Origin: Thermoanaerobaculia bacterium
GTDB lineage: Bacteria; Acidobacteriota; Thermoanaerobaculia; UBA5066; DATFVB01
Assembly (NCBI GenBank): GCA_035717485.1
Contig: DASTIQ010000315.1
Location: 471 to 64,470 of the forward strand
Length of the DNA: 64,000 nucleotides
Direction of reading: 5' to 3'
How positions within the stretch are numbered: the stretch's first letter is position 1; the number at the start of each line of letters is the position of its first letter. A program made the translations under genes and the position numbers. Below, piece by piece: positions 1-64,000 of this stretch. The notes below the pieces were generated by a model. That model made no database searches and had not been told where the DNA came from. It saw nothing but the letters and a program-made list of their open reading frames with translations.

Positions 1-396
1 ACCGCGGCCATCCCGGAGACCCGCCCGGCGGCCGCGACCCGCGGACCGGTCCGCGTTCGCGTCGCGCGGCGGCCCGGCGAGGTGGAGGTGCGGTTCTTCC
101 TCGACGGCGGCTGGCACGTCCAGAGCCGGAATCCATCCCGCCCCGACCTCGTCCCGACGCGCGTGACGCTCCGAACGCCGGGCGCGGCCGAGCCGGCGTA
201 CCCGGCGGCGCAAGACGTGATCGTCGCGGGCGAGCGGCTGTCCGTCTACTCGGGGCAGTTCTCGGTGACGGCGAAGGCGGCCGGCCGCGGCGCCGTGGGC
301 GTCGACGTCGAATTCCAGTCGTGCGATGATTCGCGCTGCCTGGCGCCGGTCCGGCTGGAGCTCGAGGCGCCGTCTCTTCCGGAGGAGAACCGATGA
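1..396 (+). CDS. 3' portion of a DsbD/ScsB N-terminal-domain-like thiol:disulfide interchange protein (5' end outside window)
   Basis: Frame open from nt 1. C-terminal FQSCDDSRC motif resembles nDsbD-like domains. Stop TGA overlaps ATG of next gene (ATGA). Confidence 0.4.
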   Translation, partial: TAAIPETRPAAATRGPVRVRVARRPGEVEVRFFLDGGWHVQSRNPSRPDLVPTRVTLRTPGAAEPAYPAAQDVIVAGERLSVYSGQFSVTAKAAGRGAVGVDVEFQSCDDSRCLAPVRLELEAPSLPEENR

Positions 397-1985
397 CGCG
401 CCGTATCGCTCCCCTGCTGCTGCTCCTGGCGATCGGTCCCGCCCGCGCGCAGGAACTGTTTTCGGGCGTGGGAGCCGTCCACCACGCGATCGCGACCTCC
501 TCGCCGGAAGCGCAGAAATACTTCGATCAGGGTCTCGCTTTCGCCTACGGATTCAACCACGACGAGGCGATTCGATCCTTCGAGAAGGCCGCCGCCCTCG
601 ACCCGAAGGCCGCGATGCCGCTCTGGGGAATCGCGCTGGCGCTCGGGCCGAACATCAATCTGGACGTCGATCCCGACCATGAAAAGAAGGCCTTCGACGC
701 GGCGCGGAAGGCGCTCGCCCTCGCCGCCTCCGCGCCGGAGCCGGAGCGGGCCTACGTGCGGGCGGTCGCCCGCCGCTACACCGACGATCCGAAAGGAAAT
801 CTCAAGGCGCGTGCGGAGGACTACGCCGCCGCGATGAAGGACCTCGTCGAGCGATATCCCGACGACCTGGACGCCGCGACGCTGTACGCGGAAAGCCTCA
901 TGGATCTCCGTCCCTGGAAGCTCTGGAAGCCGGACGGCACGCCGGAGCCGGGGACGGAGGAGATCGTCTCCGTCCTCGAGTCCGTTCTGAAGCGCGATCC
1001 CTCGCACCTCGGCGCGAATCACTATTTCATCCATGCCGTCGAGGCGTCCGGCCATCCGGAACGGGCGATCGGGAGCGCGAAACGCCTCGAAACGCTCGCT
1101 CCGGCGTCGGGACACCTCGTCCACATGCCGGCCCACGTCTACATGCGGACCGGCGATTACCCGGGGGCGATCCGGGCCAATGAGCGCGCCGCCGAGGCGG
1201 ACCGAGCGTACATTGCGCGCACCCACGCCGAAGGCGTCTACCCCGCCATGTACTACAACCACAATCTCCAGTTCCTGGCGGCGGCGGCGATGATGCAGGG
1301 CAAGCGCGCCGACGCGCAGAAGGCGGCCGACGAGCTCGCGAAAAACGCGGCGCCGATCGCCAGAGAGATGCCGATGGCCGAGTTCGTCGTGCCGATGCCG
1401 CTGTTCGTCGAGCTGCGGTTCGCCGACTGGAACGCGGTGCTCGCCGAGCCCGATCCCGGACTTCCCCTCGCGGGCGCGATCCGACATTTCGCGCGCGCCT
1501 GGGCCGCCGCGGAAAAGGGCGACCGCGCCGCGGCCGACGCCGAAGCCGCGGCCTTCGCGCAGGCCCGGAGGGCCGTCCCGCCGGAAGCGACCTGGGGGAA
1601 CAACACGGGGGCGGACGCGCTCGCCGTCGCGGCCGCTTCTCTCGAGGCGCGCCGCGCCGAGATCGCCGGGCGGGGCGACGCGCTCGCGCTCTGGAAGAAG
1701 GCGGTCGACCTCCAGGACGGGCTCTCGTACGACGAGCCGCCTCCCTGGTACCGCCCTCTCCGCGAGAGCTGGGGGGCCGCCCTCCTGCGCGCCGGAAAAG
1801 CGGAGGAAGCGGAGGGGGTCTATCGCGACGACCTGCGCCGGAATCCGAAGAGCCCGTGGTCGCTCGCCGGTCTCGTCGCGAGCCTGGAGGCGCAGAAGCG
1901 CGCCGACGACGCACGCGGAGCCGACGCGGAGTGGCGCGAAGCGGCGGCGGGCGTCGACGCCGCGGTCTTCCGGCCGAAGCCGTGA
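393..1985 (+). CDS. Secreted tetratricopeptide-repeat (TPR) protein
   Basis: 530 aa with N-terminal signal peptide (LLLLLAIGPARAQE). Ala/Leu-rich helical repeats typical of TPR. ATGA overlap with upstream gene. Confidence 0.6.
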   Translation: MTRRIAPLLLLLAIGPARAQELFSGVGAVHHAIATSSPEAQKYFDQGLAFAYGFNHDEAIRSFEKAAALDPKAAMPLWGIALALGPNINLDVDPDHEKKAFDAARKALALAASAPEPERAYVRAVARRYTDDPKGNLKARAEDYAAAMKDLVERYPDDLDAATLYAESLMDLRPWKLWKPDGTPEPGTEEIVSVLESVLKRDPSHLGANHYFIHAVEASGHPERAIGSAKRLETLAPASGHLVHMPAHVYMRTGDYPGAIRANERAAEADRAYIARTHAEGVYPAMYYNHNLQFLAAAAMMQGKRADAQKAADELAKNAAPIAREMPMAEFVVPMPLFVELRFADWNAVLAEPDPGLPLAGAIRHFARAWAAAEKGDRAAADAEAAAFAQARRAVPPEATWGNNTGADALAVAAASLEARRAEIAGRGDALALWKKAVDLQDGLSYDEPPPWYRPLRESWGAALLRAGKAEEAEGVYRDDLRRNPKSPWSLAGLVASLEAQKRADDARGADAEWREAAAGVDAAVFRPKP

Positions 1986-2317
1986 ACGGACGCTTCGCGA
2001 GCTTCGAGGATTTCTGGCCCTTCTACGTGTCGCAGCACGCGAAGCCCGCGACGCGGCGGCTGCACTTCGCGGGCACGGCCGGGGCTCTGGCGATCCTCGG
2101 GGCTTCGGCGGCGCTCCGCCGTCCGGCGCTCGCCGCGGCTGCTCCCGCGTTCGCCTATGGCCTCGCGTGGTTCTCGCACTTCGCGATCGAGAAGAACCGG
2201 CCGGCGACCTTCGTCCATCCGTGGTGGTCCCTGCGCGGCGATTTTCGGATGTTCGGCCTGATGCTCTCGTTCCGCATGACCGGCGAGGCGGAGAGGCTGC
2301 TCGCCGCGAGAAATTGA
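1984..2317 (+). CDS. DUF962 (Mpo1-like) membrane protein
   Basis: GTG start overlapping the upstream stop (GTGA). Sequence NGRFASFEDFWPFYVSQHAKPATRRLHFAGT plus a hydrophobic segment matches the DUF962 family. The longer 1856 start is an Arg-rich artefact. Confidence 0.55.
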
Positions 2318-2329
2318 TAAAGTGACGCC

Positions 2330-2857
2330 GTGAATCTTCCCCAGCGGATCCAGGAGCTCCTTGCCGAGCTCGCCGCGAGAACCGAGCGGCCGACGCCCGG
2401 CTCCGTGCTCCTGCCGATCGCGCGCGAAGTCGAGTCCTGCCTCGACCGCGTGCGCTACAGCGGCGAGCGATACATGCGCCATCCGGTGTATCTCGCGCCC
2501 GACTGGGAAATCATGATGATCGCCTGGGAATCCGGGCAGAAGACCCCGATCCACGATCACCGCGGCGTGATGGGCTCGATGCTCGTGATGTCGGGAGGTC
2601 TCGTCGAGGAGTGCTTCGAGACTCCCGACGACCGCCCGCAGCTGCTCGAGCGCGCCGATCGCGCCTCCGGGACGACCTGCCTGACGAGCCCGACGCTCCT
2701 CCACCGGCTCTTTCCCCGGCGCGGCCGCTCGCTCTCGCTCCACGTCTACCGGCCGCCCCTCCGCGAGATGGGGATCTGGGAAGCGGACGGGATGCGGGAA
2801 ATTCGCGCGTCTGAGTACGACCTGCCGGCCGATACCCTCACCAAACAGATCAGCTGA
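2330..2857 (+). CDS. Cysteine dioxygenase type I-like cupin protein
   Basis: 175 aa. Cupin His motif (PIHDHRGVMGSMLVMSG...H). Size and pattern fit the CDO-like family. Confidence 0.5.
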   Translation: MNLPQRIQELLAELAARTERPTPGSVLLPIAREVESCLDRVRYSGERYMRHPVYLAPDWEIMMIAWESGQKTPIHDHRGVMGSMLVMSGGLVEECFETPDDRPQLLERADRASGTTCLTSPTLLHRLFPRRGRSLSLHVYRPPLREMGIWEADGMREIRASEYDLPADTLTKQIS

Positions 2858-2906
2858 CGCGTCCTTCCGGCCGCGGGCGGAAAACGTCCATGCTTGCCGG
2901 CGCCGG

Positions 2907-3713
2907 CTAGCGACGGGCCGCCGGGACAGGACGCCGGCTCGGTTTGGGATGAGCCGGCTCCCGCAGGATCCGCGACCGGGAGGGAGCTTTCCTTCGCCGC
3001 AGGCCGAACTGCTCGATCGCGTGCTTCTCGATGTGGGCGATCGCCTCGTCGATCGAATCGGTGAGGAGGATGAGATGCAGGTCCTCCGGGGCGATCGTCG
3101 CCTCGGCGACCATCTTCTCGAGCATTTCCGTCATCGGCGCCCAGAACGACTTCTCCATCACGACGACCGGAAACGAGAGGATCTTCTTCGTCTGGATGAG
3201 CGTCAGGGACTCGAAGAGCTCGTCCAGCGTGCCGAGGCCGCCGGGCATGACGACGAAGGCGTACGAGTACTTCACCATCATCACCTTCCGCATGTAGAAA
3301 TGGTGGAAGGTGATCCAGCGATCGAGGTACGGGTTCGGTTTCTGCTCCATCGGGAGCTCGATGTTGCATCCGATCGAGGGGCCGCCGACGTCCCGTGCGC
3401 CACGGTTGGCCGCCTCCATGATTCCGGGACCGCCTCCGGTCATGACGGTGAAACCGAGCTTCGCGATGCGACGTCCCATCTCGCGCGCGACGGCGTAGTA
3501 AGGATGGTCCTCCTTGAACCGCGCGGAGCCGAAGACGCAGACGCAGGGACCGACGAAATGCAGCGCGCGGAACCCGCGGATGAACTCGCCGAGGATCTGG
3601 AGAACCGAACGAAGCTCGGCGAGCCGCGGCCGCGGACCGGCCAGCAGGCCTTCGGGACGCGGCGTCTCGGGCTTGGCGAACCGGTCCGCTTTTCGATCCA
3701 CGTTTTCGATCAT
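2907..3713 (-). CDS. LOG family protein (cytokinin riboside 5'-monophosphate phosphoribohydrolase-like, TIGR00730)
   Basis: C-terminal 268 aa of the long minus ORF. Hallmark motifs GGGPGIMEA and PGGLGTLDELFE. Start at MIENVDRK; the upstream part of that ORF is an artefact. Confidence 0.8.
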   Translation of the reverse strand: MIENVDRKADRFAKPETPRPEGLLAGPRPRLAELRSVLQILGEFIRGFRALHFVGPCVCVFGSARFKEDHPYYAVAREMGRRIAKLGFTVMTGGGPGIMEAANRGARDVGGPSIGCNIELPMEQKPNPYLDRWITFHHFYMRKVMMVKYSYAFVVMPGGLGTLDELFESLTLIQTKKILSFPVVVMEKSFWAPMTEMLEKMVAEATIAPEDLHLILLTDSIDEAIAHIEKHAIEQFGLRRRKAPSRSRILREPAHPKPSRRPVPAARR

Positions 3714-3767
3714 AAAGGAACGCCCGACGTCCCGGCCCCGCCGCGCGTTGTGGTAGAAAAGTCGCGC

Positions 3768-4700
3768 GTGAATTCCGACACATCTCCCGCGATCCGCTGC
3801 CGCGGCCTGCGAAAGGCGTTCGGATCCGTCCAGGCGGTCAACGGACTGGACCTCGAGATCCCCCGCGGCGAATGCTTCGGCCTGCTCGGCCCCAACGGCG
3901 CCGGAAAGACGACGACGATCGAGATCCTCGAGGGCCTCACGGTGCGCGACGGCGGCGAAGTGGAGATCCTCGGAATGGCGTGGGAATCGGCCGCGCGGGC
4001 GATCCGCCGACGGATCGGCGTCTCGCTCCAGGAATCCCGCACGACCGAGAAGCTGACGGTGTTCGAAACGCTCCGGCTGTTCCGCTCGTTCTACGACGCC
4101 GGGATCGATCCCGAGGAGGCGATGCGGTTCCTGTCGCTGGAAGAGAAGAGGAACACGTGGGTCGTCAAGCTCTCCGGCGGCCAGCGCCAGCGGCTCGCGG
4201 TCGCGTGCGCGCTCGTGGGGGATCCCGAGGTCCTCTTCCTGGACGAGCCGACGACCGGGCTCGATCCGCAGAGCCGCCTCCAGCTCTGGGATCGGGTCGA
4301 GGCGCTGCGCGAACGGGGCAAGACGATCCTCCTGACGACTCACTACATGGACGAAGCGGAACGGCTCTGCGCGCGCGTCGCGATCATGGACCACGGAAAG
4401 ATCATCGCGGAAGGCACGCCTCCCGAGCTGATCGGGCGCCTCCACGCGTCGAACATCCTCGAGTTCTCGAGCGAGCCGATGATCGCGGAGGAGGACGTCC
4501 ACGGGATCGCGGGCGCCCGCGAAATCCGCGCGCGCGACTCTCGATGGCTCGTCTCCGTCGATTCGCTCGTCACCGCGATCCCGTCGCTCTTCCCGCTCCT
4601 CGAACGGCAGAACGCGCGGCTCGTGACGCTGTCGACGCACCGCGCGACGCTGGAAGACGTGTTCGTGGCCCTGACCGGGCGGGAGCTGCGCGATGAGTGA
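3768..4700 (+). CDS. ABC transporter ATP-binding protein (ABC-2 exporter type)
   Basis: Walker A GPNGAGKTT, signature LSGGQRQR, Walker B LFLDEPT, H-loop. GTG start 55 bp from the divergent LOG gene. The upstream part of ORF 2949 is antisense to LOG. Confidence 0.85.
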   Translation: MNSDTSPAIRCRGLRKAFGSVQAVNGLDLEIPRGECFGLLGPNGAGKTTTIEILEGLTVRDGGEVEILGMAWESAARAIRRRIGVSLQESRTTEKLTVFETLRLFRSFYDAGIDPEEAMRFLSLEEKRNTWVVKLSGGQRQRLAVACALVGDPEVLFLDEPTTGLDPQSRLQLWDRVEALRERGKTILLTTHYMDEAERLCARVAIMDHGKIIAEGTPPELIGRLHASNILEFSSEPMIAEEDVHGIAGAREIRARDSRWLVSVDSLVTAIPSLFPLLERQNARLVTLSTHRATLEDVFVALTGRELRDE

Positions 4701-5805
4701 ACCTCGGCCGACGATGCCCCCGGCCCGGGGGCCCGCGATCCCGACGTCGGCGTCTTCCGGGTCGAAGACCCCGGTCGCGCCGCCGCTCCTCGAGCTCACC
4801 CGCATCCGGATCCTCGCGTTCTTCCGGGAGCCGGGCGCCGTTTTCTGGGTGTTCGTCTTTCCGATCCTGATGGGGCTCGCGCTCGGCTTCGCGTTCCGCG
4901 AAAAGCCGCCGGAGAAGATCGCCGTCGGAGTGGAAACGGGCGCGCTCCCGCCGCCCATCCTCGCGGCCGTGTCCCGCGATGCCGACCTCGCCGTGCGGGA
5001 GTTCGCCGACGAGGCGGAGGCGCGCCGGGCGCTGACGTTCGGGAAAATCGCGCTCCTCGTCGAGCCGGGAACGCCTCTTCGGTATCGCTACGATCCCACG
5101 CGGCCGGAGTCGCGAACGGCGCGGCTCGCGCTCGATCACGCCGTGCAGAGAGGCGCGGGAGCCCCGGAACCGATGCCCACGCGGTCCGAGCTCGTCCGGG
5201 AGAAGGGCTCTCGCTACATTGACTTCCTCCTCCCGGGCATCCTCGGGCTGAACCTCATGGGAACGGGAATGTGGGGCATCGGCTTCTCGGTGCTCACGTC
5301 GCGGATCAAGAAGACGCTCAAGCTCCTCGCCGCGACGCCGATGAGCAAGCGCGACTACCTACTCTCGCACCTGCTCGGCCGGAGCGTCTTCCTCGCCTTC
5401 GAAGTGCCGTTCATCCTCCTGTTCGGCGTGCTCGTCTTCAAGGTCCCGATCCGCGGGTCGATCCTGTCGCTCGCGGCGCTTTGCGTGCTCGGCGCGTTCA
5501 CGTTCGCCGGAATCGGGCTGCTCACGACGGCGCGGGCGCAGACGCTCGAGTCCGGCTCGGGGCTGATGAACCTCGTCATGATCCCGATGTGGCTCCTCTC
5601 CGGGTCGTTCTTCTCGGCGGACCGTTTTCCCAAGGCGATCCAGCCCTTCATCCAGGCGCTCCCGCTGACGGCGCTCAACAACGCGCTGCGCGCCGTGATG
5701 CTCGAAGGAAAGTCGCTCGCCACGAACGCGGGCGAGATGGCGATCCTCGCCGCGTGGGGGATCGTGACCTTCGTGGTGGCGCTTCGGATCTTCCGGTGGC
5801 AATAA
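4693..5805 (+). CDS. ABC-2 family transporter permease
   Basis: 8-nt overlap with the ATPase gene. 370 aa with six predicted TM helices in the C-terminal half, typical of ABC-2 permeases. Confidence 0.75.
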   Translation: MSEPRPTMPPARGPAIPTSASSGSKTPVAPPLLELTRIRILAFFREPGAVFWVFVFPILMGLALGFAFREKPPEKIAVGVETGALPPPILAAVSRDADLAVREFADEAEARRALTFGKIALLVEPGTPLRYRYDPTRPESRTARLALDHAVQRGAGAPEPMPTRSELVREKGSRYIDFLLPGILGLNLMGTGMWGIGFSVLTSRIKKTLKLLAATPMSKRDYLLSHLLGRSVFLAFEVPFILLFGVLVFKVPIRGSILSLAALCVLGAFTFAGIGLLTTARAQTLESGSGLMNLVMIPMWLLSGSFFSADRFPKAIQPFIQALPLTALNNALRAVMLEGKSLATNAGEMAILAAWGIVTFVVALRIFRWQ

Positions 5806-5996
5806 CCCGTCGCGTTCGCGACGCTCGCGGAGCTCGGATCGCGAACGCGGCTCGCCGAACGAGCGACTCAACCGCGGCGACGGGCACCCCCTCGCAGTGC
5901 TTCCGCTCCCGCGGCGCGAGTCGTCTCGGCGAGTGATCGCGCGAGACTTTGTCGCGCCGCGAGGGCTCGACGCAGCGGCCTAGTCGAGTCTAATGA

Positions 5997-6461
5997 TTGA
6001 CCGCGGTGGATTCGATCTGGAGCAACCCAACTAGGGGAGAGATTGACTCCGAGGTCGGCGACGCGTTTCGCTACTCGCTTGGCATGTTCATTCTACAGAT
6101 CGCCGTCACAATCGGTTTCTGCGCGTACATCGCATACATCTTTGCCAAGTATTGGGAGCCCGGGTATCTGCCCTATGCAATTCTCGCAGCGGTGGTCTCG
6201 CTTTTAATCTGGGTGGCTATCTATCAGACCTACCACGACCCTCGTCTGTACGAGGTAAACGACGAGCAGGTGAAAGTCACTCGTTTCGACGGAACGCGCG
6301 ACTCGTACTCGCTCTCCTCGATCGTCGTCGATCCAGCCGGGAACCTGAAGGAAGCGATCAAGGTTCGCGATGTGAACGGGAATCTTCTGTTCAGGGTATG
6401 GCGATTCACGGAACGACGCGAAGAACTCATCCGCCGGCTCCGTCGCGAGCCGCGGAGCTGA
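5997..6461 (+). CDS. Hypothetical small membrane protein (2 TM plus cytoplasmic domain); atypically low GC
   Basis: 154-aa ORF at about 55% GC in a 70% GC context. TTG start, or ATG at MFILQ. Two hydrophobic helices. Followed by a terminator hairpin. Confidence 0.4.
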   Translation: MTAVDSIWSNPTRGEIDSEVGDAFRYSLGMFILQIAVTIGFCAYIAYIFAKYWEPGYLPYAILAAVVSLLIWVAIYQTYHDPRLYEVNDEQVKVTRFDGTRDSYSLSSIVVDPAGNLKEAIKVRDVNGNLLFRVWRFTERREELIRRLRREPRS

Positions 6462-6467
6462 ACAACG

Positions 6468-6500
6468 GAAAAGCCCCGCTTTCGCGGGGCTTCGACTTTC
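6468..6500. terminator. Rho-independent terminator hairpin (gccccgc-tttc-gcggggc) with flanking A/T runs, likely bidirectional
   Basis: 7-bp GC stem, tttc loop, T-rich tail. Lies between convergent genes. Confidence 0.5.
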
Positions 6501-6574
6501 GCCTTTCCGACTCGACGAATCTCGACTCGTGACTCGCGACTGTCGCGCCTGCGGCGCGACCCGACTCGCGACTT

Positions 6575-6931
6575 CTAAGGCGCCAGCGTCACCTTTTCCG
6601 GGTCGAGCATGTCGCCCTTGAGATCGCCGCGGATCTGGACCCGCTGGCCCGCGAACTTCTCCATCTTGTGCTGGTCCTTCAGGTTGTAGGTCCGGTTCCC
6701 CTCGCGGTCGGCGAGGACGTACTTCGCGCCCCCTTCGACGCACGCCTTGACGCAGGCGGCGTCGGAGAACTTCGCGACACCCCCGTGCTTGTCCTGCATC
6801 GCCGAATGATCGAGACCGCACATGCTGTCGCTGACGTATCCAGTGACGACGACGTCGTCGCTCGCGCGCGAGATCCCGGCCCCCGCCGCCGCGATCACGA
6901 GGACGCCGATTCCCGCCCATGCTTTCTTCAT
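6575..6931 (-). CDS. Hypothetical small secreted Cys-containing protein
   Basis: 118 aa, signal peptide MKKAWAGIGVLVIAAAGAGISRA, four Cys. GGAGG Shine-Dalgarno 9 nt upstream. Confidence 0.45.
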   Translation of the reverse strand: MKKAWAGIGVLVIAAAGAGISRASDDVVVTGYVSDSMCGLDHSAMQDKHGGVAKFSDAACVKACVEGGAKYVLADREGNRTYNLKDQHKMEKFAGQRVQIRGDLKGDMLDPEKVTLAP

Positions 6932-7014
6932 CGCAGACTACCTCCAGGGGGAAGAGGAGCACTTTCCGTGCCACGGCGGCTCAAGTACAGCCGCACGAAT
7001 GAGATAATCCCGCC

Positions 7015-8007
7015 ATGACTCTCCTGCTGTCGGCCGCCGACGTGAGGCGCCTGCTCCCGATGGACGACGCGATCCACGCGATGGAAGGGGCCTTTCGCGC
7101 CCTTTCGGACGGCGAAGCGCGCCTGCCCCTGCGGACGATCGTGTGGACGCCGGACCGCGCGGGAGGGCTCGGCGTCATGCCGGGCTATCTGCCGGCGCGC
7201 CTGGGAGCGAAGGTGGTCAGCGTCTTCCCGGGAAATCACGGGACGGAGCTCGATTCGCATCAGGGCGTCGTCCTCCTCTTCGAGGCCGAGCGCGGCCGGC
7301 TCGTGGCCATCGCCGACGCCACCGCGATCACCGCGATCCGCACCGCCGCCGTCTCCGGCCTCGCGACGCGGCTTCTCGCGCGAAACGACGCCGGGGATCT
7401 CGCGATCTTCGGGTCGGGAACGCAGGCCCGCAGTCACCTCGAGGCGATGCTCGCCGTCCGCCGCATCCGGCGCGTCCGGATCTGGAGCCGGTCGGCGGAG
7501 AACGCGCGCGCCTTCGCGGCTCGGGAAGGAGCACGCCACCGGGTGACGATCGAAGTCGCTTCTTCGGCGGAAGAAGCGGCTCGCGGCGCCGACCTCCTCT
7601 GCACGGCGACGTCGTCGAAGGAGCCGGTCCTTCGGGGCGAATGGCTCTCCCCCGGCGCGCACGTCAACGCCGCGGGATCGAGCGTCGCGTCCGCACGGGA
7701 GCTCGATTCCGCCGCGGTGGCCCGGGCTTCTTTCTTCGTCGATCGCCGCGAGTCGACCCTCAACGAATCCGGGGACTTCCTCTTCGCCCGGGCGGAGGGC
7801 GCCGTGACGGAGCAGCACATCCGGGCGGAGCTCGGCGACGTGCTCACCGGAAAGGCCGCCGGCCGACGGTCGCCGGACGAGATCACGCTCTTCAAATCCC
7901 TCGGCCTCGCGATCGAGGACGGGGCGGCCGCGGAACACGTCCGGCGGCGCGCGATCGAAGCGGGAATCGGCGTCGAATTCGATTTCGGCGGAAGACGGGA
8001 ACCGTGA
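7015..8007 (+). CDS. Ornithine cyclodeaminase / mu-crystallin family NAD(P)-dependent enzyme
   Basis: 330 aa. Rossmann motif AIFGSGTQA. Overall OCD-family pattern, including the N-terminal LLSAADVRRLL segment. Confidence 0.8.
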   Translation: MTLLLSAADVRRLLPMDDAIHAMEGAFRALSDGEARLPLRTIVWTPDRAGGLGVMPGYLPARLGAKVVSVFPGNHGTELDSHQGVVLLFEAERGRLVAIADATAITAIRTAAVSGLATRLLARNDAGDLAIFGSGTQARSHLEAMLAVRRIRRVRIWSRSAENARAFAAREGARHRVTIEVASSAEEAARGADLLCTATSSKEPVLRGEWLSPGAHVNAAGSSVASARELDSAAVARASFFVDRRESTLNESGDFLFARAEGAVTEQHIRAELGDVLTGKAAGRRSPDEITLFKSLGLAIEDGAAAEHVRRRAIEAGIGVEFDFGGRREP

Positions 8008-8969
8008 CGCCGCTCTCCCCCGTTTCGATCGAGGAAATCCTCGCGGCGCGCGATCGCATCGCCGGGGCGGCCCTGCGGACGCCGCTCGTCCGGTGGAACG
8101 GCGAGGCTCCGCCGGGCGTGGAAATCCATCTCAAGCTCGAGTGTCTTCAGCCGATCGGGTCCTTCAAGATCCGCGGAGCCGTCAACGCGATCGCCTCGGC
8201 CGATCCGGAACGGCTCGCGGGAGGCGTCTACACGGCGAGCGCGGGAAACATGGCGCAGGGAGTCGCGTGGGCCGCCCGGCGCCGGGGAATTCCGTGCACG
8301 GTGATCGTCCCGGAGCACGCTCCCTCCGCGAAGATCCGGGCGATCGAGCGCCTCGGGGCCTCGATCGAGAAGAGACCGTTCGACGCCTGGTGGAGGGTGC
8401 TCGCCGAGCACGGCTCGCCGGAGCGCCGGGACTTCTTCGTCCATCCGGTGAGCGACCCCGGCGTGATCGCGGGGAACGGGACGATCGGCCTCGAGATCGT
8501 CGAAGACCTCCCCGACGTCGATGCCGTCGTGGTTCCCTACGGCGGCGGCGGGCTCTCGTCCGGAATCGCCTGCGCCTTCCGCGCGCGGCGTCCCGCCGCG
8601 CGCGTGTTCGCCGCGGAGGTCGAGACGGCGGCGCCGCTGTTTCCTTCCTTCGCGGCCGGGACGCCCTCCGTTCCCTCTTACGCGCCGAGCTTCGTCGACG
8701 GCATCGGGGCCAAGGCGCTCCTCCCCGAGATGTGGCCGATGGTCCGCGAGCTCCTCGCGGGATCGATCGTCGTCTCCCTCGCGGAGACCGCTGCCGCGAT
8801 CCGGACGCTCGTCGAGCGCCACCGCGTCGTCGCGGAGGGCGCCGGCGGCGCGGCCGTCGCCGCCGCGCTCACGGGAAAGACGGGTCCCGGCAGGATCGTC
8901 GCGGTCGTGTCGGGAGGAAACATCGATCCGGAGAAGCTGGCGATCATTCTGACCGGCGGAATCCCGTAG
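8004..8969 (+). CDS. Threonine/serine dehydratase-like PLP-dependent enzyme (fold type II)
   Basis: GTG start overlapping the OCD stop (GTGA). PLP-lysine motif SFKIRGA and glycine-rich GGGG loop. The N-terminal part of ORF 7143 is an artefact. Confidence 0.75.
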   Translation: MTPLSPVSIEEILAARDRIAGAALRTPLVRWNGEAPPGVEIHLKLECLQPIGSFKIRGAVNAIASADPERLAGGVYTASAGNMAQGVAWAARRRGIPCTVIVPEHAPSAKIRAIERLGASIEKRPFDAWWRVLAEHGSPERRDFFVHPVSDPGVIAGNGTIGLEIVEDLPDVDAVVVPYGGGGLSSGIACAFRARRPAARVFAAEVETAAPLFPSFAAGTPSVPSYAPSFVDGIGAKALLPEMWPMVRELLAGSIVVSLAETAAAIRTLVERHRVVAEGAGGAAVAAALTGKTGPGRIVAVVSGGNIDPEKLAIILTGGIP

Positions 8970-9140
8970 AAGCGTCTCTCCCCACGGCCGCGCTTCGAGG
9001 GCAACCACGAGGCGCGCCGAGACGGGCGGAAAGACGCGTTCGAGGCGGCCTCCGGCTGGCGAGGCGTACCGGGGCGTACGTTGAGCCCGCCGGCGGCCGC
9101 CACGGGCGCGTATAGCAGCCCGTATCGACGCGCCCGATCT

Positions 9141-9701
9141 TCAACGTGGCCAGAGCCATCCGAACGTCGCCCCCGCGATCACCGCATAGATGATCCCGTC
9201 GATCGTCTCCTTCACCGCGGAACTGAAGGCCCGGCGGTACCAGATCGTGGTCTGCCAGAGCGCGAGGACGTATCCGATGAAGGAGACCGCCGCCGTGAAC
9301 CGGAAGGCGCGCCGGAACGTCGAATCGGGGGTGATCGCCCGGCTCGTGACGTAGGCGGCGAAGAGCTCGACGACGACGAGATACACGAACCAGAGGGCGA
9401 GGTTCCTTCCCATGGACATCACTCCGTTGGGATAGACGGTCGCGACCATCACCGGCCCGCGGTTCATCTTTTCCTTGAATTCCGCGGATTTCATCTCGGC
9501 GCCGCTCGAGCAGCGGGGAAGCATGTAGTCGCCGGGAGGAATGGCGAAGGGCCGGAGCGCGTCCATCACCTCCGCTTCGCGCGGGATCTTCGGGTAGTCG
9601 CTCTTGTGCCAGAACGGGCCCATGTGAAGGATCGAGCTCGCGAGAAACACGAACACGGCCGACAGCAGGATCGGGAGCCAGAGCGCCGACAAGGGTGTCA
9701 T
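9141..9701 (-). CDS. Hypothetical integral membrane protein
   Basis: Start at the second Met, preceded by AAAGGAGAG Shine-Dalgarno. Several TM helices. Downstream of and co-directional with fpg. Confidence 0.5.
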   Translation of the reverse strand: MTPLSALWLPILLSAVFVFLASSILHMGPFWHKSDYPKIPREAEVMDALRPFAIPPGDYMLPRCSSGAEMKSAEFKEKMNRGPVMVATVYPNGVMSMGRNLALWFVYLVVVELFAAYVTSRAITPDSTFRRAFRFTAAVSFIGYVLALWQTTIWYRRAFSSAVKETIDGIIYAVIAGATFGWLWPR

Positions 9702-9776
9702 GACCTCTCCTTTCTCCGGGGGTTTCGGACGATTATCCCGGAGGGTCCGGAGAGGCGTCAAACGTCGGCGGGCCGG

Positions 9777-10673
9777 TCAGCGCCGTTTTCGCTCTTCCCA
9801 TTCGTCCAGGGTCTTCGGCCAGTCGTGCATCAGCCGCGAGAGCGCCCGGTCGGCGAGGAGCCTGCCGCCCGTCTGGCAGGGAGCGCAGTAGTTCGCCTCG
9901 TTCTCGCCGTGGACGATCCGCTGCACGGGGGCGCCGCAATCGGGACATGGCTCGCCGAAGCGTCCGTGAACGGCCATCCCCTTCCGGAACGCGGTCACCT
10001 TCTCGGGAAAGCCGTCCCCGGTTTCGGCCCGGATCCGCTCGATCCAGCGCGCGAGCGTCGTTCGCGTCGCGTCGTAGAGCCGTGTCCTCTCTTGCGCGGT
10101 GAGGCGGCCGGTCAGCTTGACGGGGGAGAGTTTCGCGGCGTGGAGGATCTCGTCCGAATACGCGTTCCCGATCCCGGAAAAGAGCCGCGGGTCGGTCAGA
10201 GCGCGCTTCAGCGTGTGGTTTTCCGACCTCAGGACGGCGTCGAATTCCGCCGCCGTCGCCTCGAGGGGCTCGATGCCGCCGCGGGCGAACGACGCGAGCG
10301 CATCCTCTCCCCGGACGAGGTGGATCGAAGCGCGCTTCTTCGGGCTCGCTTCGGTGAGGAACAGGGAGCCGCGATCGAAATCGAAGGAGGCGAGGTTCAC
10401 CTTCCCCGCGATCCTCGCGCCCTTCGGCTTCCAGTGGAAGCGGCCGGCGATCATGAGATGGACGACGAGGAAGAGCTCGCCGTCGAGAGCGAACACCACC
10501 CGCTTCCCGATCCGGCGGACTCCGCGGACGGCCTTTCCCTCGGCCTCCGAGATCGGCGGGTCGTACGAGCGGAGCACGAACGGGCTCGCGATCCGCACCC
10601 GCTCGAGGGTGCGGCCGCCGATCGCCCGCTCGAGGCACTCGACGTACACCGCGACGTCGGGAAGCTCCGGCAC
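9777..10673 (-). CDS. mutM: Formamidopyrimidine-DNA glycosylase (Fpg/MutM)
   Basis: GTG start gives the canonical MPELPDV N-terminus. Zinc finger CPDCGAPV...CAPCQ at the C-terminus. 298 aa. Confidence 0.85.
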   Translation of the reverse strand: MPELPDVAVYVECLERAIGGRTLERVRIASPFVLRSYDPPISEAEGKAVRGVRRIGKRVVFALDGELFLVVHLMIAGRFHWKPKGARIAGKVNLASFDFDRGSLFLTEASPKKRASIHLVRGEDALASFARGGIEPLEATAAEFDAVLRSENHTLKRALTDPRLFSGIGNAYSDEILHAAKLSPVKLTGRLTAQERTRLYDATRTTLARWIERIRAETGDGFPEKVTAFRKGMAVHGRFGEPCPDCGAPVQRIVHGENEANYCAPCQTGGRLLADRALSRLMHDWPKTLDEWEERKRR

Positions 10674-10727
10674 GGCCGGTATCGTACACATCGGACGCGG
10701 CGTCCGGCGAGGTGCGACAATCGCGGC

Positions 10728-11717
10728 ATGCGCGCGATGGTCCTCTCGCGGAGCGGCACGAACGCCCTCCTCGACCCCGCCGAGAGGCCGAGCCCCGAGC
10801 CCGGCCGCGGGGAGATCGCGATCGCCGTCGAAGCGTGCGGGGTCTGCCGGACGGATCTCCACATCCTCGACGGAGAGGTGCCGGCGGCGCTGCCCGTGGT
10901 GCCGGGACATCAGGTCGCCGGGCGGGTGGCGAAGGTGGGCGGAGGCGTTGCCGGTTTCCGCGAGGGAGACGCGGTCGGCGTCGGCTGGCTCTGGCGAACC
11001 TGCGGGGTCTGCCGCTTCTGCACGACGGCCCGCGAAAACCTCTGTCTTTCCCCGCTCCACACGGGCCGGGACCGGGACGGGGGTTGGGCCGAAACGATGG
11101 TCGCCAGCGCGGCATTCGCCTTTCCGCTTCCCGCCGGGCTGCGCCCGGAAGCCGCCGCGCCGCTCCTTTGCGCGGGGATCATCGGATACCGTTCGCTGGC
11201 GCTCTCCGGGATCCGCCCCGGGGGCCGGCTCGGCCTCGTCGGATTCGGGGCCTCGGCGCACCTGGCGATCCAGGTGGCGCTCCACCGGAAATGCGAGGTC
11301 TACGTCTTCACGCGCGAGGAGCGGCACCGGCGCCTCGCGCGCGAGATGGGCGCGGTCTGGGCGGGAGAAGTCTCGGACGAGCCGGGCGTCCCGCTCGACG
11401 CCGCCGTGACGTTCGCGCCCTCGGGGGACCTGATTCCGGCGATGCTCCCCCGCCTCGACCGCGGCGCCACCCTCGCGGTGAACGCGATCCACATGAGTCC
11501 GATCCCCGCGTTCCCGTTCGACGAGATCTACTGGGAACGCGGCGTCCGAAGCGTCGCCAGCTACACGCGGCGCGATGCGGAAGAGTTCCTCGCGCTCGCG
11601 GCGGAGATCCCGATCCGCGCCCGCGTCGAGACGTTCCCCCTCGAGCAGGCCGGTGCGGCGCTCGTCGGGATCCGCCGCGGCGAAATCGAGGGGGCGGCCG
11701 TCCTCCGCGTGCGGTGA
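10728..11717 (+). CDS. Zinc-dependent alcohol dehydrogenase (MDR family)
   Basis: MRAMVLSRSG start. Catalytic zinc motif GHQVAGRV. Structural zinc motif CGVCRFC. Rossmann motif GFGASAHLA. Divergent from fpg with a 54-bp spacer. Confidence 0.8.
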   Translation: MRAMVLSRSGTNALLDPAERPSPEPGRGEIAIAVEACGVCRTDLHILDGEVPAALPVVPGHQVAGRVAKVGGGVAGFREGDAVGVGWLWRTCGVCRFCTTARENLCLSPLHTGRDRDGGWAETMVASAAFAFPLPAGLRPEAAAPLLCAGIIGYRSLALSGIRPGGRLGLVGFGASAHLAIQVALHRKCEVYVFTREERHRRLAREMGAVWAGEVSDEPGVPLDAAVTFAPSGDLIPAMLPRLDRGATLAVNAIHMSPIPAFPFDEIYWERGVRSVASYTRRDAEEFLALAAEIPIRARVETFPLEQAGAALVGIRRGEIEGAAVLRVR

Positions 11718-11845
11718 GATCCGCGGCCGGTTCGCCGCGGAACGCGGCGGTCGGCCATCCCGGGTTCCGCGCCGGAGTTCCCTCTGCCGCATCCGGGCGG
11801 CGGGCGATCACGCCCGCGAATGCTTCGGACTAGAATCCTCCGCGC

Positions 11846-12613
11846 GTGACGCTCCCGCACATCCTCGTGCTCGTCGCCTCGTCGCTCGGCGCCGGGGTGA
11901 TGAACGCGATGGCGGGCGGAGGCACGATCCTCACGTATCCGACCCTCCTCTTCCTCGGCGAATCGGCGATCGTCGCCAACGCGACGTCGACGATCGCGCT
12001 CTGGCCGGGGGCGGCCGCCAGCATGTGGGGCTACCGCCGCGACGTCGCGACGCATCGCGAGTGGCTGAAGACGCTCCTCGTCCCGAGCCTGCTCGGAGGC
12101 GCCGTCGGGTCGATCCTCCTCCTCCGGACGCCCGAAAAGGCGTTCGAGCGCCTCGCGCCGTTCCTGATCCTCTTCGCGACGGTGCTCTTCCTCGCGCAGG
12201 GCGCGGTGTCGAGGTCGTCCGCCGCGCGATCGGCCCAGCCGCGCTCGGCGGCCCGGCTCGCGGCGGCGCTCCTCTTCCAGTTCGCCGTGGCGGTCTACGG
12301 GGGTTACTTCGGAGCGGGGATCGGGATCCTGATGCTCGCGACCCTCGGCTTCCTCGGCCTCTCCGACATCCACGCGATGAACGGCCTGAAGAACTTCTTC
12401 GGAATGTGCATCAACGCCGTCGCCGCCGCTTACTTCATCCTCCGCGGGGCCGTCGAATGGCGGGCGGCGCTCGTCATGATCGGCGGCGCGATCGCCGGGG
12501 GTTACGGCGGCGCCCGCTTCGCCCGGCGCATCGGAAAAGCGAAGTCGCGCGCGGCGGTCGCGGTGATCGGCTTCGGCATCGCGATCCTCCTCTTCGTGCG
12601 CGGTATCCGGTGA
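11846..12613 (+). CDS. TauE/SafE family sulfite/anion exporter (DUF81)
   Basis: 255 aa with 7-8 TM helices and a Gly-rich internal repeat pattern typical of TauE. Confidence 0.7.
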   Translation: MTLPHILVLVASSLGAGVMNAMAGGGTILTYPTLLFLGESAIVANATSTIALWPGAAASMWGYRRDVATHREWLKTLLVPSLLGGAVGSILLLRTPEKAFERLAPFLILFATVLFLAQGAVSRSSAARSAQPRSAARLAAALLFQFAVAVYGGYFGAGIGILMLATLGFLGLSDIHAMNGLKNFFGMCINAVAAAYFILRGAVEWRAALVMIGGAIAGGYGGARFARRIGKAKSRAAVAVIGFGIAILLFVRGIR

Positions 12614-14292
12614 CGGCATCCTTCCTTCCGAAGACGTTCATCGTCCTGCGCGGCTACGACGCCGGCAGTTCCTGGCGGATCTCCAGGCCGGCGTCGTCGT
12701 CGGAATCGTCGCGATCCCGCTCGCGCTCGCTTTCGCGATCGCCTCCGGCGTGACTCCCGAGAGGGGCCTCGTCACCGCCGTCGTCGCCGGTTTCCTGATC
12801 TCCTTCCTCGGGGGGAGCCGCGTCCAGATCGGTGGCCCGACGGGAGCGTTCGTCGTGATCGTCTTCGGGATCGTCGAGAAGTACGGCACCGACGGGCTCG
12901 CGGTCTGCACCCTGATCGCGGGAGTCCTGCTCGTGGCGATGGGCCTCGCGCGCTTCGGCGGGGCGATCAAGTTCATCCCGTACCCCGTCGTCACCGGTTT
13001 CACGAGCGGGATCGCCGTGATCATCTTCTCCTCCGAAGTTCGGGACCTGCTCGGGCTTCGCATGGCGTCGGTTCCCGCCCCGTTCTTCGAAAAGTGGGAG
13101 GCGATCGGCGCGGCGCTGCCGACCGCTTCCGGGCCCGCGATCGCGGTCTCCGCGGCGTCTCTGGCGATCCTCGTGTTCTGGCCGAAGGTCTCGGAGGAAG
13201 ATCCCCGGCCCGATCGTCGCGATCGTGGCCGTGACCGCGGCGGTGGCCCTCCTGCACGTTCCGGTCGAAACGATCGGCTCCCGGTTCGGCGCGTTCCACC
13301 CCGGAATTCCCGCGCCCCGTCTCCCCCGGGTCTCGATCGGCCGCGTCCGCGAGCTCTTCTCCCCCGCGGTGACCGTGGCGCTCCTCGCCGCGATCGAGTC
13401 GCTCCTCTCGGCCGTCGTCGCCGACGGCATGATCGGCAGCCGGCACAAGTCGAACGTGGAGCTCGTCGCGCAGGGAGTCGCCAACGTCGGTTCGGCTCTC
13501 TTCGGGGGGATTCCCGCGACCGGCGCGATCGCGCGCACGGCGACGAACGTGAAGAACGGCGGACGAACGCCGGTCGCCGGAATGATCCACGCGGCGACCC
13601 TCTTCCTGGTGCTGCTCCTGTTCGGGCGGTGGGCGAGCCGGATTCCGCTCGCCACCCTCGGGGCGATCCTCGCGGTCGTCGCGTACCACATGAGCGAATG
13701 GCGCTCCTTCGCGACGCTCCTGAAGGCGCCGCGGAGCGACGTCCTCGTGCTGCTCGCCACCTTTCTCCTGACGGTCGTCGTCGATCTCTCCGTCGCCGTG
13801 CAGGTCGGGGTCGTTCTCTCGGCGTTCCTCTTCATGCGCCGGATGGCCGAGGTCACGAACGTGGCGGCGATCACGAGGGAGTTCCAGGAGTCTCCCGACG
13901 GAACGATGCTCGCCGACCCGGGCGGCGTCGCGCGGAGGCGCATTCCGCCCGGCGTGGAGGTCTACGAGATCAACGGTCCTTTCTTCTTCGGAGCCGCCGA
14001 CAAGATCCTCGACGTCCTCGGCGTCGTCGCGCGGAAGCCGTCCGCCTTCATCTTCCGGCTCCGCAACGTGCCGGCGATCGACGCGACCGGAATCCGTGTC
14101 CTGGACGATCTGGACGAGGCCTTCCGGCGGCGCGGGATCCGCTTCGTCCTGGCGGGCCTCCACGCGCAGCCGTTCCTCGCGCTGGACCGCGCCGGGGGTC
14201 TCGACCGCTACGGACGCGAAAACCTCGCGGCCGACCTGGACGAGGCGCTCGCCCTGGCCGAGCGGGCCGCTCCGAAAACCGGGGCCGTTTGA
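12610..14292 (+). pseudogene. SulP family (DauA/YchM-like) anion transporter with C-terminal STAS domain, interrupted by two compensating frameshifts
   Basis: Three collinear segments read in frames 1, 0 and 1. First: GTG 12610 (GTGA overlap with tauE) ...LRGYDAGS. Second: FLADLQAGVVVGIVAIPLALAFAIASG...ILVFWPKV. Third: IPGPIVAIVAV...STAS. Together they align along the full length of E. coli DauA. Switches near nt 12667 and nt 13203. Confidence 0.6.
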
Positions 14293-14388
14293 TCCGATTG
14301 GATCTGGAACCCGGGGCCTCGCGCCGCTAGCCTCGAACCCGGAGGCAGCCGGCCGCCCAACGCCCGCCGCGCCTCCCTGGAGGCGATC

Positions 14389-15333
14389 ATGAACGAAAAG
14401 GACCGATTTCGAATTCTCCTTCCGATGGCCCCGGAGGAGTCCTGCAGCGAAGTGCTTCCGCTGCTTTCCGCGATCTTTCCGCCGGCCGCGACGCACGTGC
14501 GCCGGCTCTACGTCTCGCGCCCCCTCCATTCCGACGCCTTCCTTCCCGAGATGTACGCCGATTTCGAGGAAATCACGCGGATCGACCGCGAGGCGCGCCT
14601 CGCCGCCAACGAGCTCGCGCGCCGGAACACCGAACCGCTCGAGCGTGCGGGGTTCGCCGTCGAGACCGACGTCGCGGAAGGGTTTCCGATCGCGGAGGTC
14701 ACCCGCGAGATGTTCGCCTGGAGCGCGGACCTGACGGTGATCCGCGCGACGCGGCCGGAGATGCGGGAAACCCGGCTCGGGCAGCTCACGTCCGCGCTCC
14801 TCCGGCAGTCGACGACGCCTCTCCTGATCCATCGAAGCATCCCCGAGGAGTGGCGGCTCCGCCGCGTGCTCATCGCGACCGATTTCTCCGAAGCGTCGCG
14901 GGCGAGCGCGGACTGGGGCATGGCGATCGCGGCGGCCGCCGGTGCGGAGGCGCATCTCCTCTACGTGCTCGCCCGCCACGGCACCCGGCGTCTCGATTCC
15001 GGAGCGCTCCTGCGCGCCGGCACCGACGAGATCGCCCGCTGGCGTGCCCATCTCACCCCCGGGTTCGGGATTCCCGTCAGCGACGCCCATGTCGTTTCCG
15101 CGGAATTCCCGGCCGAGGGAATCCTGAACTTCGCCCGCGAGTCGGGTTTCGACCTCGTCGCTCTCGCCGGCACCGGCCGGTCGGCGATGTCGGGTCTTCT
15201 GCTCGGTTCGAACGCGCGGACTGTCGTTCGCGACGCGGACCGCCCCGTGCTGCTCGTCCCGACCCACAGCCGGATCGAGCCGGGGGCCGCGATGGCGAAG
15301 CTCCGGGCCGCCGCGGTTCCTTCGGTCGCCTGA
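14389..15333 (+). CDS. Tandem universal stress protein (UspA) domain protein
   Basis: Two Usp-like halves. The second has the G-x2-G-x9-GS ATP-binding-like motif (LAGTGRSAMSGLLLGSNA). Confidence 0.65.
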   Translation: MNEKDRFRILLPMAPEESCSEVLPLLSAIFPPAATHVRRLYVSRPLHSDAFLPEMYADFEEITRIDREARLAANELARRNTEPLERAGFAVETDVAEGFPIAEVTREMFAWSADLTVIRATRPEMRETRLGQLTSALLRQSTTPLLIHRSIPEEWRLRRVLIATDFSEASRASADWGMAIAAAAGAEAHLLYVLARHGTRRLDSGALLRAGTDEIARWRAHLTPGFGIPVSDAHVVSAEFPAEGILNFARESGFDLVALAGTGRSAMSGLLLGSNARTVVRDADRPVLLVPTHSRIEPGAAMAKLRAAAVPSVA

Positions 15334-15498
15334 AGTCCGTCGGCCGCGGCAGGGCGGAGTCCCCCGCCGCGGCCCCGGCGAGCCCCCCCGGAAGCCCTTG
15401 CCGGCGCGGGGTCCGGACACGGTGATGGACGCCCCCGGCCCGTTGGCCTGCTCGTGTCGCCGGGATGCCCACCGTGCGGGTTCTGTTAGGATTACGTC

Positions 15499-16161
15499 AT
15501 GCCGTCACCCGTCCGCGAAGCGATCGATCTGCTTTCCAAGAGCGGCGAGGCCGCCTTCGCGATCGACGCGTCCGACCGGCTCGTCTACTGGAACAAGGGA
15601 TGCGAGGAGATCCTCGGCTTCGAGGCCCAGAAGGTCCTGGGAAAGCTCTGCTTCGAGGTCATGGGGGGACGGGACGAGCACGGAAATGTGTATTGTTTCA
15701 AGAACTGCCCCGTCGCCCATCAGGCGCGGCACAACGAGGACGATCCGGTCCAGCCCTTCGTGCTTTCCGTCAAGGACAAGAAGGGCGAGCAGCGGAAGCT
15801 GACCGTTTCGATGTTCGCGGTCCCGGCCGTTCGCCCCTCCCTGTCGGCCGTCGTGCACGTCATCCGGGAAACCGGCGCTCCGGCGTCTCCTCTCGAGAAG
15901 ACGCTCGCGAAGCAGGCCGCCGCGGCGCCCCCGACGCGCTGGCCCCTTCTCACGACCGAGGGACAGCCGGTCGAGCTCACGACGCGCGAAAAGGAGATCC
16001 TCCGCTGCCTGGCCGAGGGCTTCTCGACGTCGGCGATCGCGGAGAAGCTCTTCATCGCCCCGGTGACGGTGCGGAACCACGTCCAGAGCATCCTGCAGAA
16101 GCTCGACGTGCACACGAAGCTGGCCGCGGTCGTGTTCGCCTACCGCCATCAGTTGATTTAG
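15499..16161 (+). CDS. PAS-domain / LuxR-family HTH transcriptional regulator
   Basis: N-terminal PAS-like sensor region. C-terminal LuxR HTH (LTTREKEILRCLAEGFSTSAIAEKLFIAPVTVRNHVQSILQKL). Confidence 0.7.
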   Translation: MPSPVREAIDLLSKSGEAAFAIDASDRLVYWNKGCEEILGFEAQKVLGKLCFEVMGGRDEHGNVYCFKNCPVAHQARHNEDDPVQPFVLSVKDKKGEQRKLTVSMFAVPAVRPSLSAVVHVIRETGAPASPLEKTLAKQAAAAPPTRWPLLTTEGQPVELTTREKEILRCLAEGFSTSAIAEKLFIAPVTVRNHVQSILQKLDVHTKLAAVVFAYRHQLI

Positions 16162-16304
16162 CGGCGCGGCGATACGCCGCGTGATACGGGCCCGTGCGGC
16201 CCGGCGCCGAGTCGTCCGAGCCCGTCTTCCACGACGTCTCGCCGCGCCTCGAACTCGACCCAATCGGCAGGGGGAGCCGGGGTCCGCCGGTCTCCCCGAC
16301 GGCT

Positions 16305-16739
16305 TCAGCGAGCGCGGCGGAGTGCTTTCCTGGGAGCTCTACCGGTCCGTCGCCGCTTCGCCTTCGCGCCGAGCTCGCGGGAGACGAGATCGAGCAGGTC
16401 CGAGACGGTCAGGATGCCGACGAGCTTCCCGTCCGAGACGACCGGGAGCGCGCCGATCTTCCTCCGCCTCATCAGGTAGGCGGCGTCCTCGACCGGCGTC
16501 GCCGGCGCGACGACCGCGACGCCGCGGCTCATCACCTGGTCGATCGTCCGATCGATGCGGAGGTTGCCGACGAGGAGCCCCGCGATGTCGCGGTCCGAGA
16601 CGATCCCGACCACCCGCTCCCCCCGCACCACGACGAGGTGGCGCAGCCGCCGCGCGCGCATCCGTTTCAGGGCCTGCTCCGCGGATCCGTCCTCCCCGAT
16701 CGTCTCGACCTTCCGGTGCATCAGCTGTTCGACTCGCAC
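16305..16739 (-). CDS. CBS domain pair protein
   Basis: 144 aa with two CBS motifs. Confidence 0.6.
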   Translation of the reverse strand: MRVEQLMHRKVETIGEDGSAEQALKRMRARRLRHLVVVRGERVVGIVSDRDIAGLLVGNLRIDRTIDQVMSRGVAVVAPATPVEDAAYLMRRRKIGALPVVSDGKLVGILTVSDLLDLVSRELGAKAKRRRTGRAPRKALRRAR

Positions 16740-16859
16740 GGGCTCCCTCCCCCCTCCACTCTACCCTCCGCGGCCGCTCTTCGAGCGCCGAAATGATGCA
16801 TTTGGAGCAAGACCGGCTCCCGGCCGGGGGACATGATCGGATCGGCAAGGAGGGCGTGC

Positions 16860-17342
16860 ATGCGGGTTCGCGATCTGATGACCACCCACGTCTGGTCCTG
16901 TTCCGAGAACGCGACCGTCGCTTCGGCCGCCAATACGATGCTCGACCACAACTGCGGCTTCGTTCCCGTCGTGGGCAAGGACGGCGACGTCCTCGGCGTC
17001 GTGACCGACCGGGATCTATGCATGGCCCTCGTGCGGAACGACCGGCGCGCCGCCGAGATCCCCCTCGCCGAGGTCTGCTCGGGCCGGGTCGTCTCCTGCC
17101 GGCCCGACCAGGAGATCCACGACGTCCTCCAGATCATGGAGGGCGCGCGGGTCCACCGGCTGCCCGTCGTGGAGGACGGCCGGCTCAAAGGGATCATTTC
17201 GATGACGGACGTGCTCCGGCACGCCTCTCCCGTCCGGAGCGCCGACGGGGACTGTCTCACCTGCGCCGAGGCGGTGGGCGCGCTGAAGATGATCACCGCC
17301 GTCCGCCGGCCCCGGAAGAGCTGGGTCGCCGCGGCGGAATGA
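16860..17342 (+). CDS. CBS domain pair protein
   Basis: Start at MRVRDLMTTHVW, preceded by AAGGAGG. Two CBS motifs. Divergent from the other CBS gene. Confidence 0.6.
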   Translation: MRVRDLMTTHVWSCSENATVASAANTMLDHNCGFVPVVGKDGDVLGVVTDRDLCMALVRNDRRAAEIPLAEVCSGRVVSCRPDQEIHDVLQIMEGARVHRLPVVEDGRLKGIISMTDVLRHASPVRSADGDCLTCAEAVGALKMITAVRRPRKSWVAAAE

Positions 17343-17445
17343 CCGCAGATTGAAGTGTTTGCATCATGCGTCCGCGTGTGACTTTCGCGAGACTGAAAGC
17401 GGCAAAAGGAGCAACGGGCTCATACCGCCGATTCGAGGAGGGCCA

Positions 17446-17742
17446 ATGCAAGACCTCAACCGAACCATCCGCACCCGAGGGCCGGGCGGGGAAACGGCTT
17501 CGCCCGCTCCGATTCTTCCGCCGAGAACCGAATCCATGAAGACGACTTCCCCGGGAGAATGGCTGAGCCGCACCGAAGTGGCGCGGCTGTTCCAGGTTTC
17601 CGCTTCGACCGTCACGCGCTGGGCCCGGGAAGGAAAAGTCCCCGCCAAGCGCACGCCGGGAGGGCACTATCGATATCCGGCGGCCGAGGTTCGCCGACTC
17701 GCCGGGACGTCGGGGCCCGGCGATCTCGTCCGACTCGACTGA
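17446..17742 (+). CDS. Helix-turn-helix DNA-binding protein (excisionase/MerR-like HTH)
   Basis: GAGGAGG Shine-Dalgarno 4 nt before ATG. HTH segment LSRTEVARLFQVSASTVTRWAREGKVP. Sits directly upstream of the cytochrome operon. Confidence 0.5.
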   Translation: MQDLNRTIRTRGPGGETASPAPILPPRTESMKTTSPGEWLSRTEVARLFQVSASTVTRWAREGKVPAKRTPGGHYRYPAAEVRRLAGTSGPGDLVRLD

Positions 17743-17787
17743 TTCTTCCGGGTCATTTCGGCGCCGAGCGCGCCACAGGAGGAGAAC

Positions 17788-18084
17788 ATGAAATCGGTTA
17801 CCCGTACCGGGCTCGTCATCGGCGGGCTCTACCTGGCGTCGATCGCTTCCCAGGGAATCGCGTTCGGCAAGGCGTCGTGGGTGAAGGGCGCCAAGGACCT
17901 CGGTATGCCCGCCCAGAACTGTCTCTACTGCCACACCGAGAAGATGCCCAAGAAGGACACCTTCAAGGTGGACGAGCTCAACGATCGCGGCAAGTGGCTC
18001 ATGAGCGAAAAGGACAAGAAGAAGGCTGCCGAGATCGACCTGGCGTGGCTCAAGGAATACCCGGGAGGCCCGGAACAGAAGTAG
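17788..18084 (+). CDS. Small periplasmic monohaem c-type cytochrome
   Basis: AGGAGGAG Shine-Dalgarno. Signal peptide. Single CLYCH haem-binding motif. 98 aa. Confidence 0.65.
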   Translation: MKSVTRTGLVIGGLYLASIASQGIAFGKASWVKGAKDLGMPAQNCLYCHTEKMPKKDTFKVDELNDRGKWLMSEKDKKKAAEIDLAWLKEYPGGPEQK

Positions 18085-18166
18085 TCGTCAGCTGACCACC
18101 GGGGCCGGACGGAGTCCGGCCCCGTTTTCCGTCCATCGGACGGACAAAAAGGCGCGCGGTGAGACC

Positions 18167-20329
18167 ATGAAGAGCTTCAGGATCGTTCTGATCGCGGTGT
18201 GCGCGGCGGCGGGCGTCGCGCTCGGGGCCGAAACGAAAGCCAAGGCGAAACCGCCCGCCGATGCCGATTGTCTCGGCTGCCACTCCGACGCGACGTTGAA
18301 ATCCGCGAAGGGCCGCTCCCTCTTCGTCGCCGCCGCGAAGCTCGCCCGGTCCGTTCACGGAGCCGCGGGTCTTTCCTGCGTGGACTGCCACGCCGGATTC
18401 GACCCCGGAGAGATTCCCCACAAGGCGAAGATCACCCCGGTCGCGTGCGTCGGATGCCACGACGACGTCGCCGCCAAGCACCCGTTCCACCGCGATCTCG
18501 CGGAAGCGAAGAAGGGCGGCGCCGCGCCCGCGGTCGACTGCCAGTCGTGCCACGGCGGACACGGCGTCGTTCCCGTCTCGTCGCGCGCGTTCCTGCTCAA
18601 GAGCGACCCGGCCGCGGGCTGCGGATCGTGCCACGACGACGTCGTCGCCGAATTCCGCTTCTCGGCGCACGGGCGCGCGCTCGCGCGCTCCGTCAAGGGA
18701 GCGCCGGACTGCCTCACGTGCCATCGCCAGGACATGATCGGCTCGATCGGCGTGCCGTATGCGACCCGCAAGATCGCGCAGGAGAAGATGTGCCTCTCCT
18801 GTCATCTCAAGAACCCCGCGATCCGCGCGATGATGCCGAGCGCCGGGTTCATCGAATCCTTCGAGACGAGCGTCCACGGACGCGCGCTCGCGCGCGGAAA
18901 CGGTGCGGCGCCGACCTGCATCGACTGTCACGGAACCCACGGCATGAGCAACCCCCTCTCGCCGGGCTCGAACGTCGGGAAGCTCGAGATTCCGCACCTC
19001 TGCGCGAAGTGCCACAAGACGGAAGCCGCCCAGTACGCCACGAGCGTTCACGGAACCGCGCTCGCTCGCGGGATGAAGGACGCCCCCGTCTGCACCGACT
19101 GCCACGGCGAGCACGCCGTGCTCCCGCGCCGTGATCCGAACTCCCCGATCGCCGCGGCGAACGTCTCGGCGCGCGTCTGCACGCCCTGCCACGGCTCGCT
19201 GCGGCTCGCGCAGAAATTCAACCTGCCCACCGACCGCTCCCGGAGCTACGCGGACAGCTTCCACGGCATGGATTCCCGCGGGGGGGTCGCCTCGGTCGCC
19301 AACTGCGCGAGCTGCCACGGCGCGCACGACATCCTTCCGTCTTCCGATCCGCGCTCGCGCGTCGCCAAGGCGAACCTCGCCTCGACCTGCGGCCAGAACG
19401 GGTGTCACCCGAAGGCGAACGACCGGTTCGCGCTCGGCCGCGTCCACGTCACCGGCACGAGGGACAAGGACCCGCTCCTCTTCGTGATCGCGACGATCTA
19501 CATCGTGCTCATCGCCGGCGTCATCGGCGGGATGCTCGCGCACAACGCGCTCGACTTCCTCCGGAAGCTCCGGCACCGATTCCGGATCCGGATGGGCAAG
19601 GACGTCGAAGCTCCCGCGGGGAACGGCGTCTACCTGCGAATGACGCTCTTCGAGCGGCTCCAGCACGGGGGCGTCGCCCTCCCGTTCATCCTGCTCGTCA
19701 TCACCGGCTTCATGCTCCACTACCCCGACGCCGCCTGGGTGCGGCTCATCCGGCGGATGAACCCGAGGGCGTTCGAGCTCCGGAGCGTCCTCCACCGCGC
19801 GGCGGGCGTCGTGATGACGGTGACGAGCCTCGTCCACGTCGCCTACATCGTCCTCTCCGCGCGCGGCCGCCAGCTCGTCGCGGATCTCTGGCTGCGCCCG
19901 AAGGACCTCACGGACGCCTGGAAGACCCTCAAGTACAACCTCGGTCTCTCGAAAGAGAAGCCGATGTACGGAAGGTTCTCGTACGCCGAAAAGGCGGAGT
20001 ACTGGGCGCTGGTCTGGGGCACGATCGTCATGACGGTCACCGGCGTCGTCATGTGGTTCGACAACACCTTCATCGGACTCCTGACGAAGCTCGGCTACGA
20101 CGTCTCCCGCACGATCCACTTCTACGAGGCGTGGCTCGCGTTCCTCGCGATCGTCGTGTGGCACCTGTATTTCGTGATCTTCAACCCGGACGAGTACCCG
20201 ATGAATCTCGCCTGGCTCACCGGAATGCTCTCCGAGAAGGAAATGGAAGAGGAACACCCGCTCGAGCTCGAGCGGCTTCGCCGTTCCGGACCCGAGCCCG
20301 GCGCCCCCGCACCGGCGCCCCCGGCATGA
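18167..20329 (+). CDS. Multihaem cytochrome c (12 CxxCH plus one CX4CH) fused to a C-terminal dihaem cytochrome b membrane domain (CbcL-like quinol oxidoreductase)
   Basis: Signal peptide. 12 CxxCH motifs plus CGQNGCH. The C-terminal 300 aa have 5 TM helices with conserved His pairs, like HydC/FdnI-type cytochrome b. Confidence 0.8.
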   Translation: MKSFRIVLIAVCAAAGVALGAETKAKAKPPADADCLGCHSDATLKSAKGRSLFVAAAKLARSVHGAAGLSCVDCHAGFDPGEIPHKAKITPVACVGCHDDVAAKHPFHRDLAEAKKGGAAPAVDCQSCHGGHGVVPVSSRAFLLKSDPAAGCGSCHDDVVAEFRFSAHGRALARSVKGAPDCLTCHRQDMIGSIGVPYATRKIAQEKMCLSCHLKNPAIRAMMPSAGFIESFETSVHGRALARGNGAAPTCIDCHGTHGMSNPLSPGSNVGKLEIPHLCAKCHKTEAAQYATSVHGTALARGMKDAPVCTDCHGEHAVLPRRDPNSPIAAANVSARVCTPCHGSLRLAQKFNLPTDRSRSYADSFHGMDSRGGVASVANCASCHGAHDILPSSDPRSRVAKANLASTCGQNGCHPKANDRFALGRVHVTGTRDKDPLLFVIATIYIVLIAGVIGGMLAHNALDFLRKLRHRFRIRMGKDVEAPAGNGVYLRMTLFERLQHGGVALPFILLVITGFMLHYPDAAWVRLIRRMNPRAFELRSVLHRAAGVVMTVTSLVHVAYIVLSARGRQLVADLWLRPKDLTDAWKTLKYNLGLSKEKPMYGRFSYAEKAEYWALVWGTIVMTVTGVVMWFDNTFIGLLTKLGYDVSRTIHFYEAWLAFLAIVVWHLYFVIFNPDEYPMNLAWLTGMLSEKEMEEEHPLELERLRRSGPEPGAPAPAPPA

Positions 20330-23106
20330 TCCGTCCGGCGAGAACGCTCGCGCTCCTGTTCGCGGTCCTGGCGCTCGCCCCCGCGGCCGGGGCCGCGAAC
20401 CCGGCCCCCTCGAAGGACGACTGCCTCGCGTGCCACGAACCGGGCGTCCGCGTCGGGCGGCGGAAAGCCGGCGAGGCCCCGCCGTTCAACGCGGCGGCCC
20501 TGAAATCCTCTCCCCACGCGGACCTCGACTGCGTTTCCTGCCATGCCGACATCAAGGAAGTCCCTCATCCGGACAAGCTCGCGCGCGTGGACTGCGGCTC
20601 CTGCCACTCGGACGAGGGAAAGCAGTATGCGGCGAGCGTGCACGGCCGGAAGAGCGCCGCCGGCGATCTCTACGCCCCGGGCTGCAAGAGCTGCCACGGC
20701 ACGCACGACGTTCTCCGTCCCGGAACGCCCGGTTCGCCGACCTCGACGATGCAGATCCCGCGCCTCTGCGGCGGCTGCCACCGCGAAGGGTCCGCCGTCA
20801 GCCTCACCCGGAAGATCCCGCAGACGAACATCCTCGGCAACTACATGGACAGCATCCACGGCGAAGGTCTCTTCAAGCGCGGGCTGATCGTCGCCGCCGT
20901 CTGCACGAGCTGTCACACGGCGCACTTCGTGCTCCCCCACAACGACCCCCGCTCCTCGATCGCCAAGGAGAACATCGCGAAGACCTGCACGAAGTGCCAC
21001 GCGCAGATCGAGATCGTCCACCGCAAGGTGATCCGGGGCGAGCTCTGGGAGAAGCAGCCGCACCTGATTCCCGCCTGCGTCGACTGCCACTCTCCGCACA
21101 AGATCCGGAAGGTCTTCTACTCGCAGGGAATGGCGGACCAGGACTGCCTGCGCTGCCACGGCGACCCGAACCTGAAGGGAACCCGGGGCGGCGAGACCGT
21201 CTCCATGTTCACGGACGCGAAGGAGCTCGCGCATTCCCGCCACGCGAAGATCGCCTGCGGGCAGTGCCACACCGGCGGCGACCCCTCGAAGACCCGCCCC
21301 TGCCTCACGATCGCGGCGCGCGTCGACTGCTCGATCTGCCACGCCGCCGTCGTCGACCAGTACAAGGAAAGCCGACACGGTCAGCTCTTCGCGCAGGGCA
21401 GCCCCGACGCGCCGTCGTGCCAGGACTGCCACAGTCCGCACGGGACGTTGTCCAAGACCGACCTGAATTCCCCGACGTTCTCGCGGAACGTCCCGGCGCT
21501 GTGCGCGCGCTGCCATCGCGCGGGCGAGAAGGCGGCCGTCCGATACCGGGGCGCCCAGAAGAACATCGTCGAGAACTATCTCGAGAGCATCCACGGCAAG
21601 GGCCTCATGGAGTCGGGGCTCACGGTCACCGCCAACTGCGCCGACTGCCACAGCGCGCACCGCGAGCTGCCGTCGGCCGACCCCCGGTCGACCGTGAATC
21701 GCGCCAACGTCGCCCTGACCTGCGCAAAGTGCCACCGCGGGATCTACGAGCTCTTCAACGCGAGCGTCCATTCGACGGCCGTGACCCGGACGAACAAGAC
21801 GCTTCCGGTCTGCAGCGACTGCCACTCGGCTCACAGCATCCAGCGGACGGACCTCTCGAACTTCCGCCTCCACATCATGGACCAGTGCGGCCGATGCCAC
21901 GAGAAGATCGCGGCGACGTACTTCGACACGTTCCACGGAAAGGTCTCGAAGCTCGGGTATCTCGCGACCGCCAAGTGCTACGACTGCCACGGGTCGCACG
22001 ACATCCTTCCCGTGACCGATCCCCGCTCGCGCCTCTCCCGCGCCAACATCGTCAAGACGTGCGGGAAGTGCCACAGCGGTTCGCACCGCCAGTTCGCCGG
22101 ATATCTCACGCACGCGACGCACCACGACCCGAAGCGCTACCCCTTCCTCTTCTACACGTTCTGGGGGATGACGTTCCTCCTCGTCGGAACGCTCACGTTC
22201 GCCGGCACCCACACCGCGCTCTGGCTCCGCCGCTCGCTCGCCGACGGAAAGGCCCCCGCCGCGGCCGAGGCCCAGGCCGACCGCGTCTACGTCCGCCGCT
22301 TCACGACGTTCCAGCGGAACCTGCACCTGATGGTGATCGGCAGTTTCCTCGGGCTCGCGGCGACCGGCATGACGCTGAAGTTCTCCTACGCGCCGTGGGC
22401 GCGCGTCCTCGCGCGGCTCTTCGGCGGATTCGTCGCGGCCGGCCTGATCCACCGCTTCTGCGCGGTCGTGACCTTCACCTATTTCGGGCTCCACCTCTGG
22501 GACCTCGTCCGCCAGAAGCGGAAGAGCGGGAAGAGCTGGATCCGGCTCGTCTTCGGTCCGGACAGCATGATGCTCAACCGCCGCGACTGGCGCGAGTTCG
22601 TCGGATCGATCAAGTGGTTCCTGAAGAAGGGGCCGCGGCCCCGCTACGGGCGCTGGACCTACTGGGAGAAGTTCGACTACTTCGCGGTGTTCTGGGGCGT
22701 GGCCGTGATCGGCATGACCGGCCTGATCCTCTGGTTCCCGACCGTCTTCACGCGAGTGCTGCCCGGGTGGATGGTGAACGTGGCGACGACGATCCACAGC
22801 GACGAGGCGCTGCTCGCCGTGTGCTTCATCTTCAGCATCCATTTCTTCAACACCCACTTCCGTCCGGAGAAGTTCCCGATCGACACCGTGATCTTCACGA
22901 CGGGAGTTCCGCTCGAGGAGCTCAAGCACGACCGGCCGCTCGAGTACCGGCAGCTTCGCGAGAGCGGAGAGCTCGAGCGCCTGAAGATGCCGGCGCCGAT
23001 CCCGCTGGCGAACCGGATGTGGCGCCGTTTCGGCTTCACCGCGCTCGCGATCGGGCTCGTGCTGATCGGGCTGATCCTGTATTCGATGCTCTTCCTCTAT
23101 CGGTGA
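20326..23106 (+). CDS. Second multihaem cytochrome c (19 CxxCH) fused to a dihaem cytochrome b membrane domain (CbcL-like paralogue)
   Basis: ATGA overlap with the previous gene. Signal peptide MIRPARTLALLFAVLALAPAAGA. 19 CxxCH motifs. C-terminal multi-TM domain with His ligands. The upstream part of ORF 19402 is an artefact. Confidence 0.8.
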   Translation: MIRPARTLALLFAVLALAPAAGAANPAPSKDDCLACHEPGVRVGRRKAGEAPPFNAAALKSSPHADLDCVSCHADIKEVPHPDKLARVDCGSCHSDEGKQYAASVHGRKSAAGDLYAPGCKSCHGTHDVLRPGTPGSPTSTMQIPRLCGGCHREGSAVSLTRKIPQTNILGNYMDSIHGEGLFKRGLIVAAVCTSCHTAHFVLPHNDPRSSIAKENIAKTCTKCHAQIEIVHRKVIRGELWEKQPHLIPACVDCHSPHKIRKVFYSQGMADQDCLRCHGDPNLKGTRGGETVSMFTDAKELAHSRHAKIACGQCHTGGDPSKTRPCLTIAARVDCSICHAAVVDQYKESRHGQLFAQGSPDAPSCQDCHSPHGTLSKTDLNSPTFSRNVPALCARCHRAGEKAAVRYRGAQKNIVENYLESIHGKGLMESGLTVTANCADCHSAHRELPSADPRSTVNRANVALTCAKCHRGIYELFNASVHSTAVTRTNKTLPVCSDCHSAHSIQRTDLSNFRLHIMDQCGRCHEKIAATYFDTFHGKVSKLGYLATAKCYDCHGSHDILPVTDPRSRLSRANIVKTCGKCHSGSHRQFAGYLTHATHHDPKRYPFLFYTFWGMTFLLVGTLTFAGTHTALWLRRSLADGKAPAAAEAQADRVYVRRFTTFQRNLHLMVIGSFLGLAATGMTLKFSYAPWARVLARLFGGFVAAGLIHRFCAVVTFTYFGLHLWDLVRQKRKSGKSWIRLVFGPDSMMLNRRDWREFVGSIKWFLKKGPRPRYGRWTYWEKFDYFAVFWGVAVIGMTGLILWFPTVFTRVLPGWMVNVATTIHSDEALLAVCFIFSIHFFNTHFRPEKFPIDTVIFTTGVPLEELKHDRPLEYRQLRESGELERLKMPAPIPLANRMWRRFGFTALAIGLVLIGLILYSMLFLYR

Positions 23107-23179
23107 CCGGAGCGAGGAATAAAATCGACCATCGCCCGCCGAGGACGCGGGCCGAACGACAGAAAGGGGACCGGCGGGA

Positions 23180-24622
23180 ATGAAGGATTTCGCGAAGAAC
23201 TGGCTGCGCCCGATCGTCTATCTGGGGCAGAACCCCATGAGCATCCTCGGCGCGGTCCTCACGACGAGTTCGGCGCTGACTCTCGCCGGCTTCTGGGTGT
23301 TCGAGATCCTGCAGACACGACCGCTGCCCCCCTACGCGGGGATCGTCCTCTACCTCGTCCTTCCCGGCATCTTCGTGATCGGCCTCGTCCTGATGCCGGT
23401 CGGCGCGCTCTGGCAGCGCCGCAGCCTCAAGCGCGCCGGGAAGCTTCCCCACGAGTATCCGCGGATCGACCTGCGGCACCCCGTGCTCCGGCGCGCGGCC
23501 GTGCTCGTCGCGATCGCCACCGGGTTGAACGTGATGATTCTCGGAACCGCTTCCTACCTCGGCGTGGAGTACATGGACTCGGTGCAGTTCTGCGGACAGA
23601 GCTGCCACACGGTGATGGCCCCGGAATACACCGCCTACAAGGATTCCCCCCACTCCCGCGTCGCCTGCGTCGAGTGCCACATCGGAGCGGGAGCGCCGTG
23701 GTTCGTGCGCTCCAAGATCTCCGGCGTGCGGCAGGTCTTCGCGGTGGCGTTGAAGACGTACTCGACGCCGATCCCGTCTCCGGTCCAGCACTTGCGGCCG
23801 GCGCGCGAGACGTGCGAGCGCTGCCACTGGCCGCAGCGGTTCGTCGGCGACAAGCTGCTCGTCCGTCCGAAGTTCGCCGACGACGCCGCGAACACGAAGT
23901 CGTACGACGTCCTCGTGATGAAGATCGGGGGCCACACCTGGCAGGGGGCCGTCGGAATCCACGGCCGGCACCTCGCCCAGGCGTCGCGCGTGTCGTATGT
24001 CTCGACGGACGCGCACCGGCAGGTGATCCCCGTCGTCCGCTACACCGACGATTCCGGCAAGACGATCGAGTACGTCTCGACGGACGTCAAGACGACTCCC
24101 GAGCAGCTGCAGCGCGGCGAGAAGCGGACGATGGACTGCATGGACTGCCACAACCGGCCCTCCCACACGTTTCAGATACCCGAGAAGGCCGTCGACCAGG
24201 CGATGGCGGCCGGTCGGATCAGTCCGGAGCTCCCGTTCGTCAAGAAAGAGACCGTCGCGCTCCTGAAGACCCCGTATGCGGACCGGGATGCGGCGTCGGC
24301 GGCGATCGGCGAAAAGATGGCGGAGTTCTATCGGACGTCCTATCCGGACGTCTTCCGGACGCATCGCGCGCAGATCGAGGCGGCCGCCGACGAAGCGCGG
24401 CAGATCTATCTGCGGAACGTCTTCCCCGCGATGAAGATCGGATGGGGCACCTACCCGAACAATCTCGGGCACGAGGACTTCCTCGGCTGCTTCCGCTGCC
24501 ACGACGGCAGCCACCAGTCGAAGGACGGGAAGGTCATCACCCAGGACTGCGACGCGTGCCACGCCCTGCTGGCGCAGGACGAATCGAACCCGAAGATCCT
24601 CGCCGAGCTCGGGATGAAATGA
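23180..24622 (+). CDS. Membrane-anchored multihaem cytochrome c, NapC/NirT-family, ImcH-like (6 CxxCH, 3 N-terminal TM helices)
   Basis: Three N-terminal hydrophobic helices, then a periplasmic domain with CGQSCH, CVECH, CERCH, CMDCH, CFRCH and CDACH. Confidence 0.75.
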   Translation: MKDFAKNWLRPIVYLGQNPMSILGAVLTTSSALTLAGFWVFEILQTRPLPPYAGIVLYLVLPGIFVIGLVLMPVGALWQRRSLKRAGKLPHEYPRIDLRHPVLRRAAVLVAIATGLNVMILGTASYLGVEYMDSVQFCGQSCHTVMAPEYTAYKDSPHSRVACVECHIGAGAPWFVRSKISGVRQVFAVALKTYSTPIPSPVQHLRPARETCERCHWPQRFVGDKLLVRPKFADDAANTKSYDVLVMKIGGHTWQGAVGIHGRHLAQASRVSYVSTDAHRQVIPVVRYTDDSGKTIEYVSTDVKTTPEQLQRGEKRTMDCMDCHNRPSHTFQIPEKAVDQAMAAGRISPELPFVKKETVALLKTPYADRDAASAAIGEKMAEFYRTSYPDVFRTHRAQIEAAADEARQIYLRNVFPAMKIGWGTYPNNLGHEDFLGCFRCHDGSHQSKDGKVITQDCDACHALLAQDESNPKILAELGMK

Positions 24623-24656
24623 GGGGCGCCGCCGGTCCGCCTCCGGACCCCGCGCC

Positions 24657-27197
24657 GTGAGCGCGACGGCCGGGGAGCGGCCGAGCGGCCTCTCCAGCGC
24701 GCGCGCCCGGGAGCTCCTCGCCGAACACGGGCCCAACCGGTACGTCCCGGCGGGCCGCACCGCCTCGTTCGCCGAATTCCTCCGCACGCTCGCCGACCCG
24801 ATGGCGATCATGCTGCTCGCCGCGGCGATCCTCTCCTTCGCGGCGGGACAGCGGCGGGACGGAATCGTGCTCCTGGTGGCCCTCTTCCCGGTGCTCGCGG
24901 TCGACGTCGTCCTCGAGGCGAGGTCGCGGCAGGCGCTGAAGAAGCTCGCGCAGGCGGTTTCCCCGCGTGCCACCGTCGTCCGCGACGGCGTGCCGGCCGA
25001 GATCCCGACCGAGGAGATCGTGCCCGGCGACATCCTCGTGATCCGCGAGGGAGACGTTCTGCACGCCGACGGGACCGTCGCGTGGTCCGCGCACCTGGCG
25101 ATCGACGAGTCCATGCTGACCGGCGAGTCGGAGCCGAAGGACAAGATCGCCGGCACGCCGTTCTACGCCGGCTCGCGCGTGCTCACCGGTCAGGGCGGGG
25201 GCGAAGTGGCCTCGACCGGCCTCCGGACGCAGTACGGCCGGATCGCCTCGCTCGTCGCGGAAGCGCCCGCGGGGCAGACGCCGATCCAGGAGAAGACCGC
25301 GAAGGTCGTCTCCATCCTCGGGAAAGTCGCGCTCGTCGTCGCGGCCGCGGTCTTCGGCCTCGCGTGGCTCCGGGAACGGTCGCTGGCGCGCGCCTTCGTG
25401 TCGGCGATCAGCGTCGCGATGTCGGCGATGCCCGAGGAGTTCCCGCTCGTGTTCACGCTGTTCCTCTCGCTCGGGGCCTGGCGCCTCTCGAAGCATCGCG
25501 TCCTCGTCCGGCGGCTCGCGAGCGTCGAGACGCTGGGGTCGACGACGGTGATCTGCACGGACAAGACCGGGACGCTGACGCTCGGGCAGTTCGTCCTCGA
25601 AGCGGTGCTCCCGTTCGGCGACTTCACGGAGGCCGATCTCCTGGAATCCGCCGTCCTCGCCTGCGAGATCGACCCCTCCGACCCGCTGGATCAGACGATC
25701 CTCGAATCCGCGCGCGCCGCCGGACTCGACCCGGGGCGGCTCCATTCGGGCGGGCGCCTCGTCCGCGACCATTCGTGGGACGCCCTCGGCAAGCACATGT
25801 CGCACGTGTGGAGAACGGAAGACGCGGCGGCGGGCACCCTCGTCGTCGCGGCGAAAGGCGCCCTCGAGGGGATCCTCGAGCACTGCGCGCTGACGCCCGG
25901 GCGCCGGGCCGAAGCCGAAGCGCGTCACGCGGAGCTCGCGGCGGGAGGGCTGCGCCTCCTCGCGGTCGCCGGAAAAACGCAGCGGGAGGGGTCCGAGGAC
26001 CGCGCGAGCGACGAATCGAACCTCGCGCTCGTCGGCTTCCTCGGCTTCCGGGATCCCCTCCGGCCGGAGATCGCGGCCGCGGTCGCGGACTGCCGCACCG
26101 CCGGAATCGCGATCAAGCTCGTGACCGGCGACCATCCGGTCACGGCGCAGGCGATCGCCGAGAGCGCCGGCATCGTCACGGGACGCGAGCCGATCGCGAC
26201 CGGCGACGAGCTCGCGGCGCTCTCTCCCCCCGATTTCGCGCGGCGCGTCGCGGAATCGCCGATCCTCGCCCGCATCCTCCCCGAACAGAAGTACGCGATC
26301 GTCGACGCGCTCCGCGCCGGCGGAGAAGTCGTCGCGATGGCCGGCGACGGCATCAACGACGCTCCGGCTCTCCGCCGCGCGTCGATCGGGATCAGCATGG
26401 GCGCCCGGGCCACGGAGGTGGCGCGCGCCGCGGCCGATCTCGTCCTTCTCGACGACAATTTCGGCTCGATCGTCCAGACGATCCGGGAGGGCCGGCGGAT
26501 CTACGACAACCTCGAGAAGGCGTTCCGGTACCTGCTCGCCTTTCACGTGCCGATCGTCCTTCTCGCGGTGGTCGTTCCCCTCCTGGGGTTCCCGCTCCTC
26601 CTCCTTCCGGTCCACCTCGTCTGGCTCGAGCTCGTCGTGCACCCCGTTTCCGCCCTGCTGTTCGAAGGAGAGCCGGCGGATCCCGACGTCATGCGGCGCC
26701 CGCCCCGGCCGCCCGGATCGTCTCTGCTCGGGAAGCGTTCGGTCCGGAGCTCCGTCGCGACCGGCGCCCTGCTCGCGGCCGCGGTGCTCGCGATCTACGC
26801 CGCGGCGGTGTCGAAGGGAGAAGACGCGGCACGGGGCTTCGCGCTCGCGGCGCTCATACCGGGGACGCTCCTGATCGCCTGGGCGGAGCGCGCCGGAGAT
26901 CGTCCCTGGCGGCGCGTTCCGGCGCCGAACACCGGCCGGTTCTGGGGGATCATGGCGCCGATCGCGGTCTCGCTCCCCCTTCTCGTCGCCTGGCCGACCG
27001 CCTCGCAGATTCTCCACGCCACGTTTCCGTCCTCCGGGCAGTGGGCGATCGCGCTCGCGGCGGCAACCGCGGCGGTCGCCTGGCGCGCGTTCGGCACCGG
27101 GGAAGAAAGGCGAAAACTCCCCGTCTCGCCGGACTTCTCCGCCGATCGAAATGCCGCCGGCGCCGCCGGACGGCGGCCCGGTGCGCCCCCGCTCTGA
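24657..27197 (+). CDS. P-type cation-transporting ATPase (P2/Ca-Mg type)
   Basis: DKTGTLT phosphorylation motif, TGES, GDGINDAPAL hinge, 8-10 TM helices. 846 aa. GTG start. Confidence 0.85.
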   Translation: MSATAGERPSGLSSARARELLAEHGPNRYVPAGRTASFAEFLRTLADPMAIMLLAAAILSFAAGQRRDGIVLLVALFPVLAVDVVLEARSRQALKKLAQAVSPRATVVRDGVPAEIPTEEIVPGDILVIREGDVLHADGTVAWSAHLAIDESMLTGESEPKDKIAGTPFYAGSRVLTGQGGGEVASTGLRTQYGRIASLVAEAPAGQTPIQEKTAKVVSILGKVALVVAAAVFGLAWLRERSLARAFVSAISVAMSAMPEEFPLVFTLFLSLGAWRLSKHRVLVRRLASVETLGSTTVICTDKTGTLTLGQFVLEAVLPFGDFTEADLLESAVLACEIDPSDPLDQTILESARAAGLDPGRLHSGGRLVRDHSWDALGKHMSHVWRTEDAAAGTLVVAAKGALEGILEHCALTPGRRAEAEARHAELAAGGLRLLAVAGKTQREGSEDRASDESNLALVGFLGFRDPLRPEIAAAVADCRTAGIAIKLVTGDHPVTAQAIAESAGIVTGREPIATGDELAALSPPDFARRVAESPILARILPEQKYAIVDALRAGGEVVAMAGDGINDAPALRRASIGISMGARATEVARAAADLVLLDDNFGSIVQTIREGRRIYDNLEKAFRYLLAFHVPIVLLAVVVPLLGFPLLLLPVHLVWLELVVHPVSALLFEGEPADPDVMRRPPRPPGSSLLGKRSVRSSVATGALLAAAVLAIYAAAVSKGEDAARGFALAALIPGTLLIAWAERAGDRPWRRVPAPNTGRFWGIMAPIAVSLPLLVAWPTASQILHATFPSSGQWAIALAAATAAVAWRAFGTGEERRKLPVSPDFSADRNAAGAAGRRPGAPPL

Positions 27198-27209
27198 GGA
27201 GCGACGGCG

Positions 27210-27333
27210 AGACGCGAGCCCGGATGGAATGCGGGCGGCCCGCAGCGACCGCAGGCGTACTGAAGAAGTACGTCGGAGGAAGCGGCGGGCCGCACGCGCC
27301 CGTCCGGCTCGATGGATGGTCCGCGCCCGCTCC
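27210..27333. repeat. 124-bp direct repeat, copy 1 (intergenic, 3' of ATPase)
   Basis: Identical to copy 2 except for 2 mismatches. Internal hairpins such as cgtac-tgaagaa-gtacg and gcccg-gatggaat-gcgggc. Confidence 0.7.
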
Positions 27334-27385
27334 ACGACGATTCGAGCCGCTTCCCGGATGACCGGAATGCGGCTCAGGCGCGGCC

Positions 27386-27509
27386 AGACGCGAGCCCGGA
27401 TGGGATGCGGGCGGCCCGCAGCGACCACAGGCGTACTGAAGAAGTACGTCGGAGGAAGCGGCGGGCCGCACGCGCCCGTCCGGCTCGATGGATGGTCCGC
27501 GCCCGCTCC
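27386..27509. repeat. 124-bp direct repeat, copy 2 (period 176 bp)
   Basis: 122/124 identity to copy 1. Separated by a 52-bp spacer. Confidence 0.7.
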
Positions 27510-27511
27510 GG

Positions 27512-27703
27512 TTACGAGGGCGTCACCCCCGGCTCATGCGCCTGCAATGACGGCTCCGGACCGCGCTTCTCGCGCCGGCTCGGCCCCTCGAATTCTTCGG
27601 TCTGGGCGATGAACGCCTCTTTTTCTTCGGGTGTCATCCGGTCGTTCGGCGTGACGCGCGTTCGCGCGGGGCGCCGGTTTCCGGTCGTGGCAATCGGTTT
27701 CAT
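27512..27703 (-). CDS. Hypothetical small protein (63 aa)
   Basis: Strong GAAGGAGG Shine-Dalgarno 6 nt upstream of ATG. Lower-GC codon usage. Overlaps antisense to the longer but unsupported ORF 27312..27728. Confidence 0.35.
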   Translation of the reverse strand: MKPIATTGNRRPARTRVTPNDRMTPEEKEAFIAQTEEFEGPSRREKRGPEPSLQAHEPGVTPS

Positions 27704-27795
27704 GGCAAGCCTCCTTCTGTCGGCCTGACGCGTTCACGATCGCACGGGCGCGCCTCGGAATCCATCCTCCAAACGCTTCAATCTATGATCGGAAG

Positions 27796-28692
27796 ATGAC
27801 GACGAAACCCGCCTGGCCGGAGCTCCCCCTCGACGAGTGGCGCGAAACGAACGAAACGCTCCATCGCTGGACGCAGATCGTCGGCAAGGTCGCCCTCGCG
27901 CTGACGCCGCGGGTGAACCACTGGTGGAACGTTTCTTTCGCGGTGACGGCGCGCGGCCTCGCGACCTCCCTCCTTCCGTTCGGGACCGGGGCGCTCGACA
28001 TGGAATTCGACTTCGTCGAGCACGTCCTGCGCCTGCGCACGACGGATGGGCGGACGGCGACGATCGCCCTCGCGCCGAAGAGCGTCGCGCGCATGCGCTC
28101 CGAGATCTTCGGCGAGCTCGAGGCGCTCGGCGTTCCCGCGCGGATCTGGAACGTGCCCGTCGAGATCGAGGACCCGATCCCGTTCGATCGGGACGAGACG
28201 CACCGCTCGTACGAACGCGAGCCGGTCGAACGGTTCTGGCGCATCCTCGCCGGGACTCACGCCGTGTTCACCGAGTTCCGAGCGGGGTTCCTGGGGAAGT
28301 GCAGCCCGGTCCAGTTCTTCTGGGGCACCTTCGATCTCGCCGTGACCCGCTTCTCCGGACGCGTCGCGCCGCCGCGGCCGGACGCCGACGCGATCACCCG
28401 GGAGGCGTACTCCCACGAGGTTTCGAGCGTCGGCTTCTGGCCGGGGGATTCCCGCCTGCCGCTCCCGGCCTTCTACAGCTACGCGGCTCCGGAGCCGCCG
28501 GGGTTCCGCGACTCCCGCGTCCGGCCGGACCCCGCCTACTACCATCCGCAGCTCGGCGGGTTCTACCTGCACTACGACGAAGTCCGCCGAAGCGGCGAAC
28601 CGGAGCGTCGGCTCCTCGATTTCTGCCGCGCGACGTACGAAGCGGCCGCCGACGCGGGAGCGTGGGACCGGGCGAACCTCGAAAGAAGATGA
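27796..28692 (+). CDS. DUF5996 family protein
   Basis: 298 aa. The N-terminal WPELPLDEWRETNETLHRWTQIVGKVALALTPRVNHWWN matches the conserved DUF5996 start. Confidence 0.55.
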   Translation: MTTKPAWPELPLDEWRETNETLHRWTQIVGKVALALTPRVNHWWNVSFAVTARGLATSLLPFGTGALDMEFDFVEHVLRLRTTDGRTATIALAPKSVARMRSEIFGELEALGVPARIWNVPVEIEDPIPFDRDETHRSYEREPVERFWRILAGTHAVFTEFRAGFLGKCSPVQFFWGTFDLAVTRFSGRVAPPRPDADAITREAYSHEVSSVGFWPGDSRLPLPAFYSYAAPEPPGFRDSRVRPDPAYYHPQLGGFYLHYDEVRRSGEPERRLLDFCRATYEAAADAGAWDRANLERR

Positions 28693-28807
28693 CCTCCGCG
28701 CGAGGGTTCGCCGCACTCGTTTCCCCGACGCTGCGCGAGCGCCGATAGGGGCGCTCCGGAATTCCGGCGGCCATCGCCCGCGGCATATCATCGGATCCGG
28801 AGGCACG

Positions 28808-30076
28808 ATGGCGGAAGAAAGGCTCGGGATCCTGGTGGGAGGCGGACCGGCGCCCGGAATCAACAGCGTCATCTCGTCCGCGACCATTCGCGCCGCGCTC
28901 CAGGGTGTCGAGGTCGTCGGGATCCGGAACGGATTCGAAGGAATCATGCGCGGAAACGTCGACGACGCCCGGCCTCTCACGATCGGAGAAATCAGCCGGA
29001 TCCATTTCCGGGGCGGGTCGCACCTCGGAATCTCCCGCGCGAATCCGAGCCGCGATCCCGCTCTCCTGGAAACCGCGGTGGGGTCCCTCCAGCGCCTCGG
29101 GATCACGCGCCTCGTCACGATCGGCGGCGACGACACGGCCTTCTCCGCGATGAAGCTGGAGGAGAAGGCCGGGGGCCGCCTCCGCGTCGTTCACGTCCCG
29201 AAGACCATCGACAACGACCTCGATCTCCCGCCGCACGTCGATACCTTCGGATTCCAGACCGCACGCCACTACGGCGCGGAGATCGTCGAGAGTCTGATGG
29301 TCGACGCTCGAACCACCGCCCACTGGTATTTCGTGGTCGCGATGGGGCGAAAGGCCGGCCACCTCGCTCTCGGGATCGGAAAGGCGGCCGGGGCGACCCT
29401 GACGCTCATCCCGGAGGAGTTCACCGCGGGCCCCCCGACGTTCGGCGAGGTCGTGGACACGCTCGTGGGCTCGATCGTCAAGCGCCTGAGCCACGGGCGC
29501 CGCGACGGCGTCGCGGTGATCGCGGAAGGCCTCGTTCTCTCTCTCGCGCCCGGAGAGATCGCCGCGCTCCACGACGTCGAGCGCGACGCGCACGGCAACG
29601 TGCGAATCGCCGAAATCAACTTCGGCGAGATCGTCAAGCACGCCGTCGGCGAGCGGCTGAAGGAGCTCGGGCTGGCGGCGACGATCGTCGCCAAGAACCT
29701 CGGATACGAGCTGCGCTGCGTGGATCCGATTCCGTTCGACCTCGAGTACACGCGGGACCTCGGCTACTGCGCCGCGAAATTCGTGCTCGAGGGAGGGACC
29801 GCCGCGATGGTATCGATGCAGAACGGACGCTTCGTGCCGGTACCGTTCTCGCAGCTCCTCGACCCGGCGACGGGACGGGCGAAGGTCCGCATGGTCGACG
29901 TCCGTTCGACGGGGTACGGCATCGCGCGCCGCTACATGATCCGGCTCCGGCGGGACGATTTCGAGAAGCCCGACGAGATCGCCCGGCTCGCCGCGGCCGC
30001 GAAGCTCCCGGTGGCCGAATTCCGGCGGCGCTTCGAGCCTCTCGTCGCCCACGAGCCTCCGTCGATCGCGCTCTGA
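28808..30076 (+). CDS. pfk: 6-phosphofructokinase (ATP- or PPi-dependent PFK)
   Basis: GGGPAPGINS, GGDDT, PKTIDND and MGRKAGHLA motifs of the PFK A family. 422 aa. Confidence 0.85.
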   Translation: MAEERLGILVGGGPAPGINSVISSATIRAALQGVEVVGIRNGFEGIMRGNVDDARPLTIGEISRIHFRGGSHLGISRANPSRDPALLETAVGSLQRLGITRLVTIGGDDTAFSAMKLEEKAGGRLRVVHVPKTIDNDLDLPPHVDTFGFQTARHYGAEIVESLMVDARTTAHWYFVVAMGRKAGHLALGIGKAAGATLTLIPEEFTAGPPTFGEVVDTLVGSIVKRLSHGRRDGVAVIAEGLVLSLAPGEIAALHDVERDAHGNVRIAEINFGEIVKHAVGERLKELGLAATIVAKNLGYELRCVDPIPFDLEYTRDLGYCAAKFVLEGGTAAMVSMQNGRFVPVPFSQLLDPATGRAKVRMVDVRSTGYGIARRYMIRLRRDDFEKPDEIARLAAAAKLPVAEFRRRFEPLVAHEPPSIAL

Positions 30077-30082
30077 CCGGCG

Positions 30083-31177
30083 CTATCCGGGGCCCGGCAC
30101 CCGCATCATCCGAAGCGGCCGGCGGCCCTCCCGGCGGAACTTCGGGAAGGCGAGGGCCCGGATCGCGCGACGGGAGTCGCGCGGGATCGTGAGGTACGCG
30201 GTTCCCCATTTGAGCGCCACCCAGAGCTCGTCGGGAAACGGGAGCTTCCCGTGGCCGGCCGGAAGAACGCGTTCGGTGAGCTCCCGCTCGAGCCGGCGCT
30301 TCTCGGAGGGCGGGAGCGCCTCACCGCGGGCGTTCGCCGCGAGCCGCTCCGCGACCGCCGCTTCGATCCTCGCCCGTTTCCGGCGGCCGGCCGTGAAGAC
30401 CGGCGGGTCGAGCGCTTCGTCCCAGCCGGGTTCGACGAAGCGGCACACGTCGACCTCGCGGCGCCGGACGAGGAGTCCCGTCGCCGCGCTCCGGCCGAAC
30501 ACCGGGTCGTTCCCCTCGAACCAGCTCGACGCGAGACGATAGCCGGCGGTCGTCGCTTCGGCATCCGCGCGGCTCACGACGCCCGTCGACCGCGCGCCCA
30601 TGAGACCGCGTTCGTCGGCCATCGCGTCCCGGAACGCGTCCTCGGCGTTTCGGATCGGCGACCCGCGTTGTCGCCCCGCGTTCCAGGCGAAGAAGCCGTT
30701 GGAGAAGAGATGGGTGAGCTTGTCGGTGCCGATCCGGACGCCGCAGAGTCGGAAGGTCGGCGCGAGAGACCGCATCGCGAGCCGGTCGTAGCGGCTCTCG
30801 TCGTAGATGCTCTCCCGGCCGAGGAGGACGATCCTCTCGAACCGCGGCCAACCCGGGCAGTCGTTCCGTTCGACGCAGGCTCCGAACGACGGAAGGAGGC
30901 GGTCGTCGAACTTGCGGAGGACCTCCGCGCGGTACTCCTGAACGAACGCGAGCTCGACCGTGACGTCGTCGTCGCGGAGGGGATCTCCCCCGGCTGCCAG
31001 GCGGGCGTTCGCGCGCGCGGCGATCCGGGCGAGCGCCGCGTTCACGATCCCGTTCAGCTTTCCCGCGGACTCCTCCAGAGGAACGTACCGGTACGTCAGG
31101 TTGTCGGTCTCGGCGGCCGCCGCGATTCCGGGCAGGAGCGCGACCAGGAGGGCCGCCGGGATGCCGACGGCGCGCCA
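30083..31177 (-). CDS. Hypothetical secreted protein (start uncertain; apparent 1-nt frameshift at the signal peptide)
   Basis: About 360-aa non-repetitive protein (AETDNLTYRYVPLEES...). The hydrophobic signal core VGIPAALLVALLPGIAAAAE has no in-frame start. ATG GCG CGC lies 1 nt out of frame. Confidence 0.45.
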   Translation of the reverse strand, partial: WRAVGIPAALLVALLPGIAAAAETDNLTYRYVPLEESAGKLNGIVNAALARIAARANARLAAGGDPLRDDDVTVELAFVQEYRAEVLRKFDDRLLPSFGACVERNDCPGWPRFERIVLLGRESIYDESRYDRLAMRSLAPTFRLCGVRIGTDKLTHLFSNGFFAWNAGRQRGSPIRNAEDAFRDAMADERGLMGARSTGVVSRADAEATTAGYRLASSWFEGNDPVFGRSAATGLLVRRREVDVCRFVEPGWDEALDPPVFTAGRRKRARIEAAVAERLAANARGEALPPSEKRRLERELTERVLPAGHGKLPFPDELWVALKWGTAYLTIPRDSRRAIRALAFPKFRREGRRPLRMMRVPGPG

Positions 31178-31347
31178 TGACCCATGGATCTTCCACCCCC
31201 GCCGATTCGACGTGGCCGCCTCCCGTCGCCGGCGCCCGCTCACGGTCTCCGACGTCGAAGTCGTGCGGCGTCGCGCTCGGGGTTTCGGGATTGCAGGAAC
31301 CGGGCCGGGTTCCCGGGAGCCACCGCCGGGTGCCGAGCTCCGGGAGT

Positions 31348-32208
31348 TCAGCGCCGCCCGAGCAGGACGACCCCGCCCATGCGCCTCATTTCCTCGCGCC
31401 GGGCGGGCGAGCTGATGCGGGAGAAGAGCCGGTAGAGCCAGGCCATCTTCGGTTTGCGGTCGAGCCGAATCCCCTCCTCGATCGTGGAGCGGAACTCGAG
31501 CTCGTTCCATCCGTGGGGCTCGAAGAACCTCGTCCCTTCGGCCGGCGCGAAACGGAACGGTGCGTTGGCGGCGCCGACGTGCCTGCCGACCCTCCGGTCG
31601 AGCATTTTCTTGAGGCGCGGAGAGGCGAGGTCGATGAGCCAGAGGCGCATCGCCGGCTCGGCATGGAGGTCGTCGGAGAGAGAGGCCACCTGCTCCGGCG
31701 CGAGGTACGCGAGGAGACCTTCGGTCACGACGAGGACCGCCGCGGCGCCGTCCGCCGCGCGGGAGAAGAGCCGGCGTCGGGCATCGGGGTCGGACAGGTC
31801 GGCCGCCACCCGCTCGAGCGCGCAGACCGGCTCCTCGCCGGCGAGTTTCTCCTCCTTGTAGGCGATCATCGGCGGAAGATCGGCCTCGATCCAGCGAAGG
31901 GACCTCGGCAGCGGCAGCCGGTACGGACGGGCGTCGAGGCCGGCGGCGAGGTTGAGGACGCAATCCACGCCCTCCCGGGCGATCGACCCGAGGATGATCT
32001 CGTCCATCACCGCGGTGCGCACGATCATCGGCCAGGCGAGATCGCCGACCTTCATCCGGCGGACGATCTCTTCCCCGCGATCCGCGACGAGCGTCTTCGC
32101 GAGCGGATCCCGGAAGATCGCGTCCGGGCGCGCGCTCTCCATCACGCGGTACTGGGCGACCCAGAGCGCGGTGTCGGAGACGTTCTTCAGCGTCGGCTCG
32201 TCGGGCAT
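31348..32208 (-). CDS. Class I SAM-dependent methyltransferase (Ppm1/LCMT-like O-methyltransferase family)
   Basis: 286 aa. Motif I VLNLAAGLDARPYRL. Resembles mycobacterial Omt-type / leucine carboxyl methyltransferase-like proteins. Confidence 0.65.
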   Translation of the reverse strand: MPDEPTLKNVSDTALWVAQYRVMESARPDAIFRDPLAKTLVADRGEEIVRRMKVGDLAWPMIVRTAVMDEIILGSIAREGVDCVLNLAAGLDARPYRLPLPRSLRWIEADLPPMIAYKEEKLAGEEPVCALERVAADLSDPDARRRLFSRAADGAAAVLVVTEGLLAYLAPEQVASLSDDLHAEPAMRLWLIDLASPRLKKMLDRRVGRHVGAANAPFRFAPAEGTRFFEPHGWNELEFRSTIEEGIRLDRKPKMAWLYRLFSRISSPARREEMRRMGGVVLLGRR

Positions 32209-32497
32209 GCGTGAATGATACGGGAGGCCACATGGGATTCACCGTAAGGTCCCGGATTCGTCACGAGTGAGAACCGCGTGCCGCCTGGAACGAGGACCCG
32301 TTCCGTCGAACGACCTCCACCCGATCGTGCCCGGGGGCTATCGCATCGCGGAGAGCTTTCGCCGAAGTAACCGGGGCGAAAGCTCCGCGATGCGGGAGCG
32401 GCGGCGAAGGGGGTGGCGGCGGCGCGGTCGAGTCGCTCGTTCGACGAGCCGTGCCGCCGTTACACGCTACCGGTCCCCGAGCCCGCTCCCGCGACGG

Positions 32498-34447
32498 TCA
32501 GTTGTGCCAGCGGATGTAGACGCCGTACCGATTCGCGTCGTAGTTCGCGAGCGATCCGGCGAGCGTCGCCTTTTCCTCGTACTTGTCCCGGTTCCACTCC
32601 CCGATGAGCGAAAAATTCTTCGCCACGTCGACGGCGGCGCGAACGGCCGCGCGATCGATCGTGAAGGGGAAAGAACCCTCGTTCTCGAAGCGGCCGACGG
32701 CGCCATCGATCGACACCGGCGCGAAGATCAGGGTCAGCCCGCCGTCGAACGACCGGCCGTTCTCGCGGTGGAACGACGTGTCGATCGAGAAGTCCTCGGG
32801 ATGCCGGAAGAGGATCCGGCTGTCGGATTCGTACTTCTCGGCGGAAACTCGCAGGCGCAGGAACTTCGCCGGAGAGCCCTCCGCCTCGCCGCCGTACTGG
32901 CGGATCCTGGCGTCGTATCCGATCCCCGTGCGGTCGTTCGAGGCATCGATCTGCTCGCCGGTCAGGCTCAGGCGGAAGACGTCCTTGAGCGCCCAGGCGG
33001 CGCGGAGACGGTATCGGTCACGGTCCAGGAAGTCGGTGCGGACGACGGGATCGTCGGCACGGTCGCGACGCCAGTCGGCGCCGAGAGTCAGGCCGCTCGC
33101 GGTGAATTTCGCCCCGAGATCGAATCCGTTGATCCGCCGGTCGAAGGAACCGTCCTGCGCGCCGGGAACGACGATCTCTTCCGGCCCTTCGACGACGGTC
33201 ACGCGCTGCTTGTTCTGGGAGCCGCCGGCGAAGACCGAGAGCCCTCCGAACGCCCGCGCATCGACCCGCGCGTCGAAGATCTCGTCCGTGCGCTCGACCG
33301 AGGTCTTCGCCTCGATCGTCTGGAGGAGATCGCGCGGATCGAGACCCGCAAACGTCACCGTCTGGAGATACAGATCCGAAATCAGCGCGAATCCGTCGAG
33401 CTCCTGGTGATTCTTCGACCAACCCGCGGAGAGGTCGATCCCGTCGGCGAGATTCGCCTCGACGCGGCCGCTCCCCCGCCATGCCGTGTTCTCGGCGCGC
33501 GAGGAGATCGTGTCGGTCAGGCCGGCGAAGATCCGGCTGATCCCGAAGGAGACGAGGTTCCCCGCGAAGTCCTCGCGCTCCGTGACGTCGGCTTCCGCGG
33601 CCGCGCGCACGTACGAGCCGATGAGCTTCACGCGACTGCCCAGGCGCGCCGCGACGGCGGCGTTCGTGATCGGCGTGTTCGCGTCGTTCTTGGTCGTGCG
33701 ATGGAAGTTGTCGAGCGACACGGGAACGCCCAGCACCGTTCCGGAGCCGTTGCCGGCCCCCGCTCCCGGCACGAGGTCCTGGGTCTCGACCTCGTGGAGC
33801 TTTCGCCAGCCCTGGGTGACCTGGCCGGTGACGGGACCCGCGTCGAATGCGGCGCCCCCGTAGATCTCCTGATCGTCCTCGTCGAGGTTCTGGGTGAGCC
33901 GGAACTCGTCGCCGCCGGCGGAGTACGTCGTCCGGCCGGGCCCCTCGTAACGGTTGTAGACGTAGCCGACGATCGGCGTGATCCAGTAGCCGGGAAGGAA
34001 GCGCAGCTCGACTCCCAGGATGTTCCGGGTGCGGTCGTACGTGTGCTCGCCGGGAGTGATCCCTTCGGAGATCAGCGGGTTGGCGAACGCCGGAAGCGCG
34101 GAGAACATCTCCGTCCGCCGGTAGTTGAGCCGCAGGTCGTACTTGCCGGCGAGGCCCGCCTGCAGGCGGAACGATCCCGCCGGTCCGGCGCCCAGGTCGT
34201 TCGCGTCGAGGCGGAACTGGTCGAAGAGTCCCGCGCCCGCGGGACCGCCGGCGGACAGGCTCAGGGCGCGGAGGAGGAAACCCTCGCGCTCGTTGATCTG
34301 GCTCCGGTACATGTCTTCGTTCCCGCTGACGTCGAGGAACCGGTATCCGAGCTCGACGTCCACCGGGACGGCGGGGGGATCGGCCGCCAGGACGGCGCTC
34401 GAAGCGCCGGCGGCGATCAGGGCGATGACGAGGCGGAGCTTCTTCAT
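32498..34447 (-). CDS. Outer-membrane beta-barrel porin, MtrB/PioB/MtoB-like
   Basis: Signal peptide MKKLRLVIALIAAGASSAVLAA. 649 aa with alternating beta-strand pattern, rich in Gly/Asp/Arg/aromatic residues. Immediately downstream of the decahaem gene with an 11-nt gap. Confidence 0.6.
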   Translation of the reverse strand: MKKLRLVIALIAAGASSAVLAADPPAVPVDVELGYRFLDVSGNEDMYRSQINEREGFLLRALSLSAGGPAGAGLFDQFRLDANDLGAGPAGSFRLQAGLAGKYDLRLNYRRTEMFSALPAFANPLISEGITPGEHTYDRTRNILGVELRFLPGYWITPIVGYVYNRYEGPGRTTYSAGGDEFRLTQNLDEDDQEIYGGAAFDAGPVTGQVTQGWRKLHEVETQDLVPGAGAGNGSGTVLGVPVSLDNFHRTTKNDANTPITNAAVAARLGSRVKLIGSYVRAAAEADVTEREDFAGNLVSFGISRIFAGLTDTISSRAENTAWRGSGRVEANLADGIDLSAGWSKNHQELDGFALISDLYLQTVTFAGLDPRDLLQTIEAKTSVERTDEIFDARVDARAFGGLSVFAGGSQNKQRVTVVEGPEEIVVPGAQDGSFDRRINGFDLGAKFTASGLTLGADWRRDRADDPVVRTDFLDRDRYRLRAAWALKDVFRLSLTGEQIDASNDRTGIGYDARIRQYGGEAEGSPAKFLRLRVSAEKYESDSRILFRHPEDFSIDTSFHRENGRSFDGGLTLIFAPVSIDGAVGRFENEGSFPFTIDRAAVRAAVDVAKNFSLIGEWNRDKYEEKATLAGSLANYDANRYGVYIRWHN

Positions 34448-34457
34448 CGCGTCCTCC

Positions 34458-35369
34458 CTACTTCAAAAGCGTCGGCGAACGGTTCGAACCGTGGATCGCC
34501 GTGTGACAGACCGTGCAGTTCTGGTATCGCGGCAGGAGGATGTTGTGAAAGGAAGGCGGCTGCGAGCCGAGGGTTCCCGCGGCGATCGGCGAGTGGCATT
34601 CGAGGCAGAGCTGGGAGACCTGGGCGCGCTTGAGCTGCTTCGGATTCGACGAGCCGTGCGCCTCGTGGCAGCTCAGGCAGTTGCCGGCGACCCCGGACAC
34701 GTGCTCGAAGACGAAGGGCCCCTTCTTCTCGGCGTGACAGGAGAGACACGGGAGCTCGTCGGCCCGGGTGAATCGCAGCGCGGAGTCGCGCGGGAGCCCG
34801 TGCGGATCGTGGCAGGAAGCGCAGTCCATCCCTGCCTGGAGCCGGTGCGCGAACGGCTTGTCGCGGAATCCCGCCGCCTTCCCGGGATGGCACGACTCGC
34901 AGAGCGCGACCGAATCCATCACGAGGAGATGCGGCCGCGCCGGGGCGGCGTGGATCGAGTGGCAGCTCAGGCAGTTGACCGTCGCCGAGTTGCCGTGGAC
35001 GCCGTTCCGGAACGAGGCGTGATCGGAAGGATGGTCGTGACAGGTCAGGCAGAACTCGGCGCCGGTCCGGCCGTGCAGCTTGCGCTCGACCGGCTTCTCC
35101 CCGGAGGACTCGACGTGCGCCGACGTGTCGCCGTGGCAGCTCGAGCAGACCGCATCCCCCGACACGCGAGCGCGACCCGCCAGGAATGGAATCCGTGCGT
35201 GGGGATTGCGGGAGAAGTCCTTCGCCTGATCGTGGCAGTCCGCGCACGCGGCGACGGCGCTCTTTTCGGAAGGGGGCGCCGCGGGCGGGGAAGCCTGCGC
35301 GGCGGCGAGGGCGGCCGCGCCGAAGATGACCGCGGCCATCGCCGCGCGAAGTCCGAGCGTGATCTTCAT
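34458..35369 (-). CDS. Periplasmic decahaem c-type cytochrome, MtrA/MtoA/PioA-like
   Basis: 303 aa, signal peptide, exactly 10 CxxCH motifs. Same size and haem density as MtrA. Confidence 0.8.
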   Translation of the reverse strand: MKITLGLRAAMAAVIFGAAALAAAQASPPAAPPSEKSAVAACADCHDQAKDFSRNPHARIPFLAGRARVSGDAVCSSCHGDTSAHVESSGEKPVERKLHGRTGAEFCLTCHDHPSDHASFRNGVHGNSATVNCLSCHSIHAAPARPHLLVMDSVALCESCHPGKAAGFRDKPFAHRLQAGMDCASCHDPHGLPRDSALRFTRADELPCLSCHAEKKGPFVFEHVSGVAGNCLSCHEAHGSSNPKQLKRAQVSQLCLECHSPIAAGTLGSQPPSFHNILLPRYQNCTVCHTAIHGSNRSPTLLK

Positions 35370-35469
35370 TTCGCCGCGCCTCCTCGCACTCCTCCGGCCC
35401 TGCGGTTCTCCGCCGGCCGGATTTCCCCCGGTCCGCCGTCAATCGGCGGACCGAAGGAACGGACCCGCG

Positions 35470-37557
35470 TCACCGCGCGTGCACCTTGTCGACCGAGAAG
35501 TCATCCTCAGGAGCGTGGCAGGCGGCGCAGGCTTCGCCGAACGGCGCCGTCATCACGTACGCATGCGCCGCGGCTTCCTGCGTGTCGTGGCAGCCGAGGC
35601 AGGCCGCCGCCGTCGTCTGTTGCGGCGTGTACCACTCCAGTGGTGGAGGAGGAGTCTGGACCGGGAGGTTCGTGGTCGGCAGCGGGAGCTCCTGGGAACC
35701 GTTGACATGGCATTTGGCGCAGTCCCGCAGATCTCCCGGGAACAGCACTTCCCGGAAATTTTTCTCGGAGACGATGAAATCGCGGGTCAGGTTTTCGCCG
35801 CGGTGAATCCGGTGGATGAAGCGCTGGAAGCTGATCGACTGCGGCACCGGATCCGCGCCGTCGTTCTTATTCGGATTGTGGCAGATCACGCATTCCTCCG
35901 GGGTCCGCCGCTGGGTGCCGTGGAACGCGATCTGGTCGTGGCAGACGTTGCAGTTCGCGAGCGACACGACGGTCCGACGCGGGACCGGCGCGGGGTCGGT
36001 CACGGCGAAATCCAGGATCGGGTTCAGCGCGGATTCGTCCTGCTCGATGTCCGCGCCGCCGTCCCCACGGTGGAGCGTGATCGACCGCCGGGTATCGACC
36101 GAAAGGCGCCAGGTTCCCGCCGCGTCGGCGGGGATCGCGTTCGTGAACGTGTAGGTCGCGTTCGTGCCGTCGAAGACGAGCGCCGCCGTTCCTGCGCCGT
36201 TCGGTTCCTGAATGTAGGTCCCGATGTCGGTCGTCGGGCCTCCGATGAGGAACCGGCAGCGTGCGAGCGTGTTCGGGTCGACCGGCGTGCCGTCGCCGTT
36301 GGTGACCTGGAACGTGACGACCGGCTTCTCGCCCGGAGCCGTGTGCGCGATCGACAGGATCTTCGCGTTCAGACCCGGGAGCTGGGTGGACTTCGTCGGA
36401 TTCGTGTGCGCGCCCAGGATCGACGCGTCGAACTCCGTGTCTCCCTGCGGAACGTGGCACGACGCGCAGGCGCCGTCATCGACGGCGATCCCGCCCGGAT
36501 GGTTCTCACCGGTCGCGAAATTCACGTTGTCGTGGCAGGAGCCGCACGCCGCCTGGCTCGGATACGTGTAGTAATTCGTCGCCTGAGTGGCCGGCGCCGC
36601 ATGACACTTCGTGCAATTCCGCACGTCCTGGGGGAACACGACGGTCGAGAAATCGGAGACGCCATGGCTGTTGATGATCTGGTACGGCGTGCCCGCCGCG
36701 ACGCTCGGCAGGTCTGCGCCCCGGTGGATCTTGTGGATCAGGACCTTGAAATCGACGGTGTTTCCGGTGTCGGGGTTGACGCTCTGCGGCGAATGGCACA
36801 GAACGCAGAGCTTCACGTCCTGGCGCGAGCCGCCGTGGGCGGAGAGCGGGTTGTGGCAGTTGTTGCAGGCGGCCGTGTCGATCATGTCCCACTTGTCGAC
36901 GACGGCCTGGGTGTCAGGACGGAAATCGAATTCGGCGTTGGCGTAGTAGTTCTTGTCGAAGACGTTGGGGTCGACCGCGATGAGGTTCCGGGTCGCGTAG
37001 ATGCCGAGCGTCGTGGTCTTTGTCCCGTCGTAGCTCGCCGGGAGAACCGTCTTGAACGTATAGGTCGAATGCCCGAGCGAAAGGTCGTTGAACCCCGCCA
37101 GTCCGGCGCCGTCGGCGCCCGCCTGCGTGACGGTCTGCTGAATCGGGCTCGTCGGAAGCGACGTGGCCTGCCGGGTCGTGTAGGAGGTGTACTGCCTCTG
37201 GACGGGGTCCCACCAGGCGAGCACGAAGCTCATGCTGAGCGCCCCCGGCGTGACCTTTCCAAGCCGGTCGAGCGGCTGGCCGGCATCGTCGTAGTACGTG
37301 ACGTCGGCGACCACCTTGCGGTCCGAACCGATCGTGACGCTGTTGATGGCGATGTGGAATCCGGGCCGGATGTACCCGAACTGGTCCGTCGTGAGGTAAT
37401 GCTCCTTCGCGCTGGCCGCGTACGCGCTCGGGCTCGTGAGAGTGACCGGCCGCGACGAGATCGCCGCCGGCGCCCCTCGATCCCCGACGCCGCCGAACGG
37501 GACGACGATTCCGGCAGCTGACATTCCCAAAACGACGAGGCGCCTGAGGATCTGCAT
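35470..37557 (-). CDS. Decahaem c-type cytochrome with MtrC/OmcA-like four-domain layout
   Basis: 695 aa, signal peptide, 10 CxxCH in two pentahaem blocks. The blocks are separated by non-haem domains of about 150-220 aa, like MtrC domains I-IV. Confidence 0.65.
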   Translation of the reverse strand: MQILRRLVVLGMSAAGIVVPFGGVGDRGAPAAISSRPVTLTSPSAYAASAKEHYLTTDQFGYIRPGFHIAINSVTIGSDRKVVADVTYYDDAGQPLDRLGKVTPGALSMSFVLAWWDPVQRQYTSYTTRQATSLPTSPIQQTVTQAGADGAGLAGFNDLSLGHSTYTFKTVLPASYDGTKTTTLGIYATRNLIAVDPNVFDKNYYANAEFDFRPDTQAVVDKWDMIDTAACNNCHNPLSAHGGSRQDVKLCVLCHSPQSVNPDTGNTVDFKVLIHKIHRGADLPSVAAGTPYQIINSHGVSDFSTVVFPQDVRNCTKCHAAPATQATNYYTYPSQAACGSCHDNVNFATGENHPGGIAVDDGACASCHVPQGDTEFDASILGAHTNPTKSTQLPGLNAKILSIAHTAPGEKPVVTFQVTNGDGTPVDPNTLARCRFLIGGPTTDIGTYIQEPNGAGTAALVFDGTNATYTFTNAIPADAAGTWRLSVDTRRSITLHRGDGGADIEQDESALNPILDFAVTDPAPVPRRTVVSLANCNVCHDQIAFHGTQRRTPEECVICHNPNKNDGADPVPQSISFQRFIHRIHRGENLTRDFIVSEKNFREVLFPGDLRDCAKCHVNGSQELPLPTTNLPVQTPPPPLEWYTPQQTTAAACLGCHDTQEAAAHAYVMTAPFGEACAACHAPEDDFSVDKVHAR

Positions 37558-37682
37558 TTCATACCTCCCGGATATGTGGCCATTCTAGGCACGCCGACCC
37601 AGTGCTCCGTTTGATGAAAACGAATCAAATTGTTCGGGCGGCGCATTCTTCGCGGCTCGATCGACGGACGTAAGATCCGCGC

Positions 37683-38498
37683 GTGAACTCGGTCGACGCT
37701 CCGGACCGGCCGCCCCTCAGCCGGCTGTCGGTGCGCTACCGGTTCCTCTACGCGTTCGCCGGCGTCGTCCTGGCGACGGGAGCCCCGCTCGGGGCGCTCG
37801 CCATCCGCCTCGCGACCGGCTCGGTCGCGCCGGGGATCGAGGTGAGGAATCACTTCTTCTATTACGTCTACGAGCTCTTCGGCACCGCGGTCGTCTTCGG
37901 GACCGCGGGGTTCTTCGCCGGGCGCCGCGCGGACCGCCTGCAGGCGGGGCGTGAGCGGTTCCGCGAGCTCGCCGGCCGGGACGACCTGACGGGACTTCCG
38001 AACCGGCGCCTGTTCCGCGAACATTACGGGCGCGTGGCGGCGCGGTCGCACCGCTTCGGCGAGCCGGTGTCCCTGCTGCTCGTCGACGTGGACGGCCTGA
38101 AGGAAATCAACGATCGTTGGGGGCACATGGCGGGAAACGCCGTGCTTCGCCACGTCGCGCGGATCGTCCGTGAAAAGAAGCGGACGGAGGACCTTGCCGC
38201 GCGGTGGGGAGGCGACGAGTTCGTGCTCCTCCTTCCGGGCGCCGACGCTTCCGCCGCCGAGCGCGTCGCGGGAGACATCCTCCGGGCGGCGGAGCGAAGC
38301 GCGTTGAAGGCTCCGCCGACGACGGTGACCGTGACGATCGGGATCGGCAGCGGGATCGCGGCTTCCCCGGAGCACGATTTCTTCGCCGCCGCCGACCGGG
38401 CGCTCTACGAAGGGAAAGCCGCGGGTCGCAACCAGTACCGCGTCGTCCGGAGCGACCTTCCGCCGCCCGAAGGACCCGACCGGAGTTCGAGCCCCTAG
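37683..38498 (+). CDS. Membrane-anchored GGDEF diguanylate cyclase
   Basis: Two N-terminal TM helices. GGDEF active site RWGGDEFVLLL. GTG start. Divergent from the MtrC-like gene. Confidence 0.8.
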   Translation: MNSVDAPDRPPLSRLSVRYRFLYAFAGVVLATGAPLGALAIRLATGSVAPGIEVRNHFFYYVYELFGTAVVFGTAGFFAGRRADRLQAGRERFRELAGRDDLTGLPNRRLFREHYGRVAARSHRFGEPVSLLLVDVDGLKEINDRWGHMAGNAVLRHVARIVREKKRTEDLAARWGGDEFVLLLPGADASAAERVAGDILRAAERSALKAPPTTVTVTIGIGSGIAASPEHDFFAAADRALYEGKAAGRNQYRVVRSDLPPPEGPDRSSSP

Positions 38499-38593
38499 GG
38501 CGCCCGGCGGCAGTGATTCATTCGCATCTGCCGGCCTCTTCCCGGTCCGACCCAGAATGACGCGAGCCGCAGGGGCTCGGGAAGGAGACCGCC

Positions 38594-39079
38594 ATGCCCA
38601 CCATTGCCGGCCCTCGGCCGGGAAAGACACCTCGCGCGGGCGGCGCACCGCCGAAAGCGCCGCGGCTGAGGACTCTCGTTCGCGACCTCATGACCGAGAA
38701 CGTCGTGACGTTCTCGCCCAAGGACAACCTCGCCGATCTGGCGGACCGGATGGCGGACGAGCACATCCGCCACGCTCCGATCGTGGACCGGGAGGGGGAG
38801 CTCGTCGGCCTCGTGACCGAAAGAGACCTCGCGCGGTTCGCGTTCTTCGACTCTCCCGACGCGCCGCTGTCGGTCGAACGCGAGGTGCTGGGCGGAAAAC
38901 GTGTTCGCGAAATCATGGGAACGGAAGTGGACACCCTCGAACCGGACGCCTCGCTGCGGGAAGCGGCCGAGCTCCTGCTCGAGAACAAGGTCGGCTGCAT
39001 TCCGATCGTCGAGGGGCGCCGCGTGGTCGGCATCCTCACGGAGGCCGATTTCGTGCGCCGCTATCTCGAGACCGAATAG
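38594..39079 (+). CDS. CBS domain pair protein
   Basis: 161 aa with two CBS motifs after a basic N-terminal tail. Confidence 0.6.
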   Translation: MPTIAGPRPGKTPRAGGAPPKAPRLRTLVRDLMTENVVTFSPKDNLADLADRMADEHIRHAPIVDREGELVGLVTERDLARFAFFDSPDAPLSVEREVLGGKRVREIMGTEVDTLEPDASLREAAELLLENKVGCIPIVEGRRVVGILTEADFVRRYLETE

Positions 39080-39095
39080 CGCGCCGGGAGCCGCG

Positions 39096-39509
39096 ATGTT
39101 CCGCCGCATCCTGGTTCCCGTCGACTTCACCCCGAAAGCGATGCGGGCGGCCCGGGCCGCCGCGCGGATCGCGGCGACCGACGCCGAGGTGACGCTGCTG
39201 CACGTCATCGAGAAGCTGCACGGGGACGTGCCGGGAATCGAGCGTTTCTACCGGCGTCTCGAGCGGCTCGCCCGGGGGAAAGCGGGCGCCTTCACCGGCC
39301 TCTTCCGGCGGAAGAAGACCCGCGTCCGCGTCGAAATCGTCTACGGGGACCCGCTGCAGGAGACGCTCCGCTATGCCTCCTCGATGCGCGCGGACCTGCT
39401 CGTCATGGGAAGCCACCGATTCTCGCGGTCGAGCCCGGGACGCGGATGGGGAACGCTCTCGTATCGCGTGGGATTGCTTTCCCGCGCGCCCGTCCTCCTC
39501 GTCAAGTAG
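39096..39509 (+). CDS. Universal stress protein UspA
   Basis: MFRRILVPVDFT start. Usp fold motifs (LLVMGSHRFS...LLV). The upstream part of ORF 38901 is out-of-frame overlap. Confidence 0.7.
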   Translation: MFRRILVPVDFTPKAMRAARAAARIAATDAEVTLLHVIEKLHGDVPGIERFYRRLERLARGKAGAFTGLFRRKKTRVRVEIVYGDPLQETLRYASSMRADLLVMGSHRFSRSSPGRGWGTLSYRVGLLSRAPVLLVK

Positions 39510-39578
39510 CCCGGCGCCCCCGGAAAGCGCCCTCGTCGCCGAAGCCGGGACGCCTCCCCCTCCCTCGTCCCCGGCGGG

Positions 39579-40253
39579 CTAGTGGCGGAGATGCCGGAGG
39601 AACCAGGATCCCGCTTCACGGGCGACTTCCTCGAGCGCGCCCGGTTCCTCGAAGAGGTGCGTCGCTTCCGGAACGACGTGAAGCCGCTTCTCCCCCCGGA
39701 GGGCGTCGAGCGCCGACTCGTTTTCCCGGAGGATCGCCGGATCGGCCCCGCCGACGATCAGGAGCACCGGCGCGCGGACCGCGTCGAGGAAGGCGCCCGC
39801 GAGAGCCGGCCGGCCGCCGCGCGAGACGATCGCCCCCACGTCGCCGGGGATCCGGGCGGCCGTCACGAGCGCGGCGGCGGCCCCGGTGCTCGCGCCGAAG
39901 AAGCCGATCGGCGCGATCCGCGGCCGTTCCGCGAGGAGCCAGGCGGTGGCGCGCTCGAGGCGCTCGGCGAGAAACCCGATGTCGAACCGGAGATGGGCGG
40001 TGTGGACGTCGATCTCCCCTTCTTCGGGAGTGAGCAGATCGAAGAGCAGCGTCCCGAACCCCTGGTCGCGAAGCACGCTCGAAACGAACCGGTTCCTCGG
40101 GCTGCTTCGCCCGCCTCCCGAGCCGTGCGCGAAGACGATGACGGAAGGCGACCCTTCGGGAATGTCGAGCTCTCCGGCGAGGCTCGCATCCCCCGCGGGA
40201 ATCCGGATCTCCTCCCGCTCGGCGACGGCGTTCACGAAGGAACCGTCGAGCAA
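39579..40253 (-). CDS. Alpha/beta hydrolase, dienelactone hydrolase-like
   Basis: 224 aa with HGSGGG oxyanion region and nucleophile elbow GASTGA. Confidence 0.6.
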   Translation of the reverse strand: MLDGSFVNAVAEREEIRIPAGDASLAGELDIPEGSPSVIVFAHGSGGGRSSPRNRFVSSVLRDQGFGTLLFDLLTPEEGEIDVHTAHLRFDIGFLAERLERATAWLLAERPRIAPIGFFGASTGAAAALVTAARIPGDVGAIVSRGGRPALAGAFLDAVRAPVLLIVGGADPAILRENESALDALRGEKRLHVVPEATHLFEEPGALEEVAREAGSWFLRHLRH

Positions 40254-40326
40254 GCGCCGTGCCCCGGCCCGTGAGAGGGGCGGAGCCCGCGGGAGCGGGG
40301 ATCAGCCGACGGGGAGCGGAGCGGCG

Positions 40327-41724
40327 TCAGCGTGGCGCGTACATCGCGATCACGCGCTCGAGCGACCGGCGGCAGACCGCACAGAAGCCGACCTCGTCCC
40401 GCGTGAACATGATGCAGTCTTCCTGGGGCCGGAAGTAGCCTTTCGCCTGATAGTCGGCGCCTTCGAACGCTCCCACCTTCCCGGAGTAGCGGTCGGTCCC
40501 GAGGAGCTTCGTCTCCTCCTCGCGCTCGGTGCGGAAGAGCGCGTCCATTTCCGCCTCCGGGCGGTTCGCGGCCCGGATCGCCCGCCGCTTCGCCTGGATC
40601 TCGCGCGAGCGGGTCTCGAACGTCTCCTTGTTCCACGGCGTCGGGATGGGCGTCCCCGGGGAGACGAGATCCTTCCACTTCAGGGCGGACGGGTCCTTCA
40701 TCGCGGTCGCATTCGGCTCCCACGGCTCGACCCTTTCGCTCCCCGTCTCGTAGGCGACGTCCGAAGTGAAGTACTCATCGGCGAGCCCGGAGAACTGATG
40801 GCCGAATTCGTGCACGAAGATGTACGGGGCCCATGCGCTGTCGGCCGCCACGGTGCTGTAGAGGTTATGGATCCCTCCTCCCCCGTAGGTGTTTCCGTTG
40901 ACGAGGATCTCGACGAACTCGTACGGCGCGAACTGCGCGATCTCGCGGAACGCGCGGTTGTCGAAGGTGAGCACGTACCGTTCCGAACCGAAGGCGTCGT
41001 ACGTCGAGCCGACGGGGTTCCGGCGATGGACGCCGGTGGACGGACGGGAGATTCCCGACTCGGCGGCCGCCGGGCAGAGCCCCCAGACGTTGAAGTCGGA
41101 CCTGTGCTCCTTGAACGGCGACGTCGCGAAGAGGATCTCGACGAGGCGGCGGGCGTCCTTCTCGAACTTCGGCTCCTCCTCGCGCGTGTACCCGTCGCCG
41201 AGGATCAGGAAATCGACTTTCGCCGCCGGATCGCCCGATTTCTGGAGCGCCAGCAGAGGAGCGGGCGCCGGAGGAATCGAAGAATCGACGAACATGCTCT
41301 TCGGATCGATCGTCGCCCGCCAGATCTCGCGGAACGCGTTGGCGGCATCGCGCTTCTCGATCACCACCGTCACGGGCGCATCCGGCGCCGGAAACCGGAC
41401 GGACTCCTCGAACGTCCGATCGACCTGCTTGGCTTCGTCGGTCGTCTCCCACTCCCCGTAGATCGACGCGAAGCCGCGCGAATAGAGCGGGTGCCCGGTC
41501 GCCGCGTCCCGAACCTCGAAGAAGTACTTCCCGAGGTTCAGGTCGTCGAGAGGGCGCGCCGGGTTGCCGGGCCACTCGAGGGGCTCGAGGACGACGCGTC
41601 CCCAGCTGAAGCGCTCCTCTTTCGCGTTTCCGGAATGGAAGTAGTCGAATCGCATCGTGCGCGGAGCCGCTCCCGCGAGGGCGGGGGCCGTGACGAGCAG
41701 AAGGAGCCCGACGGCGTGTTTCAT
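40327..41724 (-). CDS. Secreted M64 family (IgA-peptidase-like) zinc metallopeptidase
   Basis: Signal peptide MKHAVGLLLLVTAPALAGA. HEFGHQF zinc-binding motif. About 465 aa. Confidence 0.7.
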   Translation of the reverse strand: MKHAVGLLLLVTAPALAGAAPRTMRFDYFHSGNAKEERFSWGRVVLEPLEWPGNPARPLDDLNLGKYFFEVRDAATGHPLYSRGFASIYGEWETTDEAKQVDRTFEESVRFPAPDAPVTVVIEKRDAANAFREIWRATIDPKSMFVDSSIPPAPAPLLALQKSGDPAAKVDFLILGDGYTREEEPKFEKDARRLVEILFATSPFKEHRSDFNVWGLCPAAAESGISRPSTGVHRRNPVGSTYDAFGSERYVLTFDNRAFREIAQFAPYEFVEILVNGNTYGGGGIHNLYSTVAADSAWAPYIFVHEFGHQFSGLADEYFTSDVAYETGSERVEPWEPNATAMKDPSALKWKDLVSPGTPIPTPWNKETFETRSREIQAKRRAIRAANRPEAEMDALFRTEREEETKLLGTDRYSGKVGAFEGADYQAKGYFRPQEDCIMFTRDEVGFCAVCRRSLERVIAMYAPR

Positions 41725-41782
41725 CGGGGAATGATATAGGTTCCGAGGGGGGGTCTTCGCCCCGGAGAGGAAGCCTGTCGAG

Positions 41783-44700
41783 TTGGCCATCGTTCGCCCG
41801 CCGGGCCCCGGCCCGCTGGAAATCATCCTCGCCGAATACGGCATCAATGCGGACTACGCCCTCGAGCTCTATGACCGGTGGCGGAGCGATCCCGCCCTCG
41901 TCGACGAGGACTGGCGCGAATACTTCGAGGGGCTGACCGGTGCGCCCGCGCGGGCCGCGTCGCCGGCCACTCCGTCCGCTCCCGTCTCCCCCGCTCCCCC
42001 GGCGCCCGTCTCCCAGGCTCCGTCGGCCGCGCCCCCGCCGCGCCCGGCGCCGGAGCCTCCGGCGGGAGAGCGGCAGCCGATCCGCGGCGCGGCGCTCCAG
42101 ATCGCGCAGAACATGAAGGCGAGCCTCGAGGTGCCCACGGCGACGTCGCAGCGGCAGGTCGCGATCAAGCTCCTCGACGAGAATCGCCGGCTCGCGAACG
42201 AATATCGCGCCTCCAACGACGAGAGCAAGATCTCGTTCACGCACCTGGTCGCCTGGGCCGCCCTCCGCGCGCTCCACGATTTCCCGCGCCTCAACGACGC
42301 GTTCACCGGGGGACCCGATCCCGCGCGTCTCGCGCGGACGGAGGTCCATCTCGGGATCGCGGTCGACGTCCAGAAACGGGACGGCAGCCGGAGCCTCCTC
42401 GTTCCGAACATCAAGAACGCCCACACGATGTCCTTCGGCGAGTTCGTCGGTGCGATGGACGACGTCGTGTCGCGCGCGCGCGCGGGAAAGCTCGCGCTCG
42501 CCGACTTCCAGGGCACGACGGTCTCCCTCACGAACCCCGGGCCGATGGGAACCACGGCCTCGATCGCCCGGCTGATGCCGGGGCAGGGGCTGATCCTCGC
42601 GACCGGCGCGATCGACTGGCCGGCCGGATTCTCCGCGATGGCGCCGGAGGCGATCTCGAACCTCGGGATCAGCAAGGTCATGACGCTTTCCTGCACCTAC
42701 GATCACCGGATCATCCAGGGGGCGGAGTCGGGCGCCTTCCTCGGGCGAATCGAGGAGCTCCTCCTCGGGGAGCACGGCTTCTACGAGGAGATCTTCGAAG
42801 ACCTCGCGATCCCCCATCGCCCGTTTCATTGGGCCGTCGACCTCAACCCCGCGTTCGGCGGCGCGGACGTGTCGCGGCTCCGCGAGATCGAGAACCAGGC
42901 GCGGGTCCTCGAGCTCATCAACGCCTACCGGGTCCGCGGGCATCTCGTCGCCGACATCGACCCTCTTCGCGCCGCGCCTCCGCCCCGGGTCCCGGAGCTC
43001 GACCTCGAGACGTACGGACTGACCATCTGGGATCTCGACCGGGAGTTCATCACCGGAGGGCTCGGCGGATCGGAAACGCTCCCGCTCCGGAAGATCCTCG
43101 AGATCATGCGCCGCTCCTATTGCGGGAAGATCGGCGTCGAGTACCGGTTCATCCAGGACGGCGCGGAGAAGGAATGGCTGCGCCGGCGGATCGGAGCGCT
43201 CCCGGAGCCGCCGCCGGCCGAGGTTCGGAAGCAGATCCTCTGGAAGCTCCTCTCGGCCGAGGTCTTCGAGAAATTCCTGCACAACCGGTTCCTCGGCCAG
43301 AAGCGCTTTTCGATCGAGGGCGTCGAAACGCTGATCCCGTTCCTCGACCAGCTCGTTTCGGGAGCGGGAGCCCGCGGGATCGACGAGATCACGATCGGAA
43401 TGTCGCATCGCGGCCGTCTCAACGTCATCGCGAACGTGATCGGGCGTTTCTGCGAGCGGATCTTCGCGAGCTTCGAGGGCGTCGTCCATCCCGACTTCCC
43501 CGCCGACGAGGGGGACGTCAAGTACCACCGCGGGGCGCAGGGCGCCCGCGACGTCGGCGGCCGCCGCGTCTCGATCGAGCTCGTCCCGAACCCGTCGCAT
43601 CTCGAGTTCGTCGACGCGGTCGTCGAGGGCATCGTGCGCGCGCGACAGGACAAGCTCGGCGGCCGCGGCCCGGCGGTCTGGAACCGGGTCCTCCCCGTCC
43701 TCGTCCATGGAGACGCGGCGTTCGCCGGGCAGGGAATCGTCGCGGAGACGCTGAACCTCGCGCAGCTCCGCGGCTACCGCACCGGCGGAACGATCCACGT
43801 CGTCGTCAATAACCAGATCGGCTTCACGACCCCGCCGGGCGAGAGCCGCTCGTCGCTCTATTCGACCGACATGGCGAAGATCAACCAGGTGCCCATCTTC
43901 CACGTGAACGCCGACGAGCCGGAGGCGGCGCATCGCGTCCTCCAGATCGCCCTCGATTACCGCCAGGAGTTCCACAAGGACGCCGTCGTCGACCTGATCG
44001 GGTTCCGCCGGCACGGTCACAACGAAGGGGACGAGCCGAGCTACACCCAGCCGGTGATGTACCGGCGGGTCCGAGAGCACCCGGGGGTGTTCGCGCTCTA
44101 CGCGAAGAAGCTCGTTCGCGAGAAGGTCGTCACCGAGGACGAGGTCCGGGAGCTCGAAGCGGAACGGCTCCGCCGCTACGAGGCCGCCCTCGACCGCGCG
44201 AAGGAGATCGCCGCCGGCGGCGGCGCGCCGCGCTGGGACGAGCGACCGGCCCCGGCGGCTCCCCCGCCCGCGCCCGAAACCGCGATCGCGGCGGAGGCTT
44301 TCGACGCGATCGGCTCGGCGCTCGCGAAGCTCCCGCGCGATTTCCACGTCAACCCGAAGGTCGCGACCCTCCTCGCGCGGCGCGGGAAGATGGCCCGCGG
44401 CGAGTCTCCCGTCGACTGGGCGTCCGCGGAGGCGTTCGCGTTCGGCTCTCTCCTGCGGGAAGGAACTCCCGTGCGTCTCTCGGGCGAAGACACCAGCCGC
44501 GGGACGTTCTCCCAGCGCCACATGGTCCTCCACGACACGGTCACCGGCGCGCGATGGACGCCGCTCGAGTCCGTCGCCCCGGGCGTCCGCTTCTCCGTCT
44601 TCGACAGCGCCCTGTCCGAGGCGGGAGTGCTCGGTTTCGAGTACGGGTACAGCGTCGAAGCGCCGGAGACGCTCACCCTGTGGGAGGCGCAGTACGGGGA

Positions 44701-45418
44701 TTTCGTGAATGCCGCGCAGGTGATCGTCGACCAGTTCATCGTGTCGGGACGCGAGAAGTGGGCCCAGCCCAGCCGGCTCGTCCTCCTCCTCCCGCACGGC
44801 CAGGAAGGACAGGGACCGGAACATTCCAGCGCGCGGCCCGAGCGGTTCCTCGCGCTCGCCGTGGACGGCAACCTCCAGGTCTGCCAGCCGTCGACGCCGG
44901 CGCAGTATTTCCATCTCCTGCGCCGGCAGGTGCGGAGGCCGGAAGCTTCCCCCCTCGTCGTCCTCACGCCGAAGAGCCTGCTCCGCCTCGCCGCGTCCTT
45001 CTCCGATCGTGCGGAGATGACCGCCGGGCGCTTCGAACCGGTCCTCGGCGACCGCACGATGGCCGGCGCCGATCGCGTGATCCTCTGCAGCGGAAAGGTG
45101 TCCTACGAGCTCGCCGCCGCGCGCGAAAAGAGCGGCGCGCGAGCGGCGATCGTCCGCGTCGAGCAGCTGGCGCCGTTCCCGGCGGCGGAGCTCCGCGCGG
45201 CTCTCGACGCCCATCGGGACGCGACGGATCTCGTCTGGGTGCAGGAGGAGCCGCGCAACATGGGGGCGTGGGCGCACGTCTCGGAGCGGTTCGCCGACGC
45301 CCGCGACGGCCGGACGCTCCGGTACGTCGGACGACCCGCCTCCGCCTCGCCGGCGACGGGATCGGCGCAGGTCTTCCACGAGGAACAGGAGAAGCTCGTC
45401 CAGGAAGCCCTCTCGTAG
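41783..45418 (+). CDS. sucA: 2-oxoglutarate dehydrogenase E1 fused to an N-terminal E2 acyltransferase catalytic domain (OdhA/Kgd type)
   Basis: 1211 aa. SucA-like N-terminus, an Ala/Pro linker, an E2 catalytic domain with the DHRIIQG motif and no lipoyl domain, then the ThDP-dependent E1 body. Confidence 0.85.
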   Translation: MAIVRPPGPGPLEIILAEYGINADYALELYDRWRSDPALVDEDWREYFEGLTGAPARAASPATPSAPVSPAPPAPVSQAPSAAPPPRPAPEPPAGERQPIRGAALQIAQNMKASLEVPTATSQRQVAIKLLDENRRLANEYRASNDESKISFTHLVAWAALRALHDFPRLNDAFTGGPDPARLARTEVHLGIAVDVQKRDGSRSLLVPNIKNAHTMSFGEFVGAMDDVVSRARAGKLALADFQGTTVSLTNPGPMGTTASIARLMPGQGLILATGAIDWPAGFSAMAPEAISNLGISKVMTLSCTYDHRIIQGAESGAFLGRIEELLLGEHGFYEEIFEDLAIPHRPFHWAVDLNPAFGGADVSRLREIENQARVLELINAYRVRGHLVADIDPLRAAPPPRVPELDLETYGLTIWDLDREFITGGLGGSETLPLRKILEIMRRSYCGKIGVEYRFIQDGAEKEWLRRRIGALPEPPPAEVRKQILWKLLSAEVFEKFLHNRFLGQKRFSIEGVETLIPFLDQLVSGAGARGIDEITIGMSHRGRLNVIANVIGRFCERIFASFEGVVHPDFPADEGDVKYHRGAQGARDVGGRRVSIELVPNPSHLEFVDAVVEGIVRARQDKLGGRGPAVWNRVLPVLVHGDAAFAGQGIVAETLNLAQLRGYRTGGTIHVVVNNQIGFTTPPGESRSSLYSTDMAKINQVPIFHVNADEPEAAHRVLQIALDYRQEFHKDAVVDLIGFRRHGHNEGDEPSYTQPVMYRRVREHPGVFALYAKKLVREKVVTEDEVRELEAERLRRYEAALDRAKEIAAGGGAPRWDERPAPAAPPPAPETAIAAEAFDAIGSALAKLPRDFHVNPKVATLLARRGKMARGESPVDWASAEAFAFGSLLREGTPVRLSGEDTSRGTFSQRHMVLHDTVTGARWTPLESVAPGVRFSVFDSALSEAGVLGFEYGYSVEAPETLTLWEAQYGDFVNAAQVIVDQFIVSGREKWAQPSRLVLLLPHGQEGQGPEHSSARPERFLALAVDGNLQVCQPSTPAQYFHLLRRQVRRPEASPLVVLTPKSLLRLAASFSDRAEMTAGRFEPVLGDRTMAGADRVILCSGKVSYELAAAREKSGARAAIVRVEQLAPFPAAELRAALDAHRDATDLVWVQEEPRNMGAWAHVSERFADARDGRTLRYVGRPASASPATGSAQVFHEEQEKLVQEALS

Positions 45419-45439
45419 TTCGACCCGCGGTGTCACGTA

Positions 45440-45470
45440 AAAAAAGGCCCCGGCGTTTCCGCCGGGGCCG
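45440..45470. terminator. Rho-independent terminator (aaaaaaa ggccccggcg-tttc-cgccggggcc), mainly for the minus-strand gene
   Basis: Perfect 10-bp GC stem, tttc loop, A7 tract (T7 on minus strand). Lies between convergent genes. Confidence 0.6.
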
Positions 45471-45492
45471 TCCCATCACCCGATTCGGGATT

Positions 45493-48400
45493 TCAGTGGG
45501 CGACGACGTCGTCGTAGTACGTGTAGGTCGGATCTCCTGCGTAGTTGTCGTCGTGGTTGGAGAGCGTGAGAGTCACGCTGTGCCCGGCGCTGGCCGACGC
45601 GTTGTAGTTGATCTGCGTCCAGGTCGGCGTCGCCGTGCAGACCTTCGCGAGGATCGTGGTCGTGGTCCCCGTCACGTTGTCCTTCAGGGTGGCGGTGGCC
45701 CAGTCGTACGTGAGGGTGTCCGGGCACTTGTTCGCGTACCAGAAGGAGACCGTCGGGCTGCTCGACCCGAGGGTGAACGTCTGCGAGATCGAGCTGTTCG
45801 TCGAGGGCGACGCGCTCCCGACCATGGCTCCGTAGGTCCCCGAGTGCTTGGCCGAGGTGTTGACGGCCGTGACGCCGGCGGAGGTCCAACCGCTGAGCGT
45901 CCCGGTCTCGAATCCGCCGTTGGTGACGACGTTCGTCACCGGGACCGTGACCGTCAGCGAGACGCTGGCGGTGTGCGTGATTCCGCCGCCGCTCCCCGTC
46001 ACGGTGATCGCGTAGGTGCCCGCCGCGGTCGACGCCGCGACCGCCATCGTCATCGTCGACGAGCCCGAGCCCGGCGCCGCGATCGACGTCGGATTGAACG
46101 AGACCGTCACGCCCGAGGGCTGGCCGGACGCCGAGAGCGACACGACGTTGTTGAAGCCGCCGGACACCGTCGTCGAGATCGTCGAGGTCCCGGAGTTCCC
46201 TTGCAGAACCGAAACCGAAGTCGGCGAGGCGGCGATCGTGAAGTTCGGGGTCGCGGCCGCGGTGACCGTGAGCGACACGGAGGTCGTGTGGGTCACGCCG
46301 CCGCCGGTTCCCGTGATCGTGATCGGGTAGGTGCCCGTCGCGGCCGTCGAGCCGACCGTGAACGTCGCCGTGGAAGAACCGGAACCCGGCGCCGCAATCG
46401 ACGTCGGATTGAACGAGACCGTCACGCCCGACGGCTGGCCGGACGCCGAGAGCGACACGGTGTTGTTGAAGCCGCCGGTGACGGCCGTCGAGATCGTGGA
46501 GGCTCCCGACGATCCCTGGACGACGGAAACGGCCGTCGGCGACGCCGAGATCGAGAAGTCGGGCGTGCTGGCCACCGTGAAGACGAGGTCGTCATGATCG
46601 TCGTAGGCGCCCGTGCTGCACGAGGATGCGCTCCCCGTGTACCGGAAGTTCGCGCGGACCGCCTGCAGGCTGCCGCCGGAAGGAAGCGTGTACGTGCCCG
46701 AGAGGACCTGAGAGCCGGCCGCCGTCGGATTGATCGTGCCGATGAGCGTCCAGGCGGGCGCGCTCGCGTTGGCGGCGTAGTACAGGTCGAGGTGATCAGA
46801 CGTGTATCCCGAATACGCCCACACCGTCGCCTGCACGGTCACCGACTTCCCGGGGGCGAAGTTGCTGCCGTCGGTCGTGAAGACCTTCAGCCGGTCGTTG
46901 GATTCGTCGGAATGGAACGTGCCGGAAGTGCCGTCCGCGCACGAGCCGTTGATCGTGTTCGGCTGATTCGGCTCCGGCCCGAGGTTCGCGCGACCGAGGA
47001 GCAGCGAAGTCCCCGAATCGCAGGAGCTCCCCAGCGTCGCGCATTTCGGCGCCTTGAGGGTCGCGTCGTAGGAGGCCGTCAGCGCGCCGGCCGCGGTGAC
47101 CGAGAGCGCGACGCTCGCCGTGTGCGTGACGCCTCCGCCCGAGCCGGTGACGGTGATCGTCGAGTTTCCGACGGCGGCCGAGGAGGCCACCGTCACGGTC
47201 ATCGTCGACGAACCGGTCCCGGGCGCCGCGATCGACGTCGGATTGAACGAGACCGTCACGCCCGAGGGCTGGCCGGACGCCGAGAGCGAGATCGCGTTGT
47301 TGAAGCCGTTCAGCGCGGACGTCGAAACCGTCGACGTGCCGGAGTTCCCCTGGACGATCGAGAGGGAGGCCGGCGAAGCGGACAGCGAGAAGTCCGGGGT
47401 CACGGTCGTCGAGCAGGAGGAGTACTTGAAGTTCCCGATCCGGGTCTGCCAGTGGAACGAATCTCCGTTGCTCGCGTAGTACTCGGTCGTGTACCAGAAG
47501 GTGCAGTCGTCGGACGGATCGACGCTCATGCTCGAGTAGTCGCCCCAGCGGGAGTACGTTCCGGTGTTGACGCCTCCCCCGGCGATCATCGTGCTCTCCC
47601 CCTGCGAGAGCTGTCCCGCGGGGTCGGTGGCGAGGCGTCCGGCGAAACGGATCCCGGGCTTGTTCGAGGAAGCGTCCGAGATGCTGTAGCCGGCGGCGAT
47701 GTTTCCGACGTGATCCATCGCGACGGAACCCATCCAGCGATAGCTCGAATCCGGCGCGAAGGTCCCCTGCTGGAAGATCGAGGGAGAGCTCCCGGGCGAC
47801 CGGATCTCGTACCAGCGGATGCCGCCGCCCGAGCCCGCCGCCACGCTGTGGTCGACGACGAGCGATTCGTACGTGCCCATGTTCCGGTAGGCGAGGCGGT
47901 ACATCAGGCGGTCGGCGAGTGAGTCGAGCTTCTGCGTGGTGCCCGGCTGGGGAACGCACGTCCCGCCGCCGCAGAGGGCCGAATAGCTCGCGACGGCGAG
48001 GCTCGTCGGCCCGGTGAAAGTCGAGTTGGAGGGCGTCGTCCAGTCCACGTGGAAACGCCACAGATTCAGCGAGCTCGTCTGGAGGTCGACGTAGTAGTTC
48101 GGCGAACCTCCGGGGGGAACCGTCGTCCCCGTGACGTCGGACGGCAGGAGGCCGCCGTCGTTGGCCTCGGGGCCGAAGCACTGCGCGGCTTTCGCGGCCG
48201 CGCCCGCGATCATGTCGGTGCGATCGTACGCGCACGCCATGCCGCCGGAGAACGTGCTGCCGTTGGCGAAGATGTTGAACGAGAAATAATACGCATCCGG
48301 CCAGACGCCGATCTTCGGGTAGTCGTTGAAGTTGGACGATCCGAACGAGAAGGAATAGCGGTTCCACGATCCGGTCGGGTCGTTCGTCGAGGAAACCGCG

Positions 48401-49020
48401 ACGCACTGGAGGTAGGGCGTCGAGCTCACGGCGAACTGCGACACGACCCAGCGGTCCGCCGCGCGGTCGTACTTGACGACCGGGTCACCGTCGTTGTTCG
48501 TCTGGCAGCCGCCGCCGAACCCGCTCCACAGCGTGTTGATCGACTCCGGTCCGAGGACGATCGCGCCGCTCTTGCTGAAGACGGTGAGCGAGGAGTTGAC
48601 GGTCTGGACGTAGTGGTTGGGTCCCACGTCGCCGTTCGTGTCGGGAGGCGTGCCACCGGGCGAGAAGCCGGCGAGGCCGGCGCCCATTCCCTCGAAGCTC
48701 GAGGAGGTCGGCATCGCGAGCGTCGCGGCGGACGTCTGCCGAACCGGGTCGGGACGGTTCGACGGCAGATCCAGGGGGATGCGGCCGGGCGAACGATCGA
48801 CGTCCTCCGGCGGGCCGGGAGGAATCGGCGGAATCGCCGCGAGCGGGAGGGAGACGTCGTGGTGAACCGAGGGAATCAGGGTCGCGCCGTTTGGCAGCTT
48901 CCGGCTGCCGGGGATGTCGGAACCGAACGGGACGCCGTTGGCGGCGAGGGCCGCTCCGGCTCCGAAGAGAAAAGCCGCAGCGATCGCCGCGGCTCTTCCC
49001 GCCTTCGACTCGAAATGCAT
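45493..49020 (-). CDS. Large secreted protein with three tandem Ig-like repeats and a C-terminal CBM-like jelly-roll domain
   Basis: 1175 aa, signal peptide. Three repeats of about 100 aa (...FNNxVSLSASGQPSGVTVSFNPTSIAAPGSGSS...). C-terminal GGFETGTLSGW motif. Confidence 0.6.
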   Translation of the reverse strand: MHFESKAGRAAAIAAAFLFGAGAALAANGVPFGSDIPGSRKLPNGATLIPSVHHDVSLPLAAIPPIPPGPPEDVDRSPGRIPLDLPSNRPDPVRQTSAATLAMPTSSSFEGMGAGLAGFSPGGTPPDTNGDVGPNHYVQTVNSSLTVFSKSGAIVLGPESINTLWSGFGGGCQTNNDGDPVVKYDRAADRWVVSQFAVSSTPYLQCVAVSSTNDPTGSWNRYSFSFGSSNFNDYPKIGVWPDAYYFSFNIFANGSTFSGGMACAYDRTDMIAGAAAKAAQCFGPEANDGGLLPSDVTGTTVPPGGSPNYYVDLQTSSLNLWRFHVDWTTPSNSTFTGPTSLAVASYSALCGGGTCVPQPGTTQKLDSLADRLMYRLAYRNMGTYESLVVDHSVAAGSGGGIRWYEIRSPGSSPSIFQQGTFAPDSSYRWMGSVAMDHVGNIAAGYSISDASSNKPGIRFAGRLATDPAGQLSQGESTMIAGGGVNTGTYSRWGDYSSMSVDPSDDCTFWYTTEYYASNGDSFHWQTRIGNFKYSSCSTTVTPDFSLSASPASLSIVQGNSGTSTVSTSALNGFNNAISLSASGQPSGVTVSFNPTSIAAPGTGSSTMTVTVASSAAVGNSTITVTGSGGGVTHTASVALSVTAAGALTASYDATLKAPKCATLGSSCDSGTSLLLGRANLGPEPNQPNTINGSCADGTSGTFHSDESNDRLKVFTTDGSNFAPGKSVTVQATVWAYSGYTSDHLDLYYAANASAPAWTLIGTINPTAAGSQVLSGTYTLPSGGSLQAVRANFRYTGSASSCSTGAYDDHDDLVFTVASTPDFSISASPTAVSVVQGSSGASTISTAVTGGFNNTVSLSASGQPSGVTVSFNPTSIAAPGSGSSTATFTVGSTAATGTYPITITGTGGGVTHTTSVSLTVTAAATPNFTIAASPTSVSVLQGNSGTSTISTTVSGGFNNVVSLSASGQPSGVTVSFNPTSIAAPGSGSSTMTMAVAASTAAGTYAITVTGSGGGITHTASVSLTVTVPVTNVVTNGGFETGTLSGWTSAGVTAVNTSAKHSGTYGAMVGSASPSTNSSISQTFTLGSSSPTVSFWYANKCPDTLTYDWATATLKDNVTGTTTTILAKVCTATPTWTQINYNASASAGHSVTLTLSNHDDNYAGDPTYTYYDDVVAH
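45960..46270. repeat. Intragenic tandem repeat copy (about 310 bp) encoding an Ig-like domain
   Basis: A 75-bp core (cccggcgccgcgatcgacgtcggattgaacgagaccgtcacgcccga...) is nearly identical in three copies. Confidence 0.5.
46270..46575. repeat. Intragenic tandem repeat copy 2
   Basis: Same 75-bp core with 2 mismatches, 314 bp from copy 1. Confidence 0.5.
47100..47410. repeat. Intragenic repeat copy 3
   Basis: Same core at about 47222-47296. Separated from copy 2 by a non-repeat domain of about 170 aa. Confidence 0.5.
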
Positions 49021-49315
49021 CTCCGGTTCTCCTCAATGTTCATTCGGTTGGGGCACCACCAGCCTCGGGCCGGCCGGCTTGGCTCTGGTCCCGACCAGAC
49101 GAGCACGGGAGCGCCCCCCTACGAAAAGCCCGCGGGGGAGACGAAGCTCTCCCGTCGGGCGAGGTTCTCCCCGAGGTACACCGGTCCGAGTGCCGAATGA
49201 ATCGAAACGATCATTGAAAAAATTGCAACGGATTCTACGAGCGTTTCAGACCGAGTCAACACATATTTGCGCAAATCCGCAAACGCCTACAAAAAGCGTG
49301 CCTTATCATCGCCCG

Positions 49316-51004
49316 ATGCTGCCGATTTTCCTCGCGCCGCTCGTTGCGGCCTCCTTCGCTCCGATCCGCGACCGCTACGTCGACCGCTACTTCGCCGCCT
49401 ATCCGACCGCCGCGACCCAGGCGGGCCGACACGAACACGACCGCGAGCTCGAGGACTGGAGTCCGGCGCGGCGCCGCCGCTGGCTCGACGAGAACCGCCG
49501 GACGCTCGCCGCGATCGACGCGTGGGAACGCGCCTCTCCGGGCACCGCCGACGACCGCCTCGACGCGGAAGCGCTCGCCGCGCAGGTCCGGCGCGAGATC
49601 CACGATTTCGCCGTCCGGCGACGTCCGGACCGCGATCCGCTCTGGTGGACGGAACCGATCGGGAACGCCACCGTGTTCCTCCTGATCCGCGACGATCGCC
49701 CCGCCCGCGAGCGGCTCTCCGCCGCGGCCGCGCGCGCAACGCTCCTCCCGAGGCTGGCGGGCGAAGCGGAGAACGCCCTGTCCGCCGCCCCGCCGGGGGA
49801 AATCGCCCCCGAGCTCTGCTCGATCGCCGCCTCGCAGGTCCGCGCGAGCGCCGCCTTCTACCGGGAAGGATTTCCCCGCGTCGATGCCTCCGACGCGGCG
49901 CTTTCGCGCTCCGGCGCGCGCGCCGCGGCCGCGCTCGAGCGGTTCGCCGCGTTCCTCGACGGACTGGGCCGGAAAGCGACGGGCTCACCGCGCCTGGGGA
50001 AGGACTACGCCGAGACGTTCCGGCTCGGCACGGGGATCGCCGAGCCGATCGAGAACGTGCTGGCCGACGCCGAACGCGACCTCGCGGCCAAGCGCGTCGA
50101 GGCGGCCGCCTACGGGAGAACGATCTGGAAAAGCTACTTTCCCGATTCCGCGCCCCCGCCGGACGACCGGGAGCTCCTGCGCCGGCTGTTCTCGCGCGCC
50201 GCCGACGACCACGCCCCGACGGTCGAATCGTTCGTCGCGCAATACCGGGCGCGCGTCGTGGAGCTCGAGCGGTATCTCCGGGAGCGGAAGATCGTCACGC
50301 TCCCCGATCCGCTGACGATCTGGACGGACCGATCCCCTGCGTTCTTCGTCGGGCAGAGCGTCGGCGGAATCTACGCGGCGGGCCCGTGGGAACCCGACGC
50401 GAAGACGCTCTGGTTCCTCCCGACGCCTCCCGAGGGCGCGACGGCGGCGGAACGCGAAGCGTTCTTCCGCGACTTCAACGACCATTTCAACGCGATGATC
50501 ACGCCGCACGAGACGCTTCCGGGCCACTACCTGCAGCTGAAGTTCGCCGCGCGTCACCCGCGGAAGGTCCGCGCGATCTTCGCCGACGGCGTCTTCGTCG
50601 AAGGATGGGGGACGTTCTGCGAGCGGCTGATGCTCGACGAAGGGTGGGGCGGCCCGCTCGACCGCGTCGCGCACCTGAAGAAGCAGATGGAAAACATCGC
50701 GCGAACGATCGCGGACATCCGCGTCCACACGAAGGGGACCTCCCGCGAGGAGCTGACCCGGTTCCTGCGCGACGATGCCGTGCAGGACGCGCAGTTCTCC
50801 TCGAACATGTGGACCCGCGCGATCACGAGCGCGCCTCAACTCACGTTCTACTACCTCGGTTACCGGGAGGTTCGCGGCCTGTTCGACGACGTCCGCCGCG
50901 CGCGCGGGCCCGCCTTCCGCCTGCGCGACTTCATGGACGCGATGATGGAGGACGGCCCGGTGCCGGTCGCGCACTACCGGGAGAAGATGCTGGGAAAACG
51001 GTGA
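49316..51004 (+). CDS. DUF885 family protein (putative metallopeptidase-like)
   Basis: 562 aa starting MLPIFLAPLVAASFA. Size and sequence pattern fit DUF885. Upstream in-frame extension rejected. Confidence 0.55.
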   Translation: MLPIFLAPLVAASFAPIRDRYVDRYFAAYPTAATQAGRHEHDRELEDWSPARRRRWLDENRRTLAAIDAWERASPGTADDRLDAEALAAQVRREIHDFAVRRRPDRDPLWWTEPIGNATVFLLIRDDRPARERLSAAAARATLLPRLAGEAENALSAAPPGEIAPELCSIAASQVRASAAFYREGFPRVDASDAALSRSGARAAAALERFAAFLDGLGRKATGSPRLGKDYAETFRLGTGIAEPIENVLADAERDLAAKRVEAAAYGRTIWKSYFPDSAPPPDDRELLRRLFSRAADDHAPTVESFVAQYRARVVELERYLRERKIVTLPDPLTIWTDRSPAFFVGQSVGGIYAAGPWEPDAKTLWFLPTPPEGATAAEREAFFRDFNDHFNAMITPHETLPGHYLQLKFAARHPRKVRAIFADGVFVEGWGTFCERLMLDEGWGGPLDRVAHLKKQMENIARTIADIRVHTKGTSREELTRFLRDDAVQDAQFSSNMWTRAITSAPQLTFYYLGYREVRGLFDDVRRARGPAFRLRDFMDAMMEDGPVPVAHYREKMLGKR

Positions 51005-51134
51005 GATTGCCGATGCGAGCCCGCCGATGACGGCGCCTCGTGCCACCGGCGGGATCGAAGAAGGACCGGGCTTCGCCGGTTGAGGTCATCGCCAGCGCGG
51101 CTCGGGCCGGGGGGAAGGTGGGTGGCCCGCCGGG

Positions 51135-52124
51135 TCAACCATGGGTCTGGTCCACTCCGGCGACGTCCGCCGCCGGTCGGATCGTGTAGAGAGTCTCTCC
51201 TTCCACGGGATGGCCCGCGTCCGCCCAGCCGTCGAGGCCTCCCTCGAGCGGCCGCACCTTCATGAATCCCTTGTCCATCAGGAGGCGAGCCACACGGGCC
51301 GCCGAGGCTTCGTTCGGTCAGGTGCAGTAGAGGACGATTTCCCGGTCGAGAGGGAGCTGAGCGATCGAGGAGTCGATCTCCTCGAGGACGAGGCGCACCG
51401 CTCCCGGGATCCGCCGCGGATCGCCCTGGACGGCGGCCCGGTTGCGGACGTCGACGATCACCGGCGCCCTTCCGGCGTCGATCAGGCTGCGAAGCTCCGC
51501 CACGGAGATCCGCGCCATCCGGAGGAAGCGGTAGAAGCGCCGCCGTTGCCACCATTTCCACCCGACGAATGCCGCGAGGAGGAGCGCCGCGATCACGAGC
51601 GCCCAGAACCCGAGCCCCTCGAGGAGCTCCGCCACGCGATCGATCGCCCTGTGGAAGACGATTCCGGCGGCCACGCCGGAGCCGGCCCAGACGAGCGCGC
51701 CCCCGGCGTCGAACAGCGCGAAGCGGAGAAACCCGACGCGCAGCGCCCCCGCGAGCGGCGGAGCGACCGTCGAGAACCCGGGGATGAACTTCGCGTAGAG
51801 GAGCGAGCCGACCCCGTGCCGCTCGAAGAGCGACTCCGTCTGGCGCACGCACGAATCGGGAGAAAGCGAGATCCCGCACACCGTCTTCAGGATCCGGTAC
51901 CCGTGCCGGCGTCCGAGGACGTACCAGAGGGAGTCCGCGATCAGTGAGGCGCCGACCGCGAGGGCGAGGAGAGCCACCGTCGACAGACGCCCTCCGGCCG
52001 AGAGCGCGCCCGCCGCGACCAGGGTCGGAATCGCGGGGACCGGGAGACCGAGCTGCTCCAGCAGGACGTTGGCGAAGACGAGCGGCAGACCGTGCCGCGC
52101 GAGCTGCTCGATCAGCGCGTGCAC
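51135..52124 (-). CDS. DedA/SNARE-associated membrane domain fused to a rhodanese domain; in-frame TGA (51318-51320) in the rhodanese active-site loop (possible selenocysteine, or pseudogene)
   Basis: DedA-like N-terminal 200 aa. Rhodanese motif DVRN...IPGAV...IVLYCT-TGA-PNEASAARVARLLMDKGF...GGLDGW continues 60 codons in the same frame to TGA at 51135-51137. The ORF track stops at the internal TGA. Confidence 0.5.
51284..51303 (-). promoter_or_regulatory. Candidate bacterial SECIS-like hairpin 14 nt downstream of the in-frame UGA
   Basis: mRNA GGCGGCC-CGUGU-GGC(U)CGCC: 7-bp GC stem with a bulged U, 5-nt apical loop with G at the second position, about 21 nt from the UGA. Confidence 0.3.
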
Positions 52125-52190
52125 GGCGCAACCCGGGTCGACGCGGCGGGATTTCGGGACAACATCGCGCGGTAGCTTACCGCGGCGGGG

Positions 52191-52355
52191 TCACTCCTCG
52201 GATTGGCCCTCGTGAGTCTCGGGGTCGGAGGCGGGCTCCGAGTAGCCGCACTTCGAGCAGCGGAAGAATTCTTCCACCAGCGCCCTGTCGATGAGCGGAA
52301 CGAGGAACACCTCTCCGCACTGAGGGCATTTCTTGGCGATTCGCGGCTCGCTCAT
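52191..52355 (-). CDS. Small zinc-ribbon protein (54 aa, CPQCG...CSKCG)
   Basis: GGGGAGG Shine-Dalgarno 6 nt upstream of ATG. Two CxxC pairs. 66 nt upstream of and co-directional with the DedA-rhodanese gene. Confidence 0.4.
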   Translation of the reverse strand: MSEPRIAKKCPQCGEVFLVPLIDRALVEEFFRCSKCGYSEPASDPETHEGQSEE

Positions 52356-52534
52356 GGACGGCCTCCCCATCCGACCGTCGATCAAAAGTTGTATTTGTTC
52401 GCTAACCGCAATCCGCACGCCAAGGCGGTATTGCAGAATTTTACTTCTATTTCAACGATTTAGAACGCAATCCCGGCGGGCGCCGATTGATTTTCTGTCA
52501 GCCGCCCGATCCCGGCGGTGACAAAAAGACGCAC

Positions 52535-53215
52535 TCAGCCCCCGCCGGCAGCGGCGATGTGTCGCGCCCTCCGGGCGCGGTGTTCGGCGACCGCGAAGAC
52601 CAGCGTCAGCCAGGCGAAGCCGATCGTCCAGCCGCCCAGGACGTCCGTCGGCCAGTGAACGCCCAGCGCCACGCGGGACGACCCGACGAGGACGACGGCC
52701 GCAAATCCCGTGGCGAGGTACGCGGCGGCATGACGTCCCCGTTTCGCCGAGGCGGCCGCAAGGCCGGCGACCGAACCGAAGAACGCCGCGGACAATGCCG
52801 AATGGCCGCTGGGAAACGAGTATCCGATCGCGTGGGCGAGCGGATCGAAGAGCCCCGGCCGCGCCCGATGGAAGAAACGCTTGAAGAGCTGCACCCAGAT
52901 GACCGCGCCCGCAATGGACACGAGGAAAGCCCGAAGGCGGCGCCACGCCCGGATCCGGCCGAGGAAGAGAGCCACCGCGAGCGATCCGGCGGCGATGAAG
53001 GTCGTGCTCCCGAAGAAGGAGACGACGCGGAGGGCCGCCGTGAGCGGCGCGGCGATCCAACCGTGCACGCCGAGCTCGATCCGGCGATCGAGCGGCCCTC
53101 CGAGAGGAAGGCGCGCGGCCGCCCGCGCGAGCGCGGTGAAGGCGACCGCGAGAACGGCCGCGATCGCGAAGAGGCTCTCCGCCTGATGCCAGGCGCGCGG
53201 ACTCGGGCGCGTCAC
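52535..53215 (-). CDS. PAP2 family phosphatase (phosphatidic acid phosphatase type 2 / undecaprenyl-PP phosphatase-like)
   Basis: Motifs KRFFHRARP, PSGHS and SRVALGVHWPTDV in a multi-TM protein. Confidence 0.7.
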   Translation of the reverse strand: MTRPSPRAWHQAESLFAIAAVLAVAFTALARAAARLPLGGPLDRRIELGVHGWIAAPLTAALRVVSFFGSTTFIAAGSLAVALFLGRIRAWRRLRAFLVSIAGAVIWVQLFKRFFHRARPGLFDPLAHAIGYSFPSGHSALSAAFFGSVAGLAAASAKRGRHAAAYLATGFAAVVLVGSSRVALGVHWPTDVLGGWTIGFAWLTLVFAVAEHRARRARHIAAAGGG

Positions 53216-53255
53216 GCGGGCGAGCTCATGCCGGAATCTCGGCGCCCGAGCCGGG

Positions 53256-54560
53256 TTACTTCTCCAGCAGGTCGAGGAGCACCGCCACTTCGGACCGGAT
53301 CCCCGTCGTGATGGTCGCCTTTCGGTCGGGCGCGAAGAGCGCCGAATGGAGGGAAGGAAGCCGCCTCCCCTCCCGTCTCGCGGACTCCCAGGCTGCCGGT
53401 TCGGCGGCCCCGAGACGGTAGATCACGGACGGGACTCCGGCGCGGCCGAACTCGCTGAAGTCCTCGGACGCCGTCTCGGGCGGGAGCGCCGAGACTTTCT
53501 CGTTCCCGAGCTCGCGCCGGAGCGCCGCCGCGACCCTCTCCGTGAGCGCCGGGTCGTTGACCGTGACGTTCGAGCTCACGTCCACGATCTTCACCTCCGG
53601 AGGTTTCGGGGCGGCCGCCGCCTCGGCTTCCGCCTTGGCGATGCGGGCGATCCCGGCGAGAAGCCGCTGCCGGACCTCCTCGCGAAACGCCCGGACCGTG
53701 AGCTGAAGACGCACTTCGTCCGGGATGATGTTGTGCTTGGTTCCCCCGTGGATCGAGCCGACGGTGACGATCGCGGGGTCGAGAGGGTCGTTCTCCCGGG
53801 AAACGAGGGTCTGGAGCGCGAGCACCGTCCGCGCGGCGATCACGATCGGATCGACGCTCGCCTCCGGATGCGCGCCGTGAGCGCCCTTCCCGAAGATGGT
53901 GAGGTCGACGGAATCCGCGCTCGAGAGCGCGGGACCGGACGTATAGCCGACCGAGCCCGACGGCAGCGTGGGGATGTCGTGCAGCGCGATCACCGCGTCG
54001 GGTTTCGGGAAGCGCGTGAAGAGCCCGTCGTCGAGCATCGCGCGGGCGCCGATCCCCCGCTCTTCGGCGGGCTGCGCGATCACGACGAGCGTCCCGGTCC
54101 ACCGGGACCTCTCGCGGGAGAGAAACGTCGCGGTACCGAGCCAGGCGGCCATGTGGACGTCGTGCCCGCACGCGTGCATCACGCCGACATCCCGCCCGGA
54201 GTCGTCCTTCGTCCGTTCCCGGCTCGCGTACGGCAGCCCGGTCTTCTCCTCGAGAGGGAGCGCGTCGAGCTCGGTCCGGAGCATCGCGGTCTTCCCGGGA
54301 CCGTTGCGGAGGACCCCCACGACGCCGGTTCCGCCCACGTGCTCGGTGACTTCGAAGCCGAGCTTCCGGAGATCGCCCGCGAGGATCGATGCCGTGCGCG
54401 TCTCGTGGAGAGAGAGCTCGGGGTGCCGGTGGATGTCCAGATATACCGGCTCCATCTCCGAATACAGCGCCTCGAGCTTCGCCGCCGGGATCGCCGGTTC
54501 GGCACGGCCGGTTCGCGCGCCCACGAACGCCGCGAGGATCAGGATGCCCCACCTCTTCAT
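53256..54560 (-). CDS. Secreted M20D family amidohydrolase (aminoacylase/hippurate hydrolase-like)
   Basis: Start at MKRWGILILAAF, preceded by GGAGGAA. M20 motifs HACGHDVH and the GAHGAHP region. Signal peptide. Confidence 0.75.
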   Translation of the reverse strand: MKRWGILILAAFVGARTGRAEPAIPAAKLEALYSEMEPVYLDIHRHPELSLHETRTASILAGDLRKLGFEVTEHVGGTGVVGVLRNGPGKTAMLRTELDALPLEEKTGLPYASRERTKDDSGRDVGVMHACGHDVHMAAWLGTATFLSRERSRWTGTLVVIAQPAEERGIGARAMLDDGLFTRFPKPDAVIALHDIPTLPSGSVGYTSGPALSSADSVDLTIFGKGAHGAHPEASVDPIVIAARTVLALQTLVSRENDPLDPAIVTVGSIHGGTKHNIIPDEVRLQLTVRAFREEVRQRLLAGIARIAKAEAEAAAAPKPPEVKIVDVSSNVTVNDPALTERVAAALRRELGNEKVSALPPETASEDFSEFGRAGVPSVIYRLGAAEPAAWESARREGRRLPSLHSALFAPDRKATITTGIRSEVAVLLDLLEK

Positions 54561-55163
54561 CGGGTTCCTCCGGCGGGGATTATCGCAGACGAGCCGGGAC
54601 GAGGTGGCAGAACGATTGCAGTCCCCGGGAGGCATGCTTCGAACTCGAGACCGAACGGCAGCGGCTGAGCCCGCACCGATCCGAACGGCGGCGCGGGCGC
54701 AATTCGTCCGGCTGCTGCGCGACGAGTCCGAGGAAGTGGGGGCCGAGATCCACTACCGCTCGGGCGACGGCGAGCAGACGAAGGTCTTCTTTCGGGACCG
54801 GGAGAGCCTTCGCGCGCATATCGGCGAGCTGCGGCGCGCGGGCGCCGACGTCGTCGAAGAGGAGACCGCCCTCAACGCGATGATCGCGGCCGGGAGGCCG
54901 GGAAACTGAGGGGGAAAACGGGAGAGTCGTCCCAGCGCCGCGACGAGGAGTGGGAATTCGGCTTCCCGGAATGGCGTCTCTCCGGTCCTCGATACGCCGT
55001 CGTCAACCGGCGGCGCCGGTCGGAAAAGCACGACGCGCAGTAGTACTTCCCTCCCATCGGGAAGAGGTGGAGCGTCTCGTGGCACCGCTCACAGATCCCG
55101 TTCACGGCTTTTCTTTCCTCGTCGTTCCGCTTTCGACACTTCGGCACGCAAGAAATCGGCCAG

Positions 55164-55523
55164 TCAATCGCAGTGCTCCCGGACGAGCGCCATCAGCCGA
55201 ACGGGGTCGAAGGGCTTGAGAAGGAAGCCCTGGAAGTTGAGGTCCGCCTCCCGGCCGGCGAGATCGCTCGTTCCGCTCAGCATGATGACCGGGATCTTCG
55301 CGAGTTCCGGATCGCGGTTGCGGAGCTCGAGGAATTCCAGGCCGTTCATCACGGGCATCTTCAGGTCGAGGAGAACCAGGCACGGGCGCGGCGACGCGCG
55401 GAGCCGCTCCCACCCTTCGGCGCCGTCTCCGGCCGCCGTCACCTCCGCTCCCTCCCCGCGGAGGATCTCGACGAGGACTTCGCGCACCTCCTCGTTGTCT
55501 TCGACGACCAGAACCGGGCTCAT
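55164..55523 (-). CDS. Single-domain response regulator (CheY-like receiver)
   Basis: Start at MSPVLVVEDN, preceded by AAGGAG. Phospho-acceptor Asp in LVLLDLKMP. Conserved T/K positions. 119 aa. Confidence 0.7.
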   Translation of the reverse strand: MSPVLVVEDNEEVREVLVEILRGEGAEVTAAGDGAEGWERLRASPRPCLVLLDLKMPVMNGLEFLELRNRDPELAKIPVIMLSGTSDLAGREADLNFQGFLLKPFDPVRLMALVREHCD

Positions 55524-55642
55524 CCCGCTCCTTCCGTTCACGCCGGAAACGATCGGTCGTTTCCGCCGACGGGAATTGCAGATTGAGTGCCATTCCGGAA
55601 CGCCTCCTTTGGAATTCCCGCCCGGGTGAACGAGATCTTGCT

Positions 55643-55729
55643 TGGTGGGGGCAGAGAGATTCGAACTCTCAAGGGATTGCTCCCAACAGGTCCTAAGCCT
55701 GTCGCGTATGCCAGTTCCGCCATGCCCCC
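55643..55729 (-). tRNA. tRNA-Leu (anticodon TAG), type II with long variable arm, CCA encoded
   Basis: Manual fold: acceptor GGGGGCA/TGCCCCC. Anticodon stem ACAGG/CCTGT with loop CTTAGGA. Long variable arm. T-arm GAGAG-TTCGAAT-CTCTC. 87 nt. Confidence 0.85.
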
Positions 55730-55846
55730 GGGTCCGCAGGATAACCGCAACGGCCGAAGCGGGCATGGCGCTGTCGGCAATGCTCTGGAAGGAACCGGCG
55801 GTCGCGCGCAGGGCTACGTGGATGGACCGGCGCTCCCGGCGCCGCG

Positions 55847-56350
55847 CTACTGCTGGAGCGTCAGGGTGATCGACGCCTCGGCGTCGCCCGCATGGACCTC
55901 GTCCGAGGTCAGCTCCGCGGTCACGGTCACCGGCACGTTGTTCGTGCCGCCGCCGAGCGTGCCGTGCAGATGGATCGTGCCCGAGGACTGCGAGTTCTTG
56001 TCGATGGTGCCGAAGGAGAAGTCGGCCGTCCCGCCGTTGGCTCCATTCGACGAGGAGACCGTTCCCCCGCCCGAGGTCACCTCGGCGGACTCGATGACGA
56101 TGGGCGGCGGAAGGACGACGTGGACGTGGACGTCGTGCAGGACCGAGAAGCCGAGGTTCCGTGCCTTGACGTCGACGTTGAAACTCTCCCCCGACGCCAC
56201 CGGTGCCGACGGCCCCCCGAGCTCCACCTGTGCGAGCGAGCCGCCCGTCGGGGTCGTCCCGTGATCGCTGTTGTCGTTGCAGGCGACCCCGCTCGCCAGC
56301 GCAAAGGCCGCCGCGGCGAAGATCGTCGAGAAGCGTCGAAATCCCCTCAT
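55847..56350 (-). CDS. Hypothetical secreted protein / lipoprotein (Ser/Thr/Gly-rich beta-rich domain)
   Basis: Signal peptide with possible lipobox (FALASGVAC). Lies between two tRNA genes. Start choice uncertain. Confidence 0.4.
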   Translation of the reverse strand: MRGFRRFSTIFAAAAFALASGVACNDNSDHGTTPTGGSLAQVELGGPSAPVASGESFNVDVKARNLGFSVLHDVHVHVVLPPPIVIESAEVTSGGGTVSSSNGANGGTADFSFGTIDKNSQSSGTIHLHGTLGGGTNNVPVTVTAELTSDEVHAGDAEASITLTLQQ

Positions 56351-56452
56351 GCCCGGCGGTAGCAGCAACCCCGGTGCCAGTATTCCGCGGGGTGGGTCCG
56401 GAATGAACGCTCTTCGCGATCCGAGTCCCGCGAGCGTCGTGAATGCGACGGA

Positions 56453-56528
56453 TGGTGAGGCGTCAGGGAATCGAACCCTGAACCTAGAGATTAAGAGTCT
56501 CTTGCTCTGCCAATTGAGCTAACGCCTC
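56453..56528 (-). tRNA. tRNA-Lys (anticodon CTT), CCA encoded
   Basis: Manual fold: acceptor GAGGCGT/ACGCCTC. D-arm GCTC-AATTGGCA-GAGC. Anticodon stem AGAGA/TCTCT with loop CTCTTAA. T-arm CAGGG-TTCGATT-CCCTG. 76 nt. Confidence 0.85.
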
Positions 56529-56680
56529 AACGGAGCCGGAGGATACGGGAAAGGACCGGGTCGCGCAAGAGCGGAGCTCCTCGGCCGATCGATCCCGGAG
56601 ATCGCTTCGCTCCGCTCGCGACGACGGAGAGCTTTCGGGAGAATTTCGAAACTTTCGTCGACCCGCGGGAGGCGCGCCTC

Positions 56681-56902
56681 TTACCCGCCGCCGACGAAGG
56701 TCACCACTTCCAGGTCGTCCCCCTCGTGCAGCACCGTCTCCGCGTACTGCGTCTTCGGCAGGATCTCGCGGTTGTATTCGACCGCGACGCGCGGCATCGA
56801 GACGCCGAGCGAAGCGAGGAGATCGGCGACGCGCGTGTCGGGTCCGACCGCCCGGGGCTCGCCGTTGACGCGGATGCGGACTTCTGCCGCCGCTCCGCTC
56901 AC
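56681..56902 (-). CDS. thiS: ThiS/MoaD-like sulfur-carrier protein (C-terminal GG)
   Basis: GTG start overlapping the upstream stop (GTGA). 73 aa ending ...EGDDLEVVTFVGGG with the VRIRVNGE beta-grasp pattern. Confidence 0.6.
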   Translation of the reverse strand: MSGAAAEVRIRVNGEPRAVGPDTRVADLLASLGVSMPRVAVEYNREILPKTQYAETVLHEGDDLEVVTFVGGG

Positions 56903-57633
56903 CCTCGATGCCTCAGGAGGTACTTGATCTCGTTGCTTCCCGTTTCCGACGTGGCCTGGATGATCAGCGCCGCGTTCCCGTTGCGGTAATCGGGAAGCTT
57001 GCAGTGCGCGATGCACGAGCCGTCGGAGGCGGTCTTCCCCTGGAACACGACGGTCGGCTTGTCCACGGTCGAGATGATCTTGACGAGGATCGCCGCCCCG
57101 ATGATCGGCCGGCGGGAGAGCGACGTCTCGGCCTTGACGCGGATCTCGACGTTCTCTCCCAGATAGAACTCGGGAGAGGAGTAGAGCGTCAGGTCGAGAT
57201 GCTCCTGGGAAACCTCGGAAGCGAGATAGTCGAGGATCACCTGGTCGAGCGTCTTCTCGTCCGCCTTGGCCGTCCGGTCGACGACGACCGCCCCCGCGGG
57301 AATGTCGATCGAGCCGCTCGAGGGTGCCACGAGCACCGCCTCGAAGGAATCCTCCTTCGGGGCCTTCGCCGCGGCTCCGCTCGTGGTATCGAACCGGCCG
57401 CGCTGCACCGCGGCGATCATCTTGCGGTGCTGCGATTCCATCATTTCCTGAACGGCGGCCGTCCCCCCGCCGTTCCGGATCGAATCGCCGTAGGGAGTCT
57501 TCTTCGAGGCGATGATCTCCCCGCCGACGTAGACGAGGGATTCGACGAACGGGTTGTCCTCGCCCTTGTCTTCCGTCTGCACGTGGAATACCCGGTCGCC
57601 GTGCTTGATGTCCGTGTTGAATCCGGTGATCAC
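56899..57633 (-). CDS. Hypothetical protein (244 aa), no recognised domain
   Basis: Non-biased composition, moderate GC. Translationally coupled to thiS downstream. 56 nt after the lyase gene. Confidence 0.5.
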   Translation of the reverse strand: MITGFNTDIKHGDRVFHVQTEDKGEDNPFVESLVYVGGEIIASKKTPYGDSIRNGGGTAAVQEMMESQHRKMIAAVQRGRFDTTSGAAAKAPKEDSFEAVLVAPSSGSIDIPAGAVVVDRTAKADEKTLDQVILDYLASEVSQEHLDLTLYSSPEFYLGENVEIRVKAETSLSRRPIIGAAILVKIISTVDKPTVVFQGKTASDGSCIAHCKLPDYRNGNAALIIQATSETGSNEIKYLLRHRG

Positions 57634-57689
57634 GCGCTTCTCCGCACCGCGCGGATTTTATCCCAGCGAGGGGAACTCCGCCGGCTTCG

Positions 57690-59078
57690 CTACGCGATGG
57701 CTTCGAACTCGGCGGTGAAATGCCGGAGGTAGGGCGCCTGCTTGACGATCCTCACGCCGCCGATCGCGCTCCGATTCCGGAAGCATTCGAGCACCACTTC
57801 CGCGACGTAGTCGAGGTGCGTGTTCGAGTAGACCCGCCGCGGAATGGTGAGCCGGACGAGCTCGAGCTCCGGAGCGATCTCCTGGCCCGTTCGGGGGTCT
57901 CGCCGGCCGAACATCACCCCTCCGATCTCGACGGAGCGGACTCCCCCTTCGCGGTACAGCGCGACCGAGAGCGCCTGCGCGGGGTACTGCGACGAGGGAA
58001 GGTGCGGCAGGAAGCGCCGGGCGTCGAGATACACGGCGTGTCCTCCGACCGGCCGGACGATCGGAACGCCGCCGTCCACCAGACGCTGCCCGAGCCGGCG
58101 GACCTGCCCGATGCGGAAGTGGAGGTAGCGCTCGTCGAGCACTTCGCGGAGCCCGCGGGCGACGACTTCGAGGTCGCGTCCCGCGAGGCCGCCGTAGGTT
58201 GGAAAGCCCTCGATGAGGACGAGCTTGTTCTTCAGGCTCTGGACCCAGGTGTCGTGGCGCAGCGCGAGGAAGCCGCCGATGTTGGCGAGCCCGTCCTTCT
58301 TCGCGCTCATGGTGCACCCGTCGGCGAAGGTGAAGATCTCGCGCACGATCGAGATGACCGACCAGTTCTGGCACGCGGGCTCCCGCTCGCGGATGAAATA
58401 CGCGTTTTCGGCGAAGCGACAGGCGTCGATGATCAGGGGAACGTCGTGCTTCTCGCACGCGGCCTTCACGGCGCGGACGTTCTCGAGGGAGACGGGCTGT
58501 CCGCCCCCGGAGTTGTTCGTCATCGTGAGCATGACGAGGGGAACCCGGCCGGGGTTCTTCTGGAGCGTCTCCGCGAGGCGGCCGACGTCCATGTTTCCCT
58601 TGAACGGGTAGTCGGAATCGAGGTCCTTCGCCTCCGGAACGACGAGGTCGAGCGCGACGCCGCCGTTGGCCTCGATGTTGGCCCGCGTCGTGTCGAAATG
58701 CGTGTTGTTGGGGACGATCCAGCCGGGCTTAAGCACCGTCGAGAAGAGAAGGTTCTCGGCGACCCTCCCCTGATGCGTGGGGATCACGAAGGGAAAGCCG
58801 AAGATCTCCCGGACCGTCGTCTCGAAGGAGAAGAAGTTCCGGCTCCCCGCATACGACTCGTCGCCGCGCATCATCGCCGCCCACTGCTCGTCGGACATCG
58901 CCGAGGTTCCCGAGTCCGTCAGGAGATCGATGAACACGGCCTCCGAGGGAACCGCGAAGAGGTTGTAACCGGCCTTCTTGAGATGCTTCTCCCGCGCCCG
59001 GCGATCGAGGAGCTGGATCGACTCCACGACCTTGACGCGCCACGGCTCGGGAAGGATCCGGGAAAGATCGTCGGTCAT
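57690..59078 (-). CDS. Tryptophanase / tyrosine phenol-lyase family PLP-dependent beta-eliminating lyase
   Basis: 462 aa. Family-typical segments (FFSFETTVREIFGFPFVIPTHQGR, PLP-Lys region DGCTMSAKKDGLANIGGFLA). ATGA overlap with the hemY stop. Confidence 0.8.
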   Translation of the reverse strand: MTDDLSRILPEPWRVKVVESIQLLDRRAREKHLKKAGYNLFAVPSEAVFIDLLTDSGTSAMSDEQWAAMMRGDESYAGSRNFFSFETTVREIFGFPFVIPTHQGRVAENLLFSTVLKPGWIVPNNTHFDTTRANIEANGGVALDLVVPEAKDLDSDYPFKGNMDVGRLAETLQKNPGRVPLVMLTMTNNSGGGQPVSLENVRAVKAACEKHDVPLIIDACRFAENAYFIREREPACQNWSVISIVREIFTFADGCTMSAKKDGLANIGGFLALRHDTWVQSLKNKLVLIEGFPTYGGLAGRDLEVVARGLREVLDERYLHFRIGQVRRLGQRLVDGGVPIVRPVGGHAVYLDARRFLPHLPSSQYPAQALSVALYREGGVRSVEIGGVMFGRRDPRTGQEIAPELELVRLTIPRRVYSNTHLDYVAEVVLECFRNRSAIGGVRIVKQAPYLRHFTAEFEAIA

Positions 59079-60385
59079 CGGGCCGCGATTATCGCATTCT
59101 CGACGACGTCCCCGACCGAGATCCCGCCGCGGTAGTTGCCGAGGAAGCGCAGCCCCGGGAGCGCCGCCTCCGCCTCCGCGAGCGCCCGCATCCGCGCGCC
59201 GTGCCCCGCTTCGTACTGCGGGATCGCCGCGGCATAGCGCGTCGTTCGGAGGATCTCGACGGCCTGCGTCGAGCCGAGAGCGCGGCGGGCGTCCGCGTCG
59301 ACCGCGTCGGCGACGGCCCGGTCGTCGAGCCTCGCGCCCCCGGGATTGCGCCGTCCGCCCAGAAAAAACGTCAGCAGGACCTTCCCGGCGGGAGCCCGCC
59401 CGGGAAAGAGGGCCGAGCTCCAGACGGCGCCGAGGACGGGCTCGCCGGGACGCGGCGCGAGGAGATGGCCGAATCCGAGGGGGGGCCGCGCGAAGGCGGG
59501 GGCCGCCCAGGCGCAATGCGCGACGCATACCTCGGGCGCGGCGATCTCGGAAAGCGCGCGAGACGCCGCGGGGGCCGCCGCCGCGACGATGCGGGCCGCG
59601 GCGGCGGCGGGCGCGGCCACGACGACCCGGCGGGCCAGCCGGTTTCCGTCGTCGGAAGCGAACAGCCGCCATCCGTCGCCCGTCCGCTCGATCCGCTCGA
59701 CCGCGACGTTCGCCCGGAACCTCTCGCCGAGCCCCTTCGCGAGCGCGCGCGGGAGCGTTCCGAGGCCGGACGCGAACGACATCAATCCCTTCGGCTTCGG
59801 CCCCGCCGGCTTCGGCCCCTTCTTCCGGGACTTCCAGAACCCGCCGATCACGCTGCCGTGCTCGCGCTCGAGCTCGACGAGCTTCCCGAAGGCGTCCGCC
59901 GCGGTGAGCTTCCGCGCATCCCCGGCGTAGATTCCCGAAACGAAGGGCTCGAGGAGCTTCCCGGCGATCGCCGGCCCGAAGCGCCGGGCGACGAAATCGT
60001 AGGCGCTCTCGTCCCCGGTGGCCGCGCGCCCGCGCACGAAGGGCTCCGCCGCCGCGCGGAGCATCGCCCACGGCGACAGCACGCCGAACGGGATCTTCCG
60101 GAGGCGTCCGCCGATCTCCACGAAACGCGGGAGGCGCGGATCGGAAAAACGCATCTCCTCCGCGATGCCGAGCTCGGCGGCCAGGGCGAGGAGGGCGGGA
60201 GTCGGCCGTACCGTATTCGGTCCGAGCTCGAGGAGATACCCGTCCTGCTCGACCGTCCGGACGACTCCGCCGGGAAGGGCGCCGCTCTCGAGAAGGACGA
60301 CGTCCGCTCCCGCGCGGACGAGCGCATGGGCGTGGACGAGCCCGGAGAGGCCCCCGCCGATCACGACGGTCTCGATCTCGTTCAC
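59075..60385 (-). CDS. hemY: Protoporphyrinogen/coproporphyrinogen oxidase (HemY family, FAD-dependent)
   Basis: GTG start with the dinucleotide-binding motif VVIGGGLSGL right at the N-terminus. 436 aa. GTGA overlap with the hemH stop. Confidence 0.75.
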   Translation of the reverse strand: MNEIETVVIGGGLSGLVHAHALVRAGADVVLLESGALPGGVVRTVEQDGYLLELGPNTVRPTPALLALAAELGIAEEMRFSDPRLPRFVEIGGRLRKIPFGVLSPWAMLRAAAEPFVRGRAATGDESAYDFVARRFGPAIAGKLLEPFVSGIYAGDARKLTAADAFGKLVELEREHGSVIGGFWKSRKKGPKPAGPKPKGLMSFASGLGTLPRALAKGLGERFRANVAVERIERTGDGWRLFASDDGNRLARRVVVAAPAAAAARIVAAAAPAASRALSEIAAPEVCVAHCAWAAPAFARPPLGFGHLLAPRPGEPVLGAVWSSALFPGRAPAGKVLLTFFLGGRRNPGGARLDDRAVADAVDADARRALGSTQAVEILRTTRYAAAIPQYEAGHGARMRALAEAEAALPGLRFLGNYRGGISVGDVVENAIIAAR

Positions 60386-61362
60386 TGCCAGAACTCCTTC
60401 CGCTCGTCGATCATGCGGGCGAGCGACGCCAGGAACGCGGGGTGCGCGTTCAATCCCGGCGTCCGGCGGAAATGCGCGATCCCCGCGTCGGCCGCCGCGC
60501 GCGCGAAGAGCTGGTCGATTTCGAACAGCGTCTCGATGTGGTCGGTCACGAACGCGATCGGGACGACGAGCACCTGCTTCTCCCCTTTTCGTCCCAGCTC
60601 GGCGAGGACGTCGGCGGTCTGGGGACCGAGCCACTCGACCGGGCCGAGCTTCGACTGGTACGCGAGTCCCGTCCGGCGCTCCGGGCCGATCTCCCGCGCG
60701 ATCGCGGCCACGGTCTGCCCGATCTCCCGTTCGTAGGGATCGTTCTCCTCGGTGACGAGCTTCTTCGGGATCGAATGCGCCGAGAAGAGGACGTAGGTCG
60801 CGCCCGGCGCCGTGTCGGGGAACGCCGCGAGCTCCCGCCGGATGAGATCGGCGTGGGCCGCGACGAAGCCGGGGTCGGCCGGAAACGAGCCCGTCTCGAG
60901 CAGCGTCGCCACTCGCGCGTACCGGTGCACGGCTTCCCGCGATCGGTCGAGCGCCCCCTTCGTCGTCGTCAGGGAGTACTGCGGATAGAGGGGAAGCGCG
61001 AGGAACCGGCGGCAGCCGCCCGCCGCCAGCTCGGCCACGACGTCCTCGACCAGCGGCCGGGAGCAGGTCATCGCGGTCCGCACGGCGACGTCGCGGCCGC
61101 GAGAGCGCAGGAGGGCCTCGACTCCCGCGGACTGCTCGTCCGTCAGGCGCCGGATCGGTGAGCCCCCGCCGATCGCGGCGTACATCTTCTTCGAGGTTCC
61201 GGCGCGGCTCAGAGCGATGGATGCGGCGATCGCCCGCCGGAGGATCCCGGAGCGGACGCGGATCACCTCGGGATCGGCGAAGAGCCGATAGAGGAATCCC
61301 CGCACGTCCGCGAGCGTCTCGGGCCCGCCCAGCTGCAGGAAGAGAACGGCGCGATCCGTCAT
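60382..61362 (-). CDS. hemH: Ferrochelatase
   Basis: 326 aa. Ferrochelatase-typical segments (FLQLGGP, SAHSIP, conserved His/Glu). Confidence 0.85.
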   Translation of the reverse strand: MTDRAVLFLQLGGPETLADVRGFLYRLFADPEVIRVRSGILRRAIAASIALSRAGTSKKMYAAIGGGSPIRRLTDEQSAGVEALLRSRGRDVAVRTAMTCSRPLVEDVVAELAAGGCRRFLALPLYPQYSLTTTKGALDRSREAVHRYARVATLLETGSFPADPGFVAAHADLIRRELAAFPDTAPGATYVLFSAHSIPKKLVTEENDPYEREIGQTVAAIAREIGPERRTGLAYQSKLGPVEWLGPQTADVLAELGRKGEKQVLVVPIAFVTDHIETLFEIDQLFARAAADAGIAHFRRTPGLNAHPAFLASLARMIDERKEFWQ

Positions 61363-61462
61363 TCCGCCGGGCGCAGATCCGCCCGCCCGCCGGAGAGCCG
61401 GGCGAGAAGGCGGAGTGATCGCGCCGGAGCGTGTCGCGACGCGCGCGAAGCGCCAAGCCGGA

Positions 61463-62839
61463 TCACAGCGTGCGGGAGAACATCGGCTTCTCGGAGGCGG
61501 CCGCCAGGTATGCGTCGAACGGCATCGCCAGGTTCCGCAGGAAGATCCGGCCGAGCGACGTCGCGCGGATCTCCCGGTCGGAGATCTCGACGAGGCCGTC
61601 CTCCCGGCACTCCTCGAGCTTCGCGAGCGCGTCGCCGAACGTCTCGTCGAAGGGCACGCCGAACTGCTCCTCGATCTCGGTCTTGACGATCACTCCGTGG
61701 CAGAGGAGGTTCTGGATGACGACCCGCCGCAGCCGGTCGTCGGCGGAGAGCCGGAAGCCGCGCATCGTCGCCGGGCCGCCGCGCTCCATGGCCGCGCGAT
61801 AGGCGGGGAGGTCGCGCTGGTTCTGGACGTACGCGTCGGCGATTCCGCCGATCGAACTCATCCCGAGGCCGAACAGGTCCGTGCCCGCCTTCGTGGTGTA
61901 GCCCTGGAAGTTCCGCCAGAGCGTGCGGTTGCGGCGCGCCCGCGCGAGTTCGTCGTCGGGCCGCGCGAAGTGGTCCATCCCGATGTACTCGTACCCCGAT
62001 TCCGTGAAGCGGGAGAGCGCGGTCCGGAAGATCTCGAACTTCTCGCGCTCGGTCGGGAGCTTCGGTTCGTTGACGCGCTGGTGCTTCTTCATCCACGGCA
62101 CGTGCGCGTAGGAATAGACGGCGAGCCGGTCCGGGCCGATCGAGAGGATCTTGTCGATCGTCCGGCGAAACGATTCGGGCGTCTGGAACGGGAGCCCGAA
62201 GATCAGGTCCATGTTCACGCTCTGGAAGCCGAGGGAGCGCGCCGCCTCGACGAGGTCGCGGGTGGCTTCGTACGGCTGGACGCGGTTGACGGTCTCCTGC
62301 ACCTTCGGATCGAAATCCTGGACGCCCATCGAGAGGCGGTTGAATCCCCCCTTGCGCAGCACTTCGAGGTGCGCGCGCGTCGTCACGCGCGGATCGATCT
62401 CGACGCCGAGCTCGGCGTCGGGCGCGAACGTGAAGGCGCCGTGGAGCGCCTCGGCGAGCCGATCGAGCCGCTCCGGATCGAAGTACGTCGGCGTTCCCCC
62501 GCCGTAGTGGAGCTGGACGACGGGCCGCGACCGATCGACCCGCTCGGCGAGCCACGCGATCTCCTTCCGGAGAAGCGCGAGGTATCCCTCTTCGGTCCGG
62601 TGATTCTTCCCGGTGATGACGACCGTGCAGCCGCAGAAGAAGCAGAGCTTCTCGCAGAACGGCAGGTGCAGATACAGCGAGAGAGGCGCCGGCGCCTCGG
62701 CCGCGTTCGATTCCGCGATCAGCTTCTCGTAGTCCGGCGGGCCGAAATCGTCCCGCCACGACGGCGCCGGCGGATAAGAGGTGTAGCGGGGTCCCGCCAC
62801 GTTGTACTTGTGGAGCAGCTCGTAGGGAACGTCGTTCAT
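61463..62839 (-). CDS. hemN: Oxygen-independent coproporphyrinogen III oxidase (radical SAM HemN)
   Basis: 458 aa. Radical-SAM cluster motif CEKLCFFCGC and the HemN-specific GPRYTSYPPA N-terminal motif. Confidence 0.85.
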   Translation of the reverse strand: MNDVPYELLHKYNVAGPRYTSYPPAPSWRDDFGPPDYEKLIAESNAAEAPAPLSLYLHLPFCEKLCFFCGCTVVITGKNHRTEEGYLALLRKEIAWLAERVDRSRPVVQLHYGGGTPTYFDPERLDRLAEALHGAFTFAPDAELGVEIDPRVTTRAHLEVLRKGGFNRLSMGVQDFDPKVQETVNRVQPYEATRDLVEAARSLGFQSVNMDLIFGLPFQTPESFRRTIDKILSIGPDRLAVYSYAHVPWMKKHQRVNEPKLPTEREKFEIFRTALSRFTESGYEYIGMDHFARPDDELARARRNRTLWRNFQGYTTKAGTDLFGLGMSSIGGIADAYVQNQRDLPAYRAAMERGGPATMRGFRLSADDRLRRVVIQNLLCHGVIVKTEIEEQFGVPFDETFGDALAKLEECREDGLVEISDREIRATSLGRIFLRNLAMPFDAYLAAASEKPMFSRTL

Positions 62840-63867
62840 GATTTCCCCCGCACCGCGTCGTAGTACGCGGAGACGGATTCGATCGGAGTCTCCGGCAGGA
62901 TGCCGTGTCCGAGGTTGACGATGTGGCCGAGCCCGCCCGTCTCGGCCATGATTTCCGCCACGCGCGCCGCGACGGATTCCGGCGTCCCGAAGAGCAGGGC
63001 CGGATCGAGATTTCCCTGGAGCGCCCGGCCGGGAAGCCGCCGCCGCACTTCCCCGAGCGAGCAGCGCCAGTCGATCGACAGCACGTTCGCCCCGGTTTCC
63101 GCCGCCGCTTCGAGGATCCCGGCGATTCCGTTGACGAAATAGATGACGGGCTTGCCGAGCCGTTCGAGCTTCGCGATCGCGTCCCGCACGTACGGTAGCG
63201 CGAATTCCCGGTACTCGGCGGGCGAGAGCTCCCCCGCCCACGTGTCGAAGAGCTGGACCGAGTCGGCGCCCGCCTCGAGCTGGGCCGCCAGGTAGGCGGC
63301 GACCATTCCCGAGAGCTTCGTCAGGAGCGCTCGCAGCGCCCGCGGCTCGCGCGTCATCATCCTCTTGATCACCGTGAAGTTCCGGGAGCCTCCCCCCTCG
63401 ACCAGATAGGAGGCGAGCGTCCACGGCGCGCCGGAGAACCCGAGGAGCGCGGCCGAATCTCCGACCGAGGCCCGAAGCGAACGGAGGATGTCCATCACGA
63501 AACGGGTCTCCCCCTCGGGATCGAACCCCCGAAGCGCCTCGACGTCGGCGGCGGTCCGCACGGGACGGCCGAGCTTCGGCCCCCCGTCGTCGATCTCGAC
63601 GGGCGCGCCCATCGCGCGGATCGGCACGAGGATGTCCGAAAAGAGGATCACGGCATCCGGCCGGAACCGCTCGAACGGCTGGAGCGACACCTCGACGGCG
63701 GCTTCGACGTCTTCGCAGAGCCCGAAGAAAGAGAGCCTTTCCCGCACTTTGCGGTACTCGGGCAGATACCGGCCGGCCTGGCGCATCATCCACGCCGGCG
63801 GACGATCGACCGCCAGGCCTCGCGCGGCATCGAGAAACCGGCGGCGCGGCGTGATCGTTTCCATCAT
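62836..63867 (-). CDS. hemE: Uroporphyrinogen decarboxylase
   Basis: 343 aa with the conserved PAWMMRQAGRYLPEY N-terminal motif. ATGA overlap with the hemN start. Confidence 0.85.
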   Translation of the reverse strand: MMETITPRRRFLDAARGLAVDRPPAWMMRQAGRYLPEYRKVRERLSFFGLCEDVEAAVEVSLQPFERFRPDAVILFSDILVPIRAMGAPVEIDDGGPKLGRPVRTAADVEALRGFDPEGETRFVMDILRSLRASVGDSAALLGFSGAPWTLASYLVEGGGSRNFTVIKRMMTREPRALRALLTKLSGMVAAYLAAQLEAGADSVQLFDTWAGELSPAEYREFALPYVRDAIAKLERLGKPVIYFVNGIAGILEAAAETGANVLSIDWRCSLGEVRRRLPGRALQGNLDPALLFGTPESVAARVAEIMAETGGLGHIVNLGHGILPETPIESVSAYYDAVRGKS

Positions 63868-63919
63868 CGTTTTCGATTCTATGCTGCCGCTCCGGGAGCG
63901 AATGATCCGTTTGCACCAT

Positions 63920-63946
63920 TTGCTCCCTTCCGATCCCCGCTACAAT
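63920..63946 (+). promoter_or_regulatory. Possible sigma70-like promoter (TTGCTC -35 / TACAAT -10) for a + strand gene starting at GTG 63955
   Basis: TACAAT at 63941-63946, 8 nt before a GTG that opens a hydrophobic ORF (VISAALLGIAALAFY...) running off the window. A 15-16 bp spacer to a weak -35. Confidence 0.2.
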
Positions 63947-64000
63947 CGACCGCGTGATCAGCGCCGCGCTCCTGGGAATCGCCGCCCTCGCTTTCTATGG

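Follow-up and report, generated by a model that had tools for sequence, protein, structure and literature searches.

A predicted MtrC-MtrA-MtrB-type outer-membrane conduit with a strongly diverged barrel in Thermoanaerobaculia

Do three adjacent genes in a genome of the Thermoanaerobaculia (Acidobacteriota) encode a cytochrome conduit across the outer membrane, and in which direction would it carry electrons? For the window, the stretch of 64,000 nucleotides that was analysed, a sequence-only reading had proposed an MtrC-MtrA-MtrB-like operon of the following three co-directional minus-strand genes, whose open reading frames were located at exactly these coordinates:

35470-37557, minus strand: C, OmcA/MtrC-family decahaem c-type cytochrome, 695 aa (TIGR03507, PF22113, CxxCH count)
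34458-35369, minus strand: A, MtrA/DmsE-type periplasmic decahaem cytochrome, 303 aa (6r2q_A match, TIGR03508, CxxCH count)
32498-34447, minus strand: B, predicted outer-membrane beta-barrel of about 26 strands, 649 aa, remote MtrB homologue (barrel model, profile-profile match)

The spacer between C and A measures 100 nt, as that reading had it, and the one between A and B 10 nt, where 11 nt had been given. All three genes have a strong coding signature (GC3 0.87-0.89, GC2 0.47-0.56), GGGAGG or GAGGAGG 5' of the start codon and a product with an N-terminal hydrophobic segment. The GC content of the window is 66-72%, and its composition shows no break at the cluster. As far as sequences and models can tell, the trio is confirmed as a genuine MtrC-MtrA-MtrB-type outer-membrane conduit of Thermoanaerobaculia. 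The corresponding assignment is supported for C, A and B alike: for C by TIGR03507, for A by the match to MtrA in PDB entry 6r2q, and for B by its barrel model and profile-profile homology. This type of conduit is itself already well known; its strongly diverged part here is the B barrel.

C is built of two successive pairs of domains, each a beta domain followed by a pentahaem domain. It holds exactly 10 CxxCH motifs in two blocks (residues 231-364 and 536-677), which agrees with the two pentahaem blocks described earlier, and the non-haem stretches are about 230 and 170 residues long. When the OmcA/MtrC-family profile that had been suggested as a check was applied, C scored twice the cutoff (TIGR03507, 432.4 bits versus 209.3), with residues 79-693 aligned to model positions 5-672 of 672, and PF22113 was found twice. 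The top PDB sequence match was MtrF (E 1.8e-33). In a Foldseek search, the first 16 matches were all MtrC, OmcA, UndA or MtrF, the query being a predicted model with an overall pLDDT of 56.8 and haem domains of low confidence. The N-terminus of C is signal-like and contains no lipobox, nor is there any cysteine before residue 231; a lipobox-like motif was found in just 1 of 57 orthologues. C thus lacks the lipid anchor by which MtrC of Shewanella is held on the cell surface.

A carries a Sec-type signal peptide ending in AAAQA. The count of exactly 10 CxxCH motifs given for this MtrA-like protein was borne out, and 14 further histidines provide enough for bis-His ligation. A matches MtrA of the solved Mtr complex (6r2q_A) with an E-value of 1.3e-30 over 250 residues (49-298 versus 77-326). 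Its best NCBIfam model is the DmsE family, TIGR03508, at 187.0 bits, 5 bits below the cutoff of 192.2, the alignment spanning model positions 3-257 of 258; the second best is the GSU2203 decahaem family (137 bits versus a cutoff of 325).

That B is a beta-barrel of the MtrB kind had been proposed together with an expectation of 26-28 strands, and the AF2 model shows a barrel of about 26 long strands without a plug domain (mean pLDDT 78.9). MtrB was its best structural match by two independent methods. Neither of the curated MtrB/PioB models, PF11854 and TIGR03509, matches B, and no other curated model does. Using hhalign, a broad profile of the B family was aligned collinearly and end to end with the profile of Shewanella MtrB (positions 77-645 versus 96-694; 98.1%, E 1.4e-13); reversed controls gave 19.5-21.2 and block-shuffled controls 32.6-49.3, compared with 114.7 for the real pair. 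A narrow B-family profile alone reached MtrB with a probability of 3%, so the homology claim depends on the broader alignment (A3). By this controlled profile comparison, B is a remote homologue of MtrB. The labels attached to B and many of its relatives read 'hypothetical protein' or 'Gram-negative porin', and some of these proteins carry PF13609 (Porin_4). Such labels, like the failure of the curated MtrB models, would suit a B that is a plain diffusion porin, or some unrelated protein of the outer membrane, and happens to be encoded beside two periplasmic cytochromes without forming a trans-membrane wire with them. We regard this as highly improbable, given that diffusion porins have 16-18 strands and 22-strand transporters are plugged, that the structural matches point to MtrB, and that the full-length profile match far exceeds its controls. 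The gene neighbourhood likewise speaks against a bystander porin: A lies 10 nt from B, and an MtrA-like gene adjoins B in 76 of 80 related loci and also in relatives at 20-25% identity.

To follow this neighbourhood, 80 related loci were retrieved, all from Thermoanaerobaculia/Acidobacteriota MAGs save one contig labelled Longimicrobiales. A is found upstream of B in 76 of the 80 and C in 63, the remaining loci being mostly cut by contig ends, and the order C-A-B holds in essentially all of them. Even relatives of B at just 20-25% identity lie within trios with MtrC-like and MtrA-like genes. With the trio kept in 63-80 of 80 loci, the grouping is not due to chance.

The closest known counterpart is MtrCAB of Shewanella (PDB 6r2q; S. 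oneidensis / S. baltica), which shares the C-A-B order on a single strand, an OmcA/MtrC-family surface cytochrome whose 10 haems form two pentahaem blocks with beta domains between them, a decahaem cytochrome of the periplasm some 300-330 residues long and, directly 3' of A, a barrel with about 26 strands and 650-700 residues. The identities to the Shewanella proteins are 29% for C and 32% for A, and for B no similarity was detectable by BLASTP. The divergence that had been noted for the sequences is real mainly for B, which the curated MtrB/PioB models miss, whereas C and A are ordinary family members. As for the suggestion of a distinct lineage, databases already contain this lineage: NCBI and JGI list orthologues of C as 'OmcA/MtrC family decaheme c-type cytochrome [Thermoanaerobaculia bacterium]'. 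B contains no cysteine at all and thus differs from Shewanella MtrB in the N-terminal CXXC motif (CKGC, residues 42-45 of 6r2q_B). The window also differs from Shewanella in having neither adjacent omcA or mtrDEF paralogues nor CymA.

Clusters of mtrCAB outside Shewanella were catalogued by Baker et al. (2022, mBio; PMC8805035), whose Group 5 comes from Acidobacteriia/Bryobacterales. Judged by description, it resembles our locus in having clustered mtrC, mtrA and mtrB in a Gram-negative, non-proteobacterial phylum, the Acidobacteriota, and no mtrC duplications. Within that phylum, the census reports just the class Acidobacteriia and leaves Thermoanaerobaculia unmentioned; its searches were PSI-BLAST runs started from Aeromonas MtrA/B/C, and a hit counted only where the three genes lay together in a cluster (PMC8805035). 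Since B is missed by curated models, a narrow profile and BLASTP, a barrel of this type would probably escape such a search.

Geobacter Pcc clusters and the GSU2203/GSU2204 pair follow a similar logic of periplasmic multihaem cytochrome, barrel and surface multihaem cytochrome, but the scores fall far below the family cutoffs. These are 137 versus 325 bits for A and 17-32 versus 350 bits for the 11 of 32 B-family members that the GSU2204 model matches weakly; B of the window is not matched by it at all. Geobacter OmaB/OmbB/OmcB combine an octahaem cytochrome and a dodecahaem lipoprotein with a barrel that has about 20 strands and are not known to be homologous to Mtr proteins, a pattern unlike the 10-haem, 10-haem, 26-strand pattern of C-A-B.

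The analysis shows the gene content, the haem counts, the family of C, that A and B are homologues of MtrA and MtrB, a barrel fold and conserved synteny. Our preferred reading is that the trio encodes an Mtr-type porin-cytochrome complex that would move electrons across the outer membrane, likely outward, to which we assign a probability of about 0.78. Outward extracellular electron transfer is its most likely function. We infer that the proteins form a complex, that C is on the cell surface, which way electrons flow and what accepts them in the living cell. By analogy with the solved Shewanella MtrCAB structure, A, once exported to the periplasm, would thread the lumen of the B barrel as a haem wire and meet C at the cell surface, where the two pentahaem domains of C would face acceptors that are insoluble or large, such as oxides of Fe(III) and Mn(IV), humic substances, electrodes and perhaps other cells. 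Electrons from the quinol pool would probably enter through CbcL-like and NapC/NirT-like membrane cytochromes encoded at 18.2-24.6 kb, whose genes adjoin the trio in many relatives:

18167-20329, plus strand: 12-haem c-type cytochrome with a C-terminal dihaem-b-type membrane domain (12 CxxCH; predicted TM helices 437-672)
20326-23106, plus strand: 19-haem c-type cytochrome with a C-terminal cytochrome b-like membrane domain (19 CxxCH; TM helices 666-924)
23180-24622, plus strand: membrane-anchored NapC/NirT-type multihaem cytochrome, 480 aa (PF03264, 6.1e-10; NrfH, 1.7e-13)

In the window these genes lie 7.9 kb from the trio, are convergent with it and do not share its operon; the start of the second overlaps the stop of the first (ATGA). 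Homologues are found within 8 kb of B in 26 (CbcL-like), 16 (19-haem) and 31 (NapC/NirT-like) of the 80 loci, and each product is a probable partner of the conduit. The first, with matches to PF01292 (1.6e-17) and the FdnI-like TIGR01583 (2.4e-15), is a candidate quinol dehydrogenase of the CbcL/MtrH/MtoC kind; the second matches PF01292 at 2.2e-4. Both resemble that group in fusing many c-haems to a multi-helix b-type domain, the described range being 3-23 CxxCH and lengths up to about 1034 aa (PMC6295460). The third has three N-terminal TM helices and a NapC/NirT-like multihaem domain, a layout resembling ImcH, but contains five CxxCH and one CxxxCH instead of the 6-10 motifs of ImcH homologues (PMC6295460). 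For CbcL or ImcH membership, curated models gave domain-level matches only. CymA is absent, and the CbcL-like and NapC/NirT-like cytochromes are linked to the trio instead.

The same conduit could run inward and feed the periplasm and quinone pool with electrons whose source is extracellular Fe(II), reduced humics, a cathode or another cell acting as partner; MtoAB and PioAB have been proposed to work in this way. No sequence feature fixes the direction, Fe(II) oxidisers use MtrA/MtrB-type modules, and CbcL-like genes accompany the cluster; membrane cytochromes of the CbcL/MtrH/MtoC type are found in Fe(III) reducers and Fe(II) oxidisers alike, without a direction-revealing feature (PMC6295460). 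We nevertheless consider inward flow unlikely. In MtoAB and PioAB, too, a large barrel of the MtrB/PioB superfamily follows an MtrA-type decahaem, but an MtrC/OmcA partner is lacking, whereas here a full-length C comes first in the operon and is kept in at least 63 of 80 loci. In addition, the linked NapC/NirT/ImcH-like proteins are candidate quinol oxidases, and ImcH homologues have so far been tied to reducers only (PMC6295460). The sole cultured relative, Thermoanaerobaculum aquaticum, reduces Fe(III) and Mn(IV) oxides (as cited in PMC8528874), and a MAG of this species is reported to encode one MtrC and two MtrA (PMC9671151).

Instead of mineral respiration, the conduit might serve a dedicated reductase, extracellular or periplasmic, that acts on a soluble substrate, as in DmsEFAB. 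The DmsE family is the best NCBIfam model of A, and Shewanella reuses Mtr-type modules for DMSO and iodate reduction (PMC9732548). We hold this to be improbable, more so than inward flow: the 8 kb or so that flank the trio on each side contain no gene for a molybdoenzyme or any other catalytic subunit, and what is conserved together with A and B is an MtrC/OmcA decahaem instead of a DmsAB pair. The neighbours encode a GGDEF protein, a CBS protein, an LCM methyltransferase, PFK, DUF5996 and a P-type ATPase. We retain outward extracellular electron transfer as the preferred reading.

The following features lie within and around the cluster:

37558-37682, no strand: divergent intergenic region of 125 nt between C and a GGDEF diguanylate cyclase gene (sequence)
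35425-35457, minus strand: GC-rich hairpin in the 100-nt C-A spacer (-28.9 kcal/mol, z -3.4)
32342-32394, minus strand: long perfect hairpin about 105 nt past the stop codon of B (-40.4 kcal/mol, z -5.2)
31348-32208, same strand according to the sequence-only reading: LCM-family methyltransferase (PF04072)
30083-31243, minus strand: 386-aa ORF with a signal-like N-terminus (ORF call)

The last two genes are indeed present downstream, as had been noted. Their proposed co-transcription with the trio was not upheld: the methyltransferase lies beside the cluster in 1 of the 80 related loci and the 386-aa secreted ORF, which has no match in Pfam, in none, and the 289-nt spacer after B contains the -40 kcal/mol hairpin. 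Both are outside the C-A-B module. None of 200 shuffled sequences folded as well as this hairpin, which lacks a U-tract and has no second copy elsewhere in the window; in one related locus (L001) B is followed by the same hairpin, in another (L010) by a GC hairpin of different sequence. It is probably the 3' end of the C-A-B transcript. At the other end, a promoter scan of 37558-37682 found no sigma-70 consensus sites; the cluster promoter presumably lies in this 125-nt region 5' of C. The hairpin in the C-A spacer might act in attenuation or in RNA stability.

The locus is a real and intact MtrCAB-type conduit whose barrel has diverged past current family models. Its three minus-strand open reading frames, read by the sequence-only reading as a porin-cytochrome operon, lie at exactly the positions proposed; from upstream to downstream, the features are as follows.

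35470-37557, minus strand: C, OmcA/MtrC-family decahaem cytochrome by sequence, 695 aa, ten CxxCH motifs
35425-35457, minus strand: GC hairpin within the 100 nt that separate C and A, stable at -28.9 kcal/mol
34458-35369, minus strand: A, MtrA/DmsE-type decahaem cytochrome, 303 aa, ten CxxCH motifs
32498-34447, minus strand: B, predicted MtrB-like barrel, 649 aa, no cysteine
32342-32394, minus strand: perfect hairpin about 105 nt past the stop codon of B (-40.4 kcal/mol, z -5.2)

The gap of 100 nt between C and A is as first described, but that between A and B is 10 nt and not 11. Codon-position GC in all three frames is typical of genuine genes (GC of 66-72% in the window), and GGGAGG or GAGGAGG lies ahead of every start. 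The hairpin in the C-A spacer might set the ratio of C to AB expression.

On TIGR03507, whose cutoff is 209.3, C scores 432.4 bits, with residues 79-693 aligning to positions 5-672 of the 672-position model. The CxxCH motifs form two pentahaem blocks, at residues 231-364 and 536-677, and PF22113 (MtrC/MtrF domain II/IV) is matched twice, which bears out the proposed decahaem with the MtrC/OmcA layout. The nearest relatives among PDB sequences are MtrF, OmcA, MtrC, and UndA, and identity to Shewanella MtrC is 29%. An AlphaFold (AF2) model from 29 homologues reached an overall pLDDT of 56.8; the two expected beta domains (about residues 45-225 and 390-525) are predicted at pLDDT 75-90, whereas confidence in the haem domains is low, and the overall value is too low for haem packing to be read from the model. 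The top 16 PDB matches returned by Foldseek for this model are exclusively MtrC, OmcA, UndA, and MtrF. By sequence, C belongs to the OmcA/MtrC family, and in public sources its orthologues already carry the name 'OmcA/MtrC family decaheme c-type cytochrome [Thermoanaerobaculia bacterium]'. It differs from Shewanella MtrC and OmcA in having no lipobox: the first cysteine does not occur before residue 231, and a lipobox-like motif is present in only one of 57 orthologous C frames. The lipobox cysteine is a feature of the Shewanella proteins that lies outside the family definition of the TIGR03507 HMM.

Among close relatives, the three proteins have diverged unequally. In locus L010, A is 91% and B 84% identical to the window's proteins, but C only 71%; likewise, the best database match is 74% for C and 99% for B. 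Such unequal rates fit diversification of a surface-exposed cytochrome.

A has the size and haem count of MtrA, as proposed, and also its homology. It carries a Sec signal (N-terminus MKITLGLRAAMAAVIFGAAALAAAQA), and beyond its ten CxxCH motifs it has 14 histidines, sufficient for bis-His ligation. The match to TIGR03508 (MtrA/DmsE family) covers positions 3-257 of 258 and scores 187.0 bits, a narrow miss of the 192.2-bit cutoff. MtrA of the solved Shewanella MtrCAB complex (6r2q_A) is matched over 250 residues with an E-value of 1.3e-30, and Shewanella MtrA with 32% identity (E 1e-31). The homology of A to MtrA/DmsE-type decahaems is clear at this level. The second-best NCBIfam model is the GSU2203 decahaem family, at 137 bits.

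The barrel is the component for which family assignment is hardest. That B is a beta-barrel is upheld by an AlphaFold model with a pLDDT of 78.9, a pTM of 0.73, and about 26 long strands; the predicted barrel is plug-less and would be wide enough to sheath MtrA. The HMM assignments anticipated for the trio held for C, fell just short for A, and failed for B: against Pfam and NCBIfam at E<=1, B has no match, including PF11854 (MtrB/PioB) and TIGR03509. Neither phmmer nor a 25-sequence profile found a match among PDB sequences, BLASTP against Shewanella MtrB gave nothing significant, and hhalign of a narrow B-family profile with MtrB gave a probability of 3%. We took the true MtrB sequence from the PDB alignment, gathered Shewanella MtrB proteins into an alignment, and widened the B family with distant full-length matches picked up by searching exhaustively with a profile; 1047 cluster representatives reached E<=1e-3 in that search. 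With this broadened alignment, hhalign gave a probability of 98.1% (E 1.4e-13) over 525 collinear columns. Because barrels are prone to spurious profile matches, the MtrB alignment was also run reversed and block-shuffled as a control; these versions score 20-49, as opposed to 114.7 for the real pair. The narrow profile being insufficient on its own, it is this alignment together with its controls that places B, by profile comparison, as a remote member of the MtrB/PioB superfamily outside current family models. Among 32 members of the wider family, three have sub-threshold matches to PF11854 and one matches TIGR03509.

B, with no cysteine, also lacks the CXXC of MtrB from metal-reducing gammaproteobacteria, which in the Shewanella protein (6r2q_B) is CKGC at residues 42-45. 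This N-terminal motif belongs specifically to MtrB of gammaproteobacteria and is no defining feature of the family as a whole.

Eleven of the 32 members of the broadened alignment (P0196, P0202, P0204, P0205, P0257, P0258, P0262, and others) weakly match NF041027, the 'GSU2204 family CXXCH-containing (seleno)protein', at 17-32 bits for a cutoff of 350. Judged from such profile matches, the uncharacterised pair GSU2203/GSU2204 of Geobacter may represent a distant module of the MtrA/MtrB type.

Conservation was assessed using one genome per species (GTDB set), in which a relative of B occurs in 121 species-level genomes; loci were fetched for the best 80 of these 121. All but one of the 80 come from metagenome-assembled genomes (MAGs) labelled Acidobacteriota/Acidobacteria, Thermoanaerobaculia, or Ca. 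Sulfomarinibacter(aceae). In these best 80 of 121, frames of about 700 and 310 aa, each with 10 haem motifs, precede B almost always; by tblastn, 76 of them have A upstream of B and 63 have C, the shortfalls resulting largely from contig ends. Even relatives of B at 20-25% identity (loci L081 and L082) stand behind MtrA-like genes, and L082 also has an MtrC-like gene. A recent horizontal transfer finds no support: there is no GC break, and the identity of B declines smoothly from 85% to 42% over Acidobacteriota MAGs. The one exception among the 80 loci is a 5.2-kb contig (L032, DATKCF010000009.1) binned as Longimicrobiales (Gemmatimonadota); it has the same C-A-B trio with a B of 46% identity, which could reflect either a binning error or a transfer.

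We consider it about an even bet (a probability of roughly 0.5) that the barrel is, in the present analysis, the founding member of a large unannotated MtrB-like family, paired with MtrA-like genes at nearly all loci and with MtrC-like genes at most, and invisible to PF11854 and TIGR03509. If so, Mtr-type extracellular electron transfer (EET) would be an old, vertically inherited trait of the whole class Thermoanaerobaculia, using a non-lipidated MtrC and CbcL/ImcH-like quinol oxidases instead of CymA, and surveys that need a recognisable MtrB would systematically under-count Mtr-type EET in soils and sediments.

The genes flanking the trio are not part of the module. A methyltransferase and a secreted protein had been suggested as co-transcribed with the cluster, a suggestion that we abandon: they stand beside B in one and none, respectively, of the 80 loci (best 80 of 121), and a strong hairpin follows B. 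Locus L001 retains this hairpin, whose place in L010 is taken by another GC hairpin. Since the flanking genes lie outside the module and B is followed by the hairpin, the transcription unit is most likely C-A-B only. Scans for sigma-70 promoters and canonical terminators were uninformative in this GC-rich genome. Genes for the LCM-family methyltransferase and PFK occur near relatives of B only in L010 within the best 80 of 121 loci, and only 3 of the best 80 of 121, all from close relatives, share the divergent GGDEF gene. The secreted protein exists, but in another frame than the one first called:

30083-31243, minus strand: secreted ORF, 386 aa, signal-like N-terminus

The 291-aa frame at 30321-31196 is an artefact, Arg/Pro-rich junk in the wrong frame with its GC peak at codon position 1. 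The 386-aa frame has no Pfam match and no counterpart in the 80 loci (best 80 of 121), and sits in a 1.27-kb stretch that L010, the closest complete genome, does not have, its methyltransferase gene lying directly against PFK.

Elsewhere in the window, a group of membrane cytochromes offers a candidate source of electrons.

18167-24622, plus strand: three tandem multihaem membrane cytochromes
first gene, plus strand: 12 haems fused to an FdnI-like cytochrome b domain
second gene, plus strand: 19 haems fused to a membrane domain, its start overlapping the stop of the first (ATGA)
third gene, plus strand: NapC/NirT-type cytochrome, 480 aa, three TM helices at its N-terminus

In layout, the three proteins match quinol dehydrogenases of two classes that Zhong and Shi described (PMC6295460), CbcL/MtrH/MtoC and ImcH. 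Among the best 80 of 121 loci, 26 have a homologue of the 12-haem gene no more than 8 kb from B, 16 have one of the 19-haem gene, and 31 one of the NapC/NirT-type gene, in many cases immediately downstream of B. Judged from this recurring gene neighbourhood alone, electrons likely enter the C-A-B pathway at the inner membrane through these cytochromes.

By analogy with the solved MtrCAB, C, A, and B would form a complex in which A is the haem wire from the periplasm to the surface, B the insulating sheath around it, and C a terminal located at the cell surface that hands electrons to minerals, flavins, humics, or electrodes. The CbcL/ImcH-like candidates would take the role that CymA has in electron supply in Shewanella.

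The trio was also compared with related systems. The Fe(II)-oxidation modules MtoAB and PioAB are two-gene A-B units without an MtrC/OmcA partner, whereas in the window, as in at least 63 of the best 80 of 121 loci, A is preceded by a full-length MtrC/OmcA gene. DmsEFAB-type systems have adjacent DmsAB-type catalytic subunits; among the neighbours between 24.6 and 45.4 kb, no molybdopterin/FeS reductase domain was found. The Geobacter Pcc system (OmaB-OmbB-OmcB) combines an octahaem periplasmic cytochrome, a barrel of about 20 strands, and a dodecahaem lipoprotein, and is non-homologous to Mtr; here, in contrast, there are 10 + 10 haems and about 26 strands, and both cytochromes are Mtr-homologous. 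Reduction of Fe(III) and Mn(IV) is known from Thermoanaerobaculum aquaticum, a relative in culture (PMC8528874), whose MAG reportedly encodes one MtrC and two MtrA (PMC9671151). Given the MtrC partner, the lack of an adjacent catalytic reductase, and this relative, outward electron flow is favoured.

Soils, sediments, and hot springs commonly harbour Thermoanaerobaculia, of which, to our knowledge, only one species has been cultured so far. For the way in which that species reduces metals, an intact cluster of MtrCAB type that is found class-wide, and to which candidate quinol oxidases are linked, is a concrete candidate. The type of system is well known, as is its presence in Acidobacteriota: the mtrCAB catalogue of Baker et al. 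2022 (PMC8805035) covers three phyla, with five Acidobacteriia as Group 5; its authors used PSI-BLAST from Aeromonas proteins, required all three genes, and left Thermoanaerobaculia unmentioned. They reported mtrC duplication to be absent from Group 5; in contrast, loci L072 (2690-6916) and L080 (2719-6884) have two tandem MtrC-like decahaem genes upstream of A-B. Flieder et al. 2021 described a multihaem and beta-barrel cluster in Ca. Sulfomarinibacter and T. aquaticum, never mentioning Mtr. It is not the C-A-B trio but consists of different genes, the supplementary table listing an NHL-repeat protein, a PPIase, and two hypothetical barrels. We found no description of the class-wide Thermoanaerobaculia lineage, the unrecognised barrel family, the non-lipidated MtrC, or the recurrent CbcL/ImcH-like neighbours. 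With the barrel labelled 'hypothetical' or 'porin', censuses that need MtrA, MtrB, and MtrC jointly can overlook such organisms, an annotation gap that an HMM from the B family would fill. The mechanism is not new, and the understanding of how such conduits work is unchanged; the value of the trio lies in annotation and in explaining metal reduction in Thermoanaerobaculia.

Three other regions of the window deserve mention. On the minus strand, 59075-63867 holds a haem biosynthesis run (uroporphyrinogen decarboxylase, HemN-like radical-SAM oxidase, ferrochelatase, and an amine-oxidase-family, protoporphyrinogen oxidase-like gene) that is housekeeping, yet would fit a haem-hungry organism. For 45493-49020, the codon-position GC caller made no clean call in 3.5 kb; a 1175-aa minus-strand frame with atypical position-1 and position-2 GC overlaps three short plus-strand frames with normal signatures. 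The plus-strand gene at 41783-45418 encodes a 1211-aa 2-oxoglutarate dehydrogenase E1 with an N-terminal 2-oxoacid acyltransferase (E2 catalytic) domain, a fused Kgd/OdhA-like architecture best known from Actinobacteria.

Follow-up and report, generated by a model that had tools for sequence, protein, structure and literature searches.

A conserved in-frame UGA codon predicts a DedA–rhodanese selenoprotein in soil bacteria

Does a TGA triplet that falls within the conserved active-site loop of a protein domain end translation, or is it read through? The question arises from an open reading frame in the 64,000-nucleotide stretch of DNA that we analysed (the window). The frame, 268 amino acids long, runs on the minus strand from a GTG start at 52124 to 51318 and ends in ...EIVLYCT, followed by TGA at 51320–51318. 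Past this triplet the same frame continues through 60 sense codons, PNEASAARVARLLMDKGFMKVRPLEGGLDGWADAGHPVEGETLYTIRPAADVAGVDQTHG, to a second TGA at 51137–51135. A preliminary description of this DNA had reported both the truncated frame and its 60-codon continuation, and the coordinates and translation hold. We conclude that the UGA at codon 269 is very probably read as selenocysteine (Sec) by means of a downstream bacterial SECIS (bSECIS), yielding an inner-membrane DedA–rhodanese selenoprotein of 329 residues. The complete gene would then occupy positions 51135–52124 on the minus strand (329 codons and a stop), as indicated by its translation, by Pfam matches and by read-through homologues.

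In the predicted protein, a basic linker helix connects a DedA/VTT domain at the N-terminus to a rhodanese domain at the C-terminus. The DedA/VTT membrane domain spans residues 30–149 (51678–52037, minus strand; PF09335, 45.2 bits, cut-off 33.9). The rhodanese domain spans residues 207–302 (51219–51506, minus strand; PF00581, 48.1 bits, cut-off 22.2), and this match runs across codon 269, in agreement with the earlier proposal that the TGA lies inside the domain. An AF2 model of a Cys-containing homologue has a pLDDT of 88.5 and was matched by Foldseek to the rhodanese structures 3ilm, 6mxv and 5ve3, each with a probability of 1.00.

Conventional gene calls split the rhodanese domain at the TGA. 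The C-terminal part is listed by gene callers as a separate gene, either as a 52-residue reading frame from a GTG (51135–51293, minus strand), which we regard as spurious, or as a 47-residue version. On one ENA contig (L093) the split gene is represented by calls of 268 and 47 residues. The 268-residue product has an exact copy on an independent ENA contig, and every copy found among 35 clusters of a collection of 5.8 billion proteins is truncated at residue 268. NCBI names one of these truncated copies "VTT domain-containing protein".

Codon 269 (51318–51320, minus strand) was compared among 90 sequences, consisting of 89 related loci and the window. The preliminary description had suggested aligning orthologues at this column, and the alignment contains either TGA (65 of 90) or a Cys codon (25 of 90; 13 TGC and 12 TGT), and never TAA or TAG. 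The TGA-bearing sequences comprise the window and 64 other independently assembled loci with 51–90% protein identity, so that the triplet is kept down to approximately 51% identity. The set of loci is spread over Acidobacteriota and Planctomycetota metagenome-assembled genomes (MAGs) and many soil metagenomes. Among the carriers of the TGA form are the complete chromosome OY970224.1, whose orthologue is 88% identical and lies in synteny with the window, and the MAGs CAVXOA01, CAWCDE01 and JBKPTH01. The column corresponds to the second Cys of an invariant YC-x-C-P-N-E motif in the Cys homologues, and Cys occupies it in 80 of 85 full-length homologues (YC[T/N/S]-C-P[N/S]E). These full-length Cys homologues are single polypeptides of 303–334 residues. 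A further 35 database homologues with 62–100% identity all terminate at ...LYCT.

The frame beyond the TGA has the properties of coding sequence. Read-through extends for 39–62 codons in every TGA form, with no frame breaks in 62 loci, and the rhodanese motifs RPL-GG--W are kept beyond the UGA. Variation in this region falls chiefly on third codon positions: entropies at codon positions 1, 2 and 3 are 0.44, 0.50 and 1.28, which resembles both the upstream coding sequence and the Cys forms. This pattern indicates that the downstream frame is translated and under purifying selection. UGA does not appear to be reassigned, because it is the normal stop codon of 25 of 37 long reading frames in the window and of 35 of 62 read-through reading frames. 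A GC3-based scan of the window for further genes with in-frame TGA codons returned only artefacts from antisense frames and adjacent genes; it is a weak negative because it missed the target gene as well.

The family appears to comprise deep Sec lineages, a clade of Cys forms, and one Cys form (L076) that is nested within the Sec clade and retains the hairpin sequence described below, apparently as a fossil.

A SECIS-like hairpin lies downstream of the UGA at 51282–51304 (minus strand), which corresponds to positions +16 to +38 counted from the T of the TGA. Its 5' arm (51303–51297) and 3' arm (51291–51284) enclose an apical loop, CGUGU, at 51296–51292, and the 3' arm carries a one-nucleotide bulge, either U 51288 or C 51287. 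The sequence GGCGGCC-CGUGU-GGC(U)CGCC at 51303–51284 is the minimum-free-energy fold of the stretch (−11.8 kcal/mol), and the hairpin is also predicted independently by the RNAalifold consensus. Standard base pairs are found in 91.5% of cells among Sec forms, compared with 51.5% among Cys forms and 24–47% for slid registers, and the 91.5% level was reached by none of 500 shuffles. The pair +20:+32 occurs as C:G (27), G:C (19) and G:U (8), with at least nine independent class switches on the tree. Compensatory change holds for this one base pair only; the remaining pairs show no change at all, or change in one partner only. The synonymous sites +23 and +29 show zero and one change, compared with mostly 10–21 changes at third positions outside the hairpin, a few of which have as few as 3–7. 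Once homologues are compared, the combination of an in-frame TGA and this specific hairpin is far beyond chance. The hairpin overlaps conserved coding sequence, and the encoded peptide, AARVAR, hardly changes among Sec forms and varies freely in Cys forms.

The SECIS-like hairpin had been proposed in the preliminary description, and we find it to be conserved, to covary and to agree with published bSECIS features. However, the pairing register first given, with G+20 paired to C+33 and U+32 bulged, applies to the window and to only about half of the family; in the family consensus, +20 pairs with +32 and C+33 is bulged. As a yardstick we used the four criteria of Fig. 2 of PMC13188914, which summarises the model of Zhang and Gladyshev. 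These call for a loop of 3–9 nucleotides on an upper stem of 4–16 base pairs, a G at the first or second position of the loop, in most cases with G or U after it, a distance of 16–37 nucleotides between the UGA and the apical loop, and a minimum free energy of −7.5 kcal/mol or lower (PMC13188914). The loop here has five nucleotides, and the stem is among the shortest that the criteria allow, with four base pairs, a one-nucleotide bulge and two to four further pairs in the family consensus. In the window the stem consists of three base pairs, a bulged U and four base pairs, or of four base pairs including a G:U pair. The loop is CGUGU in 55, CGGGU in seven and CGUGG in one of 63 Sec forms. The UGA and the apical loop are separated by 21 nucleotides, and this spacing does not vary, since the alignment of the 63 Sec forms has no gaps in the region. 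Finally, the fold of −11.8 kcal/mol in the window and those of 62 of 63 Sec forms lie within the energy limit, at a level that is not better than that of shuffles in this GC-rich sequence.

We rejected folding energy as evidence for the hairpin. There was no excess stability relative to dinucleotide shuffles (z = +0.06 to +0.30) or to synonymous resampling, where a fraction of 0.40 was at least as stable. Sec and Cys forms did not differ in folding energy (p = 0.79); the Cys forms adopt other folds that are just as strong. No Rfam family was found for the hairpin, either in the window at gathering thresholds or in 51100–51400 at E-values up to 10. The Rfam output for that region contains only chance matches to microRNAs and frameshift elements.

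The window holds none of selA, selB, selD or a tRNA-Sec gene. A scan for tRNA-Sec found none in 60 of 63 distinct Sec-form loci, and tblastn searches with E. coli SelA, SelB and SelD over 709 kb gave a single match, a selD gene in the Sec-form locus L079. This gene lies 0.9 kb downstream and itself contains an in-frame TGA at the position of Cys17. Acidobacteria are documented users of Sec (PMC1794560).

The conserved TGA/Cys column, the intact downstream frame and the conserved hairpin together support the selenoprotein reading that had been put forward for this gene, and other accounts of the TGA have to be weighed against them. A pseudogene with a nonsense mutation, or a mistake in the sequencing or assembly of the window, is something that a single sequence alone cannot rule out, and both gene callers and NCBI annotate a 268-residue product. 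However, the same triplet, never replaced by TAA or TAG, stands in 64 independently assembled and divergent loci; the frame beyond it is intact, the hairpin is conserved, and the exact 268-residue copy comes from an independent contig. A systematic artefact shared by all of the assemblies is ruled out by their sequence divergence, and we consider the probability of a mutation or error to be practically negligible. It is also very unlikely, although somewhat less so, that the UGA is recoded as something other than Sec, whether by a suppressor or near-cognate tRNA that inserts Trp, Cys or Arg, or by insertion of Cys via tRNA(Sec) at low selenium, with the hairpin acting as a generic stimulator of read-through. 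The chemical identity of residue 269 is deduced from sequence, the 64-kb window is devoid of Sec machinery, and the hairpin is without an Rfam match, all of which would be compatible with such recoding. Against it, the counterpart of the UGA in homologues is specifically Cys, a pairing that is the hallmark of Sec; the motif carries Sec in a catalogued family (NF041203); the hairpin fits bSECIS geometry, including a loop G followed by U or G; and one Sec-form genome (L079) has the adjacent Sec-type selD.

Termination at the UGA could also be the main outcome. The working product would then be the 268-residue protein, with its DedA domain and half a rhodanese domain, and the downstream part would be made on its own or just from time to time, for instance in a switch between two isoforms that responds to selenium. 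Sec insertion in bacteria is inefficient, and some truncated product is therefore to be expected; moreover, a GTG-initiated frame of 52 residues is present downstream. Nevertheless, none of the 65 Sec-form sequences has a frame break at the TGA, separate products would divide the rhodanese domain within its active-site loop, and the Cys forms are made as single polypeptides. The strong, in-phase purifying selection downstream would likewise be needless for a separately initiated peptide, and we judge termination as the main outcome to be very unlikely.

Under the preferred reading of codon 269 as Sec, the residue would lie in a six-residue rhodanese loop, C267-T-U269-P-N-E, two positions after Cys267 (TGC, 51324–51326, minus strand), which completes a C-x-U motif and is invariant in the alignments of Sec and Cys forms. 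Ungapped alignments to the rhodanese structures 6mxv and 1yt8 place codon 269 on the canonical catalytic Cys. In the AF2 model a strand ends at residue 266 and a helix starts at residue 273, which makes Cys267 the first residue of the loop. The two approaches differ in the candidate nucleophile that they point to, with alignment spacing indicating residue 269 and the secondary structure of the model indicating Cys267. Rhodaneses of the GlpE/PspE type have a loop consensus of C-R/x-x-G-x-R-[ST], with basic or hydrogen-bond-donating residues. The loop U-P-N-E-A-S contains a Pro and an acidic Glu and has neither Arg nor Lys, and thus is not GlpE/PspE-like; the GlpE model NF001195 reaches 26 bits, its cut-off being 102.

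The closest known relative of the active site is NF041203 (rhodanese_LYCAU), the best NCBIfam match to the domain in the window (86.1 bits, E = 1.5e-24), with 38% identity to the family over 101 residues (E = 1e-19). Members of this CxU family share the fold and carry Sec two positions after an invariant Cys, in LYCAUPNE or LYCAUPSE compared with LYCTUPNE in the window, which bears out the earlier statement that Sec-rhodaneses carry Sec at this site. The longer motifs, VLYC-A-U-PNE-x-TSA and VLYC-T-U-PNE-ASAA in the window, point to homology of the two active sites. However, the window domain scores below the equivalog cut-off of 115 bits, compared with 167.9 and 185.1 bits for genuine members. 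The members are stand-alone proteins of about 126–150 residues with an N-terminal, hydrophobic, signal-peptide-like leader, reported from Desulfobacterota. In contrast, the window domain is C-terminal in a polytopic DedA protein with a membrane part of approximately 200 residues, from high-GC soil Acidobacteriota. As judged from these comparisons, the stand-alone CxU Sec-rhodanese is known, and what differs here is the membrane-fused architecture and the score below the NF041203 cut-off.

Cys-form DedA–rhodanese fusions have the same architecture and length as the window protein, 54–61% identity to it, and the same invariant C83/C92 pair, KWWxRRRFY linker and YC-x-C-PNE site. They differ in having Cys at the position of the UGA and in lacking the conserved hairpin. 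NCBI names these proteins 'DedA family protein/thiosulfate sulfurtransferase GlpE', an example being PA1209 of P. aeruginosa. We know of no function for DedA–rhodanese fusions, including PA1209. Fusions of COG0586 to PF00581 have been noted previously (PMC10127716). TsoB (NF045694; rhodanese/DsbD fusion-like, 'rhodanese-like form 5') is another protein in which a Sec-rhodanese is joined to a membrane module for redox chemistry or transport. However, the membrane partner of TsoB is DsbD-like, the protein carries a UxxxxU motif with two Sec residues, and the match of NF045694 to a Cys-form homologue (P0026) is marginal (14 bits against a cut-off of 805). No DedA/VTT selenoprotein was found in PMC13188914, in the BSepDB paper, or in deep-Sep and its supplements.

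The hairpin can be compared with the bSECIS of E. coli fdhF. Both are stem-loops in the coding region 3' of the UGA, with a small loop that has an early G followed by U, a single bulged nucleotide, and a spacing within 16–37 nucleotides. The bulge of the fdhF SECIS is on the 5' arm. The window hairpin has no sequence similarity to that element, its bulge is on the 3' arm, and its loop begins 21 nucleotides after the UGA.

Models for DedA (NF008102) and UptA match the protein below their cut-offs, with 27–33 bits for UptA against 250–300. A pair of cysteines, C83 and C92 (C-G-ISLSPDS-C; 51849–51878, minus strand), lies in a basic loop of the domain and is invariant in Sec and Cys forms. This pair is specific to the rhodanese-fused subfamily and is absent from E. 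coli YghB. Four charged residues of YghB, E39, D51, R130 and R136, are reported to be essential (PMC10127716). When YghB is aligned, E39 is kept as E23 and R130 is replaced conservatively by K112, whereas D51 (I32) and R136 (S118 or Ala) are lost, a mapping that is provisional because the alignment has only 27–31% identity. On this alignment the protein would not have the full set of four residues of an UndP flippase of the YghB/UptA type.

The following proposal covers the insertion of Sec, the binding of SelB, and the topology, substrate and chemistry of the protein. The mRNA hairpin 16–38 nucleotides past the UGA probably acts as a bSECIS. If it works as the fdhF element of E. coli does, it would bring SelB-GTP-Sec-tRNA(Sec) to a ribosome that has halted at the UGA, and codon 269 would be decoded as Sec. 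Where Sec occurs in a protein, it is nearly always a catalytic redox residue, and the loop around residue 269 is therefore the likely working site. A Sec-centred cycle of chalcogen transfer or redox chemistry is likely, for example by way of a selenenylsulfide with Cys267 or an Se-S(e) adduct. Such chemistry, for which Sec at residue 269 argues, would take place at the membrane, probably on its cytoplasmic face, beside the DedA domain.

A more specific function, which we regard as rather unlikely, is that the protein is a membrane-integral enzyme that handles chalcogens and not a lipid flippase with an accessory domain. In this view the DedA domain, which has the invariant Cys pair but no longer has two of the four UndP-flippase residues, might carry a species of sulfur or selenium through the membrane or along it, and the C-x-U site might capture this species as an Se-S or Se-Se adduct for delivery to cytoplasmic acceptors such as SelD. 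If true, this would provide the first function for DedA–rhodanese fusions and would tie them to the long-standing, unexplained link between DedA and a selenite phenotype in Cupriavidus (Ledgham et al. 2005, as cited in PMC10127716).

The apparent stop is in all likelihood a Sec codon, and databases therefore list a truncated protein; a selenoprotein that would be widespread, in dozens of soil bacteria, stands in public databases in shortened form. Since copies are truncated at residue 268 and at times accompanied by spurious reading frames, a clade of predicted membrane selenoproteins is missing from selenoproteome counts. This clade would include soil Acidobacteriota and at least one Planctomycetota MAG. 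The alignment of 63 sequences also defines a putative SECIS variant of high-GC soil bacteria, with a CGUGU loop, a 3' bulge and 21-nucleotide spacing, which could improve SECIS models. Because it combines deep Sec lineages, a Cys clade and a Cys form with a fossil hairpin, the family may offer a clean system for the study of exchange between Sec and Cys.

Unbiased clustering of neighbouring genes returned only neighbours specific to subclades. We rejected a conserved operon partner, as the zinc-ribbon, PAP2, M20 and DUF885 neighbours are common to the nearest relatives only. The small zinc-ribbon gene that had been described upstream is indeed present as a zinc-ribbon-like reading frame at 52355–52191, on the same (minus) strand as the DedA–rhodanese gene, and its conservation is confined to the closest relatives.

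The DedA-rhodanese gene occupies 52124-51135 on the reverse strand. It begins as an ORF with a GTG start (52124-51318) that ends in ...EIVLYCT followed by a TGA at 51320-51318 (codon 269), and the same frame continues through 60 sense codons to a second TGA at 51137-51135. The in-frame TGA and its continuation had been noted in the preliminary description, which proposed a selenoprotein with a SECIS-like hairpin; both were borne out when the sequence was re-read and translated, and the sequence-level statements made there were correct throughout. A Pfam search of the translation, with Cys put in at the in-frame stop, identified a VTT/DedA domain (residues 30-149; 51678-52037, reverse strand) and a rhodanese domain (residues 207-302, same strand), so that the stop falls within the latter. 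Gene callers split the gene into a 268-amino-acid product and a spurious ORF of 47-52 amino acids (51135-51293, reverse strand; 2053-2196 in the related locus L093), which encodes the C-terminal end of the rhodanese domain and is not a separate gene.

A search of a 5.8-billion-protein collection recovered 35 homologue clusters at 62-100% identity, 32 of them exactly 268 amino acids long; the Sec form is truncated at LYCT in every one of these database copies. The full-length homologues number 85 (54-61% identity), and 80 of them have YC[T/N/S]-C-P[N/S]E, with Cys at the position of the window's stop. Whether orthologues have Cys or TGA in this column, as the preliminary description had asked, was answered with 89 related DNA loci (9 genomic and 80 metagenomic). 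With the window added, codon 269 reads TGA in 65 sequences, TGC in 13 and TGT in 12; TAA and TAG do not occur. Carriers of the TGA form include one Planctomycetota MAG and three Acidobacteriota MAGs, one of which, OY970224.1, is a complete 3.84-Mb chromosome syntenic with the window.

This distribution bears directly on the two alternatives raised earlier, a pseudogene and a base-call error. The TGA forms reach down to about 51% protein identity, and each reads through for 39-62 codons with the motif PNEA[S/T]AARVAR...G[F/Y]..VRPL.GG..W. Past the hairpin, entropy at codon positions 1, 2 and 3 is 0.44, 0.50 and 1.28; third positions vary most, as they do in the upstream coding sequence and in the Cys forms. 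A nonsense mutation in a decaying gene is thus ruled out by the conservation of TGA to the exclusion of other stops and by the intact downstream frame, and a sequencing error by the recurrence of the same TGA across related loci, each with a conserved in-frame continuation. An altered genetic code would also account for a translated TGA; UGA has not been reassigned, however, since it is still the stop codon of 25 of the window's 37 long GC3-rich ORFs and of 35 of the 62 read-through ORFs.

The hairpin originally proposed (51303-51284, reverse strand) is the same as the minimum-free-energy fold of that stretch (-11.8 kcal/mol). For an ungapped alignment of 63 distinct Sec-form sequences, numbered from the T of the TGA, the RNAalifold consensus consists of pairs +18:+35, +19:+34, +20:+32, +21:+31, +22:+30 and +23:+29, with C+33 bulged and an apical loop from +24 to +28. 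The register first drawn, in which G+20 pairs with C+33 and U+32 is bulged, is valid in the window but fits only about half of the family. The SECIS-like designation agrees with the published bSECIS model (PMC13188914, Fig. 2) on each of its four points: a five-nucleotide loop closes a stem of at least four base pairs, G occupies loop position 2 and is followed by U or G (CGUGU in 55 Sec forms, CGGGU in 7, CGUGG in 1), the UGA lies 21 nucleotides from the loop, and 62 of 63 sequences have a minimum free energy no higher than -7.5 kcal/mol. Three Sec forms depart from the consensus pairing (L020:5805-5867, L026:2995-3057 and L082:5802-5864). In at least two of them a perfect, bulge-less stem replaces the bulged one at the same position (seven base pairs with a six-nucleotide loop in L020, six base pairs in L026), and both of these pay for it with an amino-acid substitution in AARVAR, which is invariant otherwise. 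The L082 sequence permits a seven-base-pair stem that includes one G:U pair; the minimum-free-energy fold computed for it is a different one.

Folding energy was discarded as evidence for an RNA element. The sequence is 69% GC, and its hairpin has no excess stability over dinucleotide shuffles (z = +0.06 to +0.30) and is no more stable than synonymous resamplings, and Sec and Cys forms fold with similar overall energies (-11.6 versus -11.9 kcal/mol, p = 0.79). The evidence is instead that one specific hairpin is fixed in position. An eight-pair version has standard pairs in 91.5% of cells across the 63 Sec forms, a value reached by none of 500 shuffles, compared with 24-47% in slid registers; the same columns are 51.5% paired in 25 Cys forms. 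Pair +20:+32 links the third positions of two synonymous Ala codons and occurs as C:G (27), G:C (19) or G:U (8); C+20 is invariably accompanied by G+32 in Sec forms, and the pair class switched independently at least nine times on the protein tree. Synonymous sites within the hairpin are nearly frozen, with no changes at +23 and one at +29, against mostly 10-21 (a few as low as 3-7) at third positions outside it. Entropy at +23, +26 and +29 is 0, 0.5 and 0.12 bits in Sec forms versus 1.0, 1.87 and 1.22 bits in Cys forms, and the two sets are equally divergent outside the hairpin sites. Sec forms keep AARVAR almost without change, whereas Cys forms vary (AAQVAK, AARAAK, AAMLAE); the RNA element constrains the protein sequence too.

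The TGA/Cys pairing, the translated downstream frame and the conserved hairpin together support the selenoprotein reading. The hairpin would recruit SelB-Sec-tRNA(Sec) to the UGA 21 nucleotides upstream of its loop, and recoding would yield a 329-residue protein with Sec269, an outcome that we consider very probable. No tRNA-Sec (only tRNA-Lys and tRNA-Leu) and no SelA, SelB or SelD homologue was found within the 64-kb window, a length too short to settle the Sec trait of the genome. 

Within 709 kb of related sequence, a selD homologue lies at L079:6853-7947 (+), 0.9 kb downstream of a Sec-form gene on the same strand; L079 is the only locus among those examined with selD next to the DedA-rhodanese gene. 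Its product has AIRS and AIRS_C domains and 38% identity to E. coli SelD. An in-frame TGA (6937-6939) aligns with E. coli SelD Cys17 (TGG*ACK versus GAGCGCK) and is followed by a hairpin of -18.5 kcal/mol, and by these features the gene looks like a classic Sec-containing SelD. At least one organism carrying the TGA form thus appears to decode Sec, and selenoproteins are documented in Acidobacteria (PMC1794560).

Codon 269 falls on the canonical catalytic Cys in ungapped alignments to the solved rhodaneses 6mxv and 1yt8 (domain 2). P0026, the nearest Cys homologue of full length, was modelled by AlphaFold at pLDDT 88.5; in this model the central strand ends at Y266 and the next helix starts at A273, so that the predicted active-site loop is the six residues C267-T-C/U269-P-N-E; Foldseek matches to the model are rhodanese domains only. 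Residues 267 and 269 are both invariant, and either may occupy the nucleophile position. Pro and Glu are present in the loop but basic residues are not, which sets it apart from thiosulfate sulfurtransferases, and the protein scores far under the cut-off of the GlpE model.

Sec-rhodaneses are established, and a 2026 catalogue gives five forms; the third, "CxU", corresponds to NCBIfam NF041203, "rhodanese_LYCAU". This family is the best NCBIfam match of the DedA-rhodanese protein (86 bits). Its representatives in the deep-Sep supplement (VLYCAUPNE[Y/A]TSA; 168-185 bits) are stand-alone proteins of about 130-150 amino acids with hydrophobic N-terminal leaders and 38% identity to the window's domain. 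Active site and Sec position are alike, but we do not file the window protein as a member because it is under the family cut-off and differs in architecture. The leader of the stand-alone proteins (TKB26178.1 and two relatives) resembles a signal peptide and suggests export, whereas the strongly basic linker KWWQRRRFYRFLRMAR (residues 170-205) suggests that the fused domain is cytoplasmic; the two architectures may thus use a shared active site on opposite faces of the membrane. Cys-form DedA-rhodanese fusions are already known (PA1209, COG0586 fusions), with no assigned function, and Sec269 points to a catalytic site within this family. New bacterial selenoprotein families are regularly reported, and the CxU Sec-rhodanese is known; the form described here is a distinct, membrane-fused subfamily in soil Acidobacteriota, a probable polytopic membrane selenoprotein abundant in soil metagenomes. 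PMC13188914, the BSepDB paper, deep-Sep with the supplements, and NCBIfam 20.0 make no mention of a DedA/VTT selenoprotein; an earlier report may exist elsewhere.

The DedA domain is divergent. Of the four E. coli YghB residues reported essential for flipping undecaprenyl phosphate (UndP; PMC10127716), in a provisional alignment at 27-31% identity, E39 is kept, R130 is conservatively replaced by Lys, and the equivalents of D51 (hydrophobic, I32) and R136 (S118; Ser or Ala) are lost. The domain has also acquired a C83-x8-C92 pair in a basic loop (51849-51878, reverse strand; C-x-ISLSPDS-C), which is invariant in all Sec and Cys forms of the fusion family, is absent from YghB, and may, together with the C-x-U site, form a thiol relay. 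By the positive-inside rule, we infer that this loop and the KWWQRRRFYRFLRMAR linker are both cytoplasmic, in which case the four conserved chalcogen residues would share one membrane face. Tentatively, Sec269 and Cys267 could run a membrane-located cycle through a selenenylsulfide or Se-S(e) adduct, for which C83/C92 may serve as a relay and which may be coupled to whatever the DedA domain moves.

A midpoint-rooted neighbour-joining tree shows a large, deep-branching assemblage of Sec forms; the metagenome query had been derived from such forms, which biased the sampling towards them. Cys forms fall mostly in one clade, whose two genome-derived members are both Gammaproteobacteria MAGs, and in a Cupriavidus group that roots the tree. 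The Cys form L076 (TGC; 2921-2981, forward strand) branches within the Sec forms, and its hairpin sequence, GCGGCCCGTGTGGCGCGC, is still in place; this looks like a recent exchange of Sec for Cys that left the SECIS behind as a fossil. One Sec form, L068:3170-3259 (+), has an extra in-frame stop about nine codons before the Sec codon (...GLGP*RELVVYCT*PNE), which could reflect decay of this copy or faulty assembly.

There is no conserved operon partner across the loci. The upstream zinc-ribbon ORF, PAP2 phosphatase, M20 peptidase and convergent DUF885 gene are limited to the nearest relatives (L001, L003, L010 and L011), and the remaining neighbours are subclade-specific. The small Cys-rich ORF upstream (CPQC...CSKC; 52191-52355, reverse strand) matches zinc-ribbon models only below threshold (Zn_ribbon_RPB9, 24.3 bits versus a cut-off of 25.2) and is kept in L001 and L003 only. 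The PAP2-family phosphatase (52535-53215, reverse strand; PF01569, 70.6 bits), two genes upstream, is kept only in L001, L003 and L011; fusions of DedA with PAP2 have been described. About 4-5 kb upstream on the reverse strand lie tRNA-Leu(TAG) (55643-55729) and tRNA-Lys(CTT) (56453-56528), a pair that also flanks the orthologue in OY970224.1 (L001) and establishes its synteny with the window.
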